Of a stretch of DNA of 64,000 nucleotides, positions 1 through 64,000 are shown piece after piece. Origin of the DNA: an uncultured Rikenellaceae bacterium. GTDB taxonomy: Bacteria > Bacteroidota > Bacteroidia > Bacteroidales > VadinHA17. The position numbers and the translations under genes were made by a program. Under the pieces are notes generated by a model that saw only the letters and a program-made list of their open reading frames with translations, was not told the origin of the DNA and searched no databases. The stretch is from the NCBI GenBank assembly GCA_964421975.1, contig CAYQZL010000004.1, positions 818 through 64,817 on the forward strand. Reading direction: 5' to 3'. Within the stretch, counting starts at the first letter, position 1. Every line of letters begins with the position of its first letter.

Positions 1-1083
1 CAGTTCATAGAAAGGTCCCATTTGTGAACCATCTTCAAGCGGACCGTCATTATATGAATTAAGTGCATCACCCGAATAAGGATCCTCCTGGATCTGCCAT
101 GCAGAATTTACATAACCGGTTTTACCTTCAGGCTGATCGCAGATAAGCAGTGTCAGAATATTGTTTGCAGAATCATAACTTCCCATTATACCCTTCGACC
201 TGAGAGGAGGAAGACCTATTTTCCCGCGACTTTTGCCATCACATCTGAAAAATATGTGATTTCCCTTTACTTTCAGCCTGTCGGGAGCGATCTTTCCGAA
301 GTAATTATCATTTACCGGAGGACCCATTATATTTGCATCTCCCGGATTGAAAGGGATGGCAACGATAACGGAAGGGGAGGGGGTGAACATACCTAACATC
401 CATACAGAGAGCAATCCTGTTTCTTTCTGCCATTCATTTGAACCTGTGTTGATGATGGTATTATCCGATCTGTAAGCAATAATATTCAGTCCTTCAGGAT
501 CTATGGCCGCCTGTTTCCTTATTGCATCATCTCCAAGGATCACAACTTCTCTTTCGAGCCTGAATCTGAGAGCTGTGCCGCTGTAATTGTCGACACCGGC
601 ATCACAGACGAAGAATGCCGATGTATCGGTCTGGTTTACAACTTCATAAGGATCTGTATCCAGAAATGATGGCGTCTGCCAGTTATCATAAACAAAATCA
701 TCCCCTTTTTTGAAAAAAATAGAGAACTGACCTCCTTCAGGCCCCAGCCATAATCTCTCTTCTCCTCCGAATGCATTTATATGAGGCTGAATGATCCCTG
801 ATTCAATAAGCTTATGGTTAATCCATCCGAAACTGAAACCCTTGTCTCCTTCAGCCGTACTTGTCATTACCCTGCCCTGCCATGCCGGAATGAGTACAAG
901 TGCCGAATTACCTTTTTTCAGTTCAATAACCTGAACATATTTTTTCAGGAAGTCGCGATTATAAGCATACTGACTTGCTGTATCTGTTGTCATATCATTT
1001 GGTTTTTGATTTTCATTCTTTGTTCTCCCGCCGCAGGAATAAATGAGCACAGGGATAATCAGAAAAATAATTAACCGTTTCAT
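1..1083 (-). CDS. Conserved hypothetical lipoprotein; its 3' end lies beyond the window edge
   Basis: The reverse-strand frame is open from the ATG (rc of cat at 1081-1083) to position 1, giving 361 codons with no stop. The N-terminus MKRLIIFLIIPVLIYSCGG looks like a signal peptide plus lipobox Cys. It is missing from the supplied ORF track because it has no stop inside the window. The + strand ORF 814..1074 is its low-complexity shadow. Confidence 0.6.
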   Translation of the reverse strand, partial: MKRLIIFLIIPVLIYSCGGRTKNENQKPNDMTTDTASQYAYNRDFLKKYVQVIELKKGNSALVLIPAWQGRVMTSTAEGDKGFSFGWINHKLIESGIIQPHINAFGGEERLWLGPEGGQFSIFFKKGDDFVYDNWQTPSFLDTDPYEVVNQTDTSAFFVCDAGVDNYSGTALRFRLEREVVILGDDAIRKQAAIDPEGLNIIAYRSDNTIINTGSNEWQKETGLLSVWMLGMFTPSPSVIVAIPFNPGDANIMGPPVNDNYFGKIAPDRLKVKGNHIFFRCDGKSRGKIGLPPLRSKGIMGSYDSANNILTLLICDQPEGKTGYVNSAWQIQEDPYSGDALNSYNDGPLEDGSQMGPFYEL

Positions 1084-1109
1084 AGGTCAGAATATTATAT
1101 ATTTCTTAA

Positions 1110-1188
1110 CTTAGTTAACCTTAGTGATTTTGTATATCAGTTATATATTAATTGACATAAATACCCGAAGACACTAAGATACACAAAG
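1110..1188. repeat. Weak 2+2 member of the word-hairpin family (CTTAGTt/CTTAGTG ... CACTAAG/CACAAAG)
   Basis: Words at 1110 and 1120 and at 1172 and 1182, with 10-bp spacing in each arm and a 45-nt loop. It lies in the divergent region upstream of rlmN. Confidence 0.5.
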
Positions 1189-1207
1189 AAATTTTTAATA
1201 TCTGAAA

Positions 1208-1215
1208 TAAATTTG
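1208..1215 (+). promoter_or_regulatory. Candidate Bacteroidota -7 promoter box (TAAATTTG) for rlmN
   Basis: Exact match to TAnnTTTG, 15 nt upstream of the ATG at 1230. Confidence 0.4.
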
Positions 1216-1229
1216 CACTACTTTCTGTA

Positions 1230-2246
1230 ATGGACAAAAGATATCTCTGCGGACTCAATCTTGAAGAGATCACTGATCTGATAAGACCAGGCGGGTATAC
1301 ACGCAGTCAGGCAGTTATTGTCGCAGGTATTCTGTACAGAAAAGGAGAATCAGGACTGATCCGGACAACACGGATCCCTGTCATGCTGAAGAAATTCCTG
1401 TTTGAAACTGCTTCCGCCGGGATCTATAGCCCGGTGAAATCGGAAAAATCAGTTGACGGTACCATAAAATATCTGTTTGCATCTCCTGATGGAAAGAAGT
1501 ATGAATCGGTATATATTCCTGAAGAAAAGCGCAAGACCGTATGCGTTTCCACACAGTCGGGATGCAGAATGGGATGCCCTTTCTGTGTTACTGCAGGATA
1601 TGGTTTTCATGGGAATCTTTCAGCAGGGGATATAGTAAACCAGGTACTCGCCAATCCGTTTCATGAAAAGATCACTCATGTGGTTTTCATGGGAATGGGA
1701 GAACCGATGGATAATCTTGATAATGTTCTGAAAGCTGTAAATATACTGACTGCTGAATGGGGTCTGGCAATCAGCAACAGGAATATCACAGTTTCGACTG
1801 TCGGGATAACATCGCAGGTGAAAAGATTTCTGCAGGAATCAGAATGCAACCTTGCACTTAGTCTCTATTCTCCTTTCCCCGGTGAAAGAATTAATGTCAT
1901 ACCAATTGAAAAAGCCTTTCCGGTGAAGGAAATAATCAGCTTTATGGCAGATTATCCCCTTAGGAAAAAAAGACGGCTCAGTATTGCATATATAATGATA
2001 AAAGGGATTAATGATACTGAAACTCACCTCACTGAACTTAAGAATATACTGGTCAATACCGGTATAAGAGTTAACCTGATGCCATATCATTCAGTGCAGG
2101 GTGATAAAGGAGAATCATCATCCGACGAGCGGATGCAGTATTTCAGGCATGATCTGATCATGGCAGGGATATCGGCTTCTGTGAGGAAGTCAAGGGGAGC
2201 TGATATTTCCGCTGCATGCGGATTACTGGCATCAGGGATGAGATAA
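1230..2246 (+). CDS. rlmN: 23S rRNA/tRNA (adenine-C2)-methyltransferase, radical SAM RlmN/Cfr family
   Basis: 338 aa. Radical-SAM CxxxCxxC motif (CRMGCPFC), GMGEPMDN, and the C-terminal DISAACGLL motif typical of RlmN. Confidence 0.85.
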   Translation: MDKRYLCGLNLEEITDLIRPGGYTRSQAVIVAGILYRKGESGLIRTTRIPVMLKKFLFETASAGIYSPVKSEKSVDGTIKYLFASPDGKKYESVYIPEEKRKTVCVSTQSGCRMGCPFCVTAGYGFHGNLSAGDIVNQVLANPFHEKITHVVFMGMGEPMDNLDNVLKAVNILTAEWGLAISNRNITVSTVGITSQVKRFLQESECNLALSLYSPFPGERINVIPIEKAFPVKEIISFMADYPLRKKRRLSIAYIMIKGINDTETHLTELKNILVNTGIRVNLMPYHSVQGDKGESSSDERMQYFRHDLIMAGISASVRKSRGADISAACGLLASGMR

Positions 2247-2251
2247 TCAGG

Positions 2252-2773
2252 TTAATGATTATTAACCAGCTGGAACATATATTCGTCCAGGTATCCGTCG
2301 GCTGTCTTCACCCAATCCTTTTTGATACCGATCTCTATAAATCCAATCTTTCTGAACAGGTCAATGCTTTCGCAGTTGTTTGCAAGGATATTACAGTAAA
2401 GCTGGTGCAGCTGAAGGGTATCGAAACAGTAAGCGATCAGGCATCTGAGTGCCATTGTTGCATAACCTTTTCTTCTCTGGTCTTCATCGGCAATCAGTAT
2501 ACCCATTCCGGCCCTGAGATGAAAAGGATCAAAATCAAAAATATCTATTGTCCCGATTGTCTGTTTTTTGTCAGTCAGGTCAATCATCAACCTCAGTTGC
2601 CCCGTTTCATAAATATTCTTGTGAGAGTTCTTGATATACCTTTTGAGAGTATATTTTGAGAACGGGGCAACTGTATTGCTGATGATCCAGTAGGAGTTAT
2701 TATTTTCCCATTCATAGAGCAGTTCCAGATCTTCCGGCTCAATAGCCCTCAATCTGATTTTTTCATATTTCAT
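2252..2773 (-). CDS. GNAT family N-acetyltransferase (RimJ/RimL-like)
   Basis: 173 aa. N-terminus IRLRAIEPEDLELLYEWENN and a QRRKGYATMAL acetyl-CoA-binding-type motif. Starts 27 nt downstream of the stop of paralog P1, on the same strand. Confidence 0.7.
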   Translation of the reverse strand: MKYEKIRLRAIEPEDLELLYEWENNNSYWIISNTVAPFSKYTLKRYIKNSHKNIYETGQLRLMIDLTDKKQTIGTIDIFDFDPFHLRAGMGILIADEDQRRKGYATMALRCLIAYCFDTLQLHQLYCNILANNCESIDLFRKIGFIEIGIKKDWVKTADGYLDEYMFQLVNNH

Positions 2774-2800
2774 ATATTGTCTTTACTGCTCCTGTTTCAG

Positions 2801-5032
2801 TTATTCTGTTTCGGTTATATATGCTTCGTTGTATCCTTTTCCTTTGACATAGTTCAGATACTTTTCAGCATCGGCTTTGTCGAAGAATACACCGATAATA
2901 TATTTCGTTTCTGTGCCTTCTTCTTTTGTCCTGATGACCAGTTTGCCACTCAGGTCAAGATTGCTGAAATAGCCTGAAGATAGCTTTTGAGGTGATTGTA
3001 TCAGTACGATATAGAATTTGTCAGTTGCAGGATTCACCAGTTCTTTTGGTGTTTCCGTATCATGTCTTATTATTACACCGGTACCGGGATCGATGACACC
3101 GATTGTTGCTCTTCTGTTGTATTTTCTTCCTTCAGGATTATCAGTACCGTTCCTGTTGGTATTGATTGCGGCAAAATTGGATTCACCGAATGCTCTCTTT
3201 ATCATTCTGTCTGCAGGGATACCCGATGCGGTGATATGATCAATAACTGACTGGGCCCTTTTGTCTGCAAGCTTTCTGTTATAGATTATGGTTCCGAGTG
3301 CATCTGTATAACCGGCGACTTCTATTTTAAGCTCGGGATAATTCCTGAGGATGGTCTTAAGGGTCTCCAGGCTCTCCTTAGCTTCGCTGTCAAGTGCATG
3401 GCTGTCGAATGCAAAAAGGACATTTTTTATCAGCAGGAATTCCCCTGTCACAGCTTTTTCAGGTATCAGAACCGGATTTACATTCATGTAATGATTCAGG
3501 AAATAAAGAGGAAGGCTCAGGTTCGTAGTATCGGTCCTGTATCCTATATGGCTTACTATCAGGTGATAATCGCCGGGTTTGAGGTCAAATTTGAATGATC
3601 CGTCATTGTTGACGGGGATAGTCTGAAGGACAGTTCCCTTTTTCAGTTCCTTAAGGATCATTTGTGCCTGTGACGGAGTTATATTCATACCGTCGCCCAG
3701 TTTGACAACCCCTTCAGTAACGGTTATCTCATCAGCGGGATCAACTCCGACAATAGCGTAAATATTCCTCGTTCCCGTCTTCTCATCATAGAGACTTGTA
3801 ATAAAGCCCGGAGCATTATTATTGAGATGGAAAAAGATATTATCATCCGTTGTGTTGAAAGCGAAAGGCATACCAACCGGCCTGTCCCAGTTCCCGAATC
3901 TGTTTATTGTTGATCTGAAAAGATCATATTTCCCCATACTCATATGTCCTACAGAACTGAAAAGAAGGGCATTATTATCAGGATCGAAGAATGGTGCATC
4001 TTCATCCTGTGCAGTATTTATAACATCTCCGAGGTTCACCGGTTCACCCCATGTTCCTGAAGCTGTTTTCTCGGATACCCATATATCCAGTTTGCCGAAA
4101 CCGCCGGGACGGTTACTTGAGAGATATAGTTTTGTTGCATCCGGAGTTATAAAACCATGTGATTCCCAGTAGATTGTATTGACCGGTTTCCCGAAATTCC
4201 TGATTTTTGTCCAGGTTTTTCCCTGTCTTTCGCTGAAATACAGGTTTCCGTCATTACCATCGTTTATATAGAGTACAAGAAAACGGCCATCACCCGAAAC
4301 AGAGTTTGTATATAGCCTTTCGAGACCTCCCAGTTGCTGGGTAATATCTTCCGGTTCTTCCCAGTTGCCGCTCTTATAGGCACACATGATACGGTTCTTA
4401 CCATCCACCCTTTGCGTAAAAACGAATACGGAATCATTTTTCGAAATAACCGGATTCATTGCTCCGGGGTAATTGCTGATCCATGGTGTAAACAGGTCGG
4501 GCAGAACTCTCACAGGTTTCTTTTTTGCTTCCATTGCATATCTGCAGTCTCTTATCTGCAGATCGTAATATTCCGCCATTTCAAGGTCTTCTTCGCTGTT
4601 ACCGAGTTTGTTTTTCAGGTCGTTAAATATTGAAAGAGCCTTTTCCAGGTTATTATTAAGGTGATATGCTTCTGCCAGGTAGCGGTAGGTATCCACCGGG
4701 GCTTTCTGACCTGTCTCTGTGTATTCCTTTTTGTTTGCTGCGACATTTTCAGAAGCAGATTCAAGAAGTTTCAGGGCTTCGGCTTTTTTACCGTCCATTT
4801 TCAGGTAGCACATCCCGAGCTTTGCCTGGATATTTGAATTATCAGGAAAAGCTTTCAGGATCGGTTCATACAGGGAAGCAGCTTTCTCATAATCGTTGTC
4901 GAAATAAAAGACAACATCGGCATTCTGAACGGATCTGGCAAAATCCTTCAGGGTGATCTCCTGCGAGCTCAGTGCAGTGAAACAGCTGATCAGCAGGATC
5001 AAACTTAAAATTCTCTTCGTTAAATGGGTCAT
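2801..5032 (-). CDS. Envelope protein P1: TPR + PD40/TolB-like propeller + CarboxypepD_reg-like + OmpA_C + SPOR-like C-terminus (paralog 1 of 4)
   Basis: 743 aa with a signal peptide. TPR core FPDNSNIQAKLGMCYLKM. Propeller blade ESHGFITPDATKLYLSSNRPGGFGKLDIWVS. OmpA_C motif FAFDSHALD...IEVAGYTDALGTIIYNRKLADKRAQSV...NRRATIGV. C-terminal FYIVL...YIIGVFFDKADAEKYLNYVKGKGYNEAYI resembles a SPOR domain. Confidence 0.8.
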   Translation of the reverse strand: MTHLTKRILSLILLISCFTALSSQEITLKDFARSVQNADVVFYFDNDYEKAASLYEPILKAFPDNSNIQAKLGMCYLKMDGKKAEALKLLESASENVAANKKEYTETGQKAPVDTYRYLAEAYHLNNNLEKALSIFNDLKNKLGNSEEDLEMAEYYDLQIRDCRYAMEAKKKPVRVLPDLFTPWISNYPGAMNPVISKNDSVFVFTQRVDGKNRIMCAYKSGNWEEPEDITQQLGGLERLYTNSVSGDGRFLVLYINDGNDGNLYFSERQGKTWTKIRNFGKPVNTIYWESHGFITPDATKLYLSSNRPGGFGKLDIWVSEKTASGTWGEPVNLGDVINTAQDEDAPFFDPDNNALLFSSVGHMSMGKYDLFRSTINRFGNWDRPVGMPFAFNTTDDNIFFHLNNNAPGFITSLYDEKTGTRNIYAIVGVDPADEITVTEGVVKLGDGMNITPSQAQMILKELKKGTVLQTIPVNNDGSFKFDLKPGDYHLIVSHIGYRTDTTNLSLPLYFLNHYMNVNPVLIPEKAVTGEFLLIKNVLFAFDSHALDSEAKESLETLKTILRNYPELKIEVAGYTDALGTIIYNRKLADKRAQSVIDHITASGIPADRMIKRAFGESNFAAINTNRNGTDNPEGRKYNRRATIGVIDPGTGVIIRHDTETPKELVNPATDKFYIVLIQSPQKLSSGYFSNLDLSGKLVIRTKEEGTETKYIIGVFFDKADAEKYLNYVKGKGYNEAYITETE

Positions 5033-6969
5033 TATCTTAGTACTTTTTTAATGAATATCTCGTCGGGATATCCTCTTCTGATCAGTTCAAGCCTCCATGC
5101 CTTTGCCTCATCCTGTGTACTGAACTGGCCGGTAGTGTACCTGTAAAATCTGTCCTTCTCATTAAACATTACTTTGATATCAGCAATGTACCTGAAATAA
5201 CTGATGTCAACAGGGTTATACAATGCCATCACCTGGACAGTATAGTATAGTACTCCCGGCTCGTCAGCGGAATCAGTTATATTGAGCACATTCAGGTTCC
5301 TTATGAGCATGCTTGAATCAACCGAAGCAACCGATGGTATTCCTGCCAGATTTATTCTTTCATACTCAGCTTCGATCAGTGAAGAGTCTCTCATTAGGAG
5401 TATATCACCCAGAGTTATAAGCAGATCGGGGCTGTCGGCTTTGATTGTGGTATCAATTGTCGATGGCAGGTATCCCTCTCCCGAGAAAACTATCCGGAAT
5501 TCTCCGGGAGCCACTGTAAGATTGTATGATCCTGATTGTTTGTCGGGAGATGTTCTGTAGAGTGTTTCTCCCGATGTTCTGTTAAGCACAGCCACATAAC
5601 AATTTTTCTCCCCTGCAGAAGTTGTATCATCAAGCCTTATCCGTCCTGTTATTTCATATATCTGATTCACATCAGGCCCGCTTAATCCAAGATAGAAAAT
5701 ATCTCTTTTCTTATAATCAGTTTTCATGGAATAATAAGCGTTGATCCCGTTGTTGGCAGGCTGGAAAAACTTGTCATCATCGGTTGAATTGACCGGTGAT
5801 CCCAGGTTCTCCGGCTTGTCCCATCCCGGGCCTGTTATCCGGCTTTTGAAATTATCGAATCCGCCCATCGAATTATGACCTTCCGAACAGAAATATAATA
5901 AGGAATCATTGGCTGTTATGAAAGGATTATCCTCGTTATATGCAGTATTTACCGTAACTCCCAGGTTAAGCGGAATACCCCAGTCGCCTGTGGCATCAAT
6001 TTCAGATACATAAATATCCAGTCCTCCCTGTCCGCCTTCCCTGTTACTTGTGAAATAAAGCTTCTTGCCGTCAGCAGACACGGATGCATGCGATTCATAG
6101 AATTTTGTATTTATATTCCTGTTGAGCCTGGTGATGGGTGTCCAGTTATCATTCACATATTTTGAAGAATAAATATTTCCGTCAAAATCATCATTCTTAT
6201 AGATGAAAAGTTCTGTTCCGTCATTATTGAGAGAGCATGTAGAGCAATCTTCTCCCGCGTTCAGCTGTTCGGTTATTTCAACCGGTGTCTGCCAGCGGCC
6301 TCTTATTCTTTTGGAGAAATAGATCACATTTACCAGTCCTCGTCTTTCAGTATAGGCAATTGTGTTTCCATCGAAACTTACAACGGGATTTTCATTCATG
6401 GATCCCTGACTGAATTCTTCTCCGAGCATACGTTTACTCAGAGGCACAGGATTTTCAGCATATGACCTTGCATTTTCGCAGGCCAGTATCTGCTGGTCGA
6501 CAAACGCAAGGTTTTCGATGCCGCCTTTTGATTCTGTTTCCTGTGCAAGTGTCTTGAACTGTCTGAAAGTGGCAAGGCTCTTCTCATATTCATTATTGAT
6601 CATATAGGCCCGGGCAAGATAAAACCATGCATCAAGAGGAGCTCTTTCTTCTTTCAGGGATTTCGTTTTTGCATTATAACTTGCGTTTTTGACCGCTTCC
6701 TCAAGATAGGGAACAGCCTTTTCCTTTTCATCCGGAATATTCAGATAACATGTCCCGATTTTGTACTTCAGATTCATGTTTTCCGGATCTTCCAGCAGTA
6801 TATAGAGCTGGTTTGCCAGATCATATTCCTCGTACAGATAATGAGCTTCAGCCTGTTTATAGAGTTCCCTGATCTCTTTTGCAGATTGAGAACAGACAAC
6901 AACAGGAATAAAAATCAGAGTTAACAGCTGAAGTTTTAGGATCCGTGAATTTACTCTGAAACTATTCAT
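5032..6969 (-). CDS. Envelope protein P2: TPR + PD40 propeller + CarboxypepD_reg-like + SPOR-like C-terminus (paralog 2 of 4)
   Basis: 645 aa with a signal peptide. TPR core NMNLKYKIGTCYLNI. Propeller blade ESHASVSADGKKLYFTSNREGGQGGLDIYVS. C-terminus YYTVQVMALYNP...YRYTTGQFSTQDEAKAWRLELIRRGYPDEIFI is SPOR-like. Its stop overlaps the P1 start (TAATG). Confidence 0.8.
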   Translation of the reverse strand: MNSFRVNSRILKLQLLTLIFIPVVVCSQSAKEIRELYKQAEAHYLYEEYDLANQLYILLEDPENMNLKYKIGTCYLNIPDEKEKAVPYLEEAVKNASYNAKTKSLKEERAPLDAWFYLARAYMINNEYEKSLATFRQFKTLAQETESKGGIENLAFVDQQILACENARSYAENPVPLSKRMLGEEFSQGSMNENPVVSFDGNTIAYTERRGLVNVIYFSKRIRGRWQTPVEITEQLNAGEDCSTCSLNNDGTELFIYKNDDFDGNIYSSKYVNDNWTPITRLNRNINTKFYESHASVSADGKKLYFTSNREGGQGGLDIYVSEIDATGDWGIPLNLGVTVNTAYNEDNPFITANDSLLYFCSEGHNSMGGFDNFKSRITGPGWDKPENLGSPVNSTDDDKFFQPANNGINAYYSMKTDYKKRDIFYLGLSGPDVNQIYEITGRIRLDDTTSAGEKNCYVAVLNRTSGETLYRTSPDKQSGSYNLTVAPGEFRIVFSGEGYLPSTIDTTIKADSPDLLITLGDILLMRDSSLIEAEYERINLAGIPSVASVDSSMLIRNLNVLNITDSADEPGVLYYTVQVMALYNPVDISYFRYIADIKVMFNEKDRFYRYTTGQFSTQDEAKAWRLELIRRGYPDEIFIKKVLR

Positions 6970-7021
6970 ATTAACAAATGTAGCGTTTTATAAATGGTAA
7001 TCCTGATGATTTCCGATTATT

Positions 7022-8296
7022 TTACTTAAATGTGATTTTATATATATCGTAATTTCCGGAACCTTCTGCTTCCTTGAAGATGGCATGATAACCTGACCTG
7101 CCATTTGCCGCAGGCATAAAGAAAATGTTGTCGTCCGGGGTATTAAGAGGATAACCGAGGTTTACAGGTTTGCTCCAGATATTGTTTGTCTGGAGCTCGG
7201 ATCTGAACAGATCATAACCTCCGATTGTAATATGTCCCTGTGAACTGAAGAACAATGTTTTTCCGTTATTTATCAGAAAGGCACGGTCTTCGTTAAGTTC
7301 TGTGTTGATCTCCGGTCCGAGGTTGACAGCAGGGCCCCAGTCACCGTTTATTTTCTTTGATACATACAGGTCAAGTCCTCCGTATCCGCCAGGGCGATCA
7401 GAAGAGAAGATCAGTTTTTCACCATCCTCTGTCATGAAACCATGTGATTCCCAGTATCTGGTGTTTATATTCCTGTTAAGCATTCTGCAGGCACTCCATG
7501 CTGTTCCGTCGAATGTACTGGAATATATGTCGCTGTTAAAGTCGTCATCTCTTGAAAGAAACAACATCTTGCCGTCAGAAGAGAGGCAAGAGATATACAT
7601 GTCACCATCTGACATCAGTTCGGGTGTTATATTGACCGGAGGGCTCCATCTGCCTCCGTTGAGCCGGGATACCATAACAGCATCATAGAACTTGAGTGAT
7701 ACCATGAATGCAAAGGTCCTGCCATCAGATGAAATGACAGGATTGAAATTAGCTTTCTCATCATTGAACAGGATTCCGAGATTCTCTTCAATATATGAGA
7801 CAGGTTTATTTATTAGTTCACCGGCAGTGACACATGATCTGATGTGCTGTTCAACGATGGAACGGTTCTCATGATCTTCCTCAAGGAGGGTACTCCCGAA
7901 CCTGACAAAAGCATCTTCCGCTTTATCAAACTGGTAGTTTATCAGATAGGCACATCCGAGATCATAAAGAGCATCGTATGGTGCTTCCTTCTGGGTAATG
8001 GTTCCCTCTTTGTGACTTGCAGAAAGAAACTTTACAGCGGCTTCAAGATATTCTACAGCCAGATTCTTTTTCCCTGTAATATTAAGATAGCAGGCTCCTG
8101 TTCTGTAAGCAATATTTGAATTGTCGGGGATCTTTTCATAGAGCTCAAGATAAATGGGAAGTGCGTCCTGGTAATCACCGCTCATGAAAAAATATTCAGC
8201 TTCGATGAAGCTGTCCTGAAGTGAATTTGTTGCCTGAGGGAACAGAATTAACGGAAAGAATACCCAAAACAAGGCGGATATTATTCTGCGGCGCAT
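7022..8296 (-). CDS. Envelope protein P3: TPR + PD40 propeller only (paralog 3 of 4)
   Basis: The track ORF 7022..8317 begins at a TTG. The ATG at 8296 gives the signal peptide MRRRIISALFWVFFPLILF. TPR core IPDNSNIAYRTGACYLNI. Propeller blade ESHGFMTEDGEKLIFSSDRPGGYGGLDLYVS. The protein ends directly after the propeller. Confidence 0.75.
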   Translation of the reverse strand: MRRRIISALFWVFFPLILFPQATNSLQDSFIEAEYFFMSGDYQDALPIYLELYEKIPDNSNIAYRTGACYLNITGKKNLAVEYLEAAVKFLSASHKEGTITQKEAPYDALYDLGCAYLINYQFDKAEDAFVRFGSTLLEEDHENRSIVEQHIRSCVTAGELINKPVSYIEENLGILFNDEKANFNPVISSDGRTFAFMVSLKFYDAVMVSRLNGGRWSPPVNITPELMSDGDMYISCLSSDGKMLFLSRDDDFNSDIYSSTFDGTAWSACRMLNRNINTRYWESHGFMTEDGEKLIFSSDRPGGYGGLDLYVSKKINGDWGPAVNLGPEINTELNEDRAFLINNGKTLFFSSQGHITIGGYDLFRSELQTNNIWSKPVNLGYPLNTPDDNIFFMPAANGRSGYHAIFKEAEGSGNYDIYKITFK

Positions 8297-8416
8297 AACT
8301 ACTGGTTTTTTTAACAAATTTAAAAAAAATGCCGGAAAATAACAACCAAAGGGTTATTTAACAGCCCTTCACGGGATAAACATCCGTGCCGGGCTGCAGG
8401 TAAAGTACCCCTCAGA

Positions 8417-10534
8417 TTAATCTTTTTCCCCGTTTTTATCTTTCTTTCTTTTAAGAATCACAAATAAGAAAATAAGACCTGTACCTGCAATAAGCCATAA
8501 ATACCAATATCTGCAACCCTTTTTCTCTTTCTGTTCCGGGGCAGTTGTTATTACCTGATCTGCAGGGTTTTGTACTGTCGCTGCAGTACTGTCTGTACCG
8601 GCTTGCTTCTCCAGCCGTGTAATAGCTTCAGCCCTTTTTTCTGCGAGTATTTCGGGATGCTCCGGCCTTATGATCCGTCCTCTTTGAATTCTTTCAGCCT
8701 GTGAGATGAAAAACTCCTCGGAGCTTGTGTTCCCAAATTGATCCTTAAGTGTGAGCAACAACCTGCTTTCATCTTTTGAAGGCAATATTTTGTACCTGAA
8801 AAGTGTATCGGTAATATTGAATTGTTCGGTATAAAGTAAGGAATCTCCTTTCAGATGTTCTGCCGTAAGAACAGAATTTGATTCAACTATAAGCGGGATC
8901 ACAAGGGTATCTTTCCCGGAGGATACCAGGTTTCTTTCTTCTCCGGCCTGAAGAACTGCCACATCATCAGTTTTGGGCAGGATCGTCGGTGGCAGGATGA
9001 AAGAATCTGATTTGCTGGCAAGAGGCAGGTGAATATCCTTGCGAAATATCTCTTTACCGTTGATCTCATAGATGACGGTATGATCTCCGTGGTTTAAGAG
9101 GAGCTCATATTCTCCCGTTTCGGGATTTGCATAATCCTCTGCAGTATCTGCCGGATCTTTACTGTTGAAGGAGCTGACCCTTATTTTATCTTTTGTTTTA
9201 ATGTTCAGGCCGGCAACTTTTGCGATACCCCTGACCATGAATTTTCTGGGATGATTATCGGAAAATATTTCAAGCCTGTAAATATCCTGTTTGCCGAAAC
9301 CATCAGGACTGAGTTTTGAAAAATATCCTTCATAGCCCTGATTCAGCGGCATGAAAAACAGGTCATCATCGGTTGAATTCAGCGGATATCCCGCATTCAG
9401 AGGAACCGACCACTGGCCGTTGTCGAGAAGGGTTGAATAGAAAACATCGTGACCTCCCATTGTCATATGTCCCCTTGAGCTGAAAAAAAGCGTTTTGCCA
9501 TCCCTGCTCAGGAACGGAGTCTCCTCATTATACCTGGTATTGATCACCGGTCCCAGGTTTACAGCCGGACCCCAGTCCCCCGTTGTGTCTCTCCCCGAGA
9601 CATATATGTCGAGTCCTCCGTAGGTGCCTTTTCTGTTGCTGGTAAAAAAGAGTTTTTTATTATCGGGAGAAATCACTGCATGAGATTCCCAGTATTTGGT
9701 ATTTATATTGTCGTTAAGTCTTATTGCCGGGCTCCATGACCCGTTATTATATGTCGTTGTGTAAATGTTACCGTCATAGTTCTCGGAATTATAGAGATAG
9801 AGTACTTTGCCGTCGCCCGATAAAGATACCGGATAAATGTCCCTGTCGATCCTGAGTATCTCATTCATATTAAGCGGCCCGGTCCATGAACCATCCATCT
9901 TTACAGAATACAGAAGGGCATCATAGAATGGAAGGCTTCTGGAGAAAACCATCATTGTCTCATCGGCAGAAACAACCGGATTGTATTCGGAATTATTGTC
10001 ATTGATGGTGTTCCCGAGATTTACTTCCTTGATGAAGACAGGTGAAGCCATCAGCACTTTGGCATTCAGGCATGACTGGATCTGTAATGATACTATTACG
10101 GTATCGTATATTTCAGGATCAAGCTTTTCCATGAAAAGCTTATATGTTTCAATGGCTTTGTCCAGCTGATTATCGATCCTGTATGCATTTGCCAGATAAT
10201 ACAGTGCATCATATGGTGCTCCCTTTTCCCGGAAATTGTTTTCCCGGTAAGCGGGATTAATGTTTTCTACAGCCTCTTCAAGGAAGGAAATGGCTTTCTC
10301 TTTTTCTCCCGGCAGATTAAGATAGCACTGACCTATCCTGTATCTGATATTTGAATTATCGGGATAAGTACCAATAAGTTCCTGATATAACGGTAGTGCT
10401 TCCCTGTAATCCTCAAAAAGGATCCAGCTTTCAGCTTCATGGAAATTCATCCTGTTTTTTGCCTTTGACTGGGAAGACAGGCTGGCACTGAATATCAGGA
10501 AGAGAAAAATAATAGGTATAACCCTTCTTATCAT
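8417..10534 (-). CDS. Envelope protein P4: TPR + PD40 propeller + beta-sandwich region + charged linker + C-terminal TM anchor (paralog 4 of 4)
   Basis: 705 aa with the signal peptide MIRRVIPIIFLFLIFSASLSSQ. TPR core YPDNSNIRYRIGQCYLNL. Propeller blade ESHAVISPDNKKLFFTSNRKGTYGGLDIYVS. The C-terminus is the hydrophobic helix YWYLWLIAGTGLIFLFVIL followed by KRKKDKNGEKD. Confidence 0.8.
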   Translation of the reverse strand: MIRRVIPIIFLFLIFSASLSSQSKAKNRMNFHEAESWILFEDYREALPLYQELIGTYPDNSNIRYRIGQCYLNLPGEKEKAISFLEEAVENINPAYRENNFREKGAPYDALYYLANAYRIDNQLDKAIETYKLFMEKLDPEIYDTVIVSLQIQSCLNAKVLMASPVFIKEVNLGNTINDNNSEYNPVVSADETMMVFSRSLPFYDALLYSVKMDGSWTGPLNMNEILRIDRDIYPVSLSGDGKVLYLYNSENYDGNIYTTTYNNGSWSPAIRLNDNINTKYWESHAVISPDNKKLFFTSNRKGTYGGLDIYVSGRDTTGDWGPAVNLGPVINTRYNEETPFLSRDGKTLFFSSRGHMTMGGHDVFYSTLLDNGQWSVPLNAGYPLNSTDDDLFFMPLNQGYEGYFSKLSPDGFGKQDIYRLEIFSDNHPRKFMVRGIAKVAGLNIKTKDKIRVSSFNSKDPADTAEDYANPETGEYELLLNHGDHTVIYEINGKEIFRKDIHLPLASKSDSFILPPTILPKTDDVAVLQAGEERNLVSSGKDTLVIPLIVESNSVLTAEHLKGDSLLYTEQFNITDTLFRYKILPSKDESRLLLTLKDQFGNTSSEEFFISQAERIQRGRIIRPEHPEILAEKRAEAITRLEKQAGTDSTAATVQNPADQVITTAPEQKEKKGCRYWYLWLIAGTGLIFLFVILKRKKDKNGEKD

Positions 10535-10663
10535 ACTGAAACAGATATAAATGGTTTAACTAAACCTGGCAAATAAAAAAATTAAAACCTGATTTCGACA
10601 GTACACTGATCCGGTAATTTTTAACTGGTTTATTATTTTTAAACCAATAAATTAGCCGCAATA

Positions 10664-10698
10664 TAATAAAAAAGGACAAAAACAGCCTGTCCTTTTTA
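10664..10698 (-). terminator. Intrinsic terminator downstream of the E2 gene
   Basis: The minus strand reads AAAAAGGACA-GGCTGTT-TTTGTCCTTTTTTATT, a stem of 7-10 bp followed by a T-run. It lies about 70 nt after the stop at 10768. Confidence 0.6.
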
Positions 10699-10767
10699 TC
10701 AACTATTGTTAATATCTTCTCAACAGTAAGACTGGAGATAAGTACTTTTTCATCCGGGAGATATTGA

Positions 10768-12078
10768 TCAGGGTAAGATCACATCTGATGAATAGTTCTC
10801 AAGTATTTCTTTTACTTTCTTAAGGAAGCGGCCGGCAAGGGCTCCGTCAATGACCCTGTGGTCATAACTCAGGGATAATATCATCACATGCCTGATGGCT
10901 ATGACATCACCTTCGGGAGTTTCTATCACGGCGGGTGTTTTTCTGACAGCTCCCGTACCAAGGATGGCAGCCTGCGGCTGGTTAATAATGGGAGTACCGG
11001 CAAGATTGTCAAAGCTTCCGAAATTGGTAAGAGTAAATGTACCTCCCGTTATCTCATCGGGCTTTAATTTGTTGTTCCTGGCCCTTTCAGCAAGATCACT
11101 TACACTTCTTGCAATTCCGTTCAGATTCTTTTCATCGGCATTTTTGATGACCGGCACTATCAGATTACCATCGGGAAGAGCTGTAGCCATCCCTATATTG
11201 ATATTCTTTTTTCTGATTATATTATTACCGTCAACAGATATATTGAGCATTGGTAATTCGGACAAAGCTCTTGCTGCGGCATCTATAAATACAGGTGTGA
11301 GCGTAAGCTTATATCCTTCGGATGCATAAAATTTATCTTTTATTGAATTCCTCCACTTTACCAGTTTCGTTACATCAGCATCAATAAACGATGTTACATG
11401 GGGGGAGGTCTTTTTGGAGAGGACCATGTGTTCGGCAATCAGCCTTCTTACCCGGTCCATCTCAATAATTTCATCTCCTGATTCCTTTGTACTTCCGGTC
11501 TGCTTTACCTTTGAAGCGGATTTCGTTTCCGGTGTTTCTTCCTTTGCAACGTCCTCTTTTTTATTTTGTGTTTCAATAAAGGCTAAAATGTCATCTCTTG
11601 TTATCCTGCCGTCCATTCCCGTTCCGGTGATCTTATCCAGATCAGAATAGCTGACATTCTCCCTCGCAGCGATGCTTCTTACAAGTGGCGAAAGGAATTT
11701 ACCGGATGGTGTCCGGCTCTTCAGATTATGAGAAGTTATCTCAATCTCCTGTTTCTCTTTTTTTATTTCAGAGATCGTATCCCTGATCCTGTCGACCTCT
11801 TTCTGTACTTTGGCAGGTTCTCCGGAGGAAAGGGAGGTTTTACTTTCAATTATGGCAATTATCTCTCCCACTTTTACAACTGATCCTTCACGAACAGTAA
11901 TCTGTACAAGCTTTCCGTCGGCAGGAGCAGGTATCTCGGAGTCGACTTTGTCTGTTGCAACCTCAACAAGCGGATCATCTTCCTTTACAATTGATCCCTC
12001 ACTTACAAGCCATTTATTGATTGTAGCTTCTATAACACCTTCCCCCATTGCGGGAAGTAATATTTCAATTCTTGCCAT
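10768..12078 (-). CDS. 2-oxoacid dehydrogenase complex E2 component (dihydrolipoamide acyltransferase)
   Basis: 436 aa. Lipoyl domain (EVATDKVDSEIPAP), E3/E1-binding motif (SPLVRSIAAREN) and catalytic DHRVIDGA. Substrate class cannot be assigned from sequence alone. Confidence 0.85.
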   Translation of the reverse strand: MARIEILLPAMGEGVIEATINKWLVSEGSIVKEDDPLVEVATDKVDSEIPAPADGKLVQITVREGSVVKVGEIIAIIESKTSLSSGEPAKVQKEVDRIRDTISEIKKEKQEIEITSHNLKSRTPSGKFLSPLVRSIAARENVSYSDLDKITGTGMDGRITRDDILAFIETQNKKEDVAKEETPETKSASKVKQTGSTKESGDEIIEMDRVRRLIAEHMVLSKKTSPHVTSFIDADVTKLVKWRNSIKDKFYASEGYKLTLTPVFIDAAARALSELPMLNISVDGNNIIRKKNINIGMATALPDGNLIVPVIKNADEKNLNGIARSVSDLAERARNNKLKPDEITGGTFTLTNFGSFDNLAGTPIINQPQAAILGTGAVRKTPAVIETPEGDVIAIRHVMILSLSYDHRVIDGALAGRFLKKVKEILENYSSDVILP

Positions 12079-12207
12079 TCTTTTGTTAACTCTCTTTTTT
12101 GTAACAGAATAACATCCTGAACGGAAAAATGTTCGGAAATCCTGTAAGGTTTTTATAACATCAGCACGTGCATTATTTTGTTGTTTTGAAATACCTTTTC
12201 GGGCAGG

Positions 12208-13464
12208 TCATTTTACGGAAGCAGCAGTGACTGAACCGCTTCCGATCAGGTATCTTTCACAGGGAGAAGCTATTCTGAACCTGATCCTGTGATGTGATAA
12301 GAGATGCATGCAGTTTATTACTGATGAAAATTTCATCTGTCCCGGCGAGAAAATGACCTGACGGATCCTGTTATTTTTGATGCATTCTTCGATGTCAGTG
12401 ATAATTTTGCTTATGTTATCATCTTCATCATCAGGGTCTTTGTTTATCCTGATGTGAATGTCCTTTTTAATGCCATAAGGGACTAGCAATTCCTTTATTC
12501 TTTGATATCCCCTGTCATCCGATATAACCATCATTCCGCTTTTCGGTATATCGCAGGTTCCTTTCAGGCGAAAGACAATTTTTAACTTCCGGAAAGGAAC
12601 CAGTATTTTTCTGAACAGACGGTGTGTCACAGACAATGCTGCCCTGAAAAGTATTGCGATCCTGACGGGAAGAATTATTTTTCTGAGGTTTCCGTTGTTG
12701 AAATGCTTCTTTACAAAGATCAGCATTGCATTATAGAAGTTGATCACAAAATCCATATCTTCCTTCTTTGTGCTCTCACCTTTGAAATGAAGTATTTTTA
12801 CTTCAGGGAAATAGTAATTCTTATAACCTGCCTTTAACAACCTGTAGCTGTAATCGATATCCTCTCCATACATAAAATAGCTTTCATCCAGCAAACCTGT
12901 TTTTTTAACAGCTTCCGAGCGGATGAACATAAAAGCCCCGGCAATTACATCAGCGTAATTGATCTCTCTGCAATCGAGATGCCCCATGTAATATCTGTTG
13001 AATCGTGGCGAGCGGGAAAACAGGTAGGACAGTCCTGAGATCTTATAAAAAGCTGTTTCCGGATCAGGAATGGCTCTTTTTGATTCCGGAAGGTATTTCC
13101 CTGAGCCGTTTATCATCATCACCCCTGCAGCACCTGCATCAATATGTTCATCCATGAAAGCAATACATTTCCTGAATGTATCCTCACCGATTATTGTATC
13201 AGGATTAAGCAGAAGTATATATTTCCCCGAAGCGATTTTAATTGCCTGGTTATTGGCAGCAGAGAATCCTCTGTTGTCATTATTGGCTATCAGTTTTACT
13301 TCCGGGAAATCTTTATATACCATTTCACAGGAGCTGTCGGAAGAATTATTGTCAACGACAAAAATCTCGCATTTTAATCCACGGGCTGCATTCTGTACGG
13401 AACAGAGGCATACAGAGAGATAATATCTGACATTGTAGCTGACAATAATGACTGAAAGGTCCAT
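12208..13464 (-). CDS. Family 2 glycosyltransferase with a C-terminal extension
   Basis: 418 aa. LSVIIVSYNVRYYL...FVVDNNSSDSS, a GT2-like core with GEDIDY, and about 130 extra C-terminal residues. Confidence 0.75.
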   Translation of the reverse strand: MDLSVIIVSYNVRYYLSVCLCSVQNAARGLKCEIFVVDNNSSDSSCEMVYKDFPEVKLIANNDNRGFSAANNQAIKIASGKYILLLNPDTIIGEDTFRKCIAFMDEHIDAGAAGVMMINGSGKYLPESKRAIPDPETAFYKISGLSYLFSRSPRFNRYYMGHLDCREINYADVIAGAFMFIRSEAVKKTGLLDESYFMYGEDIDYSYRLLKAGYKNYYFPEVKILHFKGESTKKEDMDFVINFYNAMLIFVKKHFNNGNLRKIILPVRIAILFRAALSVTHRLFRKILVPFRKLKIVFRLKGTCDIPKSGMMVISDDRGYQRIKELLVPYGIKKDIHIRINKDPDDEDDNISKIITDIEECIKNNRIRQVIFSPGQMKFSSVINCMHLLSHHRIRFRIASPCERYLIGSGSVTAASVK

Positions 13465-13536
13465 ATGGCCGGGATGGTTTTTAAAAATCAGGAAAGTATG
13501 GGTGATGCATAAAAGTGGCTGGTGATTGTTTTGTTA

Positions 13537-14151
13537 TTATTGCTGATAAGGATTTCTGTTGTTTATTGCTTTTCCAAGCGTTATCTCGTCTGTATATTCA
13601 AGTTCATCACCCACGGCAACGCCTCTGGCAAGCGTTGTTATAACTGGATTATATTTGCTGAGTTTCCTGTAAAGGTAATAATTTGTTGTATCACCTTCCA
13701 TGGTTGCACTAAGTGCAAGAATGACCTCAGTAATGTTACCTGATTGTACCTTCTCTTCAAGCGAATCGATCTTAAGATCTGCCGGACCGATACCTTCGAT
13801 CGGGGATATTATTCCGCCGAGGACATGATAAAGGCCCCTGTATTGCCGTGTGTTCTCAATTGCCATAACATCCTGAATGTTTTCAACCACACAGATTATT
13901 GATCTGTCACGTTTTGTATCGTTGCAAATACTGCATATCTCCGTATCTGAAATGTTATTGCAAATCCTGCAGTATTTAATTTCTGACCGAAGTCTGATTA
14001 TACTCTCACCGAATTTTATGACCTCTCCCGGATCTCTTCTCAGCAGGTTCATAACCAGCCTGAAAGCGGTTTTTCTTCCGATACCCGGGAGGGATGCAAA
14101 TTCATTTACCGCGTTCTCAAGCAGTCTGGAAGGGAATTCGGTAAAACTCAT
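13537..14151 (-). CDS. recR: Recombination protein RecR
   Basis: HhH motif [13 protein letters not shown]4 zinc finger [18 protein letters not shown], and a Toprim region ([14 protein letters not shown]). The ATG at 14151 ([15 protein letters not shown]) is preferred over the track start at 14169. Confidence 0.9.
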
Positions 14152-14319
14152 GATTTGTGTTTTTAGCAAAATTAATTCAATTTTTGATTAAGTAACCGGT
14201 TGAAAGTATCCCTTTTGAGAAGTAGCAGCACTGTAAATTGAATAATTTACATCAAACAGGCAGGATAATTTTTCAGCATCCATTCTTTTTAGTATCCTTG
14301 CAGATTAAAACAGCAACTT

Positions 14320-15783
14320 ATGTCGCCCTATCTTATTTTAGGAATCTTCCTTGCCTATACGATATTACTCTTTCTGGTCACATGGATTACAGCCAGAAAA
14401 GCTGACAGCCAGTCATTTTTCATTGGTAACAGGGTATCACCATGGTTTGTTGTGGCATATGGAATGATCGGGGCCTCCCTTTCAGGTGTCACATTCATGT
14501 CGGTACCCGGGTGGGTAACCGAGACTCAGTTCAGTTATATGGTAGTAGTGTTTGGTTACCTGGTAGGATATTTTATTATTGCACTTGTTCTGCTGCCACT
14601 GTATTACAGGCTGAGACTTACCTCCATTTATACCTATCTCGAGAGACGTTTCGGATTCTGGTCATATAAGACCGGAGCAGGATTCTTCATACTTTCGCGT
14701 ACACTCGGAGCTTCACTCAGGATGTTTCTCGTTATAAATGTCCTGCAGCTTTTTGTTTTTGATGCTTGGAACATACCTTTCTGGGTAAATGCAATGATCT
14801 TCATCATCCTGATAATACTCTATACTTTCAAAGGAGGAATAAGAACAATTATCTGGACTGATACCCTTCAGACTACATTTATGCTTCTTGCTGTTGTATT
14901 GTCAATAATATATATAAGTAAGGATCTGCATACTCCCATCGGGAAATTATTTGCAAATATCTGGAACAGTGATATGTCAAGGATGTTCATCACCGACTGG
15001 CATCATGAACGCTATTTCCTCAAACAGTTCTTCTCCGGAATGTTCATTACAATAACAATGACCGGCCTGGACCAGGAGATGATGCAGAAAAACCTGAGCT
15101 GCCGCAATATAAAGGAAGCACAGAAGAATATGTTCACATTCAGCGGAATACTGGTTTTTGTCAATTTCCTGTTCCTGATCCTGGGTGCTTTCCTTGTCCT
15201 TTATGCAGCGAATAAAGGCATACAGGTCGGAATGTCTGATGAGCTGTTCCCGACCATAGCTTTTAAATATATGAGTCCCCTTGCAGGTATAGTTTTTATG
15301 ATAGGACTGATTTCAGCAGCATTTCCCAGTGCAGATGGCGCCCTGACTTCCCTTACGACTTCCGTCAGTATTGATTTCCTGGGACTTGATAAAAGAAAGG
15401 ATCTTACTGAAAAGCAGGCTACGAGGATCAGATACATAGTACATCTTACAATTGCAACATTGTTTTTTATCTGCGTGATGATATTCAGCCTTGTGAATGA
15501 CGAGGCTGTAATAGACAAGATATTCACAATAGCCGGTTATACTTATGGTCCTCTTCTCGGGCTGTATACTTTCGGACTTTTCACAAAGAGGAAAGCCAGG
15601 GACCGCTTTACACCCTATATTGCAATTCTTTCACCTGTAATCTGTTATTTGTTAAGTGAATATTCAGTTCAGCTTTTTAACGGGTATAAATTCGGATTTG
15701 AGCTTATTCTTCTTAACGGATTCCTGACATTCATGGGATTGCTGATATTCAGCAACAGGAATGATGATCACCAGGCATTATGA
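14320..15783 (+). CDS. Sodium:solute symporter (SSF) family transporter
   Basis: 487 aa, highly hydrophobic with many predicted TM helices and an SSF-like layout. Substrate unknown. Confidence 0.7.
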   Translation: MSPYLILGIFLAYTILLFLVTWITARKADSQSFFIGNRVSPWFVVAYGMIGASLSGVTFMSVPGWVTETQFSYMVVVFGYLVGYFIIALVLLPLYYRLRLTSIYTYLERRFGFWSYKTGAGFFILSRTLGASLRMFLVINVLQLFVFDAWNIPFWVNAMIFIILIILYTFKGGIRTIIWTDTLQTTFMLLAVVLSIIYISKDLHTPIGKLFANIWNSDMSRMFITDWHHERYFLKQFFSGMFITITMTGLDQEMMQKNLSCRNIKEAQKNMFTFSGILVFVNFLFLILGAFLVLYAANKGIQVGMSDELFPTIAFKYMSPLAGIVFMIGLISAAFPSADGALTSLTTSVSIDFLGLDKRKDLTEKQATRIRYIVHLTIATLFFICVMIFSLVNDEAVIDKIFTIAGYTYGPLLGLYTFGLFTKRKARDRFTPYIAILSPVICYLLSEYSVQLFNGYKFGFELILLNGFLTFMGLLIFSNRNDDHQAL

Positions 15784-16593
15784 TCATCTGATACGCATTC
15801 CGGGCCTGTTTCCTCCAAGGCTCTGTGAATTGGTATTCACTCCCGTTTCCTCCGTTTCCTCTTCATCAAGAGGTTCTTCGGGCTCTTCCTTTTTAACGGC
15901 CACCCGGATTTTCTTATAGGGAATATTCCATGAAATAAAATAACCGGCTCCGACACTTACCGATTCTCCTGATCCGTATCCCGGGAAGTAGAGCGGCCTG
16001 ATATCTTTTTTTGAACCGGGCCAGATCAGTTTCCTCAGACTAATGGACCAGCCTATGCTGAAATTCCTGAACAGTTCCGCCCTGAAACCGGGAGATAATT
16101 CTATGAAATGCGCCCAGCTTTTGGTTGATTCAATTGAGGATTGTGTTATTCCCCAGTAGTTTTCATGAGTGAATGAGGGTGTGGCTGAAGTGAAATTGCT
16201 TATACCATATCTTATACCTGTACCAGCCCAGTATCTGCCTGCAGAAACTTCAGGTTTCAGAATATTGAGATCAATACCTGCCTTTACAAAAAATCCCCTG
16301 CTCAGATAATCATAATTATACTGGGAATAATTGTAATCGGAATACCCTGCACCAAAATATAATGAGGATGTCTCATTTAAATCGGTGGAAATATATGCTT
16401 CAGCATTGAAGATATTCTTATCTGTAAACCAGATAACCGGTCCGGCTATATCAATACCTGTCCTTATCTTGAGAGCAATGTCCACACTGTCCGGTTCCTC
16501 AGTGCTACCGCCCGGCTGTGAATAGGCATAGCCCGACATTAGAATTGCAAAAAGAAGAAGATCAGTAATATATAAAAATGTTCGGTGCATCAA
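15784..16593 (-). CDS. Hypothetical outer-membrane beta-barrel-like protein with an acidic C-terminal tail
   Basis: 269 aa with a signal peptide (LLLFAILMSGYAYSQ). Alternating aromatic/Gly-rich strands, then KKEEPEEPLDEEETEE. Overlaps the upstream lipoprotein gene by 32 nt. Confidence 0.45.
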   Translation of the reverse strand: MMHRTFLYITDLLLFAILMSGYAYSQPGGSTEEPDSVDIALKIRTGIDIAGPVIWFTDKNIFNAEAYISTDLNETSSLYFGAGYSDYNYSQYNYDYLSRGFFVKAGIDLNILKPEVSAGRYWAGTGIRYGISNFTSATPSFTHENYWGITQSSIESTKSWAHFIELSPGFRAELFRNFSIGWSISLRKLIWPGSKKDIRPLYFPGYGSGESVSVGAGYFISWNIPYKKIRVAVKKEEPEEPLDEEETEETGVNTNSQSLGGNRPGMRIR

Positions 16594-17026
16594 GGGTTGT
16601 TATAGTTCTGAGTTTGATCTGAATGGTGTCAATAATATTTCTGGTTGAAACCACTGAATCGAGACCGTGGTAATATGTATATCCGCATTCTTTTGAGATA
16701 AGATGAACAAAAGTGGAGTAGGCGAATGAAATTGTGTCATTCACTCCGTTGATCCTTATTACAAAACCGCATCTGCGTGCTGAAGCATCAAGTGGTATCA
16801 GTGCGGATTTGACACCTTGTGTTTTTTTGTATCTGGCTGTATCCTTCCCGATACCATAAAGGGTAAGACTGTCAGGTGCAAGGGGTTTGCCTGTGGAGTT
16901 AAGGTAAAATGATGCTTTCAGAAAAGCATTGGTTTCTTCAAAACATGATCCGGGTGTACAGGCAACAGAGAGTGCAAGAACACATAAAATAAAAAAACCC
17001 GGAATTATATTAAAAAAACTTCTCAT
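16562..17026 (-). CDS. Hypothetical small lipoprotein
   Basis: 154 aa. The signal peptide ends in LSVAC (lipobox-like). Co-directional with and overlapping the barrel gene. Confidence 0.45.
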   Translation of the reverse strand: MRSFFNIIPGFFILCVLALSVACTPGSCFEETNAFLKASFYLNSTGKPLAPDSLTLYGIGKDTARYKKTQGVKSALIPLDASARRCGFVIRINGVNDTISFAYSTFVHLISKECGYTYYHGLDSVVSTRNIIDTIQIKLRTITTLDAPNIFIYY

Positions 17027-17047
17027 GACCTTCTGTTACCGAAGCCT

Positions 17048-17055
17048 CAAAAGTA
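17048..17055 (-). promoter_or_regulatory. Candidate -7 box (TACTTTTG on the minus strand) for the lipoprotein/barrel pair
   Basis: The + strand reads CAAAAGTA, whose reverse complement is TAnnTTTG. It lies 22 nt upstream of the ATG at 17026. Confidence 0.4.
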
Positions 17056-17087
17056 TAAAAAATCCTTCTTACACCTCTCTCTGCCGC

Positions 17088-17171
17088 TCACTTCTTTCCT
17101 CCCCATCTCTCACCGCTCACCTCTCATCTCTCATCTCTCATCGCTAATCTCTCACCCCTCACTCCTCACCC
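17088..17171. repeat. Degenerate CTCACCT/CTCATCT heptamer tract (left flank of the nested inverted-repeat element)
   Basis: The sequence reads ctcaccgctcacctctcatctctcatctctcatcgctaatctctcacccctcactcctcacc. Confidence 0.85.
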
Positions 17172-17582
17172 CATAGCCGTCAACATAAGCAATATTTTAG
17201 TTACAATAACAACTGTAATTATCTGGATTTTAACTAAATAAATTTCCCCTCCTTTCAAAGGAGGGGTGGCCGGGATTACTAATTTTGAAGCGTTTACAAT
17301 TGTCCTTTCCCCGGCCGGGGTGGTTGATCTTTGTTGTCTTCTGAACTTGCTTCCCTCAGGATTTTTTGACTTTAATTGATTCCATAAAGCGGATTCTGGA
17401 GAAGTGGAATTATTTCTCAGAATTTAATTAACCACCCCGGCCAGACAATATAAATTTCTGCAAGTCCGACGATTTCTGCGTCTGGCCACCCCTCCTTGAA
17501 AAAAGGAGGGGAAATGTATGTTCGTATATACCTCTTAATTACAGTAGTTTTCGTTGTTGATATACTTTAGTTGACGGCTATG
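17172..17582. repeat. Nested inverted-repeat element of about 411 bp, non-coding (MITE-like, inverton-like or structured RNA)
   Basis: Perfect 13-bp termini: catagccgtcaac at 17172-17184 and gttgacggctatg at 17570-17582. Two collinear inner arm pairs are present. The first is atttcccctcctttcaaaggaggggtggccgg (17242-17273) against ctggccacccctccttgaaaaaaggaggggaaat (17482-17515). The second is ccccggccggggtggtt (17310-17326) against ttaaccaccccggccag (17428-17444). No ORF of 60 aa or more lies inside. Confidence 0.8.
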
Positions 17583-17668
17583 CTCCTCAGCACTCGACAC
17601 TCACCACTCACCTCTCACCTCTCACCTCTCACCGCTCACCTCTCACCGCTCACCTCTCACCTCTCACC
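17583..17668. repeat. CTCACCT/GCTCACC heptamer tract (right flank), in the same orientation as the left tract
   Basis: The sequence reads cactcaccactcacctctcacctctcacctctcaccgctcacctctcaccgctcacctctcacctctcacc. It contains the alaS stop codon and the last codons of alaS. Confidence 0.85.
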
Positions 17669-20299
17669 TATGTGTTCCCTGACATATTTTTCAGCTCTCA
17701 TTATGGCATTCTGAATACCTCCGGGATTCTTACCACCGGCAGTTGCGAGGAAAGGCTGACCACCACCTCCGCCGTTTATTTCACCTGCAATTTCCCGGAT
17801 GATATCTGTGGCGCTCAGATCCTTTTCCTTTACCAGACGGTCACTGACCATGACAATCAGACTGGCTTTATCTCCGATCGGGGACCCAAGTACCGCGATA
17901 CTGTCAGCGGGTATTTTCCTTAATTCAAAAGCAATTGATTTTAGGGTTTCGGCAGAATCAGTTTCTATCTGACCACTTATAAATTTGAAATCATTAATTT
18001 GCCGGGCTTTTTCAATAAGATCCCTGATGATATCTCCGGCAATCCGGGATTTATATTTTTCGACCGTTTTCCTGAGAGATGCATTTTCAGTTAAAAGCTT
18101 TTCCACGCTTTCCCTGGCGCTCCCGGTGCTCTTAAGAAGTGATGCAATATCTTCAAGTTCCGATATCTTTTCATTCACATATTCGTCGGCTTCGGGTCCT
18201 GTTACCGCTTCTATCCTTCTGACTCCGGCTGCAATGGCGCTTTCGGATATTATTTTGATAAGTCCGATACCGGATGTTGATTCGACATGAGTGCCTCCGC
18301 ACAGTTCAACTGAATCTCCGAAGCGGACCACTCTTACCGTATCACCGTATTTTTCCCCGAAAAGTGCCATAGCTCCCATGGAAAGAGCTTCTTTCAGCGG
18401 TATGTTTTCAGTCACCTCTTTTGTGAAATTCTCCCTTACCAGTTGGTTGGCAATGCTTTCAACCGCGAGTATCTCTTCCCTGGTGAGTTTGCTGAAATGG
18501 CTGAAATCGAACCTTAGCCGGCCGGGTGTTACGAGTGAACCTTTCTGTTCAACATGTGATCCCAGGACTTTTCTCAGTGCATAATGAAGAAGGTGGGTGG
18601 CAGTATGGTTATTGGCTGCCATTTTACGCTTAGCCTCATCAACGGTTGCAGTGAATCCTGCATCGGGGTGGGAGGGAGCTTTCTTTGTGAGATGTATTAT
18701 CAGATCATTCTCCTTTATTGTATCATTGATCTCAATTTTTTCGAATTCCGAGACAATAATACCTGTATCGCCTGCCTGTCCGCCTGATTCTGCATAAAAA
18801 GGTGTTCTGTCGAATACAAGCTGGCATATCTCCTTTCCTTTGGTTTTTACAACACGGTATTTTGTAATCAGGATATTATCCACCGTCCTGTCATATCCCG
18901 TAAATACCGTATCATCGTTTTCCCTTATTATTATCCAGTCGCCTGCATCCAGTATGCCGTCTGCTCTCGACCGGTCTTTCTGATTCTTCATTTCTGTTTC
19001 GAATCCTTCTGTATCCAGAGTCATGCCATTCTCTTTCAGAATAAGCTGGGTCAGGTCAGCGGGAAATCCATAGGTATCGTAGAGCTCAAAAGCGATTTTC
19101 CCTGACAGGATACTTTCATTCTTCTCCTTAAGATCAGAGATCATCTTATCTATCATCCTGAGGCCTTTCCCCAGGGTTTTTAGAAAAGCTGTTTCTTCTT
19201 CAAAGATTATTTTAGATATCTGTTCTCCTGAAGATTTCAGTTCAGGATACTGATCTCCCATTACTGAAGCAAGTGCGGGGACAAGCTTATACATGAATGG
19301 TTCATCAGTGCCGAGGTAGTTATAAGCATACCTTACGGCTCTCCTGAGTATCCTGCGTATTACATATCCGGCTTTATTATTGGATGGAAGCTGCCCGTCG
19401 GCTATTGAAAATGAGACTGCCCTGAGATGATCCGCTATAACCCTCATGGCAGTATCCTGTTCCTCGTTCCTGCCATATTCCTTGCCGGTGAGGACACATA
19501 TTTCCTTAATTACGGACTGAAAAATATCTGTATCATAATTTGATTTTTTCCCCTGAACGACCATGCACAGTCTTTCAAAGCCCATACCCGTATCAACATG
19601 CCTGTCGGGCAACAGTTCAAGTGATCCGTCGGCTTTGCGTTTATACTGAATAAATACAAGGTTCCATACTTCTATTACCAGGGGATGTCCTTTATTAACA
19701 AGAGTGTGTCCGGGTATCTTTTTTCTTTCGGAGTCATCACGTATGTCCACATGGATCTCGGAGCATGGGCCACAGGGGCCGGTATCTCCCATCTCCCAGA
19801 AATTGTCTTTTTTCGATCCTTCAAGTATCCTGTCCGGATCTGCCTGAAAACACTTCTGCCACCAGCTGTATGCTTCATCATCACGCGGTACATTTTCTGA
19901 GGGACTTCCGGTAAAGATGGTTGCATACAGCCTGTCTGCCGGTATACCCAGTCTGCCGTTAAGGAATTCCCAGGCCCATTCTATGGCTTCCTTCTTGAAA
20001 TAATCGCCGAAAGACCAGTTCCCCAGCATCTCGAACATTGTATGATGATAAGTGTCATGTCCCACTTCTTCAAGATCGTTGTGCTTGCCTGAAACCCTGA
20101 GACATTTCTGTGAATCGGCAATCCTCCTGTACTTAGGCTGCATATTGCCCAGAAATATATCCTTGAACTGGTTCATTCCGGCATTTGTGAACATCAGAGT
20201 CGGATCATTCTTGATTACCATCGGGGCAGATGATACTATCTCATGTCCTTTTTCCCGGAAAAAGTCAAAGAATAACTGCCTCAGTTGCTGTGATTTCAT
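17657..20299 (-). CDS. alaS: Alanine--tRNA ligase
   Basis: FTNAGMNQFKD, editing-domain HTATHLLH, and C-terminal DHHA1-type GGGGGQP. The ATG at 20299 (MKSQQLRQLFFDFF) is preferred over the track start at 20332. Confidence 0.95.
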   Translation of the reverse strand: MKSQQLRQLFFDFFREKGHEIVSSAPMVIKNDPTLMFTNAGMNQFKDIFLGNMQPKYRRIADSQKCLRVSGKHNDLEEVGHDTYHHTMFEMLGNWSFGDYFKKEAIEWAWEFLNGRLGIPADRLYATIFTGSPSENVPRDDEAYSWWQKCFQADPDRILEGSKKDNFWEMGDTGPCGPCSEIHVDIRDDSERKKIPGHTLVNKGHPLVIEVWNLVFIQYKRKADGSLELLPDRHVDTGMGFERLCMVVQGKKSNYDTDIFQSVIKEICVLTGKEYGRNEEQDTAMRVIADHLRAVSFSIADGQLPSNNKAGYVIRRILRRAVRYAYNYLGTDEPFMYKLVPALASVMGDQYPELKSSGEQISKIIFEEETAFLKTLGKGLRMIDKMISDLKEKNESILSGKIAFELYDTYGFPADLTQLILKENGMTLDTEGFETEMKNQKDRSRADGILDAGDWIIIRENDDTVFTGYDRTVDNILITKYRVVKTKGKEICQLVFDRTPFYAESGGQAGDTGIIVSEFEKIEINDTIKENDLIIHLTKKAPSHPDAGFTATVDEAKRKMAANNHTATHLLHYALRKVLGSHVEQKGSLVTPGRLRFDFSHFSKLTREEILAVESIANQLVRENFTKEVTENIPLKEALSMGAMALFGEKYGDTVRVVRFGDSVELCGGTHVESTSGIGLIKIISESAIAAGVRRIEAVTGPEADEYVNEKISELEDIASLLKSTGSARESVEKLLTENASLRKTVEKYKSRIAGDIIRDLIEKARQINDFKFISGQIETDSAETLKSIAFELRKIPADSIAVLGSPIGDKASLIVMVSDRLVKEKDLSATDIIREIAGEINGGGGGQPFLATAGGKNPGGIQNAIMRAEKYVREHIGER

Positions 20300-20371
20300 A
20301 TTTTTTTTCTTATACATGTAACATTTCGTCAAACTCTTCGTAAATTGGTTTGTAAAATTAAATTATTTGTT

Positions 20372-20379
20372 TAGATTTG
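20372..20379 (+). promoter_or_regulatory. Candidate -7 box (TAGATTTG) upstream of the first M23 peptidase gene
   Basis: Exact TAnnTTTG match, 35-44 nt upstream of the candidate starts. Confidence 0.35.
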
Positions 20380-20413
20380 AAGTTTTCGGCCCTAAAATAT
20401 TGCAAAAACCCAA

Positions 20414-21385
20414 GTGTGGAGTATGACTAGAAAAAGATATTATCTTGACCCTAAAGATTTGCAGTATAAGCAATTAAGGCTTCCCTGGAAACAGAAGCTC
20501 TTAAGGCTTCTGCTCTGGTTTACAGCAACTGTCATTATTACGGTTATTTATTCCTCGATCTTCCATAGTATTTTCGGTTCTCCAAAGGAAAAGATACTGA
20601 CACGTCAGATATCAGATCTTAATTTCAATTATAACTTTGCAAACAGGGAACTGGATAATACGCTTGCCATGATCAATGACCTTAGGATGTCGGATGAGGT
20701 AAGGTACCGTCCCATTCTTGAAATGGAGAGTCTCTCTGAAGCTTTCAGGAATCCGGGATTCGGAGGTATAGACCGGTTCAGGGATCTGAACGGTTATCCG
20801 AGTTCATCGATCATGAAATCGACCAGAACAAGGATAGAAGAGATGAAGAACATGGTTGAAGTACAGCAGACTTCTTTCAGGGAAATATCCGAAAAAGAAT
20901 CTGAATGGTCAAGGATGTACAGTTATCTTCCGCTTATCTGTCCGGTTTCAGTTAAGATAAGAAGAGGTGACGGGCTGAAGTTCAGAGAAGTCCATCCTGT
21001 TCTCGGAACGGCTCAGTGGCATCACGGACAGGATTTCAGCGCTCCGTACGGAACGGAGGTATATGCAACAGGTAACGGCCGCGTTATAGAATCGGGATGG
21101 AACAACGGTGGTTTCGGTAACTATGTGGTTGTCGACCATGGTTACGGATACCAGACTACTTATGGACATCTCAGCAGTATTAAAGTCTCGAGAGGAACAG
21201 AAGTGAAGCGCGGTGACCTGATTGGCCTCACCGGAAGCTCAGGAATATCTTCAGGCCCACATCTGCATTACCAGATCGATTTCTACGGGAGACACCAGAA
21301 TCCTCTTCATTTCTTCAATGACGATCTTAATGAAGATGAATATTTCGAGATGATCTCTCTTCTTACTTCAAGTAAAAAATTCTGA
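20414..21385 (+). CDS. M23 (LytM-domain) peptidase, membrane-anchored, paralog A
   Basis: 323 aa by the track (GTG start at 20414; an alternative ATG is at 20423). N-terminal TM helix, a coiled-coil-like middle, HHGQD (HxxxD) and GPHLHYQI (HxH). Confidence 0.8.
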   Translation: MWSMTRKRYYLDPKDLQYKQLRLPWKQKLLRLLLWFTATVIITVIYSSIFHSIFGSPKEKILTRQISDLNFNYNFANRELDNTLAMINDLRMSDEVRYRPILEMESLSEAFRNPGFGGIDRFRDLNGYPSSSIMKSTRTRIEEMKNMVEVQQTSFREISEKESEWSRMYSYLPLICPVSVKIRRGDGLKFREVHPVLGTAQWHHGQDFSAPYGTEVYATGNGRVIESGWNNGGFGNYVVVDHGYGYQTTYGHLSSIKVSRGTEVKRGDLIGLTGSSGISSGPHLHYQIDFYGRHQNPLHFFNDDLNEDEYFEMISLLTSSKKF

Positions 21386-21462
21386 GGTCTGCCAGCTTAT
21401 GGCTGACAAAAAAATCATAAATACAGTTAAAAAAATACAGTTTTGTATTTTCATTTATTGAT

Positions 21463-21470
21463 TATCTTTG
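21463..21470 (+). promoter_or_regulatory. Candidate -7 box (TATCTTTG) for the second M23 peptidase gene
   Basis: Exact TAnnTTTG match ending 8 nt before the ATG at 21478. Confidence 0.4.
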
Positions 21471-21477
21471 TGCTGCT

Positions 21478-22449
21478 ATGCCAAAGTCAAAATATAAATT
21501 CAATCCTGATTCCCTGAGCTTTGACAAAGTTACGCTCGGAGCAAGGGATCTCCTTCTCAGGCTTCTGGCCTTCTTTGTGGGATCACTTCTGATAGCTGTA
21601 GTTTATTATGTGGTCTTTGCCCTTTTCTTTAATTCACCAAAGGAAAAAGCAATGCTCAGAGAGATAGAACAGCTTACACTGCAGTACGAAATAATCCAGA
21701 GGGATATGGGAAATCTGGAAAAAGTGATAGTACAGCTGCAGGAAACAGATGACAATCTTTACAGGACCATCTTTGAAGCAGAACCCATACCAATAACACT
21801 TCGTGAAGGAGGAGTAGGGGGTGTGAACAGATATAAGGAACTGGAGGGTTTCAATAATTCGGATATTGTGGTCGAAACAGCCAAAAAGCTCGACAAGCTC
21901 AGGAAACAGGTCTATATCCAGTCAAAATCATTCGACGAACTTATTAATCTGTCCAGGAGGAAAGAAGATATGCTCGCTGCAATACCGGCAATTCTTCCGA
22001 TCAGCAATAAAGACCTGACAAGAACTGCATCTGGATTTGGCAACAGGGTTCATCCGATCTATAAGATTATTAAATTCCATGCCGGCATGGACTTTACTGC
22101 TCCTACCGGAACCGAAATATATGCCACGGGAAACGGCAGGATTGAAACAGTCAATTCATCTAAAAGAGGCCTTGGAAATCATATTATTGTCGACCATGGA
22201 TTCGGTTATTCAACAGTCTATGCCCATCTCGACAGATTCAATATCCGGCAGGGACAAAAGGTTAAAAGAGGAGATGTGATCGGATATGTAGGTAATACAG
22301 GTCTGTCGGTTGCACCACACCTTCACTATGAGGTCAAGCTCAACGGGGTGAATGTCGATCCGGTCAATTACTATTTCAATGACCTTTCTCCGGAAGAATA
22401 CGAACGCATGATCGAAATAGCTTCCAAAACAGGCCAGTCCTTTGATTAA
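21478..22449 (+). CDS. M23 (LytM-domain) peptidase, membrane-anchored, paralog B
   Basis: 323 aa. N-terminal TM helix, FHAGMD (HxxxD) and APHLHYEV (HxH). Confidence 0.8.
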   Translation: MPKSKYKFNPDSLSFDKVTLGARDLLLRLLAFFVGSLLIAVVYYVVFALFFNSPKEKAMLREIEQLTLQYEIIQRDMGNLEKVIVQLQETDDNLYRTIFEAEPIPITLREGGVGGVNRYKELEGFNNSDIVVETAKKLDKLRKQVYIQSKSFDELINLSRRKEDMLAAIPAILPISNKDLTRTASGFGNRVHPIYKIIKFHAGMDFTAPTGTEIYATGNGRIETVNSSKRGLGNHIIVDHGFGYSTVYAHLDRFNIRQGQKVKRGDVIGYVGNTGLSVAPHLHYEVKLNGVNVDPVNYYFNDLSPEEYERMIEIASKTGQSFD

Positions 22450-22468
22450 GATTTTCCAGGATCTGTGC

Positions 22469-23617
22469 ATGAAACGATACAGGTTTCCTGTTATTGCAAT
22501 TCTGATTTTTTCAGCTTTGTGTTGCATAAATGCTTATCCGCAGATTGCTGATACACTTTTGGTACCTGAAAAACTCCTGTGTGATTCCCTTATACTGACA
22601 GATCAGACAGAAGTAAATGCTTCAGATTCACTTAAGCTTGAAAGGAGGCTGATAATAACCGGTGTCGGAGATATCATGTTCGGGACCTCATTCCCTTCTG
22701 AACGCTTTCTTCCAAAACACGACGATCCTCTTGTACTGCTCGGTGATCTGGCAGATACACTTGCATTGTCAGATATCACTTTCGGTAACCTTGAGGGATC
22801 ATTCCTAGATAAAGGTGATCCCGCGAAAAAATGCAGGGACACGACGATATGCTATCTTTTCAGAATGCCTGAAAGATATGCAGGTGCCCTGAATGTTGCC
22901 GGGTTCGATATAATGAGCCTGGCGAATAACCATTTCGGCGACTTTGGAATGCCTTCACGCAGAACCACAATGAAACTTCTCGATTCACTCGGGATCGAAT
23001 ACGCGGGACTTATCGAGAAACCATATTCAATTTTCACACGCGATTCCGTGGTTTACGGATTTTGTGCCTTTGCTCCTAATGCAGGCACAGTCAGTATAGT
23101 CAATATTCCCGAAGCTGAAGCCCTGGTCAGGTTCCTGGGCGATACCTGTGATATTGTTATTGTATCATTTCACGGAGGTGCAGAAGGAGCTGAATATCAG
23201 CATGTAACCCGGAAGGAAGAAATGTCATTCGGCGAAAGCAGGGGTAATGTGTATGATTTCTCCCACAGGATGATCGATGCAGGAGCCGATATTGTGTTCG
23301 GACATGGCCCCCATGTGACAAGAGCCATCGAAGTATACAGGGACAGATTCATCGCTTACAGCCTTGGTAACTTCTGTACATATGGCAGATTTAACCTGTC
23401 CGGACCAAACGGAATAGCTCCAATAATAAAGCTGAATGTTGACACTGCAGGAAAATTCATTTCAGGAAGGATAATCCCGGTGTATCAGATATACTTCGGA
23501 GGAGTGAAAGTAGATCCTGAGAAAAAGGTGATAAAGAAAATAAAAGAGCTTACGGCTCAGGATTTCCCGGAATCTGTAATTAATATTTCAGACGATGGTG
23601 AAATTACCTTTAATTAG
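22469..23617 (+). CDS. CapA/PGA_cap family metallophosphatase-like protein
   Basis: Signal peptide MKRYRFPVIAILIFSALCC. Motifs GVGDIMFG, NLEGS, SLANNH, SFHGGAEG and HGPH. The track ORF begins at a TTG at 22442. Confidence 0.7.
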   Translation: MKRYRFPVIAILIFSALCCINAYPQIADTLLVPEKLLCDSLILTDQTEVNASDSLKLERRLIITGVGDIMFGTSFPSERFLPKHDDPLVLLGDLADTLALSDITFGNLEGSFLDKGDPAKKCRDTTICYLFRMPERYAGALNVAGFDIMSLANNHFGDFGMPSRRTTMKLLDSLGIEYAGLIEKPYSIFTRDSVVYGFCAFAPNAGTVSIVNIPEAEALVRFLGDTCDIVIVSFHGGAEGAEYQHVTRKEEMSFGESRGNVYDFSHRMIDAGADIVFGHGPHVTRAIEVYRDRFIAYSLGNFCTYGRFNLSGPNGIAPIIKLNVDTAGKFISGRIIPVYQIYFGGVKVDPEKKVIKKIKELTAQDFPESVINISDDGEITFN

Positions 23618-23638
23618 TAAATACTTACCGAAACAACT

Positions 23639-23646
23639 TATATTTG
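23639..23646 (+). promoter_or_regulatory. Candidate -7 box (TATATTTG) for the merR-nif3-zinc ribbon operon
   Basis: Exact TAnnTTTG match, 74 nt upstream of the ATG at 23720. Confidence 0.35.
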
Positions 23647-23719
23647 TATGACAGATGTCTGGTTTTACCCGAAAATCAGATAAACTGTTGTGATCGTCGC
23701 CATAAAGAAAAAATAAACA

Positions 23720-24055
23720 ATGCCGTATAAGGAGAAAAAGATAGAAAAGCTCTATTATTCAATTGGAGAAGTATCGGAAATGCTGGATGTCCCGGTGTCG
23801 ACCGTCAGATTCTGGGAGAATGAGTTCAGTATCCTGAAACCTATGAAAAACAAAAAGGGGAACAGGATGTTCACTCCGGATGATATCAGGAACCTGAAGA
23901 TCATTCACCGTATGCTCAAAGAGGAAGGAATGACCCTTCAGGGTGTAAAAAAGAAACTTGCCGGAAAATGGGAAGAAGCAGATTCAAAATACGAGATCAC
24001 CGAATCGTTGAAGAAAATAAGGGATCTGCTGACAGATTTACGCGATAATATTTAA
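23720..24055 (+). CDS. MerR family transcriptional regulator
   Basis: 111 aa. N-terminal HTH YSIGEVSEMLDVPVSTVRFWENEF. Confidence 0.8.
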   Translation: MPYKEKKIEKLYYSIGEVSEMLDVPVSTVRFWENEFSILKPMKNKKGNRMFTPDDIRNLKIIHRMLKEEGMTLQGVKKKLAGKWEEADSKYEITESLKKIRDLLTDLRDNI

Positions 24056-24057
24056 AA

Positions 24058-25152
24058 ATGAAACTTAAGGAGCTTACCGGCTTTCTGGATTCCGTGATCC
24101 CTCTCTCATTCCAGGAAGATTATGACAATTCGGGACTGCAGTATGGTCTGCCGGAAATGGAGATCAGTTCGGCTCTTCTCACACTCGACATCACGGAAGA
24201 AATTGTCAGTGAGGCAAGCTGTACAGGATGTGGTCTGATCATTTCACATCATCCTGTGATTTTCAGGCCTCTGAAGAGGATCTCAGGCCATACTCCGTCG
24301 GAACGTATAATATATAAGGCGATAAAACAGGATATTGCAATTTATTCAGCTCACACCAATCTTGATATGATCGGAAATGGTGTAAGCAGAAAAATGGCTG
24401 AAAAGATTGGACTGAAAAGGGTTAAGATTCTGTCTCCTCTCAGGGACCGCTTGTGTAAGCTGGTTACTTTCATTCCTGATGGTCATCTGGATAAGGTGCG
24501 TCAGGCTCTGTTCGATGCAGGAGCAGGTGTCACCGGTAATTATGACAGCTGTGGTTTTACGGTAAGCGGGACCGGCAGTTTCAGAGGGAATGATGATTCA
24601 AATCCTTATGCGGGAGAAAAAGGAAAGATGCATTTTGAAAAGGAGACCAGATTCGAAACGATACTGTTTTCACATCAGAAATCAAAAATAATAAAAGCTC
24701 TTCTTGAAGCTCATCCTTATGAGGAAGTGGCATATGACATATACCCTCTCGAAAATCAGAATATCAATGCCGGACTGGGTTGTATAGGCGATCTGCCGGC
24801 CGGAATGGATGAAAAAGAATTTCTCCGCTTCATTTCCGGAGTGTTTGATCTGAAGGGGCTCAGGCATTCATCCCTGAACGGAAGAATGATTAACAGAGTA
24901 GCCCTGTGCGGAGGATCAGGAGGTTCTCTTACGGAAATTGCAGCAGATTCCGGTGCTGATGCTTTTATTTCGGCTGATATTAAATACCATACATTCCTTG
25001 ATTCGGGAAACCGTATACTTATTGCAGATATCGGACACTTTGAAAGCGAAAAATTCTCTGTAGAGATTTTATACGATCTAATTATCAAAAAATTCCCTAA
25101 ATTTGCACTCCGGTTTTCAGAGATAAATACGAATCCGATAAATTACATATAA
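24058..25152 (+). CDS. Nif3-like dinuclear metal center protein (GTP cyclohydrolase 1 type 2 homolog)
   Basis: 364 aa. ISHHPVIF, AHTNLD, and a C-terminal GHFESE-type motif, with an inserted PII-like domain. Confidence 0.85.
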   Translation: MKLKELTGFLDSVIPLSFQEDYDNSGLQYGLPEMEISSALLTLDITEEIVSEASCTGCGLIISHHPVIFRPLKRISGHTPSERIIYKAIKQDIAIYSAHTNLDMIGNGVSRKMAEKIGLKRVKILSPLRDRLCKLVTFIPDGHLDKVRQALFDAGAGVTGNYDSCGFTVSGTGSFRGNDDSNPYAGEKGKMHFEKETRFETILFSHQKSKIIKALLEAHPYEEVAYDIYPLENQNINAGLGCIGDLPAGMDEKEFLRFISGVFDLKGLRHSSLNGRMINRVALCGGSGGSLTEIAADSGADAFISADIKYHTFLDSGNRILIADIGHFESEKFSVEILYDLIIKKFPKFALRFSEINTNPINYI

Positions 25153-25153
25153 T

Positions 25154-25918
25154 ATGGAAAAAGTCAAAACACATGAGACAGAGGTTTCCGTGGAGGATAG
25201 ATTACGTGCCCTGTACAGCCTTCAGCTGGTTGATTCAGAAATCGATAAGATAAAGACACTTAGAGGCGAGCTGCCACTTGAAGTTCAGGATCTGGAAGAC
25301 GAAATAGCGGGACTGGAAACAAGACTGGGTAATCTGAGAGAAGAAGTTGTTGTCCTTGAAAAATCGGTACAGAAAAAGAATATAGAAATAAGTGAAGCTG
25401 AATCTCTTATAAAGAAATACGAAGAACAGCAGAAAAACGTAAGAAATAACAGGGAATTCGATTCATTATCAAAAGAAATAGAGTTTCAGAACCTCGAAAT
25501 TGAGTTGTTCAATAAGAAAATAAGAGAGTTTAACAACCAGATTGATGATAAGAAAAAGCTGATCACCGACTCTGAAGCTACTCTTGCCGAACGTAAAAGC
25601 GATCTGGATAACAAAAGATCCGAACTGGATGAGATAATTTCAGATACACAGAAAGAAGAAGAAACCCTTTTCAAAAAACTTGAAGAAGTACAGGCTGTTA
25701 TCGAAGAACGCCTGCTTACCGCATACAAACGTATCCGTTCAAATGCAAGAAACGGTCTGGCTGTCGTTCCTGTGGAGCGTGACGCATGCGGAGGATGCTT
25801 CAACCAGATACCACCCCAGCGTCAGCTCGATATCAGATCCAGAAAGAAAATCATCGTCTGTGAATATTGCGGAAGAATACTCGTCGATGACGAAATAATA
25901 AAGGAAGCCAAAATCTGA
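25154..25918 (+). CDS. Coiled-coil zinc-ribbon protein (COG1579-type), the usual partner of Nif3
   Basis: 254 aa. Long heptad-rich N-terminal part, then CGGCF...CEYCGRIL. Starts 2 nt after the nif3 stop. Confidence 0.7.
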   Translation: MEKVKTHETEVSVEDRLRALYSLQLVDSEIDKIKTLRGELPLEVQDLEDEIAGLETRLGNLREEVVVLEKSVQKKNIEISEAESLIKKYEEQQKNVRNNREFDSLSKEIEFQNLEIELFNKKIREFNNQIDDKKKLITDSEATLAERKSDLDNKRSELDEIISDTQKEEETLFKKLEEVQAVIEERLLTAYKRIRSNARNGLAVVPVERDACGGCFNQIPPQRQLDIRSRKKIIVCEYCGRILVDDEIIKEAKI

Positions 25919-25937
25919 TAAGCATATTAAAATATTG

Positions 25938-25975
25938 AACGCCGTCACGGATTCAACTGTGACGGCGTTCTTTTA
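25938..25975 (+). terminator. Intrinsic terminator after the zinc-ribbon gene
   Basis: gaacgccgtcac-ggattcaact-gtgacggcgttc followed by tttt. The 12-bp stem is perfect. Confidence 0.8.
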
Positions 25976-25995
25976 TGTTGACCAGTCAATAAAAA

Positions 25996-26055
25996 ATATG
26001 TATTAAAATATGTATTAAAATATGTCTTTTAATATGTCTTTTAATACGTAGACGC
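25996..26055. repeat. 12-bp tandem repeat (atatgtattaaa x2, atatgtctttta x2, plus a degenerate fifth unit) upstream of hutU
   Basis: Read directly: units at 25996, 26008, 26020 and 26032, with a partial unit at 26044. Confidence 0.9.
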
Positions 26056-26101
26056 TCATTCCGGTGAATTCCTTAACTTTATGATATGAAATTAACCATT
26101 T

Positions 26102-28111
26102 ATGGAAGACATTATTTTCAGAAAGAGCATCACCGAAGGCATCCCTGCGGTTTTACCTCCCCCGAAGCCTTATGAAAAAAACATAAACCATGCCCCGGCA
26201 AGAAAGGATATTCTTACTGCAGGGGAGAAAAAACTCGCTGTCAGGAATGCCCTGAGATATTTTCCTGAGGAATTTCATACAGTTCTGGCACCCGAATTCG
26301 CCGGAGAGCTTACGGAATACGGGAGAATTTATATGTACAGGTTCCGTCCCGGATATGAAATGAAAGCACGGCCGGTATCTGAAATTCCCCACAGGTCACT
26401 GAAGGCAGCTGCGATTATGATGATGATACTGAATAATCTCGATCCTGCTGTTGCCCAGCATCCGCATGAACTGATAACTTACGGAGGTAACGGCGCGGTA
26501 TTCCAGAACTGGGCACAATATCTTCTGACTATGAAGTATTTGTCGGAAATGACAGATGACCAGACACTTGTAATGTATTCAGGACATCCCCTGGGTTTGT
26601 TTCCTTCACATAATGATGCTCCGAGAGTCGTTGTAACAAACGGAATGGTCATCCCAAACTATTCCTCACAGGATCACTGGGAAAAATTCAATGCACTTGG
26701 AGTATCTCAGTACGGGCAGATGACTGCCGGCTCATTCATGTATATCGGTCCTCAGGGTATTGTTCACGGGACCACAATTACACTTCTCAATGCGGGAAGG
26801 AAAATAAGTAGTGGCGATAACAGTTTTAAAGGGAAACTCTTTGTTTCATCAGGTCTGGGGGGAATGTCGGGGGCACAACCAAAAGCAGCATCGATTGCCG
26901 GTATGACATCAGTTATCGCCGAAATAAATCCCAGGGCAATGAAAAAAAGGTATGAACAGGGATGGGTCGATGAGGTGATAACCGGTCCTGACAGACTTGT
27001 GGCAAGAAGCATGAATGCCGTAAAAAAACATGAGACGATATCAATCGGTTACCTTGGCAATATAGTGGATGTATGGGAAAAATTTGCTGATGAGGGCATT
27101 ATGGTTGATATCGGATCTGATCAGACTTCTCTTCATAATCCCTGGGCAGGAGGCTATTATCCGGCCGGACTTACATTCGAAGAATCTGTACGTATGATGA
27201 CGACTGATCCTGAAGAGTTCAGGAAAAGAGTAAAGTCATCTCTCGTCAGGCAGGTTGATGCGATCAACAGGCATACTGCACGGGGAACTTATTTCTTCGA
27301 TTATGGTAATGCCTTTCTTCTGGAAGCTTCACGCGCAGGTGCTGATATATTACAACCCGGTGGGAGCTTCAGGTATCCTTCATATGTTCAGGATATTATG
27401 GGACCAGTCTGTTTTGATTACGGTTTTGGTCCCTTCAGATGGATTTGCTGTTCAAATGATCCGGAAGATCTGAAAATCACAGATACTGTTGCAATAAATG
27501 TACTTGAGGATCTGAAGAAGGATTCGCCGGCTGAAATAAGCCGCCAGATGGCTGATAATATTCACTGGATAAGAGAAGCAGGCAGGAACCGCCTGGTAGT
27601 TGGTTCCCAGGCAAGGATACTTTATGCTGATGCTGCAGGAAGGATTTCAATTGCAGAGGCATTTAACAAAGCAGTCGCATCAGGAAAAATATCCGCTCCG
27701 GTTGTAATCGGGAGGGATCATCATGATGTTTCGGGTACTGATTCTCCGTTCAGGGAAACTTCGGATATTTACGACGGTTCAAAATTTACGGCAGACATGG
27801 CTGTCCAGAATGTGATCGGAGATGCCTTCCGCGGAGCTACCTGGGTCTCGTTGCATAACGGAGGCGGAGTTGGATGGGGCGAAGTCATAAACGGGGGATT
27901 CGGTATGGTGATTGATGGTACAGAGGAAACTTTACAAAAGATAAGACTGATGCTCCACTGGGATGTAAACAATGGTATTGCCAGAAGAAGCTGGGCCAGG
28001 AACAAAGGGGCAATATTTACTCTTAAAAGAGAAATGGAACGGACACCGGGGCTTAAGGTTACAATTCCGCATATCGCTGATGACAAAATAATTGATCAGG
28101 CATTCAGGTAA
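26102..28111 (+). CDS. hutU: Urocanate hydratase (long form)
   Basis: 669 aa. YGGNGAVFQNWAQY, MTAGSFMYIGPQGIVHGT and GLGGMSGAQP. Confidence 0.9.
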   Translation: MEDIIFRKSITEGIPAVLPPPKPYEKNINHAPARKDILTAGEKKLAVRNALRYFPEEFHTVLAPEFAGELTEYGRIYMYRFRPGYEMKARPVSEIPHRSLKAAAIMMMILNNLDPAVAQHPHELITYGGNGAVFQNWAQYLLTMKYLSEMTDDQTLVMYSGHPLGLFPSHNDAPRVVVTNGMVIPNYSSQDHWEKFNALGVSQYGQMTAGSFMYIGPQGIVHGTTITLLNAGRKISSGDNSFKGKLFVSSGLGGMSGAQPKAASIAGMTSVIAEINPRAMKKRYEQGWVDEVITGPDRLVARSMNAVKKHETISIGYLGNIVDVWEKFADEGIMVDIGSDQTSLHNPWAGGYYPAGLTFEESVRMMTTDPEEFRKRVKSSLVRQVDAINRHTARGTYFFDYGNAFLLEASRAGADILQPGGSFRYPSYVQDIMGPVCFDYGFGPFRWICCSNDPEDLKITDTVAINVLEDLKKDSPAEISRQMADNIHWIREAGRNRLVVGSQARILYADAAGRISIAEAFNKAVASGKISAPVVIGRDHHDVSGTDSPFRETSDIYDGSKFTADMAVQNVIGDAFRGATWVSLHNGGGVGWGEVINGGFGMVIDGTEETLQKIRLMLHWDVNNGIARRSWARNKGAIFTLKREMERTPGLKVTIPHIADDKIIDQAFR

Positions 28112-28148
28112 TAGAAAATTCTGATTTGGATGAGACTTTTATTAGTTA

Positions 28149-28239
28149 CACAGAGTTACACAGAGGGTTCACAGAGTTTCACAGAGTTTCAAAGTATTAA
28201 CCTCTGTGGCCCTCTGTGAATCCTCTGTGTAACTCTGTG
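28149..28239. repeat. 4+4 word-hairpin array: (CACAGAG)x4 in 10/11/10-bp register, a 15-nt loop, then (CTCTGTG)x4
   Basis: CACAGAG at 28149, 28159, 28170 and 28180. CTCTGTG at 28202, 28212, 28223 and 28233. The outer 17 bp pair perfectly (cacagagttacacagag with ctctgtgtaactctgtg). The array sits between the convergent hutU and ispF genes and abuts the ispF stop. Confidence 0.9.
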
Positions 28240-28725
28240 TTATTTCTTAAAATTCTCCAGTAATACAGAAGCCATTGCCGCTATACCTTCCTCACGACCG
28301 ACAAATCCCATTTTTTCTGTAGTAGTGGCTTTAACTGATACAGCATCAATATTAATGCCGAGGATCGATGAAATAACCGATCTCATTTCGTGAATGTACG
28401 GGGCTATTTTTGGTTTCTCCAGACAGACGGTGCTGTCGATATTGATGACTGAAAATCCTTTTTCCCTTATTATTTCCAATGTTCTTTTAAGGAGTATCTT
28501 GCTGTCAATATTCCTGAATTCCGGGCTGGTATCGGGGAAATGATGTCCGATATCTCCAAGTGCTGCTGCACCGAGCATTGAATCGCATATAGCATGCAGA
28601 AGAACATCACCATCGGAATGAGCCACGCAGCCTTTATCCGATGGTATCAGGATACCTCCGAGCCATAATTTTAAACCTGTTTCGAGCCGGTGGAAGTCAA
28701 TACCCTGACCTGTCCTCAGGTTCAT
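28240..28725 (-). CDS. ispF: 2-C-methyl-D-erythritol 2,4-cyclodiphosphate synthase
   Basis: 161 aa. GIDFHR, HSDGDVLLHA and GDIGHHFPD. Its start overlaps the porV stop (ATGA). Confidence 0.95.
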   Translation of the reverse strand: MNLRTGQGIDFHRLETGLKLWLGGILIPSDKGCVAHSDGDVLLHAICDSMLGAAALGDIGHHFPDTSPEFRNIDSKILLKRTLEIIREKGFSVINIDSTVCLEKPKIAPYIHEMRSVISSILGINIDAVSVKATTTEKMGFVGREEGIAAMASVLLENFKK

Positions 28726-29915
28726 ATAGTTGAATTGACTGGTTTTCTCAGGGAGCTGATATCAAATGCAAGAGAAAAACGAAGGGTCCTCGCGAGAGGA
28801 TGGTTCTGGACAGTAGGCATCAGATATGAGAAATCGACTGTGAATCCGCTCAGTCTGAAGCCTGCACCTGCCGTAAAATACTTTCTGTTCCCCTTGGTCT
28901 CATTCTCATGGAAATAACCTGCTCTTATTGCGAACTGATTGTTATACCAGTATTCTGTTCCGACTGAAAGGGTGAATTCACGTAATTCTTCCCTGAAACC
29001 GTCCGGAGCATCATAGAAAGACTGGAAAATAGCTAGCGGTACCGAAACATTGGGATCTTTGCCTGCTATAATGCTGTCGGGATTATTTATATCATAATAC
29101 GGAGGTGTCGGAACAAGCAGCTTATTAATGTCTGCCGTGAGGGTAATCTGGTTATAAAGATCAAGATCGAGTGTAAGTGCTGTACCGAATCTCATGTTCA
29201 TAGGTATGAAGTCGGAAGTCTGTGCATCAGAATAGCTCATTTTGGATCCTATGTTTGAGAAGTTCAGTCCGAAGGCCAGCTGGCTGTCCTTTGTAAAAAG
29301 CGTGAGATCCGTATTATGGTAAAGCGAAATGTCGGCACCGACCGAAAGACCCGGTTTTGTAGCTTCCCCACCGGAATAGGATCCTCCGGTAAGATTTGAA
29401 TATATCATGCGGAATGCAATGCCACCCGACAGATTGTCTGTGAATAACCTTGAATATGCAAGATCGAATGCCCATTCATTGGGAGTGAAGGTTCTTTCAA
29501 GGTTCCCGTAAATATCTGTAAAGTCAACATCTCCCAGCGATGAATACAGAAGGCTTCCGCTGAGAACCTGTTTTGTATCTATTCTGTAAAATCCCGAAAG
29601 ATATGCTATGTTAATATCGGGAACCAGGTTGCGCAGCCACGGTGAATATGATATTCCAACTCCTCCATTTCCTTCGATAAATGCAAATTTAGCCGGATTC
29701 CAGTGCATACTGTAAACATCGGGGGATGTTGCAACACCTGCATCACCCATTGCTCCGGCCCTTGAATCGGGTGCAATTGTCAGGAAAGGTACAACTGTCT
29801 GGATGGCATTAAGTTCACCATCACTTACCTGACTGTAAAGGTTAATGGGCGCAGACAGTACAACTGTCATCAGGATCAATCCAATTAGTCTGTTTTTCAT
29901 TCCGATACGTGTCAT
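28722..29915 (-). CDS. porV: Type IX secretion outer-membrane protein PorV (LptO)
   Basis: 397 aa with an alternative ATG at 29900 (MKNRLIGLILM). VVPFLTIAPDSRAGAMGDAGVATSPDVYSMHWNPAKFAF is typical of PorV. Beta-barrel sequence character, and adjacent to porU. Confidence 0.85.
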   Translation of the reverse strand: MTRIGMKNRLIGLILMTVVLSAPINLYSQVSDGELNAIQTVVPFLTIAPDSRAGAMGDAGVATSPDVYSMHWNPAKFAFIEGNGGVGISYSPWLRNLVPDINIAYLSGFYRIDTKQVLSGSLLYSSLGDVDFTDIYGNLERTFTPNEWAFDLAYSRLFTDNLSGGIAFRMIYSNLTGGSYSGGEATKPGLSVGADISLYHNTDLTLFTKDSQLAFGLNFSNIGSKMSYSDAQTSDFIPMNMRFGTALTLDLDLYNQITLTADINKLLVPTPPYYDINNPDSIIAGKDPNVSVPLAIFQSFYDAPDGFREELREFTLSVGTEYWYNNQFAIRAGYFHENETKGNRKYFTAGAGFRLSGFTVDFSYLMPTVQNHPLARTLRFSLAFDISSLRKPVNSTI

Positions 29916-29968
29916 TCAAGAAAAATGTAAATATAAAACTAATTTTTTTGTGAGTTATTATCTGTTGT

Positions 29969-32900
29969 TCATAAAATGATTAATCTGCCGGTCCCTGCAG
30001 CCTCTTCTCCTTCGTCTGTCCTGACAGTTACCGAGTAGATGTACATGCCCTTTCCGACCCTCTTTCCGCCATCGGTATTGCCATCCCAGATTATTGGAGA
30101 TAAACGGTAACCTGTTGAATATGTTTCTTCTTTGATCTGTTTTATTATTCTTCCGCTCATGTCGAGTATGCTTACAGTGATCTCCAGTTTACAGTCAGGA
30201 CGATTATGATCCGCACTGAACCTGGTATCGCTGATAACCGGATTGGGATAGTTGATAACATCTTTCAGAATGAATTTTCCTTCCGGTTCAACTATGAACT
30301 GAATCGACTCCTGCGATGAATTGTTGAAATTATCCCAGGCCTTAAGGGTAAGAATATGACTGCCTTCCTGTAAATCCGAAAGGTCATAGCTTACTTTTCC
30401 CCTTATATAACTGTCAAAATCGCTCTCAAAGTAATTATTAAGTATTATTGTTGTTCTGGGATCGTTATTGAAATATGCAATAATATCATGCCCTATTCCG
30501 GCTCCGGTCGTGTTTATTCCACCTGCATCTTCAATTATCGCCAGGATACGCGGATCAGAAGAGGTAATCCCGCCGCTCCTGAAAAGGGTATCGTTAAGAT
30601 ATAGCTTTATAAGCGGACCTTCATTATCATTACCCGTTATGTTGGCAAATCCTCCTACAATGATACCGGAATAATATCCGTTCATATCCTGATTATCGTC
30701 CATGGCATAATAACTGATCTTGCCGGGTCCGTATGAATAGTTTATATCGCGCGGGACAATGAAGGTAAAGCTGAAATTTCCATTTAAGGCAGAAGTTTTT
30801 CCGCTGAAAAGAATATTATTCCTCATTTCAAAGGTCATCGGAAGCCCTCCGTCGTTTGCCAGTGTCTTTATCGTTGTACTTTTATCAAAAACGACCGGGG
30901 ATACTGTTCCGCTGAAGCCGCTCATTAATGTCCCGTTCCGATTTTCAATATGTCCGGAGACGGTTATTCTTGATAGCGCTTTCAGGGTGTCGGTGCTGCT
31001 GGTAACCGGTACATTGTTGATCGAATCGGTGACAACTTTTCCGTGCCATGGATATGAAAGTACGATCGCAGGATCGCCAAGCAGGGAAAAATTTCTCTTA
31101 TTGGGGCCGTTTCCCGAATTGTTCTTTGCAATTCTGATAATATCTCCCAATGCCATCGGACCACCTGATCCGTTCTCATCAAACAGTGCATCGTAAATAT
31201 TACGGTTCAGGTAATAGTTGGGTGCGGAATAGACAACACGTGTGGTTGACATAAGTGCTATTCCACCTCCCTCCGGGTTTAACAATACCATTTCACCTGC
31301 CGATGTCCTTGGCGTCAGGATCTTTGTAGCTAAATTCATATCAGCGTCATCGAATCTGCTGAATTCACATGTTGCAGTAATGAAAAGTGGAAGCCTGCTG
31401 CCGTTTTTCCAAGAATTTATATCTTCTGTCTTCATAACCCTTTCGTGAGCAAGCCCGTTCTCATTCCCATGACCAACATAATTGAAAATCAGACATCCCG
31501 AATTTATACGGTTATTGACAGCTATTGTTGCGTCCGGATAGGTCTGGCCATTGGCCGAGGTCTCCTGCCTGAATGCATCAAGATATATCTTATCCGTATT
31601 ATATTCCGGCACACTATCCTGGAGGATCTGCGCAAGTCCTTCAGCATCTGCCATATGTGCATTCCCATCCTCATCGTCCGCAACAATGCATATCGTGTTT
31701 TTCCATTCACCGTTATTTGACGGATCGAGGTAATTGATTATTTTGTTTACCACTATACGTGCCTGAGAAGTATCTGATGCCGGAATACGGCCAATTCCAA
31801 TATCCTCGGTGCCCTCAGCTTCTCCTTCTCCGTCTTCAAGAAGCCCGTAGAAATCATCCGATGTAAACGATGAAACAATTATATTTGAATTCTGTGACTG
31901 GTAGGTTGGTATAAAATTCGGATTATCAGGCGGTTGGGTTTTGTTTTCATAAGATCCATCACCGAAAAGAAGAAGGTATTTCAGTGGAGTGGATGTGTCT
32001 TCCTGCTTCATATATTTCATTCTCAGGAAGTTCCTTATAGCCGCTATGTCGGGGATCCCTCCTGAGAACTCATTATAGATCTGTCCCGGTGTAACCACCT
32101 GTGAAATCAGTCCGCTATTATTGAAATGAAAATCAGCCAGTTGCTGTGCATAATTTTTAAACAGCGGATGGGTGACAATGACCATTCCGGCAGGTTCCGA
32201 TGCATGAAGATCCTGGTTAGCAACAGCACCCCGTACGAATGAAGGCTTAATGAAATTTGTTTCGCTGAAAATGACAAATTTCCTGAGAGAATCAGAATAT
32301 GCCCTGAACAGGATATTTTCCCCGTTTCTGGACCATAATATATTTCTTGGATTTGCGGGATCTGTAATATCCCAGACCATTGGATTCTTATCAGGACTCT
32401 TTATCGAGTATTCAGTCAGGATTCCCTGACCGAAGACCCTGGAATCAGATACAAAAAGAGTATTACCTGTAAAAATATTGTGTTTTCTTGCATGAAGTGA
32501 TACGAAGTCAAGCCATCCTTTTGCACCCGGATCTTTTTCATTCCTGAATCCGATTTTAAAGACGGGTGTGGCTGAGGATGGAATAATAAATCCCGATGAA
32601 TCGGTTATTTCTGCATAGGTGCCGGTATAATTATACATATTGACATCCTGTACAAGAATTGTTTTCAGAGGTGTATCTCCTTCGAGGAGACTGAACTCTG
32701 AAACAGACGGAGCCCTGGCAAGTACTCTTAATCTGTATTTCACCGCTTCACCGCTTACCAGATCTGTAAATCCGGGTTTGATATCAATCTTTGCAACCGG
32801 AGACACAGGCTGGTACCATTCCCGTCCGGATTTGATTATATTTTCATTTTCCAGTTCATGTATATAGAGGAGATCAGATTCTGAGGAATAATGATCCGGT

Positions 32901-33409
32901 TCACCTGTTGATGCAGTCGCAGCAGATATATATTTCCCGGGTGTGTTTCCCGAAGTTATGAAATAATATGCCGTATCAGAATAATTGTGCCTGATAAAAT
33001 CGTACCTGCCGGCTGTTTTGTTGTAAGTCCACCTGTGTGTAGCCTGTCCGTAGAACAACAAATAATCACCTTCATTGAAAATCCCGTCACTGCCTTTTAC
33101 AAGCATCACCGGTATTTCCTTCAGATCGTCAGGGGCAGGATCGCTTGTACGGTATGATAGCTGTCCGGCATTATTGGCGAAAAGTCTGGGATTTGCAGGA
33201 CTTTCCAGACCGGCCTGTCTGAGCATTGAATAGTCGATCCTGTAAATACCATCATGGATAAGGGCTATCTTAGACCATTCACCTTTTGACAGAACGGATG
33301 ATAAAGAATAGTTATCTTTGGCCGTCTGTGAGTACAGAATGCCGGGTATAAAAATGAATATAAGTGATATTTTATGTAACAATCTGATCATCATTACGTA
33401 CAAAGACAC
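29969..33409 (-). CDS. porU: Type IX secretion C-terminal-signal peptidase/sortase PorU
   Basis: 1146 aa with a signal peptide. Gingipain (C25)-like core with His (VGHGNENG) and Cys (ITATCEFSRF). Beta-sandwich C-terminal domain ending GRLIIL. Confidence 0.8.
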   Translation of the reverse strand: MSLYVMMIRLLHKISLIFIFIPGILYSQTAKDNYSLSSVLSKGEWSKIALIHDGIYRIDYSMLRQAGLESPANPRLFANNAGQLSYRTSDPAPDDLKEIPVMLVKGSDGIFNEGDYLLFYGQATHRWTYNKTAGRYDFIRHNYSDTAYYFITSGNTPGKYISAATASTGEPDHYSSESDLLYIHELENENIIKSGREWYQPVSPVAKIDIKPGFTDLVSGEAVKYRLRVLARAPSVSEFSLLEGDTPLKTILVQDVNMYNYTGTYAEITDSSGFIIPSSATPVFKIGFRNEKDPGAKGWLDFVSLHARKHNIFTGNTLFVSDSRVFGQGILTEYSIKSPDKNPMVWDITDPANPRNILWSRNGENILFRAYSDSLRKFVIFSETNFIKPSFVRGAVANQDLHASEPAGMVIVTHPLFKNYAQQLADFHFNNSGLISQVVTPGQIYNEFSGGIPDIAAIRNFLRMKYMKQEDTSTPLKYLLLFGDGSYENKTQPPDNPNFIPTYQSQNSNIIVSSFTSDDFYGLLEDGEGEAEGTEDIGIGRIPASDTSQARIVVNKIINYLDPSNNGEWKNTICIVADDEDGNAHMADAEGLAQILQDSVPEYNTDKIYLDAFRQETSANGQTYPDATIAVNNRINSGCLIFNYVGHGNENGLAHERVMKTEDINSWKNGSRLPLFITATCEFSRFDDADMNLATKILTPRTSAGEMVLLNPEGGGIALMSTTRVVYSAPNYYLNRNIYDALFDENGSGGPMALGDIIRIAKNNSGNGPNKRNFSLLGDPAIVLSYPWHGKVVTDSINNVPVTSSTDTLKALSRITVSGHIENRNGTLMSGFSGTVSPVVFDKSTTIKTLANDGGLPMTFEMRNNILFSGKTSALNGNFSFTFIVPRDINYSYGPGKISYYAMDDNQDMNGYYSGIIVGGFANITGNDNEGPLIKLYLNDTLFRSGGITSSDPRILAIIEDAGGINTTGAGIGHDIIAYFNNDPRTTIILNNYFESDFDSYIRGKVSYDLSDLQEGSHILTLKAWDNFNNSSQESIQFIVEPEGKFILKDVINYPNPVISDTRFSADHNRPDCKLEITVSILDMSGRIIKQIKEETYSTGYRLSPIIWDGNTDGGKRVGKGMYIYSVTVRTDEGEEAAGTGRLIIL

Positions 33410-33507
33410 AAATTTTAAGGTGTTCTTTGACTTATTTTATTGTTTGAAGCCAGGCAAAATTAAAATAATAACGCTTTAAAAACGTTGATATTGCAGCGCG
33501 TAAAATT

Positions 33508-34476
33508 ATGATAAAACAGCTTAAAAGTATCATATTCCTGATTTTTATCATTGAAGGGATCATATGCGGGCAGTATTCTGATGCAGGCCTTGATTATCAG
33601 ATGATTATGCGTAATAATCCCGGGCTCACCGGTGCTGAGGGTGACGGTTTCCTGAGGCTGTCATATCTGAATTATTATCCGGGGCAGGGTTATAATCTTT
33701 TTTCGGGAAGTATTTCTTATGACGGATATTTTCCGGCACTTCACGGCGGTGCGGGTTTTTATGTCTCGAATGACTACATGGGAGGGATCATTAATGATTT
33801 TCAGGGCGGATTTTCTTACGCGTATTATTTTCAGGCAGGAAAAGGTTTGTTTATAAGTGCCGGACTATCAGCTTCATTGTATCACAGGGGATATAATTTA
33901 AGCGGTTCCGTGCTTCCTGAACAGATCGATCCGGTAAGTGGTGTCATTTTTCCTTCAGGAGAAACAATATCAGGGGAAGGTAAAAATGTTCTTGACCTGG
34001 GTACCGGCTTCCTGTTTATGACGGGAAGATTTTTCTGGGGTATCTCAGTCAGCCACCTTACCGAGCCGGATATTGATTATTCCGGTGATGCTGCAGGGAA
34101 GCTGGGAAGAAAGCTGTTGCTGCATGCTGCGGGTGATTATAGCCTCGGTAATGATAAGGAGCTGAAGATAAGACCTGTGATAAAATGTGAGATCATGAAG
34201 GATTTTATTATGGCGGGAGCCGGTGCAGTTCTTGAAGGCAGACACCTTTCAGTCAGTGCAATGATCTTCGGTGACAGGGGAAAAAACTACGACCTGCAGG
34301 CCGGATTTGCTGTTGAAACGGGGATCACTAAATTCTTTTACAATTACCGTTTCAATATGGCGTCGGGTAAAAATCTTCTGCCGTTCTCACTGTTCCATCA
34401 AACCGGTATAACACTCGGTTTAAACAATGTTGAAAAAAGGAGAGTCATTAAAACAATAAAATACCCTAATTTGTAG
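33508..34476 (+). CDS. PorP/SprF family type IX secretion membrane protein
   Basis: 322 aa with a signal peptide. N-terminal MRNNPGLTGA (the NPAxxG-like family motif) and beta-barrel sequence character. Confidence 0.65.
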   Translation: MIKQLKSIIFLIFIIEGIICGQYSDAGLDYQMIMRNNPGLTGAEGDGFLRLSYLNYYPGQGYNLFSGSISYDGYFPALHGGAGFYVSNDYMGGIINDFQGGFSYAYYFQAGKGLFISAGLSASLYHRGYNLSGSVLPEQIDPVSGVIFPSGETISGEGKNVLDLGTGFLFMTGRFFWGISVSHLTEPDIDYSGDAAGKLGRKLLLHAAGDYSLGNDKELKIRPVIKCEIMKDFIMAGAGAVLEGRHLSVSAMIFGDRGKNYDLQAGFAVETGITKFFYNYRFNMASGKNLLPFSLFHQTGITLGLNNVEKRRVIKTIKYPNL

Positions 34477-34477
34477 T

Positions 34478-34519
34478 TATCTTTGATGTTTTAAATATTT
34501 TTGGAATTAGTTATCTTTG
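34478..34519 (+). promoter_or_regulatory. Duplicated -7 boxes (two TATCTTTG inside a 12-bp direct repeat tagttatctttg) upstream of gldJ
   Basis: TATCTTTG at 34478-34485 and 34512-34519. The gldJ ATG is at 34552. Confidence 0.45.
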
Positions 34520-34551
34520 TAAACTGATAAAAGTCAAAAAACCAAAGTAAT

Positions 34552-36042
34552 ATGTACAAAATGAAAGTCTTGCCAGTCGTTTTGATCGCTGGATTAGTTC
34601 TCATTTCATGTAAAGGAGGTAAGCAGGCGGGTGTATCATCCACCACCGGATGGGAATATAATAATCCTGATAATGGCGGTTTTGAAGTGGTTATGGGTGC
34701 AGAACAAAAAACCGGACCAGGTCTTGTCCTTATAGAAGGAGGCCGGTTCACGATGGGACAGGTGCAGCAGGATGTTCTGTTTGACTGGAACAATAAGCCG
34801 AGGACTGTCACAGTATCATCATTTTATATGGATGAAACTGAAATAAGCAACGTTGATTACCGGGAGTATCTGTACTGGTTGAGGCGTGTTTATGTTGATT
34901 ATCCCGAAGTATACAGGAAGGCATTGCCTGATACTCTGGTATGGAGAAGTCCGATGGGCTTTAACGATCCTTATGTTCAGTATTATTTTCGTCATCCTGC
35001 ATATAACACTTATCCTGTTGTCGGTGTCAGCTGGCTCCAGGCCAATGATTACTGCCTGTGGAGAAGTGACAGGGTCAATGAGCAGTTACTTATTGATGAG
35101 GGTGAACTGAATCCTGATCCTGAACAGAAAAACCAGAATAACTTCAATACTGAAGCATATCTGGTGGGTCAGTATGAAGGTGTGGTAAATCAGCTCAGGG
35201 AGAGCCTGAATCCCAATCAGACCGAGAGAAGAACAACATTTGAAGACGGTGTCCTTCTTCCCAATTACCGGCTGCCTACTGAAGCAGAATGGGAATTTGC
35301 TGCATATGCTCTCAGAGGTAATACATATCAGGAGAGGATCTATGAAAGAAGAATATATCCATGGGATGGCCATAATGTAAGGAATTCCCAGAAAAGAAGC
35401 CGGGGTGAGATGATGTCAAACTTTGTCCGCGGAAGAGGAGATATGATGGGTGTTGCAGGAAGCCTTAACGATAATGCAAGTATTACAAGCGATGTAAAAT
35501 CATACTGGCCAAACGATTATGGTCTTTACTGCATGGCTGGTAACGTTAACGAATGGGTACAGGATGTATATCGTCCTCTGACCTCAGAAGATGTTGATGG
35601 TTTCAATCCTTTCAGGGGTAACGTATATACTGACCTTCGCCGTGACGCAAACGGAAGAGTCGTTACCAAAAATAACCTTGGTAAACTTTATATCGATACA
35701 GTTAAGGATATTGATGTGGCTAACAGATATAATTATCAGAAGGGCGATTACAGGAACTACAGGGATGGAGACCTTCAGTCTTCAATATCCACCGACTGGA
35801 GAGTTGATGACGGAGAAAAGGGTTCAAACAGAATGTATTCCCAGGATCAGGGAGCCGAAAGCCAGAGCGACTTTGTGACATTGATAAATGACAATGCAAG
35901 AGTATACAAGGGCGGATCATGGAAAGACAGGGCCTACTGGCTCAATCCTTCCACAAGAAGATTCCTTGACCAGGAAAGTTGCAGAGACGACCTGGGATTC
36001 AGATGTGCAATGATAAGAGTTGGAAGTCCGGCAGGATTCTGA
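34552..36042 (+). CDS. gldJ: Gliding motility lipoprotein GldJ (SUMF1/FGE-fold, non-enzymatic family)
   Basis: 496 aa with the lipobox LISCKGG. FGE-fold motifs RLPTEAEWEFAA, GNVNEWVQD, YKGGSW and GFRCA. The porV-porU / gldJ-murF neighbourhood matches Flavobacterium johnsoniae. Confidence 0.75.
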   Translation: MYKMKVLPVVLIAGLVLISCKGGKQAGVSSTTGWEYNNPDNGGFEVVMGAEQKTGPGLVLIEGGRFTMGQVQQDVLFDWNNKPRTVTVSSFYMDETEISNVDYREYLYWLRRVYVDYPEVYRKALPDTLVWRSPMGFNDPYVQYYFRHPAYNTYPVVGVSWLQANDYCLWRSDRVNEQLLIDEGELNPDPEQKNQNNFNTEAYLVGQYEGVVNQLRESLNPNQTERRTTFEDGVLLPNYRLPTEAEWEFAAYALRGNTYQERIYERRIYPWDGHNVRNSQKRSRGEMMSNFVRGRGDMMGVAGSLNDNASITSDVKSYWPNDYGLYCMAGNVNEWVQDVYRPLTSEDVDGFNPFRGNVYTDLRRDANGRVVTKNNLGKLYIDTVKDIDVANRYNYQKGDYRNYRDGDLQSSISTDWRVDDGEKGSNRMYSQDQGAESQSDFVTLINDNARVYKGGSWKDRAYWLNPSTRRFLDQESCRDDLGFRCAMIRVGSPAGF

Positions 36043-36064
36043 TTAAAAAAATAAATTATCTTTA

Positions 36065-36098
36065 GCCCCATTATGGATCATAATGGGGCATTTTTTTT
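36065..36098 (+). terminator. Intrinsic terminator after gldJ
   Basis: gccccattatg-gat-cataatggggc followed by a and then eight T. It ends 10 nt before the murF ATG. Confidence 0.8.
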
Positions 36099-36107
36099 AA
36101 TAAGATA

Positions 36108-37397
36108 ATGACTGAACAGATTTACACACTTTTCAGAGAATCAAAAGGTTTATCAACCGATTCAAGAACTGTATCAGAGGGTCAGATGTTCTTTGCCCTC
36201 TGGGGAGAAAAATTCAACGGGAATAAATATGCTGCCGATGCCCTGAAAAAAGGAGCATCATGGGCAGTTATAGATGACCCGGCTTTCGAAACAGAAAAGA
36301 CCATTCTGGTTGATGATACTCTTGCTGAGCTTCAGAAACTGGCTACACATCACAGAAAGGAACTAAAATGCCCGCTTATCGCAGTAACCGGTACCAACGG
36401 AAAAACGACCACTAAAGAACTACTTGCTGCCGTCCTTTCAAAAAAATTCAGGGTCCATTATACAAATAAAAACTTCAATAACCAGATAGGTGTTCCGCTT
36501 ACAATCCTTTCTGCTCCGGAAGGTACTGAAATGATGATAATCGAAATGGGGGCCAGCCATATAGGTGAGATCCGGACATTATGCCTTATTGCCAGACCCG
36601 ATTACGGGATCATTACCAATATAGGTACCGCACATATTGAAGGTTTCGGATCATTCGACGGCGTCATAAAAGCAAAAACGGAATTGTTTGAATACCTCCG
36701 TAAGGTTAATGGCATCGCTTTTTACAACGACAAGGATAAGCTGATAAGCGAAAAGATATACGGTCTGGTAAACCGTGCAGTCCCTTTCTCGGGCCCTGCC
36801 GGAATACCTCTGAAAATCACTCCTGAACCTGCAGGCCTGAATCTCATACTGAATGTAAAGTATCAGAACAGTAAAATAAGGATCAGTACAAAGCTCTTCG
36901 GAAACTATAATACGGATAATATCAGGGCAGCTATGGCTACAGGGCTGTTCTTCGGGATTGCTTTAGACGATATTGCAGATGCTGTTGAAAGCTATGTGCC
37001 CGAAAATGACCGCTCACAGGTCCTGATTACTGAAAATAACACTATAATAAGTGATTCCTATAATGCAAATCCGGTAAGCATGAAGCTGGCTCTTGAATCG
37101 TTTGCTGCAATTGAGACCGAAAAGAAGCTATGTATACTGGGCGATATGCTTGAACTTGGTGACAGAAGCGAGGAAGAACATAAGAAGATACATAAAGTGC
37201 TTACCGATCATAACCTTCAGAACGTAATGCTGGCAGGTCCGGTATTTACAAAAGTATCAGCCGGATTCAGATTCAAGACTTTTTCAAATGTCAGCAGACT
37301 AAAGGAATACCTTAAGCTAAAACCAGTAAGAGGATATCATATACTTATCAAAGGATCGAGGGGAATGGCTTTGGAACAGATCTATGATCTGCTGTAA
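36108..37397 (+). CDS. murF: UDP-N-acetylmuramoyl-tripeptide--D-alanyl-D-alanine ligase
   Basis: 429 aa. P-loop GTNGKTTTKE and the Mur ligase layout. Confidence 0.9.
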   Translation: MTEQIYTLFRESKGLSTDSRTVSEGQMFFALWGEKFNGNKYAADALKKGASWAVIDDPAFETEKTILVDDTLAELQKLATHHRKELKCPLIAVTGTNGKTTTKELLAAVLSKKFRVHYTNKNFNNQIGVPLTILSAPEGTEMMIIEMGASHIGEIRTLCLIARPDYGIITNIGTAHIEGFGSFDGVIKAKTELFEYLRKVNGIAFYNDKDKLISEKIYGLVNRAVPFSGPAGIPLKITPEPAGLNLILNVKYQNSKIRISTKLFGNYNTDNIRAAMATGLFFGIALDDIADAVESYVPENDRSQVLITENNTIISDSYNANPVSMKLALESFAAIETEKKLCILGDMLELGDRSEEEHKKIHKVLTDHNLQNVMLAGPVFTKVSAGFRFKTFSNVSRLKEYLKLKPVRGYHILIKGSRGMALEQIYDLL

Positions 37398-37403
37398 TAT
37401 TTA

Positions 37404-38561
37404 TCAGTTCATGCCTGTACCTGTGAATTCCACATCTATCTGAAGCACTTCGGATCGCCCTGATGTTCTTACCCTCGGCCCCCACAAACCATATCCTGAA
37501 GAGACAATAATCTGGGTTTTACCTTTAAGGTGGTATCCATATCCTACTTCGAAAACTTTGTTAATGAGGAAATTGAGAGGCCACAGCTGCCCCTTATGTG
37601 TATGGCCGGATAGCTGAAGGTCGATACCGTTCTTTTCCGCTTCATCCAGTTGTGCCGGCTGATGATCCAGAAGGATCAAAGGATATGAATGATCGGCATT
37701 TTTTATTAGTTCTTCAACACTCATTCTCTTTTTTCCGGAATGTCTGAATGAATCTTTGTCAATTCTTCCGATAACCTGTATACCTCCCGGAAGGACAATC
37801 ATTTCATCTTTTATTATTCTGATTCCCTTACTCTCTATATAGGGAATGGTCCTTTCAGCTCCCCCGATATATTCATGATTACCTGTTATTGCAAAAAGTC
37901 CGTCTTTTGTATGAGGTCCTGTGAAATATTGCAGCAGATCACCTCTCAGAACCGGGCCAAGTTCCCCGTCAATAATATCACCCAGTAAAAAAACGGCATC
38001 AGGCTTCAGCTCTTCAAGAACTTCTGAAAGCTTTCTTATACTCCTTTTTCGTATAATACTTCCGAGATGAATATCCGAAACCGCAGCAATTCGCAGATTA
38101 TTTAATCCGTCTGCATGCTTTGCTATTTTTATTTCATATTTCTTCACCACAGGACTGACAGCATTGATGAATCCTCCCAGTATTAACAATAATGAAGCAG
38201 AAACGCTTATAATGAAAACCCATTTCCTGAATAAGGGAATATTGGCGGCCTGAAGAGTACCGGTCAGTTTCAGGATCATTAATAGTATATCGGAAAAAAG
38301 GAAGAAGATAAAGCCATAAAAAAGAAAAGCCAGCCAGAATCCGCCTGTAATGTTCAGAATATCGGAAAAGATAGTCGAATGTTTTGATTCCAGGAATTTG
38401 GCAGCAATGAAAGTTGCAGCAAGTATTATGAATACGAGGGTGTATAACAGCCTTCCGCTGCGGGGTATGAGATTATAACCCTTAAAGAAGAGATACAGAT
38501 TTCCAATAAAATAAATTGTAAATACAACTGTAAAGAATATTACGAACTGGGATACTTTCAT
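37404..38561 (-). CDS. Membrane-bound metallophosphoesterase (YkuE-like)
   Basis: 385 aa. About four N-terminal TM helices, then AAVSDIHLG, LLGDIIDG, GNHEY and GHTH. Confidence 0.75.
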   Translation of the reverse strand: MKVSQFVIFFTVVFTIYFIGNLYLFFKGYNLIPRSGRLLYTLVFIILAATFIAAKFLESKHSTIFSDILNITGGFWLAFLFYGFIFFLFSDILLMILKLTGTLQAANIPLFRKWVFIISVSASLLLILGGFINAVSPVVKKYEIKIAKHADGLNNLRIAAVSDIHLGSIIRKRSIRKLSEVLEELKPDAVFLLGDIIDGELGPVLRGDLLQYFTGPHTKDGLFAITGNHEYIGGAERTIPYIESKGIRIIKDEMIVLPGGIQVIGRIDKDSFRHSGKKRMSVEELIKNADHSYPLILLDHQPAQLDEAEKNGIDLQLSGHTHKGQLWPLNFLINKVFEVGYGYHLKGKTQIIVSSGYGLWGPRVRTSGRSEVLQIDVEFTGTGMN

Positions 38562-39583
38562 TAGGATATCAGTGTTTTGTAAGTTCTTTTCTTTTTGAGA
38601 TAAAACTCAAAAACCAGGAATTTGTTCAGTAGCAATCCTTCGGATTCCGACTGACCCAGTTTTTTGACGATGGTTCTTTTCTTTTTAAGTTGATCTAAAC
38701 TCCTGTAATAATGTACATGGGCTTTAAGAACAGCCAGAGAACTGCTGAATTGTCCCTTTGAAAAAAACCAGACTGCAGCAATACCGTCGAGTATTTTTCT
38801 TTTAAACAGTGTACTCCTCAGTGTTATGTCAGGCAGGTTTTTATAAAGCAGGAAGAGGCTGTTGCGGAAGTTCAGATATGTTTTAAGTGGAGAATCATAT
38901 GGAAGAGCTCCTCCTCCGACATGGAAGACAACCGTATCGGGTATGAAAGAGACACGATAACCGGCTTTATGGAAGCGCCAGCACAGATCTATTTCTTCCA
39001 TATGTGCAAAGAAAGCGGGATCGAAACCTCCGCACTTTTTCCAGGCAGCTGATCTGACTATCATGCAGGCACCTGTCGACCAGAAAATGTCTGCTGCCGA
39101 ATCATACTGACCGCTGTCTTTTTCTATCTCGAAAAGTATACGACCCCTGCAAAGCGGATATCCGTATTTGTCGAGAAAACCTCCTGCAGCTCCGGCATAT
39201 TCAAAATGATCCTTCCTGTTATATGAAAGTATTTTAGGCTGGCAGGAAGCTACATCAGGATTCCTGTCCATATGATCAACAAGATGATTGAGCCAGCCGG
39301 AGGTAACTTCTATATCTGAATTAAGAAGCACATAATATTGTGCTTCTATCTGTGATAGTGCAAGATTATAACCTTCGGCAAACCCGTGATTATATTCAAA
39401 CCGTATAAGCCTTACATCTCCGAATTCTGAAGCTATCCATTCACAGGACCCGTCAGTGGAACCATTATCTGCCACATATATACCGGTATCCGGTCCGGCA
39501 GTATGTTTTACAACACCCGGGAGGAACATTTTCAGGTACTTGAGACCATTCCAGTTCAATATGACCAATGCTGTTTTAGCCAT
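38561..39583 (-). CDS. Family 2 glycosyltransferase
   Basis: 340 aa. LVILNWNG, VADNGSTDGS and EEIDLCWR. Its stop overlaps the start of the downstream phosphoesterase gene (TAATG). Confidence 0.8.
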   Translation of the reverse strand: MAKTALVILNWNGLKYLKMFLPGVVKHTAGPDTGIYVADNGSTDGSCEWIASEFGDVRLIRFEYNHGFAEGYNLALSQIEAQYYVLLNSDIEVTSGWLNHLVDHMDRNPDVASCQPKILSYNRKDHFEYAGAAGGFLDKYGYPLCRGRILFEIEKDSGQYDSAADIFWSTGACMIVRSAAWKKCGGFDPAFFAHMEEIDLCWRFHKAGYRVSFIPDTVVFHVGGGALPYDSPLKTYLNFRNSLFLLYKNLPDITLRSTLFKRKILDGIAAVWFFSKGQFSSSLAVLKAHVHYYRSLDQLKKKRTIVKKLGQSESEGLLLNKFLVFEFYLKKKRTYKTLIS

Positions 39584-39596
39584 TTATTTTCCCGCT

Positions 39597-40460
39597 TTAA
39601 TATTTCCATCTCCTGTGGCTCCATAACCAGTATTCGGGCTTCTGGTTTATTATTTCCTCGAGCCTTTTTACATGTGTATCGGTTATAAGATATTCCGGCA
39701 ATCCTTTTGTATGTTCAAAAAGGAGTTCCATGGTATAAGTATAATAACCTCTGCGAACCTTCTGAATATTCAGAAACAGTACAGGCATATCGTATTTTGC
39801 AGCTATTTTTTCTGCTCCAAGGTATACCGGTGTATCCTGGTTCAGAAAGGTAGTCCTGTACTTTATTTCTGCCCTGGGTGGTGTCTGGTCGGATATAAGG
39901 CCGTATAGTGCTTTAATATTGTTCCTCCGGTTTGTAAGGATTTCTCTTACTATGTTGGCCATCGCGACAGGTTTACAAACATTACGTGATCTTATATTAA
40001 ACATAAACCTGTCGAAGTGCTTATTGTTCAATGGTCTGTAAACAGGGACATTAAGGTGTCTGGTAACAGCAGGTGAGATATTCGTCCATTCCCAGTTGCA
40101 ATAGTGACTGAAAATTACAACTACATCACGGCCTTCGTCGTACAGTCTGTTAAGCAGTTCAGGGTTTGTATAGTGCATACGTTCTGCAAGTTGTTCATTG
40201 CTCATATTGGTGAGCTTAAGGATCTCGACGATCAGGTCGCAGAAATGGTGGTAAAATTTCCTCCGGATTTTTGAACGTTCCTTATCACTTTTATCCGGGA
40301 ATGCATTTTTAAGGTTTGTTGCCACCACTTTTCGCCGGTAGCCGGGGAAATAACAGGCCAATGGGTACAGGAGATCGGAAAACAGATACAATACTCTCAG
40401 CGGCAATAGTGTAATGATCCGGTTTATTCCATAAAAGATATAGAATCCGACAGTTCCCAT
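39597..40460 (-). CDS. Lysophospholipid/lipid A late acyltransferase family protein (LpxL/HtrB-like)
   Basis: 287 aa. N-terminal TM helix and the HX4E motif in SHYCNWEW. Confidence 0.7.
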   Translation of the reverse strand: MGTVGFYIFYGINRIITLLPLRVLYLFSDLLYPLACYFPGYRRKVVATNLKNAFPDKSDKERSKIRRKFYHHFCDLIVEILKLTNMSNEQLAERMHYTNPELLNRLYDEGRDVVVIFSHYCNWEWTNISPAVTRHLNVPVYRPLNNKHFDRFMFNIRSRNVCKPVAMANIVREILTNRRNNIKALYGLISDQTPPRAEIKYRTTFLNQDTPVYLGAEKIAAKYDMPVLFLNIQKVRRGYYTYTMELLFEHTKGLPEYLITDTHVKRLEEIINQKPEYWLWSHRRWKY

Positions 40461-40470
40461 TCAACTTAAA

Positions 40471-41268
40471 TTATGTATGCATAAAATTACTCACAATTTT
40501 CAGAAATTCAGGATATAGCAGTTTATTGGATGCGATCACATCGGATCCTGAAAGGTTCTTTTGATCACCGGTGAAATCGCTTACCATTCCTCCGGCCTCT
40601 CTTACAATGATTGTTGCAGCTGCAATGTCCCAGGGATGAAGTCCGTATTCATAGAAAGTTTCAAACCTGCCGCACGCAACATAAGCCATATCAATTGCAG
40701 CCGATCCCAGTCTTCTTATCCCGTGAGTGGTTTTACAGAAATGTTTAAGGCAATCCATGAATTTATCAAGTCTGCCGAAATCATTGTACGGGAAACCGGT
40801 AGCCACAAGGCTTTCAGACAGGGAGCTTACACCCGATACATGAATGGGTTTATCGTTGAGCCATGCTCCTCCGTTTTTCCAGGCACTGAAGATCTCTGAT
40901 CCCAATACTTCATAAACGACTCCGGCAACCGGTTCATTATCTTCCATAAGGCCAATGCTTATGGCATAAGGATGAACACCGTGAACAAAGTTTGTTGTTC
41001 CGTCCAGAGGATCGATTACCCAGCAATATTTTGCGCCGTTTCCTGAAGATGTCCCTTCTTCTGCCAGGAAACCGGCTTCGGGAAGGATCTGTGCAAGCTT
41101 TTTTACAAGCATTTCTTCAGATCTTTTGTCTACATAACTTACAAGATCATGGAGTCCCTTTTTCTCTGTCCTCCGGATATCAAATACTTCAGATTCTGCA
41201 AGTATGAATTTCCCGGTCTCTGTTGCAGCTTCTGCCACTTCACTCACTATGGTCTTTAAATCTTTCAT
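40471..41268 (-). CDS. Inositol monophosphatase family protein
   Basis: 265 aa. WVIDPLDGTTNF and GSAAIDMAYVACG. Confidence 0.85.
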   Translation of the reverse strand: MKDLKTIVSEVAEAATETGKFILAESEVFDIRRTEKKGLHDLVSYVDKRSEEMLVKKLAQILPEAGFLAEEGTSSGNGAKYCWVIDPLDGTTNFVHGVHPYAISIGLMEDNEPVAGVVYEVLGSEIFSAWKNGGAWLNDKPIHVSGVSSLSESLVATGFPYNDFGRLDKFMDCLKHFCKTTHGIRRLGSAAIDMAYVACGRFETFYEYGLHPWDIAAATIIVREAGGMVSDFTGDQKNLSGSDVIASNKLLYPEFLKIVSNFMHT

Positions 41269-42580
41269 TATCGTTATTTAATTCAATCGTCATATTGCCT
41301 GAAGAAGAAATATCATGTAACCTGACTGCCCTTATACTTCCTGCCAGTTTAGCCTCCCATGGATATTCAACCCTGATGTAATTTCCCGTAAAACCATAAA
41401 TAAGTCCTTTGCTCCTTACATGTTCGAAGAGCACTTCTGCAGTTTTTCCCCTGTTCATTTCCCTGAATCGCTGCGCTTTCTTCTGAGAGAGTGCTATAAG
41501 TATTTTGCTTCTTCTGTTCTTTTCTTCAGGACTTACCTTTGCCGGCATTTTGTCAGCTTCTGTACCGGGCCTTGCGGAGAACGGAAATACATGCAGGTAC
41601 GAAACATACAGACCGTTAAGGAAACTGTAAGTCTCTTCAAAATCCTCTTCGGTTTCTCCCGGGAAGCCTGTAATGACGTCAGCCCCGATACCTGCAAGGG
41701 GGATTATTTCCCGGATACGGTTTACCCTTTCTGCAAATATGTCCCTTCTGTATCTCCTTTTCATGAGTCCCAGTATCCTGTCCGAACCGTTCTGCAGAGG
41801 TATATGGAAATGTGGCATGATCTTCGGTTCCGAGGAACATATACCGATAAGTTTGTCAGTGAGAAGATTGGGCTCAATTGATGATATTCTGAAACGTTCT
41901 ATTCCCCTGACCTTTACCATTTCCTCAAGAAGTCCCGCAAACGACTCTCCTGTTGATTTGCCGAAGTCACCGGTATTAACTCCTGTGAGAACGATCTCCC
42001 TGATGCCTTTTGCAGCAATTGCTTCTGCTTCTTCAACGAGTGTTCTTATTTCCGGATTACGGCTCCGGCCCCGGGCGAGCGGGATTGTACAATAGGAACA
42101 ATTGTAATCACATCCGTCCTGTATCTTCAGGAAGGATCGTGTACGGTCACCTGCAGACCAGGAATGTATGAATTTATCATTCCCGGAAAGTCCACAGGAA
42201 TGTATTTCAGCCCCGGGCTTCTTAACAGTATCAGTAAGAAATTTTGCAATATCAAATCTTTCATTGGTACCCAGGACCAGGTCGACACCTGGTATTGATG
42301 CAAGTTCTTCAGGTCTGAGCTGGGCATAACATCCTGTTACAGCTATAAATGCATCCGGTGAACGGTGTATGAATTTCTTTACCGCCTGGCGGCATTTTCT
42401 GTCAGCGACATCGGTTACCGTGCATGTATTGATTATATAAATATCTGCTTTCTGGCTGACAGCTACCCTTTCGAATCTGTCTTCCGGGAAAAGCCTGGCC
42501 AGAGTTGATGTTTCAGCGAAATTCAGCTTACAGCCGAGTGTATGAAATGCTATTTTTTTCTTCTGATACTGTTCATGCAT
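41240..42580 (-). CDS. mtaB: Radical SAM methylthiotransferase, MtaB-like
   Basis: 446 aa. N-terminal MTTase Cys triad (GCKLN, NTCTV, TGCY), the radical SAM motif CDYNCSYC, and a TRAM-like C-terminus. The MtaB versus MiaB/RimO assignment rests on size and layout only. Confidence 0.7.
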   Translation of the reverse strand: MHEQYQKKKIAFHTLGCKLNFAETSTLARLFPEDRFERVAVSQKADIYIINTCTVTDVADRKCRQAVKKFIHRSPDAFIAVTGCYAQLRPEELASIPGVDLVLGTNERFDIAKFLTDTVKKPGAEIHSCGLSGNDKFIHSWSAGDRTRSFLKIQDGCDYNCSYCTIPLARGRSRNPEIRTLVEEAEAIAAKGIREIVLTGVNTGDFGKSTGESFAGLLEEMVKVRGIERFRISSIEPNLLTDKLIGICSSEPKIMPHFHIPLQNGSDRILGLMKRRYRRDIFAERVNRIREIIPLAGIGADVITGFPGETEEDFEETYSFLNGLYVSYLHVFPFSARPGTEADKMPAKVSPEEKNRRSKILIALSQKKAQRFREMNRGKTAEVLFEHVRSKGLIYGFTGNYIRVEYPWEAKLAGSIRAVRLHDISSSGNMTIELNNDNERFKDHSE

Positions 42581-42593
42581 AATTTCTGCAGGC

Positions 42594-43277
42594 TTATTTT
42601 TTAAGCCTGGTTATATAGACATTCCTGAATTCGATGTCTTTGCCTTCGCTCTGCAGGCATATATGACCCTGCTTCAGTGTAATTCCGGTAGCCTTGTTCA
42701 TCAGAACGCCGTTCACCATCACATCGATATTGTCAGAGATACAAGTGACTTCCATTGTATTCCATTCGCCCACGGCTTTTTCAGTCGATTCAGCTTTTTT
42801 TGCCACAACGCGTGATGATTTATCAATCCTTTCATTCATATCTGATCCTCCCATACATACAAAATCTCCGGCATTACCTGCTTTTAACTGGCATTCAAAG
42901 CATGCGGGCCATATTGTATCGGGAAGCTGGGTATGAATAAAAACGCCGCTGTTTGACGCTTCAACCGGATATCTCCATTCAAGATGAAGAGTATAATCGG
43001 AATATGCTTCATTGGTTCTCATATATCCGAAAGGATCGCCTGTTATATGGATAACATCATTCTGAACTGTAAATACCTTTGAAGCATCAGCAGAAGGATC
43101 TCTTAGAAAGAATGACCAGTTGCTGAGATCTTTGCCATTGAAGAGAAGTATTTTTTCGGTGGCTGAAACAGTTCCGGCTGTTTCTTTTTTGGCTTTTGAA
43201 CGGCCACATGAGCTGAATGAAAATACTGTAACGACTGCTAACAGTATTACCGTAAGTTGTGCGGGTCTGGTTTTCAT
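42594..43277 (-). CDS. DUF1080 (3-keto-disaccharide hydrolase-like) lipoprotein
   Basis: 227 aa with the lipobox FSSCG. LFNGKDLSNW, NSGVFI and IEFRNVYI. Confidence 0.65.
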   Translation of the reverse strand: MKTRPAQLTVILLAVVTVFSFSSCGRSKAKKETAGTVSATEKILLFNGKDLSNWSFFLRDPSADASKVFTVQNDVIHITGDPFGYMRTNEAYSDYTLHLEWRYPVEASNSGVFIHTQLPDTIWPACFECQLKAGNAGDFVCMGGSDMNERIDKSSRVVAKKAESTEKAVGEWNTMEVTCISDNIDVMVNGVLMNKATGITLKQGHICLQSEGKDIEFRNVYITRLKK

Positions 43278-43329
43278 AGCGATTTGATTTTAATTTATTT
43301 ATATTGACAAATTCCTGGTATCACAGTTG

Positions 43330-44664
43330 TTATAGCAGCTTGCTGGCCAGTTCTGCAAGATAGCTGCGTTCTCCTTTCACAAGATTAACATGTGCAAAAA
43401 TATCCTGGTTCTTCATTTTATCCGACAGATAGCTTAATCCGTTTGAAGCCGTATCGAGGTAAGGGGAGTCGATCTGTTCAATATCTCCGGTAAAAACCAT
43501 TTTGGTGCCTTCTCCGGCACGGGTAATTATTGTTTTTATCTCATGAGGGGTAAGATTCTGGGCTTCATCCACTATGAAAAAGATGCTCGAAAGGCTTCTT
43601 CCCCTTATGTAGGCTAAAGGAGTGATCACAAGCTTTTCCTCTTTCATCATATCATTGATCCTTAGGAATTCAGGACTCTGATGACTGAATTTATGCTTGA
43701 TAACGGTAAGATTATCATAAAGTGGCTGCATATAAGGATCCATCTTTTCCTTAACATCACCCGGAAGGAAACCCAGATCGCGGTTTGCAAGCGGAACGAT
43801 GGGCCTCGCCAGGAAGATCTGCTTGTATCTTTTATGCTGTGCCAGTGCAGCTGCAAGCGCGAGAAGAGTCTTTCCCGTTCCTGCTTTGCCTGTAAGGGAT
43901 ACCAGCTGTACGTCTGGATTGGACAGTGCATCAATTGCAAAAGTCTGTTCCGCATTCCTTGGATCAATTCCGTATGTGGTCTGTTTTATCACCCTGTTCA
44001 GGAGTTTGTTAGCAGGATTATAATGTGCAAGTGCACTTGAACCATTATTCTTCATGATGAAGAACTGGTGCCCTTTCAGTTCAGGATCCAGACTGAACTC
44101 CGATGCACTTACCCCTTCCGGATAATCATATAACTTGCTGATCAGCGATTGATCCATACCTTCAATGACAGTAATGCCTTTATAAAGATCATCTATGTTT
44201 GCAACCTTGTCATTCTGATAGTCCTGAGCCACAATACCGAGGGATTTGGCTTTCATCCTCAGATTGATGTCTTTCGTTATCAGGACCACGGATTTGTTTT
44301 TATTGGCAGTGCAGACATAATCGGCAATTGCCAGGATACGATGATCTGAAGTCCTTTCGGGGAATGACTGGCTCACTTTATCCGAAAAGTCCTTTCCCGT
44401 CTCAATGTGAAGATTTCCCAGGTTTTCCCCCAGCGGAATATTGGCTGTAAGAAGCATGTCTCCCGATAATTTGTCAAGTTCCCTTGTAAACTCCCTGGCA
44501 TGAAAATTTATCTGATCATTTCCTTTTTTAAATTTGTCGAGTTCCTCCAATACTACTATGGGAATGATAACATCATTCTCCTCGAAATTGTAAATGCACT
44601 TGTAATCATGTAAAAGAACATTCGTGTCAATTATGAACAGTTTTTTATTATGTTTTTTCGGCAT
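43330..44664 (-). CDS. PhoH-family ATPase with an N-terminal PIN domain (YlaK-like)
   Basis: PIN motif FIIDTNVLL, Walker A GKAGTGKT and Walker B IFFIVDEAQN. The ATG at 44664 is preferred over the TTG track start at 44685. Confidence 0.85.
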   Translation of the reverse strand: MPKKHNKKLFIIDTNVLLHDYKCIYNFEENDVIIPIVVLEELDKFKKGNDQINFHAREFTRELDKLSGDMLLTANIPLGENLGNLHIETGKDFSDKVSQSFPERTSDHRILAIADYVCTANKNKSVVLITKDINLRMKAKSLGIVAQDYQNDKVANIDDLYKGITVIEGMDQSLISKLYDYPEGVSASEFSLDPELKGHQFFIMKNNGSSALAHYNPANKLLNRVIKQTTYGIDPRNAEQTFAIDALSNPDVQLVSLTGKAGTGKTLLALAAALAQHKRYKQIFLARPIVPLANRDLGFLPGDVKEKMDPYMQPLYDNLTVIKHKFSHQSPEFLRINDMMKEEKLVITPLAYIRGRSLSSIFFIVDEAQNLTPHEIKTIITRAGEGTKMVFTGDIEQIDSPYLDTASNGLSYLSDKMKNQDIFAHVNLVKGERSYLAELASKLL

Positions 44665-44722
44665 GTTTAAGAACTTAATTATCAAATTGATACAATATCA
44701 ATCCTCCTCCGGAGGTGAATTG

Positions 44723-44730
44723 CAAAAATA
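44723..44730 (-). promoter_or_regulatory. Candidate -7 box (TATTTTTG on the minus strand) for the PhoH/PIN gene
   Basis: The + strand reads CAAAAATA. It lies about 59 nt upstream of the ATG at 44664. Confidence 0.35.
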
Positions 44731-44780
44731 AAGAAAATATGGGATTGTTGGTATGGATGTTGAAAGTTAGTTATTTTGTA

Positions 44781-44825
44781 GTACTTAAAGTATTTAAAGT
44801 ACTTAGAGTACTTAGAGTACTTAGA
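44781..44825. repeat. 9-bp tandem repeat x5 (gtacttaaa, gtatttaaa, gtacttaga x3)
   Basis: Read directly from the sequence. Confidence 0.9.
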
Positions 44826-44870
44826 GTTTTTAACGTGGAACTCCGCTTTCGCCAGGGCTTAGGCTGGCAA

Positions 44871-44950
44871 ACACTGAAACACTGAAACACTGAAACTCTG
44901 AAACTCTGAAACACTGAAACTCTGAAACTCTGAAACACTGAAACTCTGAA
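44871..44950. repeat. 8-bp tandem repeat x10 (A = acactgaa, B = actctgaa, order AAABBABBAB), ending 10 nt before the folC ATG
   Basis: Read directly. An eleventh partial unit (acataatg) follows. Confidence 0.9.
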
Positions 44951-44960
44951 ACATAATGTA

Positions 44961-46250
44961 ATGAATTACAAAGAAACAATTGAATATTTATACAGCCGGT
45001 TGCCGGCGTATCACAGGATAGGGAAGGCGGCTTATAAGAACAATCTTGATAATACACTCGCCCTTGATGATTATTTCGGGCATCCTCACAGGAAATACCA
45101 GTGTATCCATATTGCCGGAACCAATGGAAAGGGTTCAGTCTCACATATGACTGCTTCAATACTTATGGAAGCCGGTTACATTACCGGGCTTTATACTTCA
45201 CCACATCTCAGGGATTTCAGGGAAAGGATAAAAATTGATGGAAAAATGATCCCGGAGGAAGAAGTTATAAGGTTTGTTGATATTCACAGAAGTATCATTG
45301 AGTCTGTGAAACCATCTTTTTTTGAAGTGACGGCAGCAATGGCTTTTGATTATTTCATGCGGGAAAAAGTGGATGTGGCAGTTATTGAAACAGGAATGGG
45401 AGGGAGGCTCGATTCAACGAACATAATAACACCTGTTGTCTCTGTAATTACAAATATCGGGCATGATCATATGGATCTGCTTGGTGATACATTTGAAAAA
45501 GTTGCACGGGAAAAAGCGGGGATCATCAAAAAAAATATTCCGGTTGTTATAGGAGAGACACATCCTGAGACAGCGGGAGTTTTTACTGCAGCAGCAGGAT
45601 TAGCGGGATCAGAAATCTCTTTTGCCGATCAGTCCTTTCGATGTCTTCCTGCTGATGTTACCGATGATATGGAAGATAATCTATTTTCTGTTGAGTCTCT
45701 GAAAGACGGTAGAAAAACAAAAATCATCTTACCCCTGGGTGGTAATTACCAGGCTAAAAATATCCAGACTGTTTTTCAGCTTTTCAGCTTCCTTAAGGGC
45801 CATTATCAGATAAATGAAAAGACAGTTAAGGAAGGTTTGGGAAAGGTTATTTCCAATACCGGTCTTATGGGACGCTGGCAGATATTGAAGAAGCAGCCTC
45901 TGGTCATTTGTGACACAGGGCATAACAGGGAAGGACTGGAATATGTGACCAGACAGTTGGAGAAAATGAATATTAAACGGATGCATATTGTTCTCGGTTT
46001 TGTAAGCGACAAAGATCTCTCTCTTGTCCTCCCTCTGTTTCCGGTTAAGGCGCAATATTATTTCACGAAAGCATCAGTCCCCCGTGCACTTGACGAAAAG
46101 ATACTTCAGAAAGAGGCTCAGACTTTTGGTCTCAGCGGAGAGTGTTACAATACGGTGGATGATGCCTATAAATCAGCACTGAGCAATGCTTCAACCGAAG
46201 ATCTTATATTTATCGGCGGAAGTACCTTTGTAGTGGCGGAAGTATTGTAA
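44961..46250 (+). CDS. folC: Folylpolyglutamate synthase/dihydrofolate synthase
   Basis: 429 aa. P-loop AGTNGKGS, TSPHL, and the Mur-ligase-like layout. Confidence 0.85.
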   Translation: MNYKETIEYLYSRLPAYHRIGKAAYKNNLDNTLALDDYFGHPHRKYQCIHIAGTNGKGSVSHMTASILMEAGYITGLYTSPHLRDFRERIKIDGKMIPEEEVIRFVDIHRSIIESVKPSFFEVTAAMAFDYFMREKVDVAVIETGMGGRLDSTNIITPVVSVITNIGHDHMDLLGDTFEKVAREKAGIIKKNIPVVIGETHPETAGVFTAAAGLAGSEISFADQSFRCLPADVTDDMEDNLFSVESLKDGRKTKIILPLGGNYQAKNIQTVFQLFSFLKGHYQINEKTVKEGLGKVISNTGLMGRWQILKKQPLVICDTGHNREGLEYVTRQLEKMNIKRMHIVLGFVSDKDLSLVLPLFPVKAQYYFTKASVPRALDEKILQKEAQTFGLSGECYNTVDDAYKSALSNASTEDLIFIGGSTFVVAEVL

Positions 46251-46265
46251 TATTTCTTAAATTTA

Positions 46266-48080
46266 ATGATTAATTTCAGTCAAATGAAAAGATCTCTGAT
46301 CACCCTCCTGCTTATTCTGATTGCAGTGAATGTTTCGGCTCAGACCGGACAAAAGATAGTCATAATACACACAAACGATCTGCATTCACATCTTACAGGC
46401 TTTGCTCCCGAACTCGATTATTCCCCGCTTGTTGTCCACAATGATAAAACTATCGGCGGATTTGCACGGATAGCATCGGTAATAAAAAATGAAAAAGAAC
46501 AGAACGAAGGGATCACACTTGTTTTGGATGCAGGTGATTTCCTGATGGGTACACTTTTTCAGGGAGTAGAAGTAAAAACAGGATTTCAGCTGCGACTGAT
46601 GAAAATAATGGGATATGATGTTCTCGCCATTGGTAATCATGAGTTTGATTATGGTCCCGTAAAGCTTGCTGAAATAATTAATTCAGCTGTTAAGGCAGGT
46701 GAGATACCCGGATTGCTTCTCGGGAATGCGGTTTTCAGTCCGTCTGATCCGTCTGATGACGCGCTTGAGAAACTGACTTCCGAAAATATTTTGGGCCGGA
46801 CAATGATAATCAACAGGGGAGGTATTAAGTTCGGTTTCTTCTCCCTTCTCGGGAAAGTTGCTGACGACAATGCCGCCTATGCTCCTCCTGTCACATTTTC
46901 AAAGCAGGTTGCTGCTGCACGCCTGCTGGTGAAGGAGCTGAAGGATGAGAATTGTGATATTATCATTTGCCTGTCTCATTCGGGAGTATCAAAGGATAAG
47001 AATGGAAACTGGGCGGGAGAAGATGTCGAACTTGCAAATAAGGTGAAGGATATTGATGTGATAATAAGCGGACATACTCATACATATCTCAAAGATCCCA
47101 TTATGGTAAATGGAATACCGGTAGTCCAGACCGGAGAGTATGGAGTAAATGTCGGCAAACTGTCACTGGAATATGCTGATGGTAAAGTGAAAGTTACAGG
47201 ATATTCCCTTATACCTGTCGATGACAATATTGCCGGAGACAGATATGTTAATGATCTGATAGAAGCACAGAAAGATAAAGTTACAGAAGAGATACTGAAG
47301 CCTATAGGACTGAGTTATAAGAAACCGGTGGTTGAAGCCGGATTTTTACTTGAATGTATGGAAAGCGGGGATATAAAGAACAGCAATCTCGGTCCGCTTG
47401 TGGCTGATGCAATTCACAGTTATGTAAACAATCATGTGAGTACCGGCACGGATATGAGCATGGTAGCTGTTGGTGTTATACGCGACAGGATCGTTCCGGG
47501 ATATCAGTCAGCTCCGGATATCTTCAGAATAATGTCAATGGGAACAGGAAATGATGCGGTCCCGGGATATCCACTTTCAAGGATCTGGCTGACAGGCAAG
47601 GAACTGAAGAGCATTCTTGAGATACTTCAGGTTGCATATAAATCAACTCCTGCCAATTACTGCTATTATTCCGGGATAAAAGTTAATTATGATCCTGACA
47701 AAATGATGCTCAGGAAGATCAAAAGCATAGATCTGGTCAGATCCGGAGGAGATGTCATTAAAATGGATTTTTCGAAAAAGAAAAAGTCTCTTTATTCGGT
47801 TACAGCTAATTCCTATATGCTGGAATTTGTAAGTATTATAAAAAAGATGAGCTTTGGTCTGATAAATGTGGTGCCGAAGGATAAGAACGGTATTCCGCTT
47901 AAGGATATGAAACAGGCTGTTCTGGACATTGATGAAAATGAGGAAGGTCTGCAGGAAGGAAAAGAATGGCTGGCTTTGATTGAGTACCTTTCATCAATGG
48001 AGGACACAAATTCGAATAATATCCCTGATATAAGCAACAAATATAAGGAAGCTGTTCAAACATTTATTCCGGTCAGATAA
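46266..48080 (+). CDS. Secreted 5'-nucleotidase/metallophosphatase family protein (UshA-like)
   Basis: 604 aa with an alternative ATG at 46284 (MKRSLITLLLIL). HTNDLHS, DAGD, GNHEFD and GHTH, followed by a C-terminal nucleotidase-like domain. Confidence 0.75.
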   Translation: MINFSQMKRSLITLLLILIAVNVSAQTGQKIVIIHTNDLHSHLTGFAPELDYSPLVVHNDKTIGGFARIASVIKNEKEQNEGITLVLDAGDFLMGTLFQGVEVKTGFQLRLMKIMGYDVLAIGNHEFDYGPVKLAEIINSAVKAGEIPGLLLGNAVFSPSDPSDDALEKLTSENILGRTMIINRGGIKFGFFSLLGKVADDNAAYAPPVTFSKQVAAARLLVKELKDENCDIIICLSHSGVSKDKNGNWAGEDVELANKVKDIDVIISGHTHTYLKDPIMVNGIPVVQTGEYGVNVGKLSLEYADGKVKVTGYSLIPVDDNIAGDRYVNDLIEAQKDKVTEEILKPIGLSYKKPVVEAGFLLECMESGDIKNSNLGPLVADAIHSYVNNHVSTGTDMSMVAVGVIRDRIVPGYQSAPDIFRIMSMGTGNDAVPGYPLSRIWLTGKELKSILEILQVAYKSTPANYCYYSGIKVNYDPDKMMLRKIKSIDLVRSGGDVIKMDFSKKKKSLYSVTANSYMLEFVSIIKKMSFGLINVVPKDKNGIPLKDMKQAVLDIDENEEGLQEGKEWLALIEYLSSMEDTNSNNIPDISNKYKEAVQTFIPVR

Positions 48081-48092
48081 AACCGGCTTTAT

Positions 48093-49724
48093 TCACCATT
48101 TGCTGAACGGATTATTGACTTTCAGCCTGGATTTGTTGTTTGCCACATTATAGCCGATCCGGAACATAGCTTCGGTTATTTTTTCCAGTTTACTGAAATT
48201 GATCTTATCAACAACATCCCGGGGCGAGTGATAATCAGTATGTAATCCTGTGGTAAAAAAGAGTACCGGGATATCCTTTTTTACGAAATTGTAATGATCA
48301 CTTCTCGCAAAAAGCTGAAGCGGATGGTTCCTGCCACTTAATGAATAATCAAAATCCAGCTGGATTTCATCATCCACATCCTCGGCAATTTTCCTTAGTT
48401 CCCTGCTCTGATTGCCTGTGATGACAAATACTTCATTCAAGTCTGTCATGGGATTATCAGAAGTGGAGTCGGCTATGCCTTTCACCCTCCCGATCATATC
48501 AGCATTTAAATCTGCAACAGTATTTTCAAGAGGAACGAGGGGATTATTTACATAATATTCTGATCCGAATAATCCTATCTCTTCGCCGGAAACCCACAGG
48601 AACAATAAGGATCTCAGAGGTTTTTTCTCAAGAGCCTGGAAGGCTTCTGCAATGGAAAGCAGGGCTGCACAGCCTGTAGCATTATCGTCAGCCCCTGTAT
48701 TGATCCGCTTACCTGAACCTCCAATGTGGTCGGAATGGCAGGAAAAAATAACATATTCATTTTTTAACACCGGATCACTGCCTTCAATAACCGCTGCAAC
48801 ATTGTTCAGTGTAATTTCCTCGGTACCTGTTCTGACATTTATTGCCAGGTTTTTCCCGGGTATGACAAATGAATGAGGCCTGAGTTCATTGTCGATTTTC
48901 TTCTGAAGACCGGCAAGGCTTTCTCCTGTTCCTTCCAGTAAGCGGTCAGCAACACTACGATCGACAAAAAGAATTCTCATCATTCCAGGAAGTGAGAATA
49001 CCGGCTGACTGCTGCCCTTAAGGCTGAGGGACGAATTCAATGATGAGACTATTCCCGGCTCCTGTTCTTCAAGTGTGTTAAAACCTGATTTGGGATCAGT
49101 GACAAATAGAATGGCTTTTGCCTTTGAGAAAAGCAGACTTCTGAGCTTGATTGCATAGCTTCTGAAATCGGACCAGTCGTCTCCTTCAAAAAGATATTTT
49201 CCGCCATCTTCGGTTGTCGGTGATCTTGTCATCACCAGCAGTATCTTCCCTTCTGTGGGAATTCCTTCAAAATCATTATATCTGTATTTCTCTCTTATAA
49301 GCCCATATCCGGCAAATACCACCTCTCCTTCAAGTGTAATATCCTCCGGATCAGGCGGGAACAACTGGAATATTTTCTCGCTTATCCTGACCGTATCACC
49401 CTGGCTGTCTGAAATTCGTATACCTGATTTTTGATGATCAATACTCTTGCTGATAACCTGATAGGGCTGAAAATAACTTGAACCATTAACCGGTTTCAAT
49501 CCCAGCAGCTTTGCATTGGATGCTATGTATTCCTGTGCAATATCAAGACCTGGCATTCCGTTTTTCCTTCCCATCAGCAGAGGTGAGGCAAGAAATGAAA
49601 CATGTGCTTCCAGATCTGCAGGTGTTATAATATCAATACCTGTATATTTTTTCTGGGAATATGAACCGGTTGGTAATACCAACGAAATTATTGATATTAA
49701 AAAGGCAAAGTGATAAAGCTTCAT
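48093..49724 (-). CDS. M28 family metallopeptidase with a PA-like insert
   Basis: The ATG at 49724 gives the signal peptide MKLYHFAFLISIISLVL. GADDNATG and SGEEIGLFGS. Confidence 0.8.
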   Translation of the reverse strand: MKLYHFAFLISIISLVLPTGSYSQKKYTGIDIITPADLEAHVSFLASPLLMGRKNGMPGLDIAQEYIASNAKLLGLKPVNGSSYFQPYQVISKSIDHQKSGIRISDSQGDTVRISEKIFQLFPPDPEDITLEGEVVFAGYGLIREKYRYNDFEGIPTEGKILLVMTRSPTTEDGGKYLFEGDDWSDFRSYAIKLRSLLFSKAKAILFVTDPKSGFNTLEEQEPGIVSSLNSSLSLKGSSQPVFSLPGMMRILFVDRSVADRLLEGTGESLAGLQKKIDNELRPHSFVIPGKNLAINVRTGTEEITLNNVAAVIEGSDPVLKNEYVIFSCHSDHIGGSGKRINTGADDNATGCAALLSIAEAFQALEKKPLRSLLFLWVSGEEIGLFGSEYYVNNPLVPLENTVADLNADMIGRVKGIADSTSDNPMTDLNEVFVITGNQSRELRKIAEDVDDEIQLDFDYSLSGRNHPLQLFARSDHYNFVKKDIPVLFFTTGLHTDYHSPRDVVDKINFSKLEKITEAMFRIGYNVANNKSRLKVNNPFSKW

Positions 49725-49860
49725 CAGGGAGATCTGTTTTAATTTAATGAAGAGCAAATGTAAAAAAAGTTTTGCTACTGTGGTCATATGTATTCCAGAC
49801 CTGTAGTTTCCGGGTGTTTCATAATTCTGATCGTGAGTTTTATCAGGGATCTGCTTTCCG

Positions 49861-49868
49861 TAATTTTG
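49861..49868 (+). promoter_or_regulatory. Candidate -7 box (TAATTTTG) for the histidine kinase gene
   Basis: Exact TAnnTTTG match, 83 nt upstream of the ATG at 49951. Confidence 0.35.
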
Positions 49869-49950
49869 TATATTATTTTAAGGAAAATGTTAAATTTACG
49901 GCATTTGATGAAAGTTCAGGTTTGTTTTTCCTGGAAGAGAAAAGAGAATA

Positions 49951-52446
49951 ATGAATTCCCAGAAGCAGAAACCGGCTATTCCATGGCCACTGATCATTCT
50001 ATTTTTGGCGCTGTCGGCAGGTGAACTTGTTGTCGGTCTTTTGTATTACAGGCACCAGAGAACTCATATGCTCAACGACAGCAAACAGGAATTATCGGCA
50101 ATTGCCAATCTTATGGTCAGAACACTTACCCAATGGCGAAATGAGCGTATTAATGACGGCAATTCACTCAGGGAAAATATGTCGGTTTACACAAGATTTT
50201 CGGAATATGTTAATAATCAGAATGATAGTAAGCTGCGTAATGAACTTACCCGGAATCTGCAGGCACTGGTTGATAATTATGACTATGCTTCAGCGATCTT
50301 TCTTGACAGTGATTTCCTGGTAAGGCTTAATTATCCCGAAAAGGACTCCATAATTGGTAGCCGCCTCAGAAAAACACTACCGGAGATCTTAAAGAAGGGA
50401 GAAGTCAGAATAACGGATATTCACAGGATAAGCGAGGTAAACTATGATCACCTCGATCTGGTGATCCCCTTAAGTAAAAAGGATCAGACAGAGATTTCAA
50501 TTTTCGGTACTTTGGTTCTCAGGATCGATCCCCGGGAAGTATTATTCCCTCTCATACGTACATGGCCTTTGCCCAGTCGCACTTCCGAAGCTTATATTGT
50601 CCGGCAGGATGGTAATGAAGTGATTTACCTCAGCAGGCTGAAATATTCCGACAGTACAGGTTATCTCAGGAAGTCCATTACTGAAGAGAAGCTTGAAGCC
50701 GCTATGGCCTTACAGGGTATACAGGAGAGTCATGATGCCATCGATTACCGTGGGATAAAAGTTGTGGCAGCCATGAAGAAAGTTCCGGAATTGCCATGGT
50801 TCATGGTAGCAAAAGTTGACCGTGAGGAGATACTGGGAACACTGAATAATGAGATGCGCCAGATATTCATGATCACCTTCCTCTTCATCTTGATCACGGC
50901 GCTTCTGCTGGGTTTATTATGGTGGAATCAGCGGGTTAGGTTTTACAGGAGCAGATATGAGATCGAACTCGAACATCTTGCCCTGGTGAGGCATTTTGAC
51001 TATATCCTCAAATATGCCAACGATGTCATAATGTTATTCAATAAAGATCTTGAAGTAATAGAAGCCAACGACCAGGCTCTTGATAAATACCAGTTTGAAA
51101 GGAACGAACTTATCGGGAAAAGGCTTACAGATCTGTTGCCGGAAAAGAAACTGGATAATTATAAAGATATCCTGGTAAGACTCGATAGTGAAGGACACCA
51201 TACCTTCGAAGGTGAACATATCAGGAAAGACGGAACAATATTCCCGATAGAGATCAGTGCCAGACGAATACTGATGGAGGGAATGGTTTATTACCAAACC
51301 ATCGGCAGGGATATTACTGAAAGAAAACAATCTGAAGAAACACTCAGGGAAAGCGAGGAAAGGTTCAGAAAGATATTCGAGGAGAGTCCGATAGGGATGG
51401 CTATGACAGGCAAGGATCTTGTTATTATAAGAGCTAATTCAGCTTTCTGCAAAATGATGGGATATTCCGAGGATGAACTCCCTGGAATGACATTTAAAAG
51501 TTTCACTCATCCTGATTATATAGTCCGCGATGAATATGAGCTTCTGCGATTGATTGCCAATGAGATACCAATTTATCATACAGAGAATGAATATATAAGG
51601 AAAGACGGACTGATGATATGGGGTTCAACAACCGTCAGTATTGTAAGGAATAACAATGATGAGGTCCAGTTCTTTCTGGGAATGGTCGAGGATGTCACAT
51701 CCAGGAAGATGGCGGAAGCCGAGCTTATTGCAGCCAAAGAGAAAGCTGAAGAAAGCGACAGGCTTAAAACGGCATTCCTGCATAATGTTTCCCACGAGAT
51801 ACGTACACCAATGAATGCAATACTCGGATTCTCATCTCTCCTCAGTGAACCCGGGGTCACTGAGGCAGAAAAGAACCAGTACATTGATATTATCTTCCAG
51901 AGTGGGAACCAGCTGTTGTCGATAATTAATGATATCGTAGACCTGGCAGGGATTGAAAGCGGACATGTCAAGATTAAAATAGGAAAGGTGAATATTAATT
52001 CAGTTCTGCGGGATTTATCGGAACAGTATGCATATAAAGTCAAAGCCCAGAATATAGGACTGATCCTGCATGCACCTCTGTCTGATGAAAAGTCAGAGAT
52101 CCTGACCGACAGAACAAGGCTTATCCAGATCGTCTCGAACCTCCTGACCAATGCATTCAAGTTTACAAAGACAGGTAAGATAGATTTTGGTTATGAGATG
52201 AAAAACGGATTTTTCGAGTTTTTTGTAAGTGATACAGGAATAGGAATACCTCAGGAATATCATTCTCTCATCTTTGAGAGGTTCTACCAGGTCGACAGCA
52301 CTGTCTCACGCCAGTATGCAGGCACCGGACTTGGACTTTCAATATGCAAGGCATTTGTGGGCCTACTTGGCGGTGATATCTGGGTTAACTCAAAACCGGG
52401 TGAGGGATCGACTTTTTGTTTTACCATTCCATACAACCGGGAATGA
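49951..52446 (+). CDS. Sensor histidine kinase: two TM helices flanking a periplasmic sensor domain, two PAS domains, HisKA and HATPase_c
   Basis: 831 aa. H-box SHEIRTPMN, G1 box DTGIGI and G2 box GTGLGLS. PAS-like segments are present. No receiver domain and no adjacent response regulator. Confidence 0.85.
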   Translation: MNSQKQKPAIPWPLIILFLALSAGELVVGLLYYRHQRTHMLNDSKQELSAIANLMVRTLTQWRNERINDGNSLRENMSVYTRFSEYVNNQNDSKLRNELTRNLQALVDNYDYASAIFLDSDFLVRLNYPEKDSIIGSRLRKTLPEILKKGEVRITDIHRISEVNYDHLDLVIPLSKKDQTEISIFGTLVLRIDPREVLFPLIRTWPLPSRTSEAYIVRQDGNEVIYLSRLKYSDSTGYLRKSITEEKLEAAMALQGIQESHDAIDYRGIKVVAAMKKVPELPWFMVAKVDREEILGTLNNEMRQIFMITFLFILITALLLGLLWWNQRVRFYRSRYEIELEHLALVRHFDYILKYANDVIMLFNKDLEVIEANDQALDKYQFERNELIGKRLTDLLPEKKLDNYKDILVRLDSEGHHTFEGEHIRKDGTIFPIEISARRILMEGMVYYQTIGRDITERKQSEETLRESEERFRKIFEESPIGMAMTGKDLVIIRANSAFCKMMGYSEDELPGMTFKSFTHPDYIVRDEYELLRLIANEIPIYHTENEYIRKDGLMIWGSTTVSIVRNNNDEVQFFLGMVEDVTSRKMAEAELIAAKEKAEESDRLKTAFLHNVSHEIRTPMNAILGFSSLLSEPGVTEAEKNQYIDIIFQSGNQLLSIINDIVDLAGIESGHVKIKIGKVNINSVLRDLSEQYAYKVKAQNIGLILHAPLSDEKSEILTDRTRLIQIVSNLLTNAFKFTKTGKIDFGYEMKNGFFEFFVSDTGIGIPQEYHSLIFERFYQVDSTVSRQYAGTGLGLSICKAFVGLLGGDIWVNSKPGEGSTFCFTIPYNRE

Positions 52447-52509
52447 TCATATTCAGCTGTTTCCCTGATAATACTTCTTTTGCTTCCTTCTGATGCTTTG
52501 GATATATGT

Positions 52510-53157
52510 TCAGAACCGTATAAAGATGTTCAGACTTCCTGTGAAAAGCACAGGAGATACGGGATTACCCTGGTTCCTGTTACGTGCAAGAGGGAATCCG
52601 GGTCCAATATCTGCATTGATACCTGCATTTCTTGAAAAATAAAACGACCTGCCTGCACGGGGGTAAACCAGATATTTATATTCCTTAACATATTCAACTT
52701 TAAATAAATATCCTGTAAATCCACCTGAAAAATACCATGGCGACTGGTCCATCAGCCTCGGTTTTTTGCCGATATGGTAATATAATTCAATACCAGTCGG
52801 TCCGGGCCCCCTTGTATCAAATGACTGTACCAGCCCTGCCTGGAACTGATTCCCATATTTGAATTTGATGCCTGTTGCTTCAGGGAAACCATATCCAATG
52901 TCAGCTTCAAGCCTGTACCTGGGTTTATTTCGGATCTTACCCGAGACAGAAGTAGTTGTAAATGTTAATCCCGTCAGAACAAACAGGAATACATATAAAC
53001 CGGGCAAAGGATATTTTTGAAACGGGCAGGATTTCCTTCCCAGTTTCCCTTTCCCGGAATGCAGGGCTTCTGATATTGATTGGAATGCGGGCATACTGTG
53101 GTTCTGTAAATAAAAACGCAAATATCTGTCAAATATTAAGAAAGCCTTAAAAATCAT
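52510..53157 (-). CDS. Hypothetical small outer-membrane beta-barrel-like protein
   Basis: 215-aa ORF. The hydrophobic signal-like segment begins only near residue 50, so the start codon is uncertain. Gly/aromatic-rich strands, and the C-terminal residue is Phe. Confidence 0.35.
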   Translation of the reverse strand: MIFKAFLIFDRYLRFYLQNHSMPAFQSISEALHSGKGKLGRKSCPFQKYPLPGLYVFLFVLTGLTFTTTSVSGKIRNKPRYRLEADIGYGFPEATGIKFKYGNQFQAGLVQSFDTRGPGPTGIELYYHIGKKPRLMDQSPWYFSGGFTGYLFKVEYVKEYKYLVYPRAGRSFYFSRNAGINADIGPGFPLARNRNQGNPVSPVLFTGSLNIFIRF

Positions 53158-53224
53158 TCTTTATCCTATCAATACTTGAAAGATGATTCTATTTTGTATA
53201 TTTTTAAGTGAATTAAATCAGAGT

Positions 53225-54661
53225 ATGAACAATACAGCTATTAACCCGGTTCCCGTATTAACTTTCGGGCTTATCGGAAACTTACTGCTTTCGTGTTCCT
53301 CCGGGACCGGTAAAACTGAGAGAAACACATCAGGACCTAACCTGATTTATGTTTTTGCCGATCAATGGAGGGCCGAAGCAACAGGGTATTCAGGGAACAG
53401 GCAGGTCAGAACGCCGAATCTTGACAGACTTGCAGGAGAATCGGTAAATTTCGTAACGGCAATTTCAAACTGTCCTGTAAGCAGCCCGGCCAGAGCTTCG
53501 ATGATGACAGGTCAGTATCCTCTTACTCATGGAATCTTCTTCAACGATAAACCTTTGGGGGATGACAGAATTTCTATAGCTGAAATTTATCGTGAACATG
53601 GATATAATACCGCCTATATCGGTAAATGGCATCTGAACGGGCATCCGAAAGGAGAGAGCCGCGACGAACACCGAAAATTACCTGTGCCATCTGAAAGACG
53701 TCAGGGTTTTGATTACTGGAAGGTACTTGAATGTACACACGATTATAATAATTCACTTTATTATGATAATGACAATGTTCAACATATCTGGCAGGGATAT
53801 GATGCAGAGATTCAGACCGATTCTGCAATAGCTTATATCAGGGCCGGAAAAGATTCACCATTTATACTGTTTTTATCCTGGGGGCCGCCTCATGAACCAT
53901 ATCATACAGCACCAGACAAATACAGGGATATGTATTCTGACTGGCAGAGTATACTGTTACGTCCAAATGTTCCTGACAGCTTGTCGGAGAGAGCAAAAAA
54001 AGATATTGCAGGTTATTATGCCCATATCGCAGCCCTTGATGAATATCTGGGAAAAATACTGGCTGCCGTAAAAGAATCAGGTATTGAAGAAAATACCATC
54101 TTCGTATTTACCAGTGACCATGGGGATATGCTTTTATCGCATGGTTTGACAAAAAAACAGAAACCATGGGATGAATCAATAAGAGTTCCTTTGCTGCTCA
54201 GGTATCCCTTAAAGATAAAAAAAGCCCGGAAAGTAAAAATCCCTTTCGGTACAGTGGATATTATGCCAACATTGCTTGGACTGAGTGGTTTGCCTGTACC
54301 GGATGGGGTCGAAGGAACAGATTTCTCTGATTATCTGTTGGGTAAGAACAAACCGGATATAAAATCAACACTGATAATGTGCCCCGTTCCTTTTCACCAA
54401 TGGAGTTTTGATAACGGAGGTAAAGAATACCGGGGTGTCAGGACAGAAAGATATACCTTTGCAAGAGATCTGAATGGTCCCTGGTTGTTATATGATAATA
54501 AAACTGATCCTTTTCAGATGAAAAACCTGGTAAATAAGGTTGACTATAAAAAGATACAGAATGAACTTGAAGTTGAACTGAACCGGTTACTGGATAAATC
54601 AGGAGACAAATTTATGGAAGCGGATTATTACATGAAAAAATGGAATTATGATTACGATTAA
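53225..54661 (+). CDS. Sulfatase family S1 lipoprotein, Ser-type
   Basis: The ATG at 53225 gives MNNTAINP... with the lipobox LLSCSSG. Signature CPVSSPARASMMTGQYP places Ser at the formylglycine position (SxPxR). DHGD is present. Confidence 0.85.
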   Translation: MNNTAINPVPVLTFGLIGNLLLSCSSGTGKTERNTSGPNLIYVFADQWRAEATGYSGNRQVRTPNLDRLAGESVNFVTAISNCPVSSPARASMMTGQYPLTHGIFFNDKPLGDDRISIAEIYREHGYNTAYIGKWHLNGHPKGESRDEHRKLPVPSERRQGFDYWKVLECTHDYNNSLYYDNDNVQHIWQGYDAEIQTDSAIAYIRAGKDSPFILFLSWGPPHEPYHTAPDKYRDMYSDWQSILLRPNVPDSLSERAKKDIAGYYAHIAALDEYLGKILAAVKESGIEENTIFVFTSDHGDMLLSHGLTKKQKPWDESIRVPLLLRYPLKIKKARKVKIPFGTVDIMPTLLGLSGLPVPDGVEGTDFSDYLLGKNKPDIKSTLIMCPVPFHQWSFDNGGKEYRGVRTERYTFARDLNGPWLLYDNKTDPFQMKNLVNKVDYKKIQNELEVELNRLLDKSGDKFMEADYYMKKWNYDYD

Positions 54662-54783
54662 CGCGGCCTCTGTATAAGTTTATTATCAAAATATTCAGAC
54701 AAAACACAACAACTAAAGGCAATCCGGCTTTATATTTGGAGTTTTAAATTTCCCTCTGAATACCAATGGGAGCTTTAAAAAAC

Positions 54784-54880
54784 CTTTGTGTCCCTTTGTG
54801 TGTACTTTGTGTCCTTTGTGGTTATAAAGCATTGTTGTTTAACCACAAAGAGCACTAAGGAAATCACAAAGAGCACAATG
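54784..54880. repeat. 4+4 word-hairpin array, CACAAAG variant: (CTTTGTG)x4, a 17-nt loop, then CACAAAG/CACTAAG/CACAAAG/CACAATG
   Basis: CTTTGTG at 54784, 54794, 54805 and 54814. The inverted words are at 54844, 54853, 54865 and 54874. The inner 10-bp stem is perfect (ctttgtggtt with aaccacaaag). Confidence 0.9.
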
Positions 54881-54941
54881 GGGTAGTAATTATTTTACTA
54901 TGCATTTAAGGATAATATTTTGATTTATAAATAGATAAAAG

Positions 54942-56093
54942 ATGGGAAAGAAAAGAAGCATTGAGGAGATCAACGGGAAGATCCGCAGCGGAAAAGCTGT
55001 GGTTCTGACTGCTGAACAGGTATCAGCTATGGCAAAAAAAATGACCCCTGCAGAGGTATTCGACAGGGTTGATGTGGTAACAACAGCAACATTCGGACCT
55101 ATGTGCTCGTCGGGTGTTTTTATCAATTTTGGTCATACCACTCCTCCTATGCGCATGGAAAGGATAACACTTAATAACGTTCCCGCATATGGCGGAATAG
55201 CTGCTGTTGATGCATATCTTGGAGCTACAGAAACAGCGATGCCACAGGATGAATATGGAGGCGCGCATGTTATTGAGGAACTTATTGCCGGAAAGGATGT
55301 TCTGCTTCAGGCTTCTGCGAAAGGGACAGATTGTTACCCCAGGACTGAATTAAAGACTCTGATAAACAAAAGCACGATCAATGAATTCATAATGTTCAAT
55401 CCGCGGAACGCTTATCAGAACTATAATGTTGCGGTAAACAGTACAAAAAAGATCAAATACACCTACATGGGTACTCTTCTTCCCTCATTCGGGAATGCAA
55501 ATTTCTCGACTTCGGGTGAACTGAGCCCCCTCCTTAATGATCCTGAACTGCGGACAATAGGGATAGGAACAAGGATCCTTATGGGAGGTACCATAGGATA
55601 TGTTGCCTGGCACGGGACGCAATTCAACACCGGAAAACCTTTGAATGAAAACGGTATTCCGGTCGGTAATGCTGCAACCCTGGCACTTATAGGTGATGCA
55701 AAACAGATGAGCACGAGGTTCATAAAAGCAGCATATTTCGAAAAATACGGTGTGTCAATGTTCGTTGGAATAGGGATACCGGTTCCCGTTATTGATGATG
55801 ATATGGCCCGCAGGGTCTCTGTCTGCAACCGCCAGATAGAAACCAATGTTATGGATTACGGATCGGAAAATCACGATATACTGGGACGTGCCGATTATGA
55901 ATCCCTTTTCTCCGGAAAAATTCGTCTGGATGGGAAAATGATACGTACAGCACCTCTGTCGAGTGTTAAAATAGCACGCGAAATTGCTGATATCCTCAGA
56001 AATGAAATTGCCTCGGGCCGGTTTTTACTTACTCAGCCGGTTTCATCTTTCACTAAGACAAGCGGACTGAATAGTCTGGAGATCAGAATTTGA
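54942..56093 (+). CDS. DUF39/COG1900 homocysteine biosynthesis protein (MA1821-like)
   Basis: 383 aa. VDVVTTATFGPMCSSG, GGAHVIEELIAGK and NPRNAYQNY... are typical of the COG1900 family. No CBS domains. Confidence 0.8.
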   Translation: MGKKRSIEEINGKIRSGKAVVLTAEQVSAMAKKMTPAEVFDRVDVVTTATFGPMCSSGVFINFGHTTPPMRMERITLNNVPAYGGIAAVDAYLGATETAMPQDEYGGAHVIEELIAGKDVLLQASAKGTDCYPRTELKTLINKSTINEFIMFNPRNAYQNYNVAVNSTKKIKYTYMGTLLPSFGNANFSTSGELSPLLNDPELRTIGIGTRILMGGTIGYVAWHGTQFNTGKPLNENGIPVGNAATLALIGDAKQMSTRFIKAAYFEKYGVSMFVGIGIPVPVIDDDMARRVSVCNRQIETNVMDYGSENHDILGRADYESLFSGKIRLDGKMIRTAPLSSVKIAREIADILRNEIASGRFLLTQPVSSFTKTSGLNSLEIRI

Positions 56094-56211
56094 TGTTTAA
56101 CTTTAAAAGAAAACCATGAAACCCACATGATTGAACACTATCACAAACACGTATAAATTTAATATACAATCATGTGTGGTTCAATCATACCATGAAAATT
56201 AAAATTATATT

Positions 56212-56625
56212 ATGATGAAAAGCAAAAGATTTGTTCTGACATTTCCCCCGGATGCAACCGGTCAGCCTATAACATATAACCTTATCAAGAAATATGATAT
56301 AATGGTTAATATCGTAAAAGCCAATGTTTCTCCGGGAGAAATAGGACACCTGGTAATAGAGATGACGGCTCCTGCCAAAGTGCTGAAGGAAGGAATGGAC
56401 TATATCAAGCAAAATAATGTTGAATGTGAGCCTATCGATAAGAAAATAACCTGCAGACAGGATCTCTGTATCCACTGCGGAGCCTGCTCTGCTGTTTGTT
56501 TTGCCGGTGCCCTTACAATGAAATCCGACACAGCCGAACTTCTTTTTGAACCCGAAAAATGTGTGGTATGTGAGCTTTGTCTGAAAGCCTGTCCGTTGAA
56601 ACTCTTTTCAATCGATCTTGGCTAA
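56212..56625 (+). CDS. NIL domain + 2x[4Fe-4S] ferredoxin protein (MA1822-like)
   Basis: 137 aa. NIL-like N-terminus (QPITYNLIKKYDIMVNIVKANV), then CIHCGACSAVC and CVVCELCLKACP. Confidence 0.8.
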   Translation: MMKSKRFVLTFPPDATGQPITYNLIKKYDIMVNIVKANVSPGEIGHLVIEMTAPAKVLKEGMDYIKQNNVECEPIDKKITCRQDLCIHCGACSAVCFAGALTMKSDTAELLFEPEKCVVCELCLKACPLKLFSIDLG

Positions 56626-57379
56626 AAATCATGAATATCAGCCCAGATTCTACCGCCAGTCAATGGGTAACCACAGGTGGAAGAGCTTCAGATCGGTTTA
56701 CAGGGAAACCGATCTGTGGATCGCAGTAGATACAGAAAGCTATTCAGAAACAACCGTAAATTATACATCTGACCGTATCAGATATTACCGGAATATACTT
56801 GATAAATATATCAGGAATCACCCTGAATTCAGGGATTCACTTGTACCTGTTGAAACAGGAAAAAACACACACAGGATTATCAGGGAAATGTCAGGTGCTG
56901 CACGTAAAGCCGGTACCGGACCTATGAGTGCCGTGGCAGGCGCAATAGCGGAATTTATATGTAAAGACCTTTGTAAGGAATCCGGAGCTTCTGAAGTAAT
57001 TATTGAAAATGGAGGAGATATCTTTTTGAAGCTGAAAAATCAGGCAACCATATCGGTTTATGCAGGCAATTCACCCCTTTCGGGGAAAATACGCCTTGTC
57101 ATCAAACCTGAAGACACACCTCTTTCCGTATGTACCTCATCCGGAACAACAGGTCATTCTCTTAGTTTCGGTAATGCAGATGCATGTACAATAGCCTGCC
57201 GCTCAGGAGCACTGGCTGATGCATATGCAACTGCATTCTGCAACGAAGTCAAAAATAAAGATATGGTTCCTGAAATTACAGAAAAAGTCCTTCAAAAGCC
57301 TGATATTATTTCCGTTGTGATCATTATGGATGACAAGGTGGGTCTCGGCGGAAAGTTAACAGTCAATTTGCATTCCTGA
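56618..57379 (+). CDS. UPF0280/COG2122 ApbE-like protein
   Basis: 253 aa. The TTG start overlaps the upstream stop (cTTGgcTAA). Motifs PRFYR, ETDLWI, GPMSAVAGAIAE, ENGGDI, SSGTTGHSLSFGNADA and ADAYATA. Confidence 0.75.
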   Translation: MAKNHEYQPRFYRQSMGNHRWKSFRSVYRETDLWIAVDTESYSETTVNYTSDRIRYYRNILDKYIRNHPEFRDSLVPVETGKNTHRIIREMSGAARKAGTGPMSAVAGAIAEFICKDLCKESGASEVIIENGGDIFLKLKNQATISVYAGNSPLSGKIRLVIKPEDTPLSVCTSSGTTGHSLSFGNADACTIACRSGALADAYATAFCNEVKNKDMVPEITEKVLQKPDIISVVIIMDDKVGLGGKLTVNLHS

Positions 57380-57423
57380 TAATTGTTGAGTATCTTTAAC
57401 TATTTCACCGTTAACATAAGACT

Positions 57424-57834
57424 ATGAGCAGGATAATAATGAACAGACTGGATTATTCCAGGATTTTGAAATGTATAGATGATGCGAAAAACCTGAAAAC
57501 AATAAACGTTGACGAAGCCGAAAAGCTTCTGAACGAACTCAATTCAGCAACTATTGTTGATCCTCATGAAGTTCCTGTTGATGTTGTTACGATGAATTCC
57601 ATAGTTAAGATCAGATTCGTGAATACAAACAAACAGGTTCAGTTCCGGATCGTTTATCCCGATGAGGCTAATGTCAGAGAAAATAAAATATCTATTTTTT
57701 CTCCCGTGGCCACAGCTCTTATCGGATATAAGGTCAACGATGAAATAGAATGGATTGTTCCTTCCGGGATGACTAAAATAAGGATTGAAGAGATCATTTA
57801 TCAGCCTGAAGCGGCAGGAGATTATAATCTTTAG
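57424..57834 (+). CDS. GreA/GreB C-terminal-domain protein (Rnk-like regulator)
   Basis: 136 aa. VTMNSIVKIRF...ISIFSPVATALIGYKVNDEIEW matches the Rnk/GreA C-terminal fold signature. Confidence 0.75.
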   Translation: MSRIIMNRLDYSRILKCIDDAKNLKTINVDEAEKLLNELNSATIVDPHEVPVDVVTMNSIVKIRFVNTNKQVQFRIVYPDEANVRENKISIFSPVATALIGYKVNDEIEWIVPSGMTKIRIEEIIYQPEAAGDYNL

Positions 57835-57922
57835 ATCATTTCCGGGAACCAGCTTCTTCCCCTCTTTATGTTCTTTTGTGATCGCCCTGGTGCCCTACTA
57901 TATAACTAATTTAAAAAACTTA

Positions 57923-58042
57923 CACAGAGATCCACAGAGGTTCACAGAGATCCACAGAGAATCGATTTACTAACTCTGTGGAACTCTGTGACTTTTTCAC
58001 CCACCGAAGCCTTGGCGCAGGTGGGCTCTGTGGGACTCAGTG
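57923..58042. repeat. 4+4 word-hairpin array (CACAGAG x4 at an exact 10-bp period) whose right arm is split by a 35-bp insert carrying its own hairpin
   Basis: CACAGAG at 57923, 57933, 57943 and 57953. CTCTGTG at 57974, 57984 and 58026, and CTCAGTG at 58036. The insert at 57991-58025 contains cccacc...ggtggg. Confidence 0.9.
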
Positions 58043-58109
58043 TAATTGAGAGTTATTTTTTTTGATGTTCCCATTTTTTATTGATGGGTGTAAACTTCGT
58101 GGCAAATTC

Positions 58110-59546
58110 TTATTCCTTTCCTCCAGATCTAAATGGGACTTCCTCAACATTCAGTTCCGGGAATGACTTACCCAGTTCTTTTTTGATGTTGTTATATTCC
58201 GGATCACCTGCAAGGTTTTTCCATTCCAAGGGGTCATTCTCGTGATCGTAAAGCTCTTCGGAACCATCTTCATATCTTATATACCTCCATCTTTCCGAAC
58301 GGATTGAATGACGGTTTCGACCCTTGGTAGTCAAAGCCGGATAATCCCACTTTTCATTAACATTCTTAAGCAGAGGTACAATACTACGTCCCTCATTTTC
58401 TGTGTTACCGGGAATTCCGCAAAGCGCTGTCAGAGTGGGATAAAGATCTAACAGGTTTACCATTGCTTTACAGCGCTGTCCGGGCTTTGTCATACCGGGC
58501 ACTTTGATTATCAGGGGCATGCGGCATGATTCTTCCCATAATGTGAATTTTTTATACCTCAGTTTCTCACCGAGATGCCATCCATGATCTCCCCAGAGAA
58601 CCACAACAGTATTGTCAGCATATTTGCTTTTTGCAAGGGCATTGAGAACAACGCCGACACAAGTATCAGCATAGTTTATACATGCGAGATATGCCCGGAT
58701 TGCTTCTTTCTGCTTATTGTATTTTTTTACCGAGAAGTAATTCTTCTGAGGCTGAAGAGCAGCAGAAGGAATATCATCATAATCATTTTCATTTACTTCG
58801 GGAAGAACCAGGATTTCCGGATCAAATTTGTCATAAAATTCCTTCGGAACAAACCATGTGAGATGAGGCCGGAATATCCCGCAGGCAAGAAAGAATGGTT
58901 TATCATGATCCAATGACAACTGATCTGCCGCCCATTTTGCATTAAGATAGTCCGGGGTATCTTCCAATACCCCATCTGTAGGTCCCCAGTCGAGATTGCC
59001 ATCCACCTCCCCCACAGGTATACCGTTTACCATATAGCCTTCCTGATTAACAGTATTCCCATAACTCCCTTCAGTGTTAACATGGAGATCCCATGACTGT
59101 GGATCTGCCCATGGACCGTTGGCATTATGAAATATTTTGCCTCTGGCCATTGAGAAGTAACCATTATTCGAAAACCATTTCGGGAGGGTAACGGCATTTT
59201 TCAGGAGCTCTGAATCCCGCATAAAGCTCTCATTTTCATAAATACCACTTGTTGAAGGTCTGTATCCCGTCAGAAGGGCAACTCTTGATGGATTGCTCAG
59301 CGGGGCAGCACAATAAGCCCTTTCAAAAACAACACCCTCCGATGCCAGCCTGTCCATATTCGGAGTCTGTGTCTGCGGATGCCCTCCAAGAAAACCTGTC
59401 CAGTCATTAAGATCGTCAATGGCTATAAACAGGATATTATAAGGCTGCTTCTGCTCTTTTCCGGTTTTATTCCCACAGGAAGACAAAAGACCAGCTAATG
59501 CAGCACCAATAAGAATGGTACCGGTATTTAATGTCGGACAGTTCAT
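58110..59546 (-). CDS. Sulfatase family S1 lipoprotein, Ser-type, iduronate-2-sulfatase-like
   Basis: 478 aa with the lipobox LLSSCGN. The signature APLSNPSRVALLTGYRPSTSGIY has Ser at the formylglycine position and resembles the IDS motif [20 protein letters not shown]. Confidence 0.8.
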   Translation of the reverse strand: MNCPTLNTGTILIGAALAGLLSSCGNKTGKEQKQPYNILFIAIDDLNDWTGFLGGHPQTQTPNMDRLASEGVVFERAYCAAPLSNPSRVALLTGYRPSTSGIYENESFMRDSELLKNAVTLPKWFSNNGYFSMARGKIFHNANGPWADPQSWDLHVNTEGSYGNTVNQEGYMVNGIPVGEVDGNLDWGPTDGVLEDTPDYLNAKWAADQLSLDHDKPFFLACGIFRPHLTWFVPKEFYDKFDPEILVLPEVNENDYDDIPSAALQPQKNYFSVKKYNKQKEAIRAYLACINYADTCVGVVLNALAKSKYADNTVVVLWGDHGWHLGEKLRYKKFTLWEESCRMPLIIKVPGMTKPGQRCKAMVNLLDLYPTLTALCGIPGNTENEGRSIVPLLKNVNEKWDYPALTTKGRNRHSIRSERWRYIRYEDGSEELYDHENDPLEWKNLAGDPEYNNIKKELGKSFPELNVEEVPFRSGGKE

Positions 59547-59548
59547 GT

Positions 59549-60667
59549 TCAGATCTTAATAAATAACTTGTTTTTATACAGCCAGTAACATAAATACCAG
59601 AAACCTGCCCATACTGCGAGACTGGTCAGGATACTCACCGTAAGATCCCCGGTCGGGGATAAAAACAATTTTATAAACGGTCCTGTAATTTTTTCTATCA
59701 GATCTCCGCTTCCTATGTGGAAAAATATATAAATGAAGATACTGTTCATCCCTACTACAATAAAGAACCATGCAATTTTCGGGAATAATTTCTTAACATC
59801 TATAAGCCAGTAGCATAAGCAAAGGGCAAGGATCGTCCATCCTCCGCTGGCAAATACAAATGACGATGTGGCGATTTTCTTGATAATAGGTGTTACACTC
59901 AGAAGATCGAGAGCATAACCTATTGCCAGCGCAGTTATCCCGGCAAATAAAAGTATTTTAATTTTCTCTTTAGGTTTTTTTTCACTCATCAATACTTTAC
60001 CACAAAGGACACCCCATACAGTATGTGCTGTAGTTGATACGAAGTTCAGAGTTGCCCATATACTTGCTTTATCCACTCCTTCTATAGTATTGTTGAACCA
60101 TGAACCCAGGTTTTTATAGGGAACCCATGGCTGATTGAATCCCTCGACCGGGAAAAAACGATAGGCAAGATCAATCAGCAGCAGGATAATCAGAGTGAAC
60201 AGGATCTGAAACTTAAAACTCTTATTCCTTATAAGGAAGGCAACAATGTAGGTCACGGACAGTTGTGCAAGAACATTCTGGAACCTGAACACAAGATGAT
60301 CAGCCTCTATAAAATATAATGCCCAACCGAAAAATAACAACAGAAATGATCTTTTGAATGCATGCCGGTAAATTTTATTTATACTGTCACCTTTTCTTAT
60401 CCTGTTGGCAACTGCAAAAGGGATTGCAACACCCACAATAAACATAAAGAATGGCTGAATAAGATCCCAGAAGTGAAGACCATGCCATTCATGATGTTCA
60501 AGTTGTGTGCCGAGAAACTGAAAGAACCCGCTGTCAATCTTAAGCAGTTTACCATAAAGGTGAGTGGCTTCACCTGCAAGAAGAAACATTGTAAAACCGC
60601 GGAAGAAATCGACTGAAGTAACTCTTCCCGGCAAAGGAGAAAGTGGTGTTTGAGGATTTGAATTCAT
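59549..60667 (-). CDS. HGSNAT-like (DUF5009/COG4299) polytopic membrane acyl/acetyltransferase
   Basis: The ATG at 60667 (MNSNPQ...) is preferred over the track start at 60745. RVTSVDFFRGFTMFLL and HHEWHGLHFWDLIQPFFMFIVG match the family's N-terminal motifs. About 10 TM helices. Its stop lies 3 nt from the sulfatase start. Confidence 0.65.
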   Translation of the reverse strand: MNSNPQTPLSPLPGRVTSVDFFRGFTMFLLAGEATHLYGKLLKIDSGFFQFLGTQLEHHEWHGLHFWDLIQPFFMFIVGVAIPFAVANRIRKGDSINKIYRHAFKRSFLLLFFGWALYFIEADHLVFRFQNVLAQLSVTYIVAFLIRNKSFKFQILFTLIILLLIDLAYRFFPVEGFNQPWVPYKNLGSWFNNTIEGVDKASIWATLNFVSTTAHTVWGVLCGKVLMSEKKPKEKIKILLFAGITALAIGYALDLLSVTPIIKKIATSSFVFASGGWTILALCLCYWLIDVKKLFPKIAWFFIVVGMNSIFIYIFFHIGSGDLIEKITGPFIKLFLSPTGDLTVSILTSLAVWAGFWYLCYWLYKNKLFIKI

Positions 60668-60881
60668 ATCAGTTTTGGTTAGATTTGATCGTATAAAAAA
60701 CTTTTTTGATCTGGATTTCTGAAAAATAATAATTGAGTAAGTCAAACTTAAGAATTTTTAAAATCATATTTCAAACACCCTGAAATAAAAAAGATTTTCA
60801 GCAAAATTCATCCTGCCTGTAATTTTATTAGTTTTACAAAAATGACGGTCAGCAGGCAGAATTTAATAAAATTTAAAACCT

Positions 60882-61748
60882 ATGAATAAAGCATCCACTT
60901 CCGGAATTTCGGGATTTAAGATAATTATCCTGATCCTGTCAATAAACCTAATATGGATTGAAACTGGCAGATCTCAGACGAAGATTTATATAAATACTGA
61001 TCTTGAAGGAATAAGCGGTGTATTCAAATTCTCCCAGACAAGAGAGAAAGATACACCTCTTAATATACAGGCATGTGAGTATTTCATGGGTGATCTGGCT
61101 GCAGTTATCAGAGGTCTCCGTGATGGAGGAGCAGATGAAATTGTTGTCCTTGACGGACATGGCACGCAGGCAATTCTGCCTCACCTGATGGTCCCCGGAG
61201 CAAGATATATAACCGGACTCCCGAGATATGGAGCAGGAAATCTTACGGATCTGGATTCAACATTTGCAGGACAGATCCTTCTTGGGTTTCACGCAATGAT
61301 GGGTACGCCTGATGGAGTATTGTGCCATACACAATCATCTAGATCGGAAAACCGCTACTGGTATAACGGTGTTGAATCGGGAGAAATAGTTCAGAGCTCT
61401 GCTGTGGGAGGTTATTTCGGTGTACCCACAATTATGGTTACTGGAGATGAAGCAACATGTCGTGAAGCAAGAAAATTCCTGGGTGAAAACATAGTAACTG
61501 TTGCGACCAAGCGTGGCATTTCGAGGGAAGCTGCTGAGCTCTATCCTTTTGAGGAAACAAGGAAAGCTCTTTATGAAGGAGCCAAAAAAGCCATGAGTGT
61601 AATTAAATCATGTAAACTTTACATCCTTAAAACTCCAATTCATATAAAAGAACAGCGGCTTAACCTGGATCCCTCCCTGCCAAAACCAGTAGTTGTTACA
61701 AGAGAAGGTTATGCTGAGAATGCACTTCATATCTTTACCTGGAAATAA
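60882..61748 (+). CDS. M55 (DppA D-aminopeptidase-like) family protein with an N-terminal hydrophobic extension
   Basis: 288 aa. KIYINTDLEGISGV and GADEIVVLDGHGT match M55. These motifs are preceded by about 33 residues that include FKIIILILSINLIWI. Confidence 0.65.
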   Translation: MNKASTSGISGFKIIILILSINLIWIETGRSQTKIYINTDLEGISGVFKFSQTREKDTPLNIQACEYFMGDLAAVIRGLRDGGADEIVVLDGHGTQAILPHLMVPGARYITGLPRYGAGNLTDLDSTFAGQILLGFHAMMGTPDGVLCHTQSSRSENRYWYNGVESGEIVQSSAVGGYFGVPTIMVTGDEATCREARKFLGENIVTVATKRGISREAAELYPFEETRKALYEGAKKAMSVIKSCKLYILKTPIHIKEQRLNLDPSLPKPVVVTREGYAENALHIFTWK

Positions 61749-61764
61749 AAATATCATCCCCTTT

Positions 61765-63801
61765 ATGAAAAAGAATATTCTGACGTTCATTCCAGTCACT
61801 TTAATTACATTATTCTGTTCTTTGAACACTGGAAAATCACAAACCAATTCTCTGCCCATGATCGGTGCCCAGGTCTTTATCGAGCCCGGGCAAACAAAGC
61901 AGGATATTGAAACCTGGTTCAGAATCCTTGACAATTCAGGTATGAAGGTATGCCGGATAAGAATGTTCGAGACACACATGCACAGAGCTGACGGATCCTG
62001 GGATTATTCATTGTATGATGAAGCATTCAGAGCTGCAGAAAAATATGATATTAAGATCTTTGCCACACTTTTCCCTGCTGACTCCAAAAACAGCGTGGGA
62101 GGTGAAAAATTCCCGGAAAGTGAAGAGCATTTCAGACAGATAACAGCTTACATAAAAAATATGGCTGAACACTTCAGGCATTATAAATCACTATTTGGCT
62201 GGGTCTTGCAGAATGAACCGGGAACAGGAGGAAGCATACCTGACAATGATTTCACAAGGGAACAGCTCAAAAAGTGGAAGGCCAGTCAGGTGGCATCAGG
62301 ATATGACAGTAAGGGGTATATGACAGAGACTTTCGAATCAAAAAGGTTCCTGGTTGATTATGAGACATGGTATCTTAGATGGATCGCATCAGAGATCAGG
62401 AAGTATGATAAGGATCACTATCTGCATGTGAATAATCATCAGATCTTTGAAAATGTTGCGGAATATGATTTCCCTTCCTGGAGGAAATTCCTTACAACAC
62501 TTGGAGCATCGGCTCATGCAAGCTGGCATTTCGGTTATTTCAACCGCGATCAATATACGATGGCTCTGGCTGCAAATTGTGATATTATACGTTCCGGGGC
62601 AGGAAATCTCCCGTACTGGATTACTGAACTTCAGGGAGGAAATAATATATGGAGCGGTAATGCCCCCATGTGCCCTACCGGTGAAGAGATAACACAATGG
62701 CTGTGGACCGGTATTATGAGTGGTGCAAAGGGTGTCATCTTCTGGACACTTAATCCCCGTGGATCTGCTGATGAAGCTGGTGAATGGGCTATGATAACTT
62801 TTCAGAATGAACCTTCAGAAAGACTCAGCGCAGCTTCAGAGGTTATTAATGCTCTGAATAAAAATTCAAACCTTTTCAGCAATGCTGTACCGGCAGACAA
62901 AAAGATAAGCATTCTCTATACAAGAGAATCACTGTGGGCTGAATTGCGCAGCCAGATGGGCGGACAGCAGATTGAGGGACGTTCAAAGGGAGCTGTGATA
63001 AAATCAGCTCTCGCTTATTATGAAATATTATCGGAAAATGGTATCGGATGTAATTTCAGTGAAATTAATGAATTTGACTGGGAAAAAGAAGATTTTTCAG
63101 GTATGACGGTAATACTTGCTCATCAGATATCAATCCCTTCAATCTTCTGGAACAGGATTGAGAATTTTGTCAGTAAAGGTGGTAAGCTGATTGTAAGCGG
63201 GCTTACCGGATTTTTTGATGAAAACATGCATAATGTGATGAAAACTGGATTTCCTCCTGAAAAACTGTTTGGAAGTACCATAAGCGAGTTCAGACACATG
63301 GGTGATAAATTCGAAATTAATCTGATCAGTCCTGAAATAATATTACCTGCTCATTGGATGCAGGGGATAATAAAAAACCATAATTCTAAGGCTATCGGTA
63401 AATCCGGTGATGAAATAACTGCCATCCGAAATCACTATGGGAATGGTGAGGTGGTATGGATACCATCCATGATCGGTCTGGGAGCAAGAAGGGGAAGTAG
63501 TGAACCATTATCAGCTTTTCTCAGGCAGGAACTGGAGAATAGCCTCATTTACAACCCGGTCAATCTGAAAAAATATGAAAAAGGCATTCTGATGCGAACC
63601 ATGAAATCGAACAGGTCATATCTGAGTGTTATAATAAACAAGAATACGGATACCAGGAATCTGGAAATAAGTATTCCAGAGTCATTGAGACCTGTTGTTA
63701 TTTTTTCAAATAAATCTGGAAGTGTCAGCAACAGAAATATTTGTACTATTCATCCGGAAGAAACATTAATAATAAGGTGGGATCAGTTAGTCGATCCGTG
63801 A
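61765..63801 (+). CDS. GH42-like (clan GH-A) glycoside hydrolase, beta-galactosidase-like, secreted
   Basis: The ATG at 61765 gives the signal peptide MKKNILTFIPVTLITLFCS. VCRIRMFE...DGSWDYSLYDEAFRAAEKYDIKIF, the acid/base-type LQNEPG, the nucleophile-type ITELQGG, and a central GH42M-like domain. Confidence 0.6.
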   Translation: MKKNILTFIPVTLITLFCSLNTGKSQTNSLPMIGAQVFIEPGQTKQDIETWFRILDNSGMKVCRIRMFETHMHRADGSWDYSLYDEAFRAAEKYDIKIFATLFPADSKNSVGGEKFPESEEHFRQITAYIKNMAEHFRHYKSLFGWVLQNEPGTGGSIPDNDFTREQLKKWKASQVASGYDSKGYMTETFESKRFLVDYETWYLRWIASEIRKYDKDHYLHVNNHQIFENVAEYDFPSWRKFLTTLGASAHASWHFGYFNRDQYTMALAANCDIIRSGAGNLPYWITELQGGNNIWSGNAPMCPTGEEITQWLWTGIMSGAKGVIFWTLNPRGSADEAGEWAMITFQNEPSERLSAASEVINALNKNSNLFSNAVPADKKISILYTRESLWAELRSQMGGQQIEGRSKGAVIKSALAYYEILSENGIGCNFSEINEFDWEKEDFSGMTVILAHQISIPSIFWNRIENFVSKGGKLIVSGLTGFFDENMHNVMKTGFPPEKLFGSTISEFRHMGDKFEINLISPEIILPAHWMQGIIKNHNSKAIGKSGDEITAIRNHYGNGEVVWIPSMIGLGARRGSSEPLSAFLRQELENSLIYNPVNLKKYEKGILMRTMKSNRSYLSVIINKNTDTRNLEISIPESLRPVVIFSNKSGSVSNRNICTIHPEETLIIRWDQLVDP

Positions 63802-63887
63802 TTCTATTGTCAAACGAGAAGGATTTCTCATTACGCCAAACTTCGCAAGCTCTGTTTTGGCTTCATTCGAAATGACATTACATTTTA

Positions 63888-63993
63888 GGTGGATAGGGAG
63901 GGAAGCCGGGGCGTTTTGACGCTACCTTTCGTATTAAACTAAGGATTTTTCAAAACACCCCGGCTTCTCTCATATGCCTCCACTATACACCTG
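63888..63993. repeat. Long imperfect inverted repeat at the window edge
   Basis: Inner pair: gaagccggggcgttttga (63902-63919) against tcaaaacaccccggcttc (63950-63967), with one mismatch. Outer pair: aggtggatagggagg against cctccactatacacct. It shares the caccccggc core with the element at 17172-17582. Confidence 0.7.
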
Positions 63994-64000
63994 TCATCCC

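Follow-up and report, generated by a model that had tools for sequence, protein, structure and literature searches.

The four genes and their common head

The locus considered here lies in a stretch of 64,000 nucleotides from an uncultured Rikenellaceae bacterium (the window). Four consecutive paralogs occupy its minus strand: gene A at 8417–10534 (705 aa), B at 7022–8296 (424 aa), C at 5032–6969 (645 aa) and D at 2801–5032 (743 aa), corresponding to P4, P3, P2 and P1 of a preliminary description, whose reading frames were all recovered. Each call is based on the open reading frame, Pfam matches and orthologs, to which hhalign adds for C, an AF2 model for A, and NCBIfam, hhalign and an AF2 model for D. 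The length of B is counted from the ATG at 8296; a TTG at 8317 is an alternative start giving 431 aa (7022–8317). The 424-aa form is present in the public collection, agrees with all orthologs, and is located downstream of a conserved promoter box. In pairwise BLASTP, the proteins share 31–46% identity over 407–654 aligned residues (E 1e-77 to 1e-124), so their paralogy is far beyond chance.

The spacing is as claimed earlier: the C stop and D start overlap in TAATG (5030–5034), and gaps of 52 nt (B–C) and 99 nt (A–B, or 120 nt if B starts at its ATG) separate the others. A gene for a SpeG-like GNAT acetyltransferase follows D after 27 nt, again as described (2252–2773, minus strand; 173 aa, no signal peptide). 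It matches Pfam Acetyltransf_3 with 76.7 bits and spermidine N1-acetyltransferase in the PDB (3tth, E 4e-17). An intrinsic terminator had also been described 5′ of the array, and a hairpin of this type, with a 12-bp stem, a 5-nt loop and a T-run, is indeed found after the upstream E2 gene (10669–10697, minus strand).

The head proposed for each paralog, i.e., a signal peptide, a TPR block and a PD40 propeller, is supported, and the TPR and blade motifs quoted for it are present in all four proteins. Pfam detects PD40 throughout (44–63 bits against a cutoff of 20.9); TPR families are matched in all four proteins as well, above the curated cutoffs in A and D only and below threshold in B and C. 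In A, Pfam and the AF2 model place the TPR block at about residues 25–162 and the propeller at about 170–425; in the models of both A and D, the propeller halves have low confidence. Across 239 orthologs, 52 core positions hold an identical residue in all four types, most densely at A residues 283–363, which is the quoted blade, and the conserved patch common to all types spans two adjacent blades. Lipobox-like Cys residues were seen in none of the 44 A, 41 B and 77 C orthologs, and in 16 of the 91 D orthologs; as read from the sequences, none of the four is a lipoprotein, unlike PorE.

Four different C-termini

The preliminary description inferred that each polypeptide combines three module types and that this fusion was amplified fourfold. 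This did not survive: OmpA_C is found only in D, and the C-terminal anchors differ systematically. By homology, the four genes are relatives of PorE with one TPR-propeller head in common and different anchors, and the set is conserved. The differentiation of the C-termini is the new part, and the set has no earlier description as a unit. Family, domain architecture, orthology of the types, conservation and reshuffling of the set, and the promoter-motif pattern were all computed here.

In A, the propeller is followed by two beta-sandwich domains in the AF2 model (residues 431–513 and 528–612), a helix and a disordered linker, and finally a C-terminal TM helix with the motif RYWYLWLIAGTGLIFLFVIL (8432–8506, minus strand; residues 677–701) and a KRKK tail. 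The helix is seen in the AF2 model and in the hydrophobicity of the orthologs, 41 of 44 of which have a hydrophobic C-terminal segment above threshold, while the remaining ones show one by eye. The basic tail, KRKKDKNGEKD, comes directly after it. Compared with sorting-signal models, this C-terminus gives only generic matches, of the TM-plus-basic-tail type, and the TM helix is predicted to be an inner-membrane anchor. No OmpA_C domain was found in A, B or C with Pfam.

B is the bare member: signal peptide, TPR and PD40 propeller, with no domain beyond. Its orthologs all terminate in ...DIYKITFK directly after the propeller, and B is predicted to be soluble in the periplasm. C extends the same head with a CarboxypepD_reg-like beta-sandwich (residues 440–514; the Pfam matches to this family are sub-threshold in C and in D) and a C-terminal SPOR domain (5047–5253, minus strand; about residues 573–641). 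In the window's C, this domain scores 19.2 bits, just under the Pfam cutoff of 21, and 23 of 35 orthologous tails match Pfam SPOR at E ≤ 0.01 (best 2.8e-5). hhalign pairs it, at 98.4% probability, with the distal module that is SPOR-positive in D orthologs. In characterized SPOR proteins, the domain recognizes denuded glycan strands at the septum.

D has the longest series of modules, with the head followed by a CRD-like beta-sandwich (about residues 437–517), OmpA_C and one SPOR-like module, an architecture that reads as PorE-type plus SPOR, without a conserved lipobox. OmpA_C, a binder of the peptidoglycan stem peptide, is located at 3149–3418 on the minus strand (Pfam stretch, residues 539–628; 57.8 bits against a cutoff of 27.2). 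Its motif GYTDxxGxxxYNxxLxxxRA (D577, N585, R592) is invariant in 33 orthologs, and its best fold match is the C-terminal domain of PorE (6TOP, E 1.7e-7), in which the residues equivalent to D577 and N585, Asp576 and Asn584, are needed for function (PMC12773672). A divergent module, found with hhalign and AF2, closes the protein (2804–3040, minus strand; residues 665–743). SPOR was not detected in this tail by direct Pfam search; the tail is called SPOR-like solely through transitive profile matching, by way of longer D orthologs whose distal module is positive for Pfam SPOR (hhalign 95.3%, E 2e-8). AF2 gives it a beta/alpha fold with a pLDDT of 73–89.

Conservation of the set and transcription signals

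Is the array a one-off? The synteny check indicates that it is evolutionarily conserved, with relatives that hold orthologs in the same slot. Each type has conserved orthologs in over 80 species of uncultured Bacteroidales, every locus coming from an uncultured MAG or a metagenome. Each type forms a monophyletic group, with 50–83% identity inside it versus 31–46% from one type to another. Copy number varies at the locus (CD, BCD, ACD, ABCDD), and 23 species have only C–D there, which means that A and B are in these species dispensable or encoded elsewhere. More distant lineages carry reshuffled arrays (T-O-b, T-b-S, b-T-OS, T-O-O-b-S and T-b-S-OS). Order and number are changed in these, and the TM-anchored member, which is present by construction because the scan started from an A-type protein, always has partner genes with OmpA_C and/or SPOR. 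A bare member occurs in 22 of 24 complete distant arrays. These lineages keep the slot RecR-GT2-E2-array, usually followed by the SpeG-like GNAT, which stands immediately after the array at 72/75 clade loci and 30/39 distant loci. Part of the conserved gene order within the clade is general synteny: RecR, E2 and a radical-SAM gene are conserved as well.

Related to this is the question of whether the array is one operon, as had been suggested. This stands for C–D(–GNAT), which looks like a tightly coupled transcription unit and the sole such part of the array; the whole is probably not one operon, given separate promoter boxes at B and C and terminators after A at several loci. Across 74 loci, the median C–D gap is −1 nt, and the TAATG overlap suggests translational coupling of C and D.

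Upstream of A, a two-block element recognized by eye in 30 aligned A upstreams is a putative non-consensus promoter (10542–10567, minus strand): AGGTTT (10562–10567) and, 12 nt away, TATATCTG (10542–10549), which matches TAnnTTTG at 7 of 8 positions; the element ends 7 nt from the ATG. Just 3′ of the A stop, RNAfold of the spacer gives a GC-rich hairpin, CAGCCC...GGGCUG (8362–8396, minus strand), without an adjacent U-run (A–B spacer, −37.2 kcal/mol, z −3.4). Two orthologous spacers (L007 and L021) have canonical terminators at its position, although stable structure after A is not general among the orthologous spacers (median z −1.2).

The Bacteroidota −7 consensus TAnnTTTG is fitted by TAAATTTG (8315–8322, minus strand), 18 nt ahead of B's ATG, and recurs at 31/36 loci, 14–20 nt upstream of where B starts (30 of the 31 at 17–20 nt); the background in coding sequence is 0.014 per 60 nt. 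It is also fitted by TACATTTG (6975–6982, minus strand), 5 nt before the ATG of C, and precedes C at 52/66 loci in total, i.e., in 28/38 B–C spacers (at 2 or 5 nt from the C start) and at 24/28 CD-only loci (mostly at 2–6 nt). Before D, it occurs at only 5/74 loci. The 5-nt distance at C suggests a leaderless or near-leaderless C–D–GNAT transcript. With promoter-like boxes of their own, B and C could be expressed independently, a point against an obligatory complex.

Known relatives, proposed function and alternatives

The best NCBIfam matches of all four proteins are CHU_0125_OmpA and T9SS_PorE (E 1e-34 to 1e-57, below the cutoffs), and by profile similarity A–D are members of the PorE/CHU_0125 superfamily, not of Tol-Pal. 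The earlier suggestion of a Tol-Pal-like system had to be given up: these are the nearest named families, and the NCBIfam models of TolB (12–27 bits against a cutoff of 343), YbgF (20 against 90) and Pal (53 against 125) stay far under their cutoffs. The module types do resemble CpoB, TolB and Pal, as had been noted. The fusion of the three is already published for PorE, for which the role of a compact Tol-Pal, perhaps with septal trafficking, has been proposed (PMC12204202). Multiple porE copies per genome are also published (PMC12204202, PMC9143113).

PorE of the Porphyromonas gingivalis T9SS (PG1058/PGN_1296, NF052230) shares with D the order TPR, PD40/WD40 propeller, CRD-like beta-sandwich and OmpA_C. 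The peptidoglycan-binding Asp/Asn/Arg motif is kept in D, and both organisms have a T9SS. However, A–D score 119–186 bits against the PorE cutoff of 600, and PorE is an outer-membrane lipoprotein, whereas D has no conserved lipobox and an additional SPOR-like module. PorE carries OmpA_C, which A, B and C lack, and the window's paralogs form a differentiated array with no adjoining porP-like gene. CHU_0125 of Cytophaga hutchinsonii ("OmpA-like outer membrane integrity protein", NF053607) likewise combines TPR, PD40 and OmpA_C. It is the top-scoring NCBIfam model for all four, yet at 131–194 bits against a cutoff of 620, and it occurs singly, carries the annotation of a Pal-like lipoprotein and has no TM-anchored, bare or SPOR-bearing partners. 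Its deletion impairs outer-membrane integrity, as seen in permeability and vesicles (PMC5891637), the kind of function proposed here for the array. In Flavobacterium johnsoniae, PorE-like genes offer a precedent for several paralogs per genome, but these are dispersed, each accompanied by a porP-like gene and a gene for type-B CTD cargo (PMC9143113), whereas the array is tandem, has no porP-like neighbor, and its members are told apart by anchor modules.

With Tol-Pal/CpoB of Proteobacteria, the array has in common the periplasmic module types TPR (CpoB), beta-propeller (TolB) and OmpA_C (Pal), an inner-membrane component reaching into the periplasm, and, as proposed, a division-linked coupling of layers. 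It lacks the TolB N-terminal domain, the TolQR motor, a TolA-type protein and a lipidated Pal, and its modules are fused to a common head instead of being split over separate proteins. FtsN, DamX, DedD and RlpA also end in SPOR, as C does and as D does with its SPOR-like module; their other parts are unrelated. In those proteins, SPOR targets septal peptidoglycan. The literature searched contained no case of a SPOR domain joined to a TPR-propeller head of the PorE type.

The reading that we favor, with slightly better than even confidence, is that A–D are a modular periplasmic tethering set of the PorE/CHU_0125 superfamily that connects the inner membrane with peptidoglycan, perhaps at the septum. 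All four would be exported through a cleavable non-lipoprotein signal peptide and combine the common head with a type-specific foot. The foot of A, with two Ig-like beta-sandwich spacers, a flexible linker, the TM helix and a cytoplasmic basic tail, would keep it in the inner membrane; B, which lacks a foot, would be soluble; C would reach denuded septal glycan through SPOR, and D the peptidoglycan stem peptide through OmpA_C, next to its SPOR-like module. The heads may bind each other or all contact one partner, perhaps a protein of the outer membrane, by analogy with the PorE propeller and PorP, and the feet would fix the assembly to inner membrane and peptidoglycan, probably enriched at the division site. 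A hetero-oligomeric scaffold is plausible, and the array would be a functional analogue of Tol-Pal/CpoB, with C–D(–GNAT) as a translationally coupled core and A and B as accessory genes with their own promoters. Localization, protein-protein contacts, the division-site role and physiological function are what we infer, and an outer-membrane link we purely infer, because none of A–D has an evident outer-membrane anchor.

An energized Tol-Pal homologue in the strict sense, with A as a TolA-like protein driven by a TolQR/ExbBD motor and B, C and D as TolB-, CpoB- and Pal-like parts, is very improbable. The parallels of TPR, propeller and OmpA_C with CpoB, TolB and Pal, the reported absence of tol-pal loci from Bacteroidota (PMC12204202) and the long periplasmic reach that models give to membrane-anchored A would fit it. 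Opposed to this are the low scores of the TolB, YbgF and Pal equivalog models, the missing TolB N-terminal domain, and a TM helix that is C-terminal in A and N-terminal in TolA; A also has no TolA/TonB C-terminal domain, and MotA/ExbB- and ExbD-type genes were not called within ±10 kb at five loci with called genes. A T9SS accessory module, which would act like PorE and the PorE-like proteins of F. johnsoniae and fasten to the cell wall either the T9SS itself or PorP-like outer-membrane proteins with their type-B CTD cargo, is unlikely, even though PorE is a co-nearest named homologue with the fold (6TOP) nearest to the OmpA_C of D, and its WD40 domain binds PorP (PMC12773672). The window also has PorV, PorU, PorP/SprF-like and GldJ/PorK-like genes at 28.7–36 kb, and relatives have Por_Secre_tail genes near the array. 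But the members reach only 117–195 of the 600 bits of the PorE cutoff, lipoproteins are lacking among them, and PorE has neither a TM-anchored member nor SPOR fusions; no porP-like gene was called beside the array at five loci with called genes, and that of the window is 23 kb away, without a PorE-like neighbor.

Finally, the four might be independent, non-interacting paralogs, the outcome of tandem duplication and subfunctionalization for different ligands or conditions, their clustering being a historical accident kept by synteny. The promoter-like boxes of B and C, the terminators after A in some loci, the variable copy number (CD, BCD, ACD, ABCDD) and the equally syntenic housekeeping genes on the flanks speak for this idea, which is nonetheless quite unlikely: the head patch is conserved across all types, the C/D overlap is conserved, and the same anchor types are recombined in other orders, always in one cluster, in lineages only 30–45% identical.

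A common head on different feet

The array consists of four neighbouring minus-strand paralogs, called here, in order of transcription, A (8417-10534, 705 aa), B (7022-8296, 424 aa from its ATG, or 431 aa if read from a TTG at 8317), C (5032-6969, 645 aa) and D (2801-5032, 743 aa). The coordinates match those of the preliminary description exactly, and the packing it reported is all present: the stop of C and the start of D overlap as TAATG, the other spacers measure 52 and 99 nt, and the gene of a GNAT acetyltransferase (2252-2773, minus strand) follows D after 27 nt. The terminator placed behind the upstream E2 gene is likewise a real hairpin (10669-10697, minus strand). Any two of the four proteins share 31-46% identity across 407-654 aligned residues (E 1e-77 to 1e-124), and no fifth paralog is found in the remainder of the 64-kb window.

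All four proteins start with a hydrophobic signal peptide that ends in ...S/P-Q, a signal-peptidase-I-type site that we take to follow the "Q-rule" of this peptidase in Bacteroidota. None of them is a lipoprotein, because a lipobox-like Cys occurs in 16 of 91 D orthologs and in no A, B or C. The LISC in the window's D was considered and discarded, since its Cys is not conserved.

The head, a TPR region followed by a PD40 propeller, is common to the four types. As expected from the first reading, PD40 (PF07676) exceeds the Pfam gathering score of 20.9 in every protein (A 62.2, B 54.0, C 63.3 and D 44.0 bits). The TPR claim stands in part: TPR families match all four proteins, above curated cutoffs in A and D and below threshold in B and C. 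Across 239 sequences, 52 head positions each have one residue common to all four types, and these are densest at residues 283-363 of A, i.e., two adjacent blades including the motif singled out at the outset. Such a pattern is consistent with the two-blade patch being a common binding surface. The second half of the propeller is poorly modelled by AF2, and a PDB sequence search with D returned OmpA_C matches alone, with nothing for the head.

It is at the C-terminus, in the foot, that the types differ. In the AF2 model of A, two confident beta-sandwich domains (431-513 and 528-612) are followed by a helix, a disordered linker, a TM helix (677-701) and KRKKDK. Of 44 A orthologs, 41 pass the threshold for the hydrophobic helix with its basic tail, and the others show it by eye; PEP-CTERM, GlyGly-CTERM and LPXTG signals were tried and are not supported, as they gave generic TM-plus-basic-tail matches (10-18 bits) and no motif. 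B always ends just past the propeller (...DIYKITFK). The tail of C scores 19.2 bits with SPOR (PF05036; gathering score 21) in the window's copy, and SPOR is matched at E<=0.01 by 23/35 C-tail and 22/35 D-tail orthologs. Using hhalign, the C tail pairs with the distal module of D at 98.4%, and the C-terminal module of the window's D pairs with the distal module of longer D orthologs, which is SPOR-positive in Pfam (proximal vs distal), at 95.3% (E 2e-8). Judged by these profiles, C probably ends in a SPOR domain, and the C-terminal module of D is homologous to the SPOR-positive one. Searched as a profile against the PDB, the C tail gave one marginal match, the SPOR-containing amidase CwlC (1x60, E 0.4).

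In D, the propeller is followed by a beta-sandwich, an OmpA_C domain and the C-terminal module. The OmpA_C-like domain (PF00691, residues 539-628) reaches 57.8 bits against a gathering score of 27.2, and its fold matches 6TOP, Pal and the C-domains of OmpA, PorE (6TOP) being the closest. Its motif GYTDxxGxxxYNxxLxxxRA is invariant, with D577, N585 and R592 kept in 33 D orthologs. In PorE, the residues of this domain that bind peptidoglycan are Asp576 and Asn584 (PMC12773672), and D has the counterparts of both.

Relation to PorE, CHU_0125 and Tol-Pal

To which family do these proteins belong? The best NCBIfam models for A-D are CHU_0125_OmpA ("OmpA-like outer membrane integrity protein"; NF053607, whole-protein cutoff 620 bits) and T9SS_PorE (NF052230, cutoff 600 bits), at 119-194 bits. 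With the former, A, B, C and D score 155.3, 131.4, 137.2 and 194.3 bits; with the latter, 119.8, 126.6, 119.1 and 185.9 bits, and distant array members 117-195 bits. Orthology with either was rejected for every member, the OmpA-bearing distant ones included, at ≤223 bits. Because the scores of A-D lie so far from the cutoffs, and those for TolB, YbgF and Pal are lower still, profile evidence places A-D in the PorE/CHU_0125 superfamily, outside both named families, and not among the components of Tol-Pal.

The Tol-Pal/CpoB-like membership first proposed must, therefore, be abandoned. TolB (TIGR02800) gives 12.5-26.7 bits against a cutoff of 343, CpoB/YbgF (TIGR02795) matches A alone, at 20.3 bits (cutoff 90), and Pal (TIGR02802) reaches 52.7 bits in D (cutoff 125), where a conserved lipobox is absent. 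The propellers of A-D bear a weak resemblance to those of the TolB type, and the region preceding them is an all-helical TPR in both AF2 models (A and D), while TolB has an N-terminal alpha/beta TolA-binding domain.

PorE is an outer-membrane lipoprotein with the order TPR-WD40-CRD-OmpA_C, and it binds peptidoglycan and PorP (PMC7192894, PMC12773672); deletion of CHU_0125 impairs the integrity of the outer membrane (PMC5891637). A-D differ from PorE in lacking the lipoprotein character, and its order, TPR-WD40/PD40-CRD-OmpA_C, is matched by D alone. Three module types had been thought to be fused in each polypeptide, but the HMM searches find OmpA_C in D and not in A, B or C, together with CarboxypepD_reg-like matches in C and D and, with Pfam, a weak SPOR in C. 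The first interpretation is partly supported, yet largely anticipated by the literature on the single-gene case: the idea of a fused CpoB-TolB-Pal was published for PorE in 2025, with several porE copies in F. johnsoniae (PMC12204202), and six porP-like genes are reported to adjoin porE-like genes (PMC9143113). What appears to be undescribed is a conserved array of several differentiated paralogs in which PorE-like proteins are TM-anchored or fused to SPOR, and the literature searched held nothing relevant on SPOR plus OmpA/TPR in Bacteroidetes or on arrays of PorE paralogs. Automatic annotation as "OmpA family protein" or "tetratricopeptide repeat protein", for example, conceals a structured multi-gene system.

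Relatives of the array and its likely transcription units

A scan of GTDB species representatives returned 156 matches, of which the best 80 were re-annotated. Each of these 80 is a MAG that goes under Bacteroidales, Bacteroidia, Bacteroidota/Bacteroidetes or "Rikenellaceae", and all the data on the array come from uncultured organisms. Orthologs of D number in the hundreds among uncultured Bacteroidales. The neighbourhood in this clade reads RecR-(GT2)-E2-[A-B]-C-D-GNAT, with median spacers of 98 nt (A-B), 50.5 nt (B-C), -1 nt (C-D) and 20 nt (D-GNAT). Among the loci from the best 80 that have complete upstream sequence, 32 are ABCD and 23 CD; ACD, BCD and ACDD are found twice each and ABBCD once, its two short, overlapping B ORFs probably being one split gene. 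ABCDD and CDD arrangements occur in the clade as well, and CD-only loci have two SPOR modules in C. Tandem pairs of D-type genes, with OmpA_C and SPOR, lie in L084 (7261-12574), L034 (1889-6919) and L075 (10001-15069).

Identity is 50-83% within a type versus 31-46% between types, and a tree built on the head domain recovers every type as monophyletic; it follows that the duplication is old and that all the types have been retained. The survey of synteny thus answers in favour of conservation, the array being kept across the clade with each type orthologous.

Does the array extend to more distant lineages? An A profile run against 1.84 billion representatives found 6,304 clusters (50% identity) at E<=1e-30. 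Dozens of divergent A-related clusters can be aligned as far as the TM end, and those with a name are all from uncultured Bacteroidales or Bacteroidota. Two distant contexts, and 79 loci from a metagenome scan that took a distant A-type protein as its seed, show the same slot, RecR-GT2-(E2)-array, with altered composition. If T, O and S denote members with a C-terminal TM, OmpA_C and SPOR, and b a bare member, the 24 complete arrays are T-b-S-OS (11), T-O-b (4), T-b-S (4), b-T-OS (2), T-O-O-b-S (1), T-O (1) and T-S-OS (1). The T member is in each by construction, an A-type protein having been the seed of the scan; at least one gene with a peptidoglycan-binding module stands beside it in all 24, and a bare member is present in 22.

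Another question is whether the four genes form one operon, as was first supposed. Probably they do not. TAnnTTTG is the -7 promoter consensus of Bacteroidota (B. fragilis-type promoters). It lies 14-20 nt 5' of the B ATG in 31/36 loci (at 17-20 nt in 30; window 8315-8322) and near the C ATG, mostly at 2-6 nt, in 28 of the 38 B-C spacers and 24 of the 28 CD-only loci (window 6975-6982). It is rare before D (5/74 loci) and before A (3/40), and its background in coding DNA amounts to 0.014 per 60 nt. A canonical terminator comes right after A in several loci (L007 and L021, for instance); the window has a strong hairpin there (z -3.4) without a U-run. Taken as motifs, these elements suggest that the likely units are A, B and C-D-GNAT, with read-through possible. 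In most loci, the box is 2-5 nt from the C ATG, so that the C-D-GNAT mRNA would be leaderless, or nearly so, if the box is a functional promoter.

Upstream of A there is a conserved two-block element at 10542-10567 (AGGTTT, 12 nt, TATATCTG), with a 7/8 match to the -7 box; in a second group of loci its place is taken by ATGTGCC-N7-TCCATTTAGAT. This element is distinct from the consensus TAnnTTTG before B and C, and could be a promoter that is weak or uses an alternative sigma factor. A sigma-70-style promoter scan gave 32 sites against 24.6 expected and is uninformative for this phylum. That the A-B spacer harbours a conserved RNA structure or an attenuator was rejected, as the structure is not general (median z -1.2 over 30 loci), and Rfam had no match at 2000-12300.

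Possible functions and neighbouring genes

What could such an array do? The reading we favour, at somewhat better than even chances, is a modular tethering set, for which we infer localisation, contacts and physiology from the observed architecture and conservation. The heads would bind one another or a common partner, the foot of A would reach the inner membrane, the SPOR domains of C and D would hold denuded glycan, OmpA_C of D would hold stem peptides, and B would be a free head. As the SPOR target is denuded, it would probably be septal glycan. The set is proposed as a functional analogue of Tol-Pal/CpoB, and it fits the CHU_0125 phenotype and the published suggestion of PorE-type proteins as outer-membrane tethers that might travel to the septum.

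Might the array serve the T9SS instead, as an accessory? The window does hold T9SS genes, namely PorV (28722-29915) and a PorU-like C25 peptidase (29969-33409) on the minus strand, and a PorP/SprF-like gene (33508-34476) and a GldJ/PorK-like FGE-sulfatase lipoprotein (34552-36042) on the plus strand. However, no porP-like gene was found adjoining the array in the five loci with called genes, nor a PorE-like gene beside the window's PorP-like gene, and we hold an accessory role to be unlikely. The same toolkit recurring in shuffled order is the strongest reason to think that the paralogs act together and are not a frozen accident; it speaks against four independent paralogs, a reading we consider quite improbable. 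A true energised Tol-Pal homologue, with the TolB, YbgF and Pal models so far under cutoff, would be very surprising.

The tethering set can also be taken a step further, into a speculative reading that we think has a small chance of being right: the array would be an unrecognised trans-envelope division apparatus of Bacteroidota, a PorE-like hetero-oligomer with A on the inner membrane, recruited to septal peptidoglycan by the SPOR of C/D and doing the job of the missing Tol-Pal, while GNAT would be a cytoplasmic accessory, the positional analogue of YbgC in tol-pal operons. That job would be outer-membrane constriction and envelope integrity at cytokinesis. How the outer membrane is attached and constricted at division in Bacteroidota is an open question, because tol-pal loci are not identifiable in Bacteroidetes, and PorE has been proposed as a compact Tol-Pal substitute that might traffic to the septum (PMC12204202). 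The locus supplies natural evidence on this point: across a large radiation of uncultured Bacteroidales, PorE-type heads fused to SPOR and a sister paralog with a predicted inner-membrane anchor stay together as one set. It makes the proposal testable, too, since septal C/D, inner-membrane A, and head-head or head-outer-membrane-protein contacts are predicted.

GNAT, SpeG-like (PDB 3tth, E 4e-17) and cytoplasmic, directly follows the array in 72/75 clade loci and in 30/39 distant loci that extend past it (L088 17360-17887 and L089 20687-21235, at the 3' end, are two distant examples); one T-O-b lineage is without it. It resembles spermidine/diamine N-acetyltransferases, and a polyamine link is possible; L088 has an Orn/Arg/DAP decarboxylase gene immediately 5' of GT2. 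This family-2 glycosyltransferase (window 12208-13464) and RecR (13537-14169) are still 5' of the array where members are 30-45% identical, and GT2 grows from ~410 to ~655 aa in distant lineages.

Two M23 peptidase paralogs of 323 aa each, in tandem (20414-21385 and 21478-22449), and the PGA_cap-family gene after them (22442-23617) lie some 10 kb from the array and are possible cell-wall remodelling genes, and a MurF-like ligase (36108-37397) comes after the GldJ/PorK-like gene. A rhomboid-family protease gene is found three genes 3' of GNAT in L088 (20271-20882) and L089 (22789-23222), and a DUF6786 lipoprotein-like gene past a radical-SAM gene is a conserved neighbour (window 1-1083; also L001 and L005).

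Follow-up and report, generated by a model that had tools for sequence, protein, structure and literature searches.

Organization of the alaS-DUF6452 intergenic region

The window that we analyzed is the whole 64-kb stretch of DNA from an uncultured Rikenellaceae bacterium. The feature under study lies between the minus-strand gene for the alanine-tRNA ligase, alaS (17657-20299; Pfam tRNA-synt_2c, tRNA_SAD and DHHA1), and its downstream neighbor on the same strand, a DUF6452 gene (16562-17026) recognized by Pfam and by synteny in two retrieved loci, L126 and L127. Heptamer tracts of the same orientation are present on both flanks of this feature, as an earlier note on this DNA had described. 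The DUF6452-side tract is degenerate and CTCTCAC-like (17104-17171, no strand assigned; TRF period 7, 9.1 copies and 80% matches over 17104-17170). The alaS-side flank (17583-17669, again without strand) starts with a candidate copy of a target-site duplication and continues as a (CTCACCT)x10 tract (17600-17669; TRF period 7, 10 copies, 92% matches). This right tract reaches into the end of alaS, just as the note had it: the stop codon (17657-17659) and the last codons of the gene lie inside it, and the AlaS protein ends in ..HIGER* in the window versus ..ITG* and ..IVG* in relatives. The short word CTCCTCA occurs next to both ends of the enclosed feature, at 17162-17168 and 17583-17589.

The feature itself is a nested inverted repeat of 411 bp (17172-17582) with perfect 13-bp termini. 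The terminal 13-mer CATAGCCGTCAAC is found at 17172-17184 on the plus strand and at 17570-17582 on the minus strand; there is no further exact copy of it within the 64-kb window, and the element is present once in this part of the host genome. Two inner arm pairs follow, one of 19 nt with 89% complementarity (17253-17271/17484-17502) and one of 16 nt with 94% complementarity (17313-17328/17427-17442), and the innermost arms are 98 nt apart. Local CCCCTCC..GGAGGGG hairpins are located at 17246-17266 and 17489-17511, and promoter-like boxes are present both inside the element (TAATTTTG, 17280-17287) and, on the minus strand, outside of it (TACTTTTG, 17048-17055). The termini, nested arms, local hairpins, heptamer flanks and boxes listed in the earlier note are thus all found where it had placed them.

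Read from the outside inward on the plus strand, the left arm comprises the terminal inverted repeat CATAGCCGTCAACATAAGCA (17172-17191), which contains the exact 13-mer and fits the family consensus CATAGCCGTCAACCTAAGGATT derived from 69 units; a hairpin, H1, of the form CCCCTCCTT-TCA-AAGGAGGGG (17246-17266), which recurs in 158 instances across the retrieved loci; a second hairpin, P2, of what we term the A type (GGCCGGGA..TCCCCGGCC, 17268-17316), whose 35-nt loop includes TAATTTTG; and a GGGGTGGTT box (17317-17325), which pairs with AACCACCCC of the right arm (inverted pair I5). The right arm is read on the minus strand and consists, from the inside outward, of its own GGGGTGGTT box (17430-17438; plus-strand reading AACCACCCC), a P2 hairpin of the B type (GGCCAGAC..GTCTGGCC, 17439-17487), an H1 hairpin of the form CCCCTCCTT-GAAAA-AAGGAGGGG (17489-17511) and the terminal inverted repeat with the minus-strand reading CATAGCCGTCAACTAAAGTA (17563-17582). 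All four hairpins were obtained by local folding, in which each arm by itself folds into H1 plus P2. The element as a whole folds into a long hairpin on either strand, with z-scores of -10.4 and -9.3 relative to dinucleotide shuffles. When the arms are aligned with each other, conserved blocks alternate with diverged spacers. The collinear arm pairs with their own hairpins, as noted previously, are borne out by these data; what had been overlooked is that the self-complementary P2 hairpins of the two arms belong to different conserved types, so that the arms are not simple mirror copies. The A-type P2 loop is common to the loci L028, L032 and L101 and to others, and the B-type loop recurs in L021, L028 and L101 and in copies from the MAG MFD05674.bin.2.1.

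The gene order alaS>DUF6452>DUF6048<SSF, RecR is kept in the relatives represented by L126 and L127, the kind of empty-site comparison that had been proposed for this region. In both, the alaS-DUF6452 spacer (32 nt in L126 and 232 nt in L127) holds heptamer repeats only and no element. Because two relatives of the same gene order possess only heptamer repeats at this position, the heptamer tract is native and the element is an insertion into it, with the reservation that these relatives are distant (AlaS identity only 78-79%) and that loss of the element from them is strictly possible. The spacer of L127 contains a G-rich stretch, GGAGGGGTTGGGGGTGGGT, which is possibly a relic of an element.

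A dispersed repeat family with a conserved hairpin core

The search for further copies that the earlier note had suggested reveals that the inner part of the element is far from unique. An exact-pattern scan for H1 followed by TGGCC recovered the H1-P2-GGGGTGGTT core, among the matches listed, at over 120 loci spread across many phyla. The downstream sequence GGCC..GGCC GGGGTGG accompanies it in 155 of the 158 instances, although it lay outside the search pattern. Core hits frequently occur as plus/minus pairs 180-330 nt apart, with copy numbers per MAG that reach at least nine; in one MAG, nine copies can be aligned from terminus to terminus, and their similarity ends there. The 45-nt core is nearly unchanged in Bacteroidota, Acidobacteriota, Planctomycetota, Verrucomicrobiota, Patescibacteria and Proteobacteria, a point that had escaped the earlier note. 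The element in the window hence belongs to a large multi-copy repeat family, and elements of this kind are widespread in uncultured environmental bacteria. In the literature that we searched, using the sequence strings as well as MITE and REPIN in Bacteroidales as queries, no description of this family was found, and papers mentioning DUF559 (see below) do not, as far as searched, describe such an element either.

The family arm is about 155 nt long and is organized, from the outside inward, into a terminus with the consensus CATAGCCGTCAACYTAAG, a spacer of about 50-60 nt, H1 (CCCCTCCTT-loop-AAGGAGGGG), a single T, P2 and GGGGTGGTT. P2 is closed by GGCC..GGCC, and its extension is variable and covarying: among 91 distinct units, base pairs form at stem positions 5-8 in 76-98%, versus 48-66% when the arms are shuffled, with GC, AT and CG as the covarying pair types. 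All 57 low-GC elements for which both flanks are present are intergenic, and 32% lie between convergent genes. Open reading frames within 1.5 kb of the 158 motif instances group only as housekeeping genes or as spurious frames running through the element. Searches by blastn of phage, plasmid and viral collections gave no match, and IMG/VR yielded four core hits and no terminus hit.

Longer copies carry a gene for a DUF559 endonuclease

Longer members of the family, of approximately 680-735 bp, harbor an intact gene for a DUF559 protein of about 120-127 amino acids between their inverted arms. Their centers match PF04480 (DUF559) with E values of about 1e-34, and the intact proteins of these sister elements score 117-120 bits (cut-off 20.6). 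The closest solved structure by sequence is 3hrl (E 1e-19), a protein whose function is unknown. Among the loci selected through the core, eight intact-like DUF559 reading frames adjoin cores and 21 fragments lie inside elements, with different parts of the protein retained in different elements. The association holds in the reverse direction as well: three out of three independently picked DUF559 homologs sit between inverted cores. At least 6,601 DUF559 homologs exist, with identities of 67-94% among the 120 matches listed. They are often found on contigs that end at the gene flanks, and the family is one source of assembly breaks in environmental MAGs.

The center of the element in the window encodes, on the minus strand (17331-17423), the peptide ILRNNSTSPESALWNQLKSKNPEGSKFRRQQ, equivalent to residues 18-48 of the full-length DUF559 protein. 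It is identical in 22 of 31 positions to the DUF559 protein of the L107 element (BLASTP, E 2e-13) and is also detected by phmmer (E 1.2e-6). Judged by these matches, the center is a remnant of the Vsr-like DUF559 endonuclease gene, which the earlier note had missed. Since residues 18-48 are still encoded, the window copy is a deletion derivative of a longer element. The same deleted form with the same remnant is present at an unrelated locus of another MAG (L101:2572-2960), from which it follows that the deleted form itself has spread.

Termini and flanking direct repeats

The end signature of the IS231 subgroup is CAT-------AA--TAA---, and its members are flanked by direct repeats of 10-12 bp (Table 1 of PMC2266710). 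The consensus CATAGCCGTCAACCTAAGGATT agrees with this signature at all eight specified positions, as do 33 of the 69 individual ends; in the window, the left end matches at eight of eight and the right end at seven of eight positions. Direct repeats of about 9-10 bp flank a subset of the copies. Anchored direct matches of at least 7/10 are found in eight elements, a number reached in none of 5,000 permutations (permutation mean 1.9), with palindromic and inverted-type flanks blurring the picture. The flanks of L231 match directly at nine of ten positions (GCATGCAAGG/GCATGCAAGA). In the window, the candidate left copy of the duplication, CTCCTCACCC, occupies the last 10 nt of the left tract (17162-17171), and the candidate right copy, CTCCTCAGCA, lies at 17583-17592; they agree at eight of ten positions, a match that is less improbable than it would be in unique DNA because both flanks are period-7 repeats. 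Many element flanks in the family are mini-palindromes of a C-run, a loop and a G-run, in which a direct repeat is not easily told from an inverted one, and in some subfamilies (L088, L095, L038b) the flanks prolong the inverted repeat and there is no direct repeat.

Taken at face value, the termini and the flanking repeats of about 10 bp point to mobilization in trans by an IS4-type transposase. No DDE transposase with a YREK motif and the same ends was detected in about 1.3 Mb of retrieved loci or in viral contigs. The only transposase situated between two arms, a protein of 498 amino acids of the IS1380 family in L053, was considered as a parent. It was rejected, as its IS1380 relatives have different ends, (A)CCTAAATTGAGCGATT, and these ends, together with a 5-bp TATTA duplication, lie inside the element in L053; the transposase is accordingly an ordinary nested insertion. 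Outside the Bacteroidota, the 13-mer terminus is missing and cores may flank the gene in direct orientation (L050); IS4-type ends can therefore not explain the whole family.

Of 131 tandem arrays in the genomes that we sampled, 70 have a period of 7, which is the dominant type. A specific association of elements with tandem repeats is not supported: arrays are three-fold denser near elements than in whole loci, yet this does not exceed the intergenic expectation.

A probable non-autonomous derivative of a mobile cassette

We conclude with good confidence that 17172-17582 is a MITE, a non-autonomous and internally deleted member of a family of small mobile cassettes, inserted beside alaS. Membership in the family, the remnant of the gene, empty sites in relatives and covarying hairpins are direct observations. 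Among the three readings that the earlier note had offered, a non-autonomous MITE-like insertion into a heptamer tract was essentially right, given the multi-copy family, the syntenic spacers with heptamers only and the 8/10 flank repeat. The intact form consists of two inverted arms of about 155 bp around a gene for a Vsr-like PD-(D/E)xK endonuclease of the DUF559 type with about 120-127 amino acids. The window copy has lost this gene save for codons 18-48, and the deleted form has itself been copied to other loci and genomes. Its insertion into the heptamer-repeat spacer between alaS and the DUF6452-DUF6048 pair would have split the repeats and left a target duplication of roughly 10 bp (CTCCTCACCC/CTCCTCAGCA). 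Movement, by a cut-and-paste or a copy mechanism, might be catalyzed by an IS4-family DDE transposase supplied in trans, in a manner akin to the mobile insertion cassettes (MICs) of IS231; we put forward this identity of the mobilizing enzyme, inferred from the ends, as a tentative proposal that falls somewhat short of an even chance. On this model, the DUF559 nuclease could be cargo or could assist by acting on the GGCC/CCGG-rich hairpins.

A different role for the nuclease is conceivable, although we regard it as unlikely: DUF559 might itself drive the element as a free-standing homing-type or nicking endonuclease that recognizes the H1/P2/GGGGTGG arms or the targets, with host repair copying the cassette and ORF-less copies being mobilized in trans by intact ones. 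The core and the DUF559 gene travel jointly across phyla, even without the 13-mer termini of the Bacteroidota, and Vsr-like folds are documented as homing endonucleases in I-Bth0305I (PMC3239194) and in clade 58 (PMC3424549). Intact DUF559 reading frames are also common, and between the arms no other enzyme gene was found. However, we know of no strand-transfer activity of a hydrolytic PD-(D/E)xK nuclease of 120 amino acids. Homing, moreover, requires homologous flanks and leaves unexplained both the dispersal to unrelated intergenic sites and the direct repeats of about 10 bp, and the termini bear a specific signature of the DDE family. It is likewise doubtful that DUF559 and the double-hairpin arms around its gene constitute a self-sufficient selfish element of an undescribed kind. 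The nuclease would then have the GGCC/CCGG-rich hairpins of its own element as substrates, perhaps nicking them to initiate copying, or perhaps biasing the repair of T:G mismatches and in this way holding the arm sequence constant; either action would explain the near-constancy of the 45-nt core across phyla. If this were true, many 'solitary Vsr-like' DUF559 genes would be mobile elements and not repair genes.

A second reading of the earlier note, in which the element would provide a structured non-coding RNA or a terminator complex behind alaS, is highly improbable and found no direct support. The very stable folds on both strands, the covariation in P2, the position at the 3' end of a gene and the frequent convergent contexts in the family would all suit such a function, but strand symmetry is expected from any inverted repeat, relatives manage without the element, and its occurrence at hundreds of unrelated loci speaks for a repeat rather than for a locus-specific regulator. 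No relevant match was obtained in Rfam 15 at E values up to 10 for the window and up to 1 for eight loci from other phyla. As an intrinsic terminator, H1 can be discarded, because its T-run is on the wrong side: in one reading the T's stand before and not after the hairpin, in the other A's follow, and in neither is the hairpin succeeded by a T run. On the reading as an inserted MITE, the element is probably inert at the alaS locus, where its sole likely local effect would be that a very stable hairpin separates alaS from the downstream operon; transcription reading through from alaS, which the 32-nt spacer seen in L126 presumably permits, may be passively affected.

Even less probable is that a REP-associated tyrosine (HUH, Y1) transposase (RAYT) mobilizes the element as a palindromic repeat of the REPIN/BIME type. 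The two inverted hairpin-bearing units, the covarying stems and the many copies recall such repeats, L018 and L003 have Y1_Tnp genes no more than about 300 nt away from a unit, and RAYT subclasses with atypical structures have been described in Bacteroidetes (PMC6006769). This mobilizer is nevertheless largely refuted: the core was found in none of 80 metagenome loci (294 kb) that encode the Y1_Tnp family seen near these units, the Y1 gene of L042 is flanked by unrelated REPs, and no Y1 reading frame recurs near the 158 motif instances. There is also no GTAG/CGTC-type tetranucleotide foot next to H1 or P2 and no match in published REP tables, and the flanking direct repeats do not suit HUH transposition.

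Least probable of all is the remaining reading of the earlier note, in which an invertible promoter segment (inverton) would govern the DUF6452/DUF6048 pair. Inverted repeats do bracket about 385 bp with one TAnnTTTG match, and a Logan contig from another sample stops 2 nt beyond the left 13-mer, but a repeat would produce such a break just as readily, and the break lies 2 nt past the position from which the two orientations would differ. The inverted repeat is a 155-nt structured arm and no short recombinase site, a nuclease gene in decay occupies the interior, and the family to which this copy belongs is dispersed beside unrelated genes. The TA of the TAATTTTG box, moreover, is not conserved among sister copies, and the pair downstream has its own box at 17048-17055. 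The 630-bp 'non-coding gap' can now be annotated as a native heptamer-repeat spacer with a dead mobile element in it, and not as a regulatory switch.

Comparison with known systems

The flanks of the window element resemble the STRR heptanucleotide repeats, tandem repeats of cyanobacteria, in that they are intergenic arrays of a 7-bp unit whose sequence varies between arrays. They differ from them by belonging to another phylum, and no functional or mechanistic tie between arrays and element is seen, the array density near elements not exceeding that expected of an intergenic location.

With REP, BIME and REPIN sequences, the family shares palindromic units that occur singly, as long-hairpin inverted doublets or in mosaics, whose stems are kept by compensatory change and which reach tens of copies or more per genome. 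In contrast to these, its units are about five times longer, have candidate flanking direct repeats in a subset of copies and enclose a protein gene in full copies, and they lack both the tetranucleotide foot and, in the 80 loci mentioned above, the association with a Y1 transposase.

The Vsr-like homing endonuclease genes (I-Bth0305I/EDxHD family, 'fractured genes'; PMC3239194, PMC2677866) likewise specify a small stand-alone nuclease of the Vsr/DUF559 clade, and so do the solitary Vsr-like/DUF559 genes such as that for VsrA of Caulobacter (PMC12907096); a patchy distribution suggestive of horizontal transfer and the lack of linkage to a methyltransferase gene are common to all. These genes, however, are either borne by introns or inteins or belong to the ordinary gene complement of the chromosome, and none has been described with conserved hairpin arms, terminal repeats or MITE-like derivatives. 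In many phyla, the family reported here links DUF559, a very common protein without an assigned role, to hairpin arms that are conserved and to MITE-like derivatives, and these arms provide a concrete substrate for asking what DUF559 nucleases cut or bind.

Like bacterial MITEs, the window element is short, non-coding, multi-copy and intergenic, has terminal inverted repeats and candidate flanking direct repeats, and stems from the internal deletion of a longer element, of whose gene different copies retain different pieces. It departs from them in that the parent encodes a Vsr-like nuclease of 120 amino acids and no transposase, and in that its 'terminal repeat' extends over a structured arm of 155 nt that includes two conserved hairpins and whose inner part is found across phyla.

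A parallel to the ends is offered by MIC231 of the IS231 subgroup (IS4 family), which, as summarized in PMC2266710 (citing Chen et al., 1999; De Palmenaer et al., 2004), also has IS231-type ends around a non-transposase gene and a presumed mobilization in trans, and whose direct repeats of about 10-12 bp are comparable to those of about 9-10 bp in a subset of the present copies. Going by that summary, the subterminal double hairpin and the DUF559 cargo are not features of MIC231. The hosts are here uncultured Bacteroidales, and no cognate IS231-like transposase was found in the retrieved loci. The IS231 subgroup has been reported almost only from the Bacillus cereus group (PMC2266710); should the mobilizing transposase be found, IS231-type mobile insertion cassettes would be extended far beyond it.

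Structure and Genomic Setting of the Element

There are exactly two copies of the 13-mer CATAGCCGTCAAC in the 64 kb, one at 17172-17184 on the plus strand and the other at 17570-17582 on the minus strand, and these termini delimit a nested inverted repeat of 411 bp (17172-17582). They enclose two more collinear arm pairs, the innermost arms being 98 nt apart; when one arm is aligned to the other, conserved blocks alternate with diverged spacers of similar length. Each strand forms a long hairpin (z = -10.4 and -9.3 versus dinucleotide shuffles). Heptamer arrays of the same orientation, delineated by Tandem Repeats Finder, lie to the left (17104-17170; period 7, 80% matches) and to the right (17600-17669; CTCACCT x10, 92% matches), the latter including the stop codon (17657-17659, minus strand) of alaS, whose product carries the Pfam class II AlaRS domains. 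The sequence features, including both TAnnTTTG boxes, are as an earlier sequence-only note had described them.

That note had also proposed a comparison of the region downstream of alaS in related genomes. In the protein collection, identity to the window AlaS reaches 78-79% in the closest relatives, two of which could be read in context (loci L126 and L127), both with the gene order alaS, DUF6452, DUF6048, SSF (opposite strand), RecR. The alaS-DUF6452 spacer of L126 has 32 nt, mostly GGTGAGT TGTGAGT TATGAGT TGTGAGT, and that of L127 consists of several heptamer arrays in 232 nt; neither contains the element. In the window, the 630-nt spacer comprises (AGGTGAG)x10, the element, and then degenerate GTGAG heptamers. 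Because both relatives possess heptamer-only spacers, we consider the arrays native to the spacer in this lineage and the element an addition. Together with the multi-copy family described below, these spacers uphold the proposal of a MITE-like insertion into a heptamer tract, although the element may instead have been lost from relatives as distant as these.

The window AlaS ends in ..HIGER*, two residues beyond the ..ITG* or ..IVG* of the relatives, and at 17657-17669 (minus strand) GGC TGA is changed to GGT GAG AGG TGA. The array has overwritten the original alaS stop; a growing tandem repeat ate into the 3' end of a housekeeping gene. The TACTTTTG box and the sequence directly upstream of the DUF6452 start (17027-17075, minus strand) have no counterpart in L126 (7638-7669) or L127 (7860-7869), where the gene closely follows alaS. 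The DUF6452-DUF6048 pair may have gained its own promoter as the spacer expanded. Between alaS and the next operon stands a hairpin of -153 kcal/mol, which may block read-through from alaS; across the 32-nt spacer in relatives, read-through would be possible. Within the L127 spacer (7680-7770), (CGGTAAT)x4 immediately precedes (ACCGAAT/ACTGAAT)x8; the two arrays are near reverse complements and so form a hairpin, and the stretch GGAGGGGTTGGGGGTGGGT close to it could be what remains of an element core.

Throughout the fetched loci, intergenic DNA commonly contains short tandem arrays, whose unit sequences vary from one array to another. Among arrays with at least three copies, from several phyla, period 7 accounts for 70 of 131, period 8 for 18 and period 6 for nine. 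The window contains such arrays at 17107-17170, 17600-17669, 25993-26037, 28144-28191, 44780-44827, 44869-44953, 54783-54820 and 57923-57960. They are reminiscent of the cyanobacterial STRR heptamers.

A Dispersed Repeat Family with a Double-Hairpin Core

The earlier note had called for a search for further copies. Scanning one genome per species with the left-arm hairpin and five further bases (CCCCTCCTT N1-9 AAGGAGGGGTGGCC) returned at least 120 loci. Hosts among the matches listed include Bacteroidota, Acidobacteriota, Verrucomicrobiota, Planctomycetota, Patescibacteria, Armatimonadota, Ignavibacteria and several proteobacterial MAGs; in the same matches, cores often form plus/minus pairs with 180-330 nt between them, and several copies occur per MAG, frequently at contig ends. 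Following this first hairpin (H1), a hairpin closed by GGCC..GGCC (P2) and then a GGGGTGG tail are present in 155 of 158 instances, both outside the scan query; H1, P2 and the tail make up the core. With 44-54 nt, P2 is longer in Bacteroidales than in most phyla, where it measures 11-28 nt. Across 91 distinct units, its stem positions 5-8, occupied by GC, AT and CG pairs, pair in 76-98% of cases, compared with 48-66% when partners are shuffled. Each window arm, folded by itself, forms H1 and P2, as does a short Chloracidobacterium unit. The P2 loops differ between the arms of one element, each being conserved; the types found in the window, 'A' at the left and 'B' at the right, recur in other MAGs. 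Since its two arms carry different conserved loops, the element is no simple mirror duplication.

In each Bacteroidota unit, an outer block CATAGCCGTCAAC(C/T)TAAG precedes H1 by 35-100 nt, and nine copies from one MAG align from outer block to outer block, with similarity lost beyond. Some Bacteroidales-type copies, such as L028 ('Cloacimonadota') and L227 ('Chloroflexota'), reside on short AT-rich contigs that are probably mis-binned, so that phylum counts for the long-P2 subtype need care. Copies with a short P2, found in GC-rich Acidobacteriota and other MAGs, clearly stand apart. In one Acidobacteriota MAG (L016, about 7300-7440), a short core pair lies in frame and stop-free within a P-type ATPase ORF, shortly past the DKTGTLT phosphorylation motif (..SSPPYEGGVAEGRGG..), a resemblance to the in-frame palindromic elements of Rickettsia. 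Of the low-GC copies, all 57 for which both flanks could be read lie in intergenic DNA (neighboring genes co-directional in 31, convergent in 18, divergent in eight), which is the usual tolerated-site pattern of bacterial repeats.

A DUF559 Gene Between the Arms

Translation of the centers of longer copies revealed a recurrent ORF of 120-127 aa that matches PF04480 (DUF559; E about 1e-34), with a weaker match to REase_MTES_1575. When one such protein was compared by phmmer with all stop-to-stop ORFs of 30 aa or more from the entire fetched DNA, 33 matched, 30 of them within about 260 nt of a core. Eight intact-like ORFs adjoin cores, including those of Phycisphaerae, Pyrinomonadaceae, Chloracidobacterium and a gammaproteobacterial MAG; 21 fragments within elements derive from the protein's N-terminal, central or C-terminal portion, as would be expected if internal deletions arose independently. 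The center of the window element, described in the earlier note as asymmetric and part of a non-coding gap, itself encodes a remnant (17423-17331, minus strand): ILRNNSTSPESALWNQLKSKNPEGSKFRRQQ is identical at 22 of 31 positions to residues 18-48 of the L107 protein (E 2e-13). As another Bacteroidales MAG carries the same center and deletion beside unrelated genes (L101, 2572-2960), the deleted form itself has multiplied.

Searching with the L107 protein yielded at least 6601 homologues, the majority of them on contigs 0.5-2 kb long. In a reverse test, three DUF559 homologues were picked regardless of their flanks (L227; L228-230; L231), and in all three the gene lies between inverted cores, with H1 about 105 nt ahead of the ATG and the tail at most about 10 nt from the stop. 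The window copy itself is dead and unremarkable; it is the family that is of interest.

Termini, Flanks and Mobilization

The 69 ends give the consensus CATAGCCGTCAACCTAAGGATT, in which positions 1-12 and 15-18 show strong and positions 13-14 weak conservation. It agrees at all eight specified positions with CAT-------AA--TAA---, the signature published for the ends of the IS231 subgroup (IS4 family), a subgroup that generates 10-12-bp direct repeats and includes known cassettes with non-transposase genes between IS231 ends (PMC2266710). Terminus-anchored flanks have at least 7/10 direct matches in eight elements; none of 5000 permutations reached eight. The clearest repeat is that of L231 (GCATGCAAGG / GCATGCAAGA). 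The candidate repeat of the window (CTCCTCACCC / CTCCTCAGCA), where periodic flanks raise the chance of a match, contains the CTCCTCA word previously noticed beside both termini. Many flanks are C-run/loop/G-run mini-palindromes, and in a few copies (L088, L095) the inverted repeat runs on outward, with no direct repeat. The 13-mer terminus, moreover, is confined to Bacteroidota, unlike the core with the DUF559 gene. With termini and flanks fitting and these caveats weighed, mobilization in trans by an IS4-type DDE transposase would be the most likely route, a tentative assignment that we place somewhat short of an even chance.

Its main rival is that the DUF559 nuclease itself has a role in element movement. 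DUF559 is classed with Vsr and a group I intron homing endonuclease (PMC3424549); the solved structure closest to the element protein is 3hrl, an 'endonuclease-like protein' from Neisseria whose function is unknown. Among the fetched loci, no recurrent gene adjoins the elements.

Y1 transposase-like genes with the YxKNQxEHH signature, which denotes subclass 1.2 (PMC6006769), lie close to units or lone 13-mer termini in L003 (5818-6309), L018 (2-313) and L133. That of L003 is bracketed by a direct repeat with TTTATACACATCT, a word also present beyond the termini in L088 and L040. Despite the Y1_Tnp genes near units in L003 and L018, a RAYT-type mobilizer was rejected, as the core is absent from all 80 metagenome loci of that Y1 family. 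In a Chloracidobacterium MAG (L042, 1300-2370), an IS200-like/RAYT-like Y1_Tnp gene lies between arrays of two palindromic repeats, GACCGCGTAGCGGTC and CCGTGGGTTTCAACCCACGG; these REPs are unrelated to the element, and the locus is a REPtron unconnected with the family. An IS1380-family transposase between two arms (L053, about 375-2120; NF033539, 202 bits) was likewise discarded as parent: its ends, (A)CCTAAATTGAGCGATT, and a 5-bp TATTA duplication lie within the element center, which identifies a nested, unrelated insertion sequence, and 18 loci of relatives with these ends lack arms. Several sister copies of this insertion sequence have CTATTA in front, which suggests a target preference.

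The earlier note had also considered an inverton, that is, an invertible promoter segment. The element is a dispersed repeat enclosing a decayed gene, however, and its promoter-like box is not kept as TAnnTTTG in sister copies. A Logan contig from an independent sample (L001, 1-16; SRR27676556) has an identical copy of the DUF6452 gene and of the left heptamer tract and ends 2 nt beyond the left 13-mer, as expected of an assembly break at any repeat. The third alternative of the note, a structured RNA or terminator, finds neither an Rfam match nor a 3' T run at H1, whichever way this is read.

Comparison with Known Elements

In our incomplete coverage of the literature, neither DUF559 cassettes that have conserved double-hairpin arms nor miniature forms derived from them turned up. 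The doublet-hairpin look of the element is similar to that of REPINs, but the tests that define REPINs turned out negative. Its ends resemble those of the IS231-type cassettes (MICs), and it behaves like a MITE, most of whose defining traits it displays.

Follow-up and report, generated by a model that had tools for sequence, protein, structure and literature searches.

Among the systems described so far, the one closest to the element analysed here is the REPIN/RAYT pairing, in which short extragenic palindromes accompany an enzyme gene that has inverted copies of the repeat on either side, and which is characterized by long residence and vertical inheritance (PMC3116915, PMC5581495). The enzyme is a Y1 HUH transposase, the repeat occurs far more often without the gene than with it, and each REP is a single palindrome of 20–40 nt, copy numbers of REPs and REPINs ranging from tens to hundreds. 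REP palindromes carry a GTAG-type head at their 5′ end. A second system is the intervening sequence (IVS) of 23S rRNA in Coxiella and Leptospira; that of Coxiella has an ORF in its loop and a 28-bp terminal stem, which is cut by RNase III (PMC4990558). The IVS ORF encodes S23p, a four-helix-bundle protein, and the elements lie within rRNA. Further points of comparison are provided by MITEs and by the cyanobacterial STRR. The latter are intergenic arrays of contiguous 7-nt units, in which nested small hairpin elements have been reported; to our knowledge, no STRR heptamers forming mirrored 4+4 arms on the two sides of a nuclease gene have been described.

Here, we describe an array of 7-nt words and their inverted counterparts, located between hutU and ispF in a window of 64 kb (the whole stretch of DNA that was analysed). 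This element, copy 1 in the following, is a gene-less member of a family of multi-copy palindromes that occurs in many bacterial phyla as well as in some archaeal MAGs, and the arrays of this family are linked to the gene of the predicted nuclease GxxExxY. In copy 1 (28149–28239) the word CACAGAG starts on the + strand at 28149, 28159, 28170 and 28180, and its complement CTCTGTG starts at 28202, 28212, 28223 and 28233, with spacings of 10, 11 and 10 in either arm, mirrored around a 15-nt loop, just as the preliminary description of this DNA had read them. The left arm (28146–28186, + strand) consists of TTA and of four CACAGAG words separated by TTA, GGTT and TTT; the loop (28187–28201) is TTTCAAAGTATTAAC, inverted with respect to the orthologous copy of a related MAG; the right arm (28202–28242, + strand) consists of four CTCTGTG words, separated by GCC, AATC and TAA, and of a closing TTA. 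This last triplet is the stop codon of ispF (– strand), which is contained in the flank motif of the element, and the ispF gene of the window exceeds that of its relatives by two codons. The gene coordinates bear out the earlier statement that this copy lies between convergent genes and adjoins the ispF stop codon: hutU (26102–28111, + strand) and ispF (28240–28725, – strand) converge on copy 1, whose last word directly adjoins that codon. The outer flank, TTATTTCTT, is similar to the flank of the family, TAAGTTCTT, and in its full length the inverted repeat has 53-nt arms with a complementarity of 81%. It had been stated that most of the spacers cannot pair; in copy 1, instead, two of the three spacer pairs do, TTA/TAA with Watson-Crick pairs and GGTT/AATC with one G-U. 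Folded as RNA, the + strand forms 29 consecutive pairs (–64 kcal/mol, z = –13.8) and the – strand reaches –62.6 kcal/mol (z = –12.9), and the stem is followed downstream by UUAUUUCUU on the + strand and by UAACUAAUAAAAG on the – strand. No terminator was called in a scan of 27800–28600, which scores loops of 3–8 nt only, the loop of copy 1 being 15 nt long.

The window contains 18 CACAGAG words against 5.2 ± 2.4 expected, a number reached in none of 100 shuffles, and holds four copies of the element, three besides copy 1 and one of these degenerate, all of them situated between protein-coding genes. Copy 2, previously delimited at 57923–58042, is real: its first part (57920–57990, + strand) is made of TTA, four CACAGAG words, a 14-nt loop and the two inner CTCTGTG words, after which the right arm is split by an insertion of 35 nt (57991–58025, + strand) with its own GC-rich mini-hairpin (stem 57998–58005 with 58020–58025); the outer words, CTCTGTG and CTCAGTG, then follow with a final TAA (58026–58045, + strand). 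It sits between a GreA-like gene and a sulfatase gene, which are convergent. Copy 3 (54784–54880, + strand), which had been reported as a CACAAAG variant, is equally real and has the inverse arrangement, with four CTTTGTG words, a loop of 23 nt containing the end motifs GGTTA...TTAACC, and the words CACAAAG, CACTAAG, CACAAAG and CACAATG; it is located between a sulfatase gene and a co-directional HcyBio gene and folds at –42 kcal/mol (z = –6.4). Copy 4 (1110–1188, + strand) is a 2+2 form, again in the inverse arrangement: CTTAGTT-aac-CTTAGTG is separated by 45 nt from CACTAAG-ata-CACAAAG, with one mismatch. Its fold is weak (z = –2.7) and it lies in a divergent intergenic region, between gene starts. 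The 2+2 copy claimed at this place is degenerate, and it is probably genuine because no such arrangement arose in 40 Markov-simulated windows. Other short tandem arrays are also present in the window. A tblastn search detected no GxxExxY gene anywhere in the 64 kb, and therefore the four copies are gene-less members of the family. Rfam 15 gave no match of any kind in the window at gathering thresholds, rRNA included, and at relaxed thresholds the only matches, all sub-threshold, were to generic long hairpins (eukaryotic miRNA precursors).

The distribution of the arrays beyond this genome was examined by scanning one genome per species (596 Gb) with a query of three CACAGAG words separated by spacers of 3–4 nt; the scan was therefore seeded with one word, word detection used a fixed pattern, and several of the statistics given below rest on tens of elements. 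At least 120 loci were found, against about one exact match expected in 596 Gb from base counts alone, a figure that generic tandem repeats of 10–11 nt could raise. They cover Bacteroidota, Chloroflexota, Ignavibacteria, Acidobacteriota, several proteobacterial classes, Armatimonadota and Kiritimatiellota, and include a Heliobacteriaceae MAG and two archaeal MAGs. The majority of the loci have an inverted partner arm and the same 3-4-3 spacing as in the window. Most follow one plan, in which TTA precedes four words spaced by 3, 4 and 3 nt, and a short loop leads to a mirror-image arm that ends in TAA. Considering all loci, 375 of 381 arrays have three or four words, and 3-4-3 (that is, 10-11-10, a double unit of 21 bp) is the commonest spacing pattern (86/381). 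The consensus of the Bacteroidota-type copies, in which four words per arm are typical, is TTA-CACAGAG-wta-CACAGAG-aAGa-CACAGAG-nTn-CACAGAG, and a second class has three words, spacers of 1–2 nt and the ends TTCAC...GTGAA. Overall, the word of the family can be written as C-R-C-N-R-A-G, repeated three or four times per arm at distances of 1–4 nt, between the ends TTA...TAA or TCAC...GTGA. Copy 1 conforms to this plan in its arms, where at least three CRCNRAG words 1–4 nt apart are expected and four exact words with spacers of 3, 4 and 3 nt are found, in its mirrored 10-11-10 spacing and in its ends, TTA-CACAGAG and CTCTGTG-TTA; it departs from the gene-bearing form of the family in its 15-nt loop, which has no GxxExxY gene between the arms.

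The view of a dispersed and mostly extragenic family is supported by these data. In fact, 21 further elements were detected in 636 kb of flanking sequence outside the seeds (3.3 per 100 kb), and none in simulated sequence; gene-less copies, at about 3–6 per 100 kb, are the commonest state. For 73 gene-less copies from other genomes the position relative to genes was considered: 9 overlap long ORFs, 19 are at the edge of the locus or far from ORFs, and the 45 that could be classified are in 10 convergent, 31 tandem and 4 divergent regions. The family is therefore mostly found downstream of genes, and the placement at gene 3′ ends that had been noted for three copies of the window holds for most copies family-wide, but not for the copy at 1110–1188, between divergent starts. 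Some genes are bracketed by the words inside-out, and single arms and inverse units are also seen; the unit of the family is thus not fully defined. Viral contigs, used as a control for generic tandem repeats, contained 54 loci, nearly all of them one-stranded arrays with only three hairpin pairs. A phage origin was considered and rejected on the basis of these mostly one-stranded arrays and three hairpin pairs, of the lack of a GxxExxY gene in the viral contigs and of the lack of a PHROG match for the protein.

In a part of the loci the arms are 379–459 nt apart and enclose a gene of about 123 codons, whose product matches TIGR04256 “GxxExxY protein” (E = 8e-45) and PF13366 PDDEXK_3 (E = 1.6e-42). 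The association was confirmed in the reverse direction on 80 metagenome loci chosen by similarity to the GxxExxY protein alone, 72 of which had both flanks: at least two words were present on either side of the gene in 54 of the 72, compared with none of 949 control positions taken from these loci; in the other loci the words are mostly degenerate or arranged inside-out. When repeated 5-mers near GxxExxY genes were searched for without bias, only sub-words of CRCNRAG emerged. Apart from GxxExxY, no family of small proteins was found repeatedly next to the arrays, the four-helix-bundle proteins of IVS included. One shell holds an IS200 TnpA in its loop, which scores 21.8 bits vs the RAYT cut-off of 80, and the window has no Y1 transposase homologue; RAYT or IS200 was thus discarded as the partner enzyme, being represented by this single TnpA in a shell. 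Some cassettes are found between co-transcribed genes, such as those of the methylmalonyl-CoA mutase subunits. At matching host sites, namely between the mutase subunit genes just mentioned and upstream of a DUF58-like gene, the cassettes share 68–76% identity against 82–89% for the host genes and diverge in step with them, which points to vertical inheritance.

The GxxExxY protein belongs to a very large family (PF13366), with more than 8000 database clusters at E ≤ 1e-10. Residues E27, D67, E77-x-K79 and Q91-x3-Y95 are invariant, and we take them to be the PD-(D/E)XK motif set as in RecB/Cas4-like nucleases. GxxExxY is therefore predicted to be a PD-(D/E)XK nuclease with intact catalytic residues, and its weak similarity to the Cas4 nuclease core is in line with this assignment. 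The same weak similarity was all that connected the protein to a known defence system, an identity that was consequently rejected. The protein has no sequence match in the PDB and none in PHROG; its AlphaFold model is poor (pLDDT 61.7) and in Foldseek gave no match at E ≤ 0.001, the weak matches being all to PD-(D/E)XK nucleases. In a survey of the superfamily, PF13366 is listed as a family of unknown function, with mixed bacterial and archaeal clades (PMC3424549), and the link to the arrays offers it a testable candidate DNA substrate. It also provides a rule by which thousands of intergenic hairpins that have so far lacked an explanation, in Bacteroidota as in numerous other phyla, could be annotated. 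Among open-access papers and preprints, we found none dealing with the word-array architecture or with its link to GxxExxY; curators may have noted the repeats around GxxExxY genes without publishing them.

The comparison with the systems outlined above delimits what is familiar in this family. As in REP/REPIN-RAYT, its members are short extragenic palindromes, inverted copies of the repeat stand on both sides of the enzyme gene, copies without the gene are much more numerous than those with it, and the elements are resident at their sites for long and vertically inherited (PMC3116915, PMC5581495). The density of the arrays, four in 64 kb here and 3.3 per 100 kb elsewhere, can be set beside the tens to hundreds of REP/REPIN copies. 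However, the enzyme is a predicted PD-(D/E)XK nuclease instead of a Y1 HUH transposase, each arm repeats a 7-nt word rather than being one palindrome, and the GTAG head is lacking, the ends being TTA-CACAGAG or TTCAC-CRCNGAG; moreover, the word-array family ranges over many phyla, archaeal MAGs included. The 23S rRNA IVS resemble the cassettes, which are about 0.45–0.5 kb long with an ORF of about 120 aa in the loop and a terminal stem of about 30–40 bp, but the family elements are located between protein-coding genes, and no rRNA was detected in the window; their ORF encodes a predicted nuclease rather than S23p, and their stems are built of repeated words. Like MITEs, the arrays of the window are small, gene-less and multi-copy, have inverted arms and are apparently non-autonomous relatives of a gene-bearing form; unlike MITEs, they have no known cognate transposase, the GxxExxY nuclease being the only recurrent cargo. 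Neither target-site duplication nor insertion polymorphism was seen, the ispF/hutU copy being conserved in place in the relatives compared. The 3-nt ends are element consensus and not evidence of target duplication. With STRR the family shares the 7-nt units, the intergenic location and the nested mini-hairpins; the STRR heptamers are contiguous and have other sequences, whereas here spaced words form mirrored 4+4 arms.

How the two arms vary is informative on the level at which the elements are constrained. The word pair differs from cassette to cassette (CACAGAG/CTCTGTG, CGCAAAG/CTTTGCG, CACGAAG/CTTCGTG, CGCCGAG/CTCGGCG and others), and the majority word is identical in both arms in 42 of 64 cassettes (66%) vs 17% expected if the arms were independent. 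Among close cassettes the word has switched jointly in both arms, as in L138/L144 (89% protein identity), L196/L201 and L189/L193, the last being a pair at one host site. The spacers are 3-4-3 nt in the Bacteroidota type and 1–2 nt (period 8–9) in many other lineages; their asymmetric patterns are mirrored between the arms in 14 of 18 pairs and in direct order in none. The word is thus conserved more strongly than the full sequence across the family, as had been anticipated, whereas the phasing of about 10 bp that had been proposed as the other conserved feature does not extend to the lineages with words every 8–9 bp; since spacer length depends on the lineage and periods range from 8 to 11 nt, helical phasing is rejected as a property of the family. 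In 11 strict 4+4 elements of unrelated organisms, 83% of the cells pair and the covariation score is 0.158 vs 0.094 after shuffling, no one of 500 shuffles reaching the observed value, and with slid partner columns it does not exceed 0.086. No register-specific covariation of word variants was found inside single elements. The covariation of the arms, proposed earlier as a check of the hairpin, is therefore seen in the joint change of the word type in whole elements and not in register. Furthermore, the complementarity of the spacers in gene-less copies is no higher than expected from the consensus of the family (0.42 vs 0.41), and the stem mismatches (36 G-U vs 30 A-C on the sense strand) show no bias toward either RNA strand, by which an RNA-specific constraint is not supported. 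Taken together, the lack of in-register covariation, of extra spacer complementarity and of a G-U bias indicates a constraint that acts on the whole element and is strand-symmetric, and this is more easily reconciled with DNA-level copying from arm to arm, or with the word duplex being what is recognised, than with a specific RNA fold.

The reading that we prefer, and to which our analysis gives about an even chance, is that of a REPIN/RAYT-like DNA palindrome paired with the predicted PD-(D/E)XK nuclease GxxExxY. In its full form the element consists of two word-array arms bracketing the gene of about 123 aa, with many gene-less copies scattered mostly downstream of genes. The nuclease may recognise the word duplex, or a hairpin or cruciform formed from it, and cut there, thereby promoting the copying or repair that would spread and maintain the repeats, whereas the arms would be kept alike by slippage together with recombination or gene conversion between them. 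A lone nuclease cannot transpose DNA and, thus, any spread would need host recombination. For the copies of the window the partner enzyme is assumed to act in trans. In transcripts that reach the ends of hutU and ispF, copy 1 would fold into a hairpin of high stability, from which termination or protection of the 3′ end might plausibly follow as a side effect. Should GxxExxY indeed act on the arrays, REPIN/RAYT would be joined by a second case of a palindromic repeat paired with its own enzyme, one based on a different catalytic chemistry.

A stronger form of this proposal, which we put forward tentatively as it falls short of an even chance, is that the pairing is an undescribed one of an enzyme and its own repeat, that would have arisen independently of REPIN/RAYT and extends over many bacterial phyla and some archaeal genomes, in which a small Cas4/RecB-like nuclease maintains or spreads the hairpins and CRCNRAG would be a recognition code that drifts jointly in the two arms.

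It is rather unlikely that the arrays act at the RNA level, as a terminator or 3′ protector for hutU and ispF or as a double-stranded site cut by RNase III, the nuclease gene being a passenger; in the RNase III variant, cutting would let the cassettes sit harmlessly inside operons, like the IVS stems of 23S rRNA. Such a function would agree with the very stable folding of both strands of copy 1 (z near –13), with UUAUUUCUU following the stem on the + strand, with the depletion of gene-less copies from divergent regions (4 of the 45 classified), with the cassettes between co-transcribed genes mentioned above, and with the matching layout of the Coxiella intervening sequence (PMC4990558). However, neither a G-U preference on the sense strand nor register-specific compensation of the word variants is observed, and structure alone explains neither the conservation of CRCNRAG across phyla nor the tie to one protein family. 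In addition, no canonical terminator was called, within the limit of loops of up to 8 nt, no Rfam family matched except for sub-threshold miRNA-precursor hairpins, and copy 4 lies in a divergent promoter region.

Even less probable, in our opinion, is that the arrays are the by-product of slippage and template switching, a slippage-prone palindromic minisatellite having no dedicated enzyme, in whose hairpins GxxExxY genes happen to insert or survive. The variation in unit number and the flipped interior of some copies (see below), the words being uniform across an entire element but not paired in a register-specific way, the other short tandem arrays of the window and the IS200 transposase in the loop of one shell would all be compatible with this origin. 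Slippage acting independently, though, would not converge across phyla on one word class, on three to four words per arm (375/381) and on shared ends, nor would it account for the very tight tie to a single protein family (54/72 vs 0/949), and the viral tandem arrays of the same word are almost never accompanied by an inverted partner (3 pairs in 54 loci). Finally, a phased array of identical words, exposed on one helix face to an oligomeric host DNA-binding protein, which was the second option of the preliminary description, is very improbable: the prevalence of the 10-11-10 spacing, the stronger conservation of the word than of the spacers and the exactly four words per arm typical of Bacteroidota-type copies would suit it, but words spaced by 8–9 bp in other lineages fall on different faces, mirror-copy arms with covarying spacers are not required by a simple array, and a shared host factor is unlikely because the family spans bacteria and archaea.

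With regard to the preferred pairing of palindrome and nuclease, the history of the ispF/hutU copy can be followed in close relatives, which are MAGs labelled Rikenellaceae or Bacteroidales. The host is a Bacteroidales bacterium whose genes include those of type IX secretion, with PorV and a PorU-like Peptidase_C25 gene. In relatives with 89–90% ispF identity the PorU-PorV-ispF/hutU synteny is kept and the element is present at the corresponding site, which indicates that this copy is old and vertically inherited; neither an insertion event nor an empty site or a target duplication was observed in the comparison with these relatives. Its interior, instead, is restructured quickly. In the Rikenellaceae MAG CAYPHL01 the flanks of the orthologous copy are colinear with those of the window while the loop and the inner words are inverted, which is the outcome expected from recombination between the two arms. 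In the copy of another lineage a mini-hairpin interrupts the first word, the loop is enlarged by about 170 nt, including a terminator-like hairpin, and the right arm is decayed; no remnant of a GxxExxY gene was found in the enlarged loop of relatives. Mini-hairpins nested inside the arms occur in copy 2 and in other copies as well. Within the species, one metagenome contig lacks a 10-nt unit of copy 1, where an assembly artefact is possible, and another has a point change in a copy 1 word; the contigs covering copies 2 and 3 show almost no variation. That arrays can flip or change their unit number is a practical consequence to be kept in mind, alongside the breaking of short-read assemblies, since contigs L003 and L267 end at or inside arrays.

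Ordinary host genes in two other loci (L099, positions 253-5357; L063, positions 760-5703) each carry an array of the 7-base word CACAGAG upstream and an array of its complement, CTCTGTG, downstream. The junctions consist of repeated units of about 130 nt in the inverse arrangement, in which the CTCTGTG-type arm precedes the CACAGAG-type arm, with a conserved loop, taattcccaagcgytcaaaaga. In some genomes, therefore, the inverse arrangement is a dispersed unit in its own right. In three metagenome loci (L147, L189 and L193) the small PD-(D/E)XK nuclease gene GxxExxY sits between two methylmalonyl-CoA mutase subunit genes, and its bracketing is inside-out: the upstream array is of CTCTGTG and the downstream one of CACAGAG. 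Three different organisms have this layout in common, although their words differ. In an Abditibacterium MAG (L060, 567-1347) the loop of a word-array shell holds, instead of GxxExxY, a TnpA gene of the IS200/IS605 family, matching NF033573 with E = 1.9e-38.

Small GC-rich mini-hairpins are nested within the word arrays, both in the window (57991-58025, in copy 2) and in loci L006 (~7260-7290), L204-L210 (~3490-3515), L062 (~260-285) and L070 (~1400-1420). Those of the type cttgtccc-N7-9-gcgggagag occupy the identical position within the word (CACA^GAG) across unrelated MAGs, which suggests that this mini-hairpin is a second, tiny insertion-prone element.

At the hairpin between the convergent genes hutU and ispF (28149-28239), IspF is 161 aa long, compared with 159 aa in most relatives. 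In the window its reading frame runs through two extra Lys codons into the flank motif of the element and then reaches a stop adjoining the last word (28240-28248); the ancestral ispF stop codon has been lost here. Short-read metagenome contigs are broken at or inside the hairpins, L003 terminating at the ispF stop and L267 beginning within the loop of copy 3, and it is therefore likely that word-array hairpins are under-represented or collapsed in assemblies.

Other short tandem arrays are found in the window. Directly upstream of hutU, region 25940-26045 contains a terminator-like hairpin (GCCGTCACGG...CTGTGACGGCG, then TTCTTTT) and, 3' of it, a 12-nt tandem array of 4-5 units of AATATGTMTTWA. 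The intergenic region from which a PhoH/PIN gene and a Mur-ligase-family gene diverge (44780-44950) holds two unrelated arrays, with a 9-nt unit, AGTACTTAR (~5 copies), and an 8-nt unit, AACWCTGA (~10 copies), which flank a GC-rich hairpin at ~44836-44868.

Follow-up and report, generated by a model that had tools for sequence, protein, structure and literature searches.

The tandem repeats closest in kind to those reported here are the TAACTGA heptamers, which stop a few bases short of start codons in Beggiatoaceae, in cyanobacteria and in five Bacteroidetes (MacGregor 2015, PMC4679880). A role in translation was proposed for these repeats, and their function was not established (PMC4679880). 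In Moraxella catarrhalis, variable AGAT repeats within the 5' UTR of uspA2 set expression of the gene (Attia and Hansen 2006, as cited in PMC4679880). Translation initiation in the Bacteroidota relies on low structure and upstream adenines instead of Shine-Dalgarno pairing (PMC6847099). Direct repeats located close to start codons have been described in few phyla, and their role has never been explained.

Here we describe two tandem arrays located upstream of folC in the window, by which we mean the whole 64-kb stretch of DNA that was analyzed. The reading that we favor, with our confidence about evenly divided for and against it, is that both arrays belong to the 5' leader of the folC mRNA and represent an old, folC-specific and fast-changing 'repeat leader' of uncultured Bacteroidales, the function of which we infer.

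The folC locus and its two arrays

The folC gene (dihydrofolate synthase / folylpolyglutamate synthase) occupies 44961..46250 on the plus strand and was identified through TIGR01499 (366 bits against a cut-off of 163); alignment of the protein begins at residue 1 in all relatives. Its divergent neighbor in the ORF list, at 43330..44664 on the minus strand, has Pfam PIN_4 and PhoH matches. NCBIfam PhoH2 is the best match of this protein with a score under its cut-off, and we refer to it as PhoH2-like. The presence of two tandem arrays in the intergenic region between these genes, noted in the first-pass annotation, was confirmed both by reading the sequence and with Tandem Repeats Finder (TRF).

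The 5' array (44780..44827, plus strand) is built of the 9-bp units AGTACTTAA, AGTATTTAA and AGTACTTAG followed by a degenerate sixth unit, and was called by TRF at period 9 with 5.3 copies and 92% matches. Read directly, the units at 44781-44825 are gtacttaaa, gtatttaaa and then three of gtacttaga. A spacer follows (44828..44868, plus strand) with a small GC hairpin, the arms of which are gccag at 44851-44855 and ctggc at 44864-44868; measured between the exact 9-bp and 8-bp units, the distance that encloses this hairpin is 45 bp. The 3' array (44869..44953, plus strand) adjoins the ATG and consists of the 8-bp units ACACTGAA (A) and ACTCTGAA (B), with ten units in the order AAABBABBAB at 44871-44950; TRF called it at period 8 with 10.6 copies and 92% matches. 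The arrays had been described as perfect and as filling the intergenic region, neither of which is the case. Two or three unit variants are mixed in each array, and arrays plus spacer amount to about 174 of the approximately 296 intergenic bp, the rest being taken up by the PhoH2 leader and a divergent promoter core that is conserved. The 3' array was also called at period 24 (3.5 copies, 95% matches) with a score above that at period 8, which fits expansion of an ABB block and supports the earlier suggestion that the array grew by duplication of 24 bp.

TRF scores were 68-80 and 135-149 for the two arrays, which are tracts of 5-11-nt units longer than chance expectation and thus long simple repeats in the sense of Mrazek 2007. 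Degenerate two-unit patterns gave 5 and 10 matches in the 64-kb window against 0.13 and 0.29 expected, a more than 30-fold excess. The nine-mer pattern matches within the window at folC only, and outside the folC leader the 8-mer pattern has a single match there, at 20089 with 2 mismatches.

The 8-bp array is followed by acataATGtaATG, with the folC ATG at 44961. Between the end of the 3' array and this ATG are 7-10 nt, and the intervening acataatgta contains no GGAGG-like site. Direct reading also reveals a minimal upstream ATG-TAA (44956..44961, plus strand), in which the last A of the stop codon is the first base of the folC ATG. ORFs of 56, 55 and 109 aa that run across the arrays were considered as genes and are unsupported, being translated repeats. 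Rfam 15 gave no match at gathering score in the whole 64-kb window and none at E <= 1 in 44650-45000. Several other intergenic arrays of short units (7-10 nt) are present in the window, as are other repeat hairpins.

Promoter core and predicted folC leader

The locus was compared with about 160 folC loci, 80 of them taken from species-representative genomes and another 80 from metagenomes (159 loci entered the array count). The relatives are uncultured Bacteroidales that live in soil, sediment, fen and sludge, and complete long-read genomes of the clade stand behind, for instance, L007, L013, L034, L063 and L069. A back-to-back divergent promoter core is conserved at 44722..44778. It consists of two blocks, which in about 60 related loci with a divergent PhoH2-like gene are arranged as GCAAAAATAACTAAAAT, 24-25 bp, AAAGTATGTTAATTTG. 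For the PhoH2-like gene the predicted -7 box is TATTTTTG (44723..44730, minus strand), an exact match to TAHHTTTG that lies 58 nt from the ATG of that gene and takes the form GCAAAAATAACTAAAAT in most relatives. The folC -7-like box, TTATTTTG (44771..44778, plus strand; TTAATTTG in relatives), was recognized by its conservation, since the block AAAGTATGTTAATTTG that ends in it shows 0-3 mismatches among relatives. It has a T at -11, where A is almost invariant in the consensus. A scan for sigma-70-type promoters was also run and is uninformative for Bacteroidota.

In Flavobacterium johnsoniae the G of TAHHTTTG is at -5 and transcription starts 4-5 nt after the box (PMC6847099). Because the conserved box lies upstream of both arrays, application of this rule would put the folC transcription start near 44783 and give a leader of about 178 nt, most of it repeats. 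The folC promoter is most likely located upstream of both arrays. The first-pass annotation had anticipated a folC leader made largely of repeats, and the conserved core, with its box at 44771-44778 ahead of the 9-bp array, agrees with this and points to a promoter outside the arrays. Its further suggestion that the arrays could tune promoter spacing is not supported, as both are downstream of the -7-like box and not between promoter elements.

Box and ATG are separated by 4 to 234 nt across the clade and by 182 nt in the window, where both arrays lie inside this stretch. In five relatives (L021, L028, L112, L061 and L078) the box is found exactly 4 nt before the folC ATG ('TTTG tatt ATG'), a gap from which a leaderless mRNA is predicted.

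Under the reading we favor, transcription would begin just past the conserved Bacteroidota-type -7 box, and the leader would be organized in three parts, with the 9-nt array at the 5' end, the hairpin spacer, and an array of the 7-8-nt type near the AUG. The 5' nine-mer array would be a conserved element by the transcription start, perhaps a 5' hairpin or a binding site. The 3' array would act as an unstructured, G-poor spacer and as a decoy, absorbing the tendency of the G/U-rich 5' array to pair and thereby leaving the start region single-stranded. Given such a spacer and decoy role, changes in copy number would tune FolC translation in a graded manner that saturates at a few units, not as an on/off switch. 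Replication slippage would let the arrays gain, lose and swap units, the latest expansion here being the 24-bp ABB block. The anatomy of the locus, the conserved placement of the arrays, their hypervariability in relatives and the predicted pairing are shown by the analysis; the transcription start and all functional effects we infer.

Taken alone, the 3' array is essentially unstructured, with a predicted MFE of -1.3 kcal/mol over 107 nt (z = +1.1). The 5' array is predicted to fold on itself into a 5'-proximal hairpin because AGTACT is palindromic. The two arrays are partly complementary, and pairing is predicted between ACUCU of the B units and AGAGU of the 5' array. In the subclade of the window, whole leaders fold better than their shuffles: the window has z = -2.3 to -2.4, L006 has -4.1, and L007 and L086 both have -3.1. 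The leader of L010 reached -6.8 to -8.0, a strong fold which arises because its (GAGTTTG)n is exactly complementary to its (AACTCCA)n. The median z over all 69 leaders of at least 60 nt is, however, -0.25. A duplex of 5' and 3' arrays was accordingly rejected as a general rule, since it holds in the subclade of the window and not in the clade; as far as these predictions go, arm pairing is a lineage feature.

Leaders are G-rich in the 5' half and C-rich in the 3' half (p = 2e-5). A bias of C over G beside the ATG was considered as a mark of RNA-level selection and was dropped, with p = 0.12 against other genes of the window. In an in silico copy series the unpaired probability of the region -20 to +13 was 0.41 with 0 units, about 0.60 with 4-5 units and about 0.62 thereafter. 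This modeled effect on accessibility of the start region is modest, and its basis is predicted folding alone.

Repeat arrays upstream of folC in related loci

In the 250 nt that precede folC, TRF detected arrays (period 6-12, at least 3 copies) at 50 of the 159 related loci. Their density there is 3.1 per kb, compared with 0.32 per kb elsewhere in the non-coding DNA of these loci, and the PhoH2 leader next door has no arrays in the relatives' loci examined. At 31 loci only 1-17 nt separate the end of the array from the folC ATG, and the period is 7 (16 loci) or 8 (15 loci) and no other. The units vary by lineage and include AAACMCTG, AACTCCA/AACTCAC, CCTGAYG, CACCTTG, GATTGCAY, GACCGCAA, GACCGAA, ACCCAGM, ACCAAGG, GAACYTT and ACCACTA. 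Arrays of the GACCGCAA type occur in at least 8 FolC clusters having less than 70% identity to one another. They are also located ahead of folC where the gene stands behind a nitroreductase-like gene on the same strand, and in this context the array spans the gap from the stop codon of that gene to the folC ATG. As the same array type accompanies folC whether the neighbor is PhoH2 or nitroreductase-like, it belongs to folC and not to the divergent region. Judged from this comparison of loci, the repeat leader is a clade-wide feature specific to folC.

The units of the 3' array have sub-motifs in common more often than letter shuffles would give. GACC is found in 10 of 34 units (P < 0.001 against letter shuffles), and AAC or ACC in 12 of the 26 unique units (P = 0.03 against letter shuffles), while common 4-mers among the unique 3' units are not significant (P = 0.16). 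A general motif common to the 3' units was thus not retained; it is significant only when the recurrent GACCGCAA-type units are counted and gives a weak signal among the unique ones. We also considered whether GACCGCAA might pair with the 3' end of 16S rRNA; this pairing amounts to about 5 bp inside helix 45, the window contains no rRNA, and we rejected it as chance. In contrast to the 3' units, the 5' nine-mer is conserved across the clade. Of 83 distinct leaders, 27 have in-phase copies of AGTRHYTRR that begin directly behind the box, against an expectation of 0.13 from shuffles. Small GC-rich hairpins have repeatedly been inserted in or beside the arrays of relatives (e.g., L008, L022 and L131).

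The best FolC relatives in the genome and metagenome scans were at 69% and 67% identity, and a protein search yielded closer ones at 84% (L166) and 77% (L167). The latter carries five nine-mers of the AGTACTTAA type and 4-5 copies of AAACCCTG. L166, the closest relative, has two nine-mers, one hairpin and no 3' array, which together with the apparently leaderless relatives indicates that the array is dispensable.

Within related species, strains that are almost identical can have different copy numbers and even different units, which supports the earlier proposal that the arrays are prone to slippage. Loci L095 and L096, with 99.92% folC identity, have 13 and 4 GACCGCAA-type units between identical flanks. 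At the same identity, L008/L087 and L088 differ in both 5' and 3' units as well as in the insertion, inside the array, of a GC-rich hairpin element about 80 nt long. L007 carries 15.6 AACTCCA units where L086 (98.1%) has none, and L046 carries three of GATTGCAT where L140 (97.4%) has five of GACCGCAA. Four loci at 96-98% (L044, L050, L047 and L138) hold 4, 5, 4 and 9 units of a 10-mer, respectively, and 1.4 to 5.5 units are found among L100, L026, L140 and L139, the lowest number being that of L100. Over the whole clade the copy number of the 3' array extends from 1.4 to 17, with switches of period between 7 and 8.

The species of the window is itself represented by five short-read contigs that are 99.6-100% identical to it over 2.7-4.5 kb. 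All five end inside the 9-bp array, three of them at 44809 and the others at 44814 and 44827. These ends fit branching at copy-number variants and do not prove it. Sequencing runs in which the organism is present include SRR27676573, SRR27676565-67 and SRR10178538. The exact PhoH2-like protein is on record in these same contigs, and neither the exact FolC nor the downstream nucleotidase-like protein has a database record.

Competing explanations and known systems

Neutral repeat turnover is a strong rival, and the strongest, which we hold to be possible and less likely than the reading favored above. It states that the arrays are a functionless by-product of slippage and that the folC leader can have any length, from none at all to more than 200 nt, so that a seeded ancestral array keeps expanding, contracting and homogenizing and other junk gathers beside it. 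The dispensability of the array would be expected from this, given its absence from L166, the several apparently leaderless relatives and the 1.4 units of L100, as would the fast turnover of units and copy numbers between strains and the GC hairpin elements inside arrays, which look like junk in a tolerant site. The other short-unit arrays in the window suggest a genome that is generally repeat-prone, and heptamers are the commonest long simple repeats in bacteria, ascribed to polymerase slippage (Mrazek 2007, as cited in PMC4679880). General slippage does not, however, readily account for a tenfold array density relative to other non-coding DNA of the same loci when the adjacent PhoH2 leader is without arrays, nor for strict adjacency to the ATG (1-17 nt) with periods of 7 or 8 only. 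Additionally, both the nine-mer and the GACCGCAA-type unit are retained between FolC clusters with only about 60-65% identity, a distance at which unconstrained intergenic DNA is unalignable, and this retention counts against neutrality. The array has also moved with folC into another gene context.

A further reading, which we regard as improbable, is that selection has kept the leader as an ancient cis-regulatory device in Bacteroidales lacking Shine-Dalgarno pairing. An S1-, RRM- or cold-shock-type protein would read the 3' unit, the nine-mer array would antagonize this, and slippage would retune the system. The 7-8-nt unit of RRACC/RAAC type just upstream of the AUG would then be a site for an initiation component that binds single-stranded RNA, with the nine-mer array counteracting the reader protein through base pairing. 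Were this the case, it would constitute a heritable and reversible translational rheostat on a core folate enzyme.

Somewhat more doubtful again is that the arrays serve as a multi-site platform for a sequence-specific binder that regulates folC, either of RNA (S1, cold-shock or RRM-type) or of DNA (an operator downstream of the start). Sequence-specific binding is possible chiefly for the nine-mer, where AGTRHYTRR stands in phase by the predicted start in 27/83 leaders. Sub-motifs of the 3' units exceed shuffles as well (GACC, 10/34; AAC or ACC, 12/26 unique units), the window unit CTGAAAC resembles the CTGATAA of TAACTGA repeats, and S1, Csp and CsrA have already been proposed for those repeats (PMC4679880). 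Yet the 3' units differ even at 97% folC identity (GATTGCAT versus GACCGCAA), which is too fast for a simple reader, the period switches between 7 and 8 and the copy number runs from 1.4 to 17, the 4-mers of unique units are not significant (P = 0.16), and the reading comes without a candidate factor. The motifs are absent elsewhere in the 64-kb window save for the 2-mismatch match at 20089, so there is no sign of a regulon.

Two further explanations are effectively excluded. Classical phase variation, in which repeat number would alter the spacing of promoter elements and turn folC on or off, is suggested by short-unit arrays between divergent genes and by copy number that varies in relatives; we consider it very improbable, as both arrays lie between the -7-like box and the ATG, in neither a promoter spacer nor coding sequence, an 85-bp tract cannot serve as a promoter spacer, folC is a housekeeping gene, and relatives manage without the array. 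Least probable of all is an assembly artefact. In its favor are the general difficulty of assembling repeats, the breaks of short-read contigs at the array and the many metagenome contigs that stop immediately before folC. Against it, five independent samples contain the beginning of the 9-bp array with 99.6-100% identity, dozens of separate assemblies, among them contigs of hundreds of kb to several Mb, carry arrays at the orthologous position, and the internal A/B order is non-trivial.

The literature searched contained no paper on folC-linked repeats, and the supplement of PMC4679880 does not mention folC. New here are start-codon repeats anchored to one housekeeping gene across a clade while their units turn over, a two-tier layout with a conserved 5' array, and leader states that cover the whole range between leaderless and a repeat leader of 234 nt. 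Because all of these states occur in one clade, with natural variants in near-identical strains and a conserved promoter as anchor, folC offers a cleaner handle on repeats of this kind. Should the arrays prove to tune translation, they would reveal how initiation rates are set in bacteria that lack Shine-Dalgarno pairing, and slippage-driven variation would extend beyond surface and virulence genes. In practical terms, folC arrays break short-read assemblies and mislead gene callers into N-terminal extensions of FolC.

Several known systems share features with the folC leader. TRAP binds 9-11 (G/U)AG repeats in Bacillus leaders, including that of a folate-operon gene. The likeness to folC is one of layout alone, with about ten short leader repeats that reach the start region and a folate-related gene adjoining. 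The folC arrays, however, have no conserved triplet, vary in copy number, turn over their units and come without a TRAP-like factor. The short tandemly repeated heptamers (STRR) of cyanobacteria are a comparable class of repeats, defined genome-wide by abundance. The same applies to the long simple repeats with 5-11-nt units (Mrazek 2007, as cited in PMC4679880); like the folC arrays they include intergenic arrays beyond chance length, and the class is defined by abundance across the genome and not by a conserved position in the leader of one gene.

The repeats of uspA2, as summarized in PMC4679880, resemble those of folC in lying between promoter and start codon, a placement that is predicted for folC, and in having a strain-dependent copy number. 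Their effect is graded without a frame shift, as would be predicted for folC too. The unit of uspA2 is 4 nt, its product is a surface virulence protein and the effect was shown experimentally, whereas folC has units of 8 and 9 nt, encodes a housekeeping folate enzyme and has an effect that is predicted.

The likeness to the TAACTGA repeats is more extensive. Both they and the folC 3' array are forward direct repeats located a few nucleotides before a start codon without a Shine-Dalgarno sequence, and neither is predicted to fold alone. Whole-unit insertions and deletions between strains are seen in both (for folC, in relatives), contigs often break at both, and the unit cores are alike, CTGA-AAC in the folC array and CTGA-TAA in TAACTGA. 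The folC units ACACTGAA and ACTCTGAA are nonetheless 8 nt long and not the TAACTGA heptamer. TAACTGA repeats precede many genes, while the folC motif precedes one gene in the 64 kb examined. Unlike TAACTGA, the folC arrays are fixed in position at one orthologous gene throughout the clade while their unit changes, and the folC leader carries a second, conserved array of 9-nt units at its 5' end that is partly complementary to the first.

Repeat hairpins and a small GC-rich hairpin

Repeat hairpins built from direct and inverted arrays of short units occur elsewhere in the window. Repeat hairpin 1 (28140-28245) lies between convergent genes and consists of a direct array of 10-bp units with CACAGAG, present in 4-5 copies, followed by an inverted array with CTCTGTG in 4 copies. 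Its unit, AGTTTCACAG, approximates the reverse complement of the folC 8-mer (CAGAGTTT). In predicted folding (MFE -64 kcal/mol, z = -13.4) the region forms a long hairpin with bulges at regular intervals, and it is probably a bidirectional terminator made of tandem repeats. Repeat hairpin 2 (57918-58048) is likewise situated between convergent genes and carries CACAGAG and CTCTGTG (z = -8.5 in predicted folding). Repeat hairpin 3 (54778-54885), with a predicted folding z of -6.1, is composed of CTTTGTG units and, after them, CACAAAG units in inverted orientation, and is located 3' of gene 53183-54661 and 5' of gene 54942-56093.

The right arm of the 57918-58048 hairpin is interrupted by a small GC-rich hairpin, CCCACCGAAGCC..GCGCAGGTGGG, at about 58000-58030. 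A related element sits within the folC array of two of the related folC loci, L008 and L087. Because the same kind of hairpin is found in both settings, we suggest that it is mobile or REP-like and lands in repeat arrays.

Other short-unit arrays in the window

Direct heptamer arrays of CTCTCAC / CTCACCT occupy 17104-17170 and 17600-17669, with about 9 and 10 copies, and the second of these overlaps the 3' end of an ORF on the minus strand (17657-20332). Between the two arrays is an element of about 400 bp whose nested inverted repeats include 17172-17189 / 17565-17582; it resembles a small inverted-repeat element that either inserted into a heptamer array or is bordered by one. A 12-bp array, AAAATATGTATT in 3.8 copies (25993-26037), begins immediately 3' of a terminator-like hairpin belonging to the preceding gene and is found about 65 nt 5' of gene 26102-28111.

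The folC start and its upstream region

A minimal upstream ATG-TAA frame, ATGTAATG, is present at 44956-44963, with its stop overlapping the folC ATG. Loci L006, L008 and L088 carry ATGTTATGA instead, a two-codon frame whose stop likewise overlaps the folC start. These overlapping upstream stops may provide start-stop or reinitiation coupling at folC.

In five related loci (L021, L028, L061, L078 and L112) the folC ATG is 4 nt from the -7 box, and folC appears from this spacing to be leaderless there. Within the window, genes 5032-6969 (minus strand) and 21478-22449 (plus strand) have a strict TAHHTTTG box just 5-7 nt from the start codon.

Many database FolC proteins exceed 429 aa by 10-55 residues (P0001, P0006, P0016, P0036 and others); in P0001 (443 aa), the one long FolC inspected, the called start is upstream, within the leader. 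Many metagenome contigs stop 46-165 nt 5' of folC (L087, L089, L102, L103, L121, L134, L162), and several of these stubs, namely L087, L089 and L162, hold repeat arrays or terminate inside one.

The predicted PhoH2 leader

On the minus strand, the predicted leader of the divergent PhoH2 gene (44665-44718) starts with the palindrome CCTCCGGAGG, in the 44703-44715 region. As RNA, this palindrome would form a 5'-proximal hairpin in which an anti-Shine-Dalgarno-like CACCUCC is paired with GGAGGAGG. Such a pairing is unusual for a phylum that avoids Shine-Dalgarno sites.
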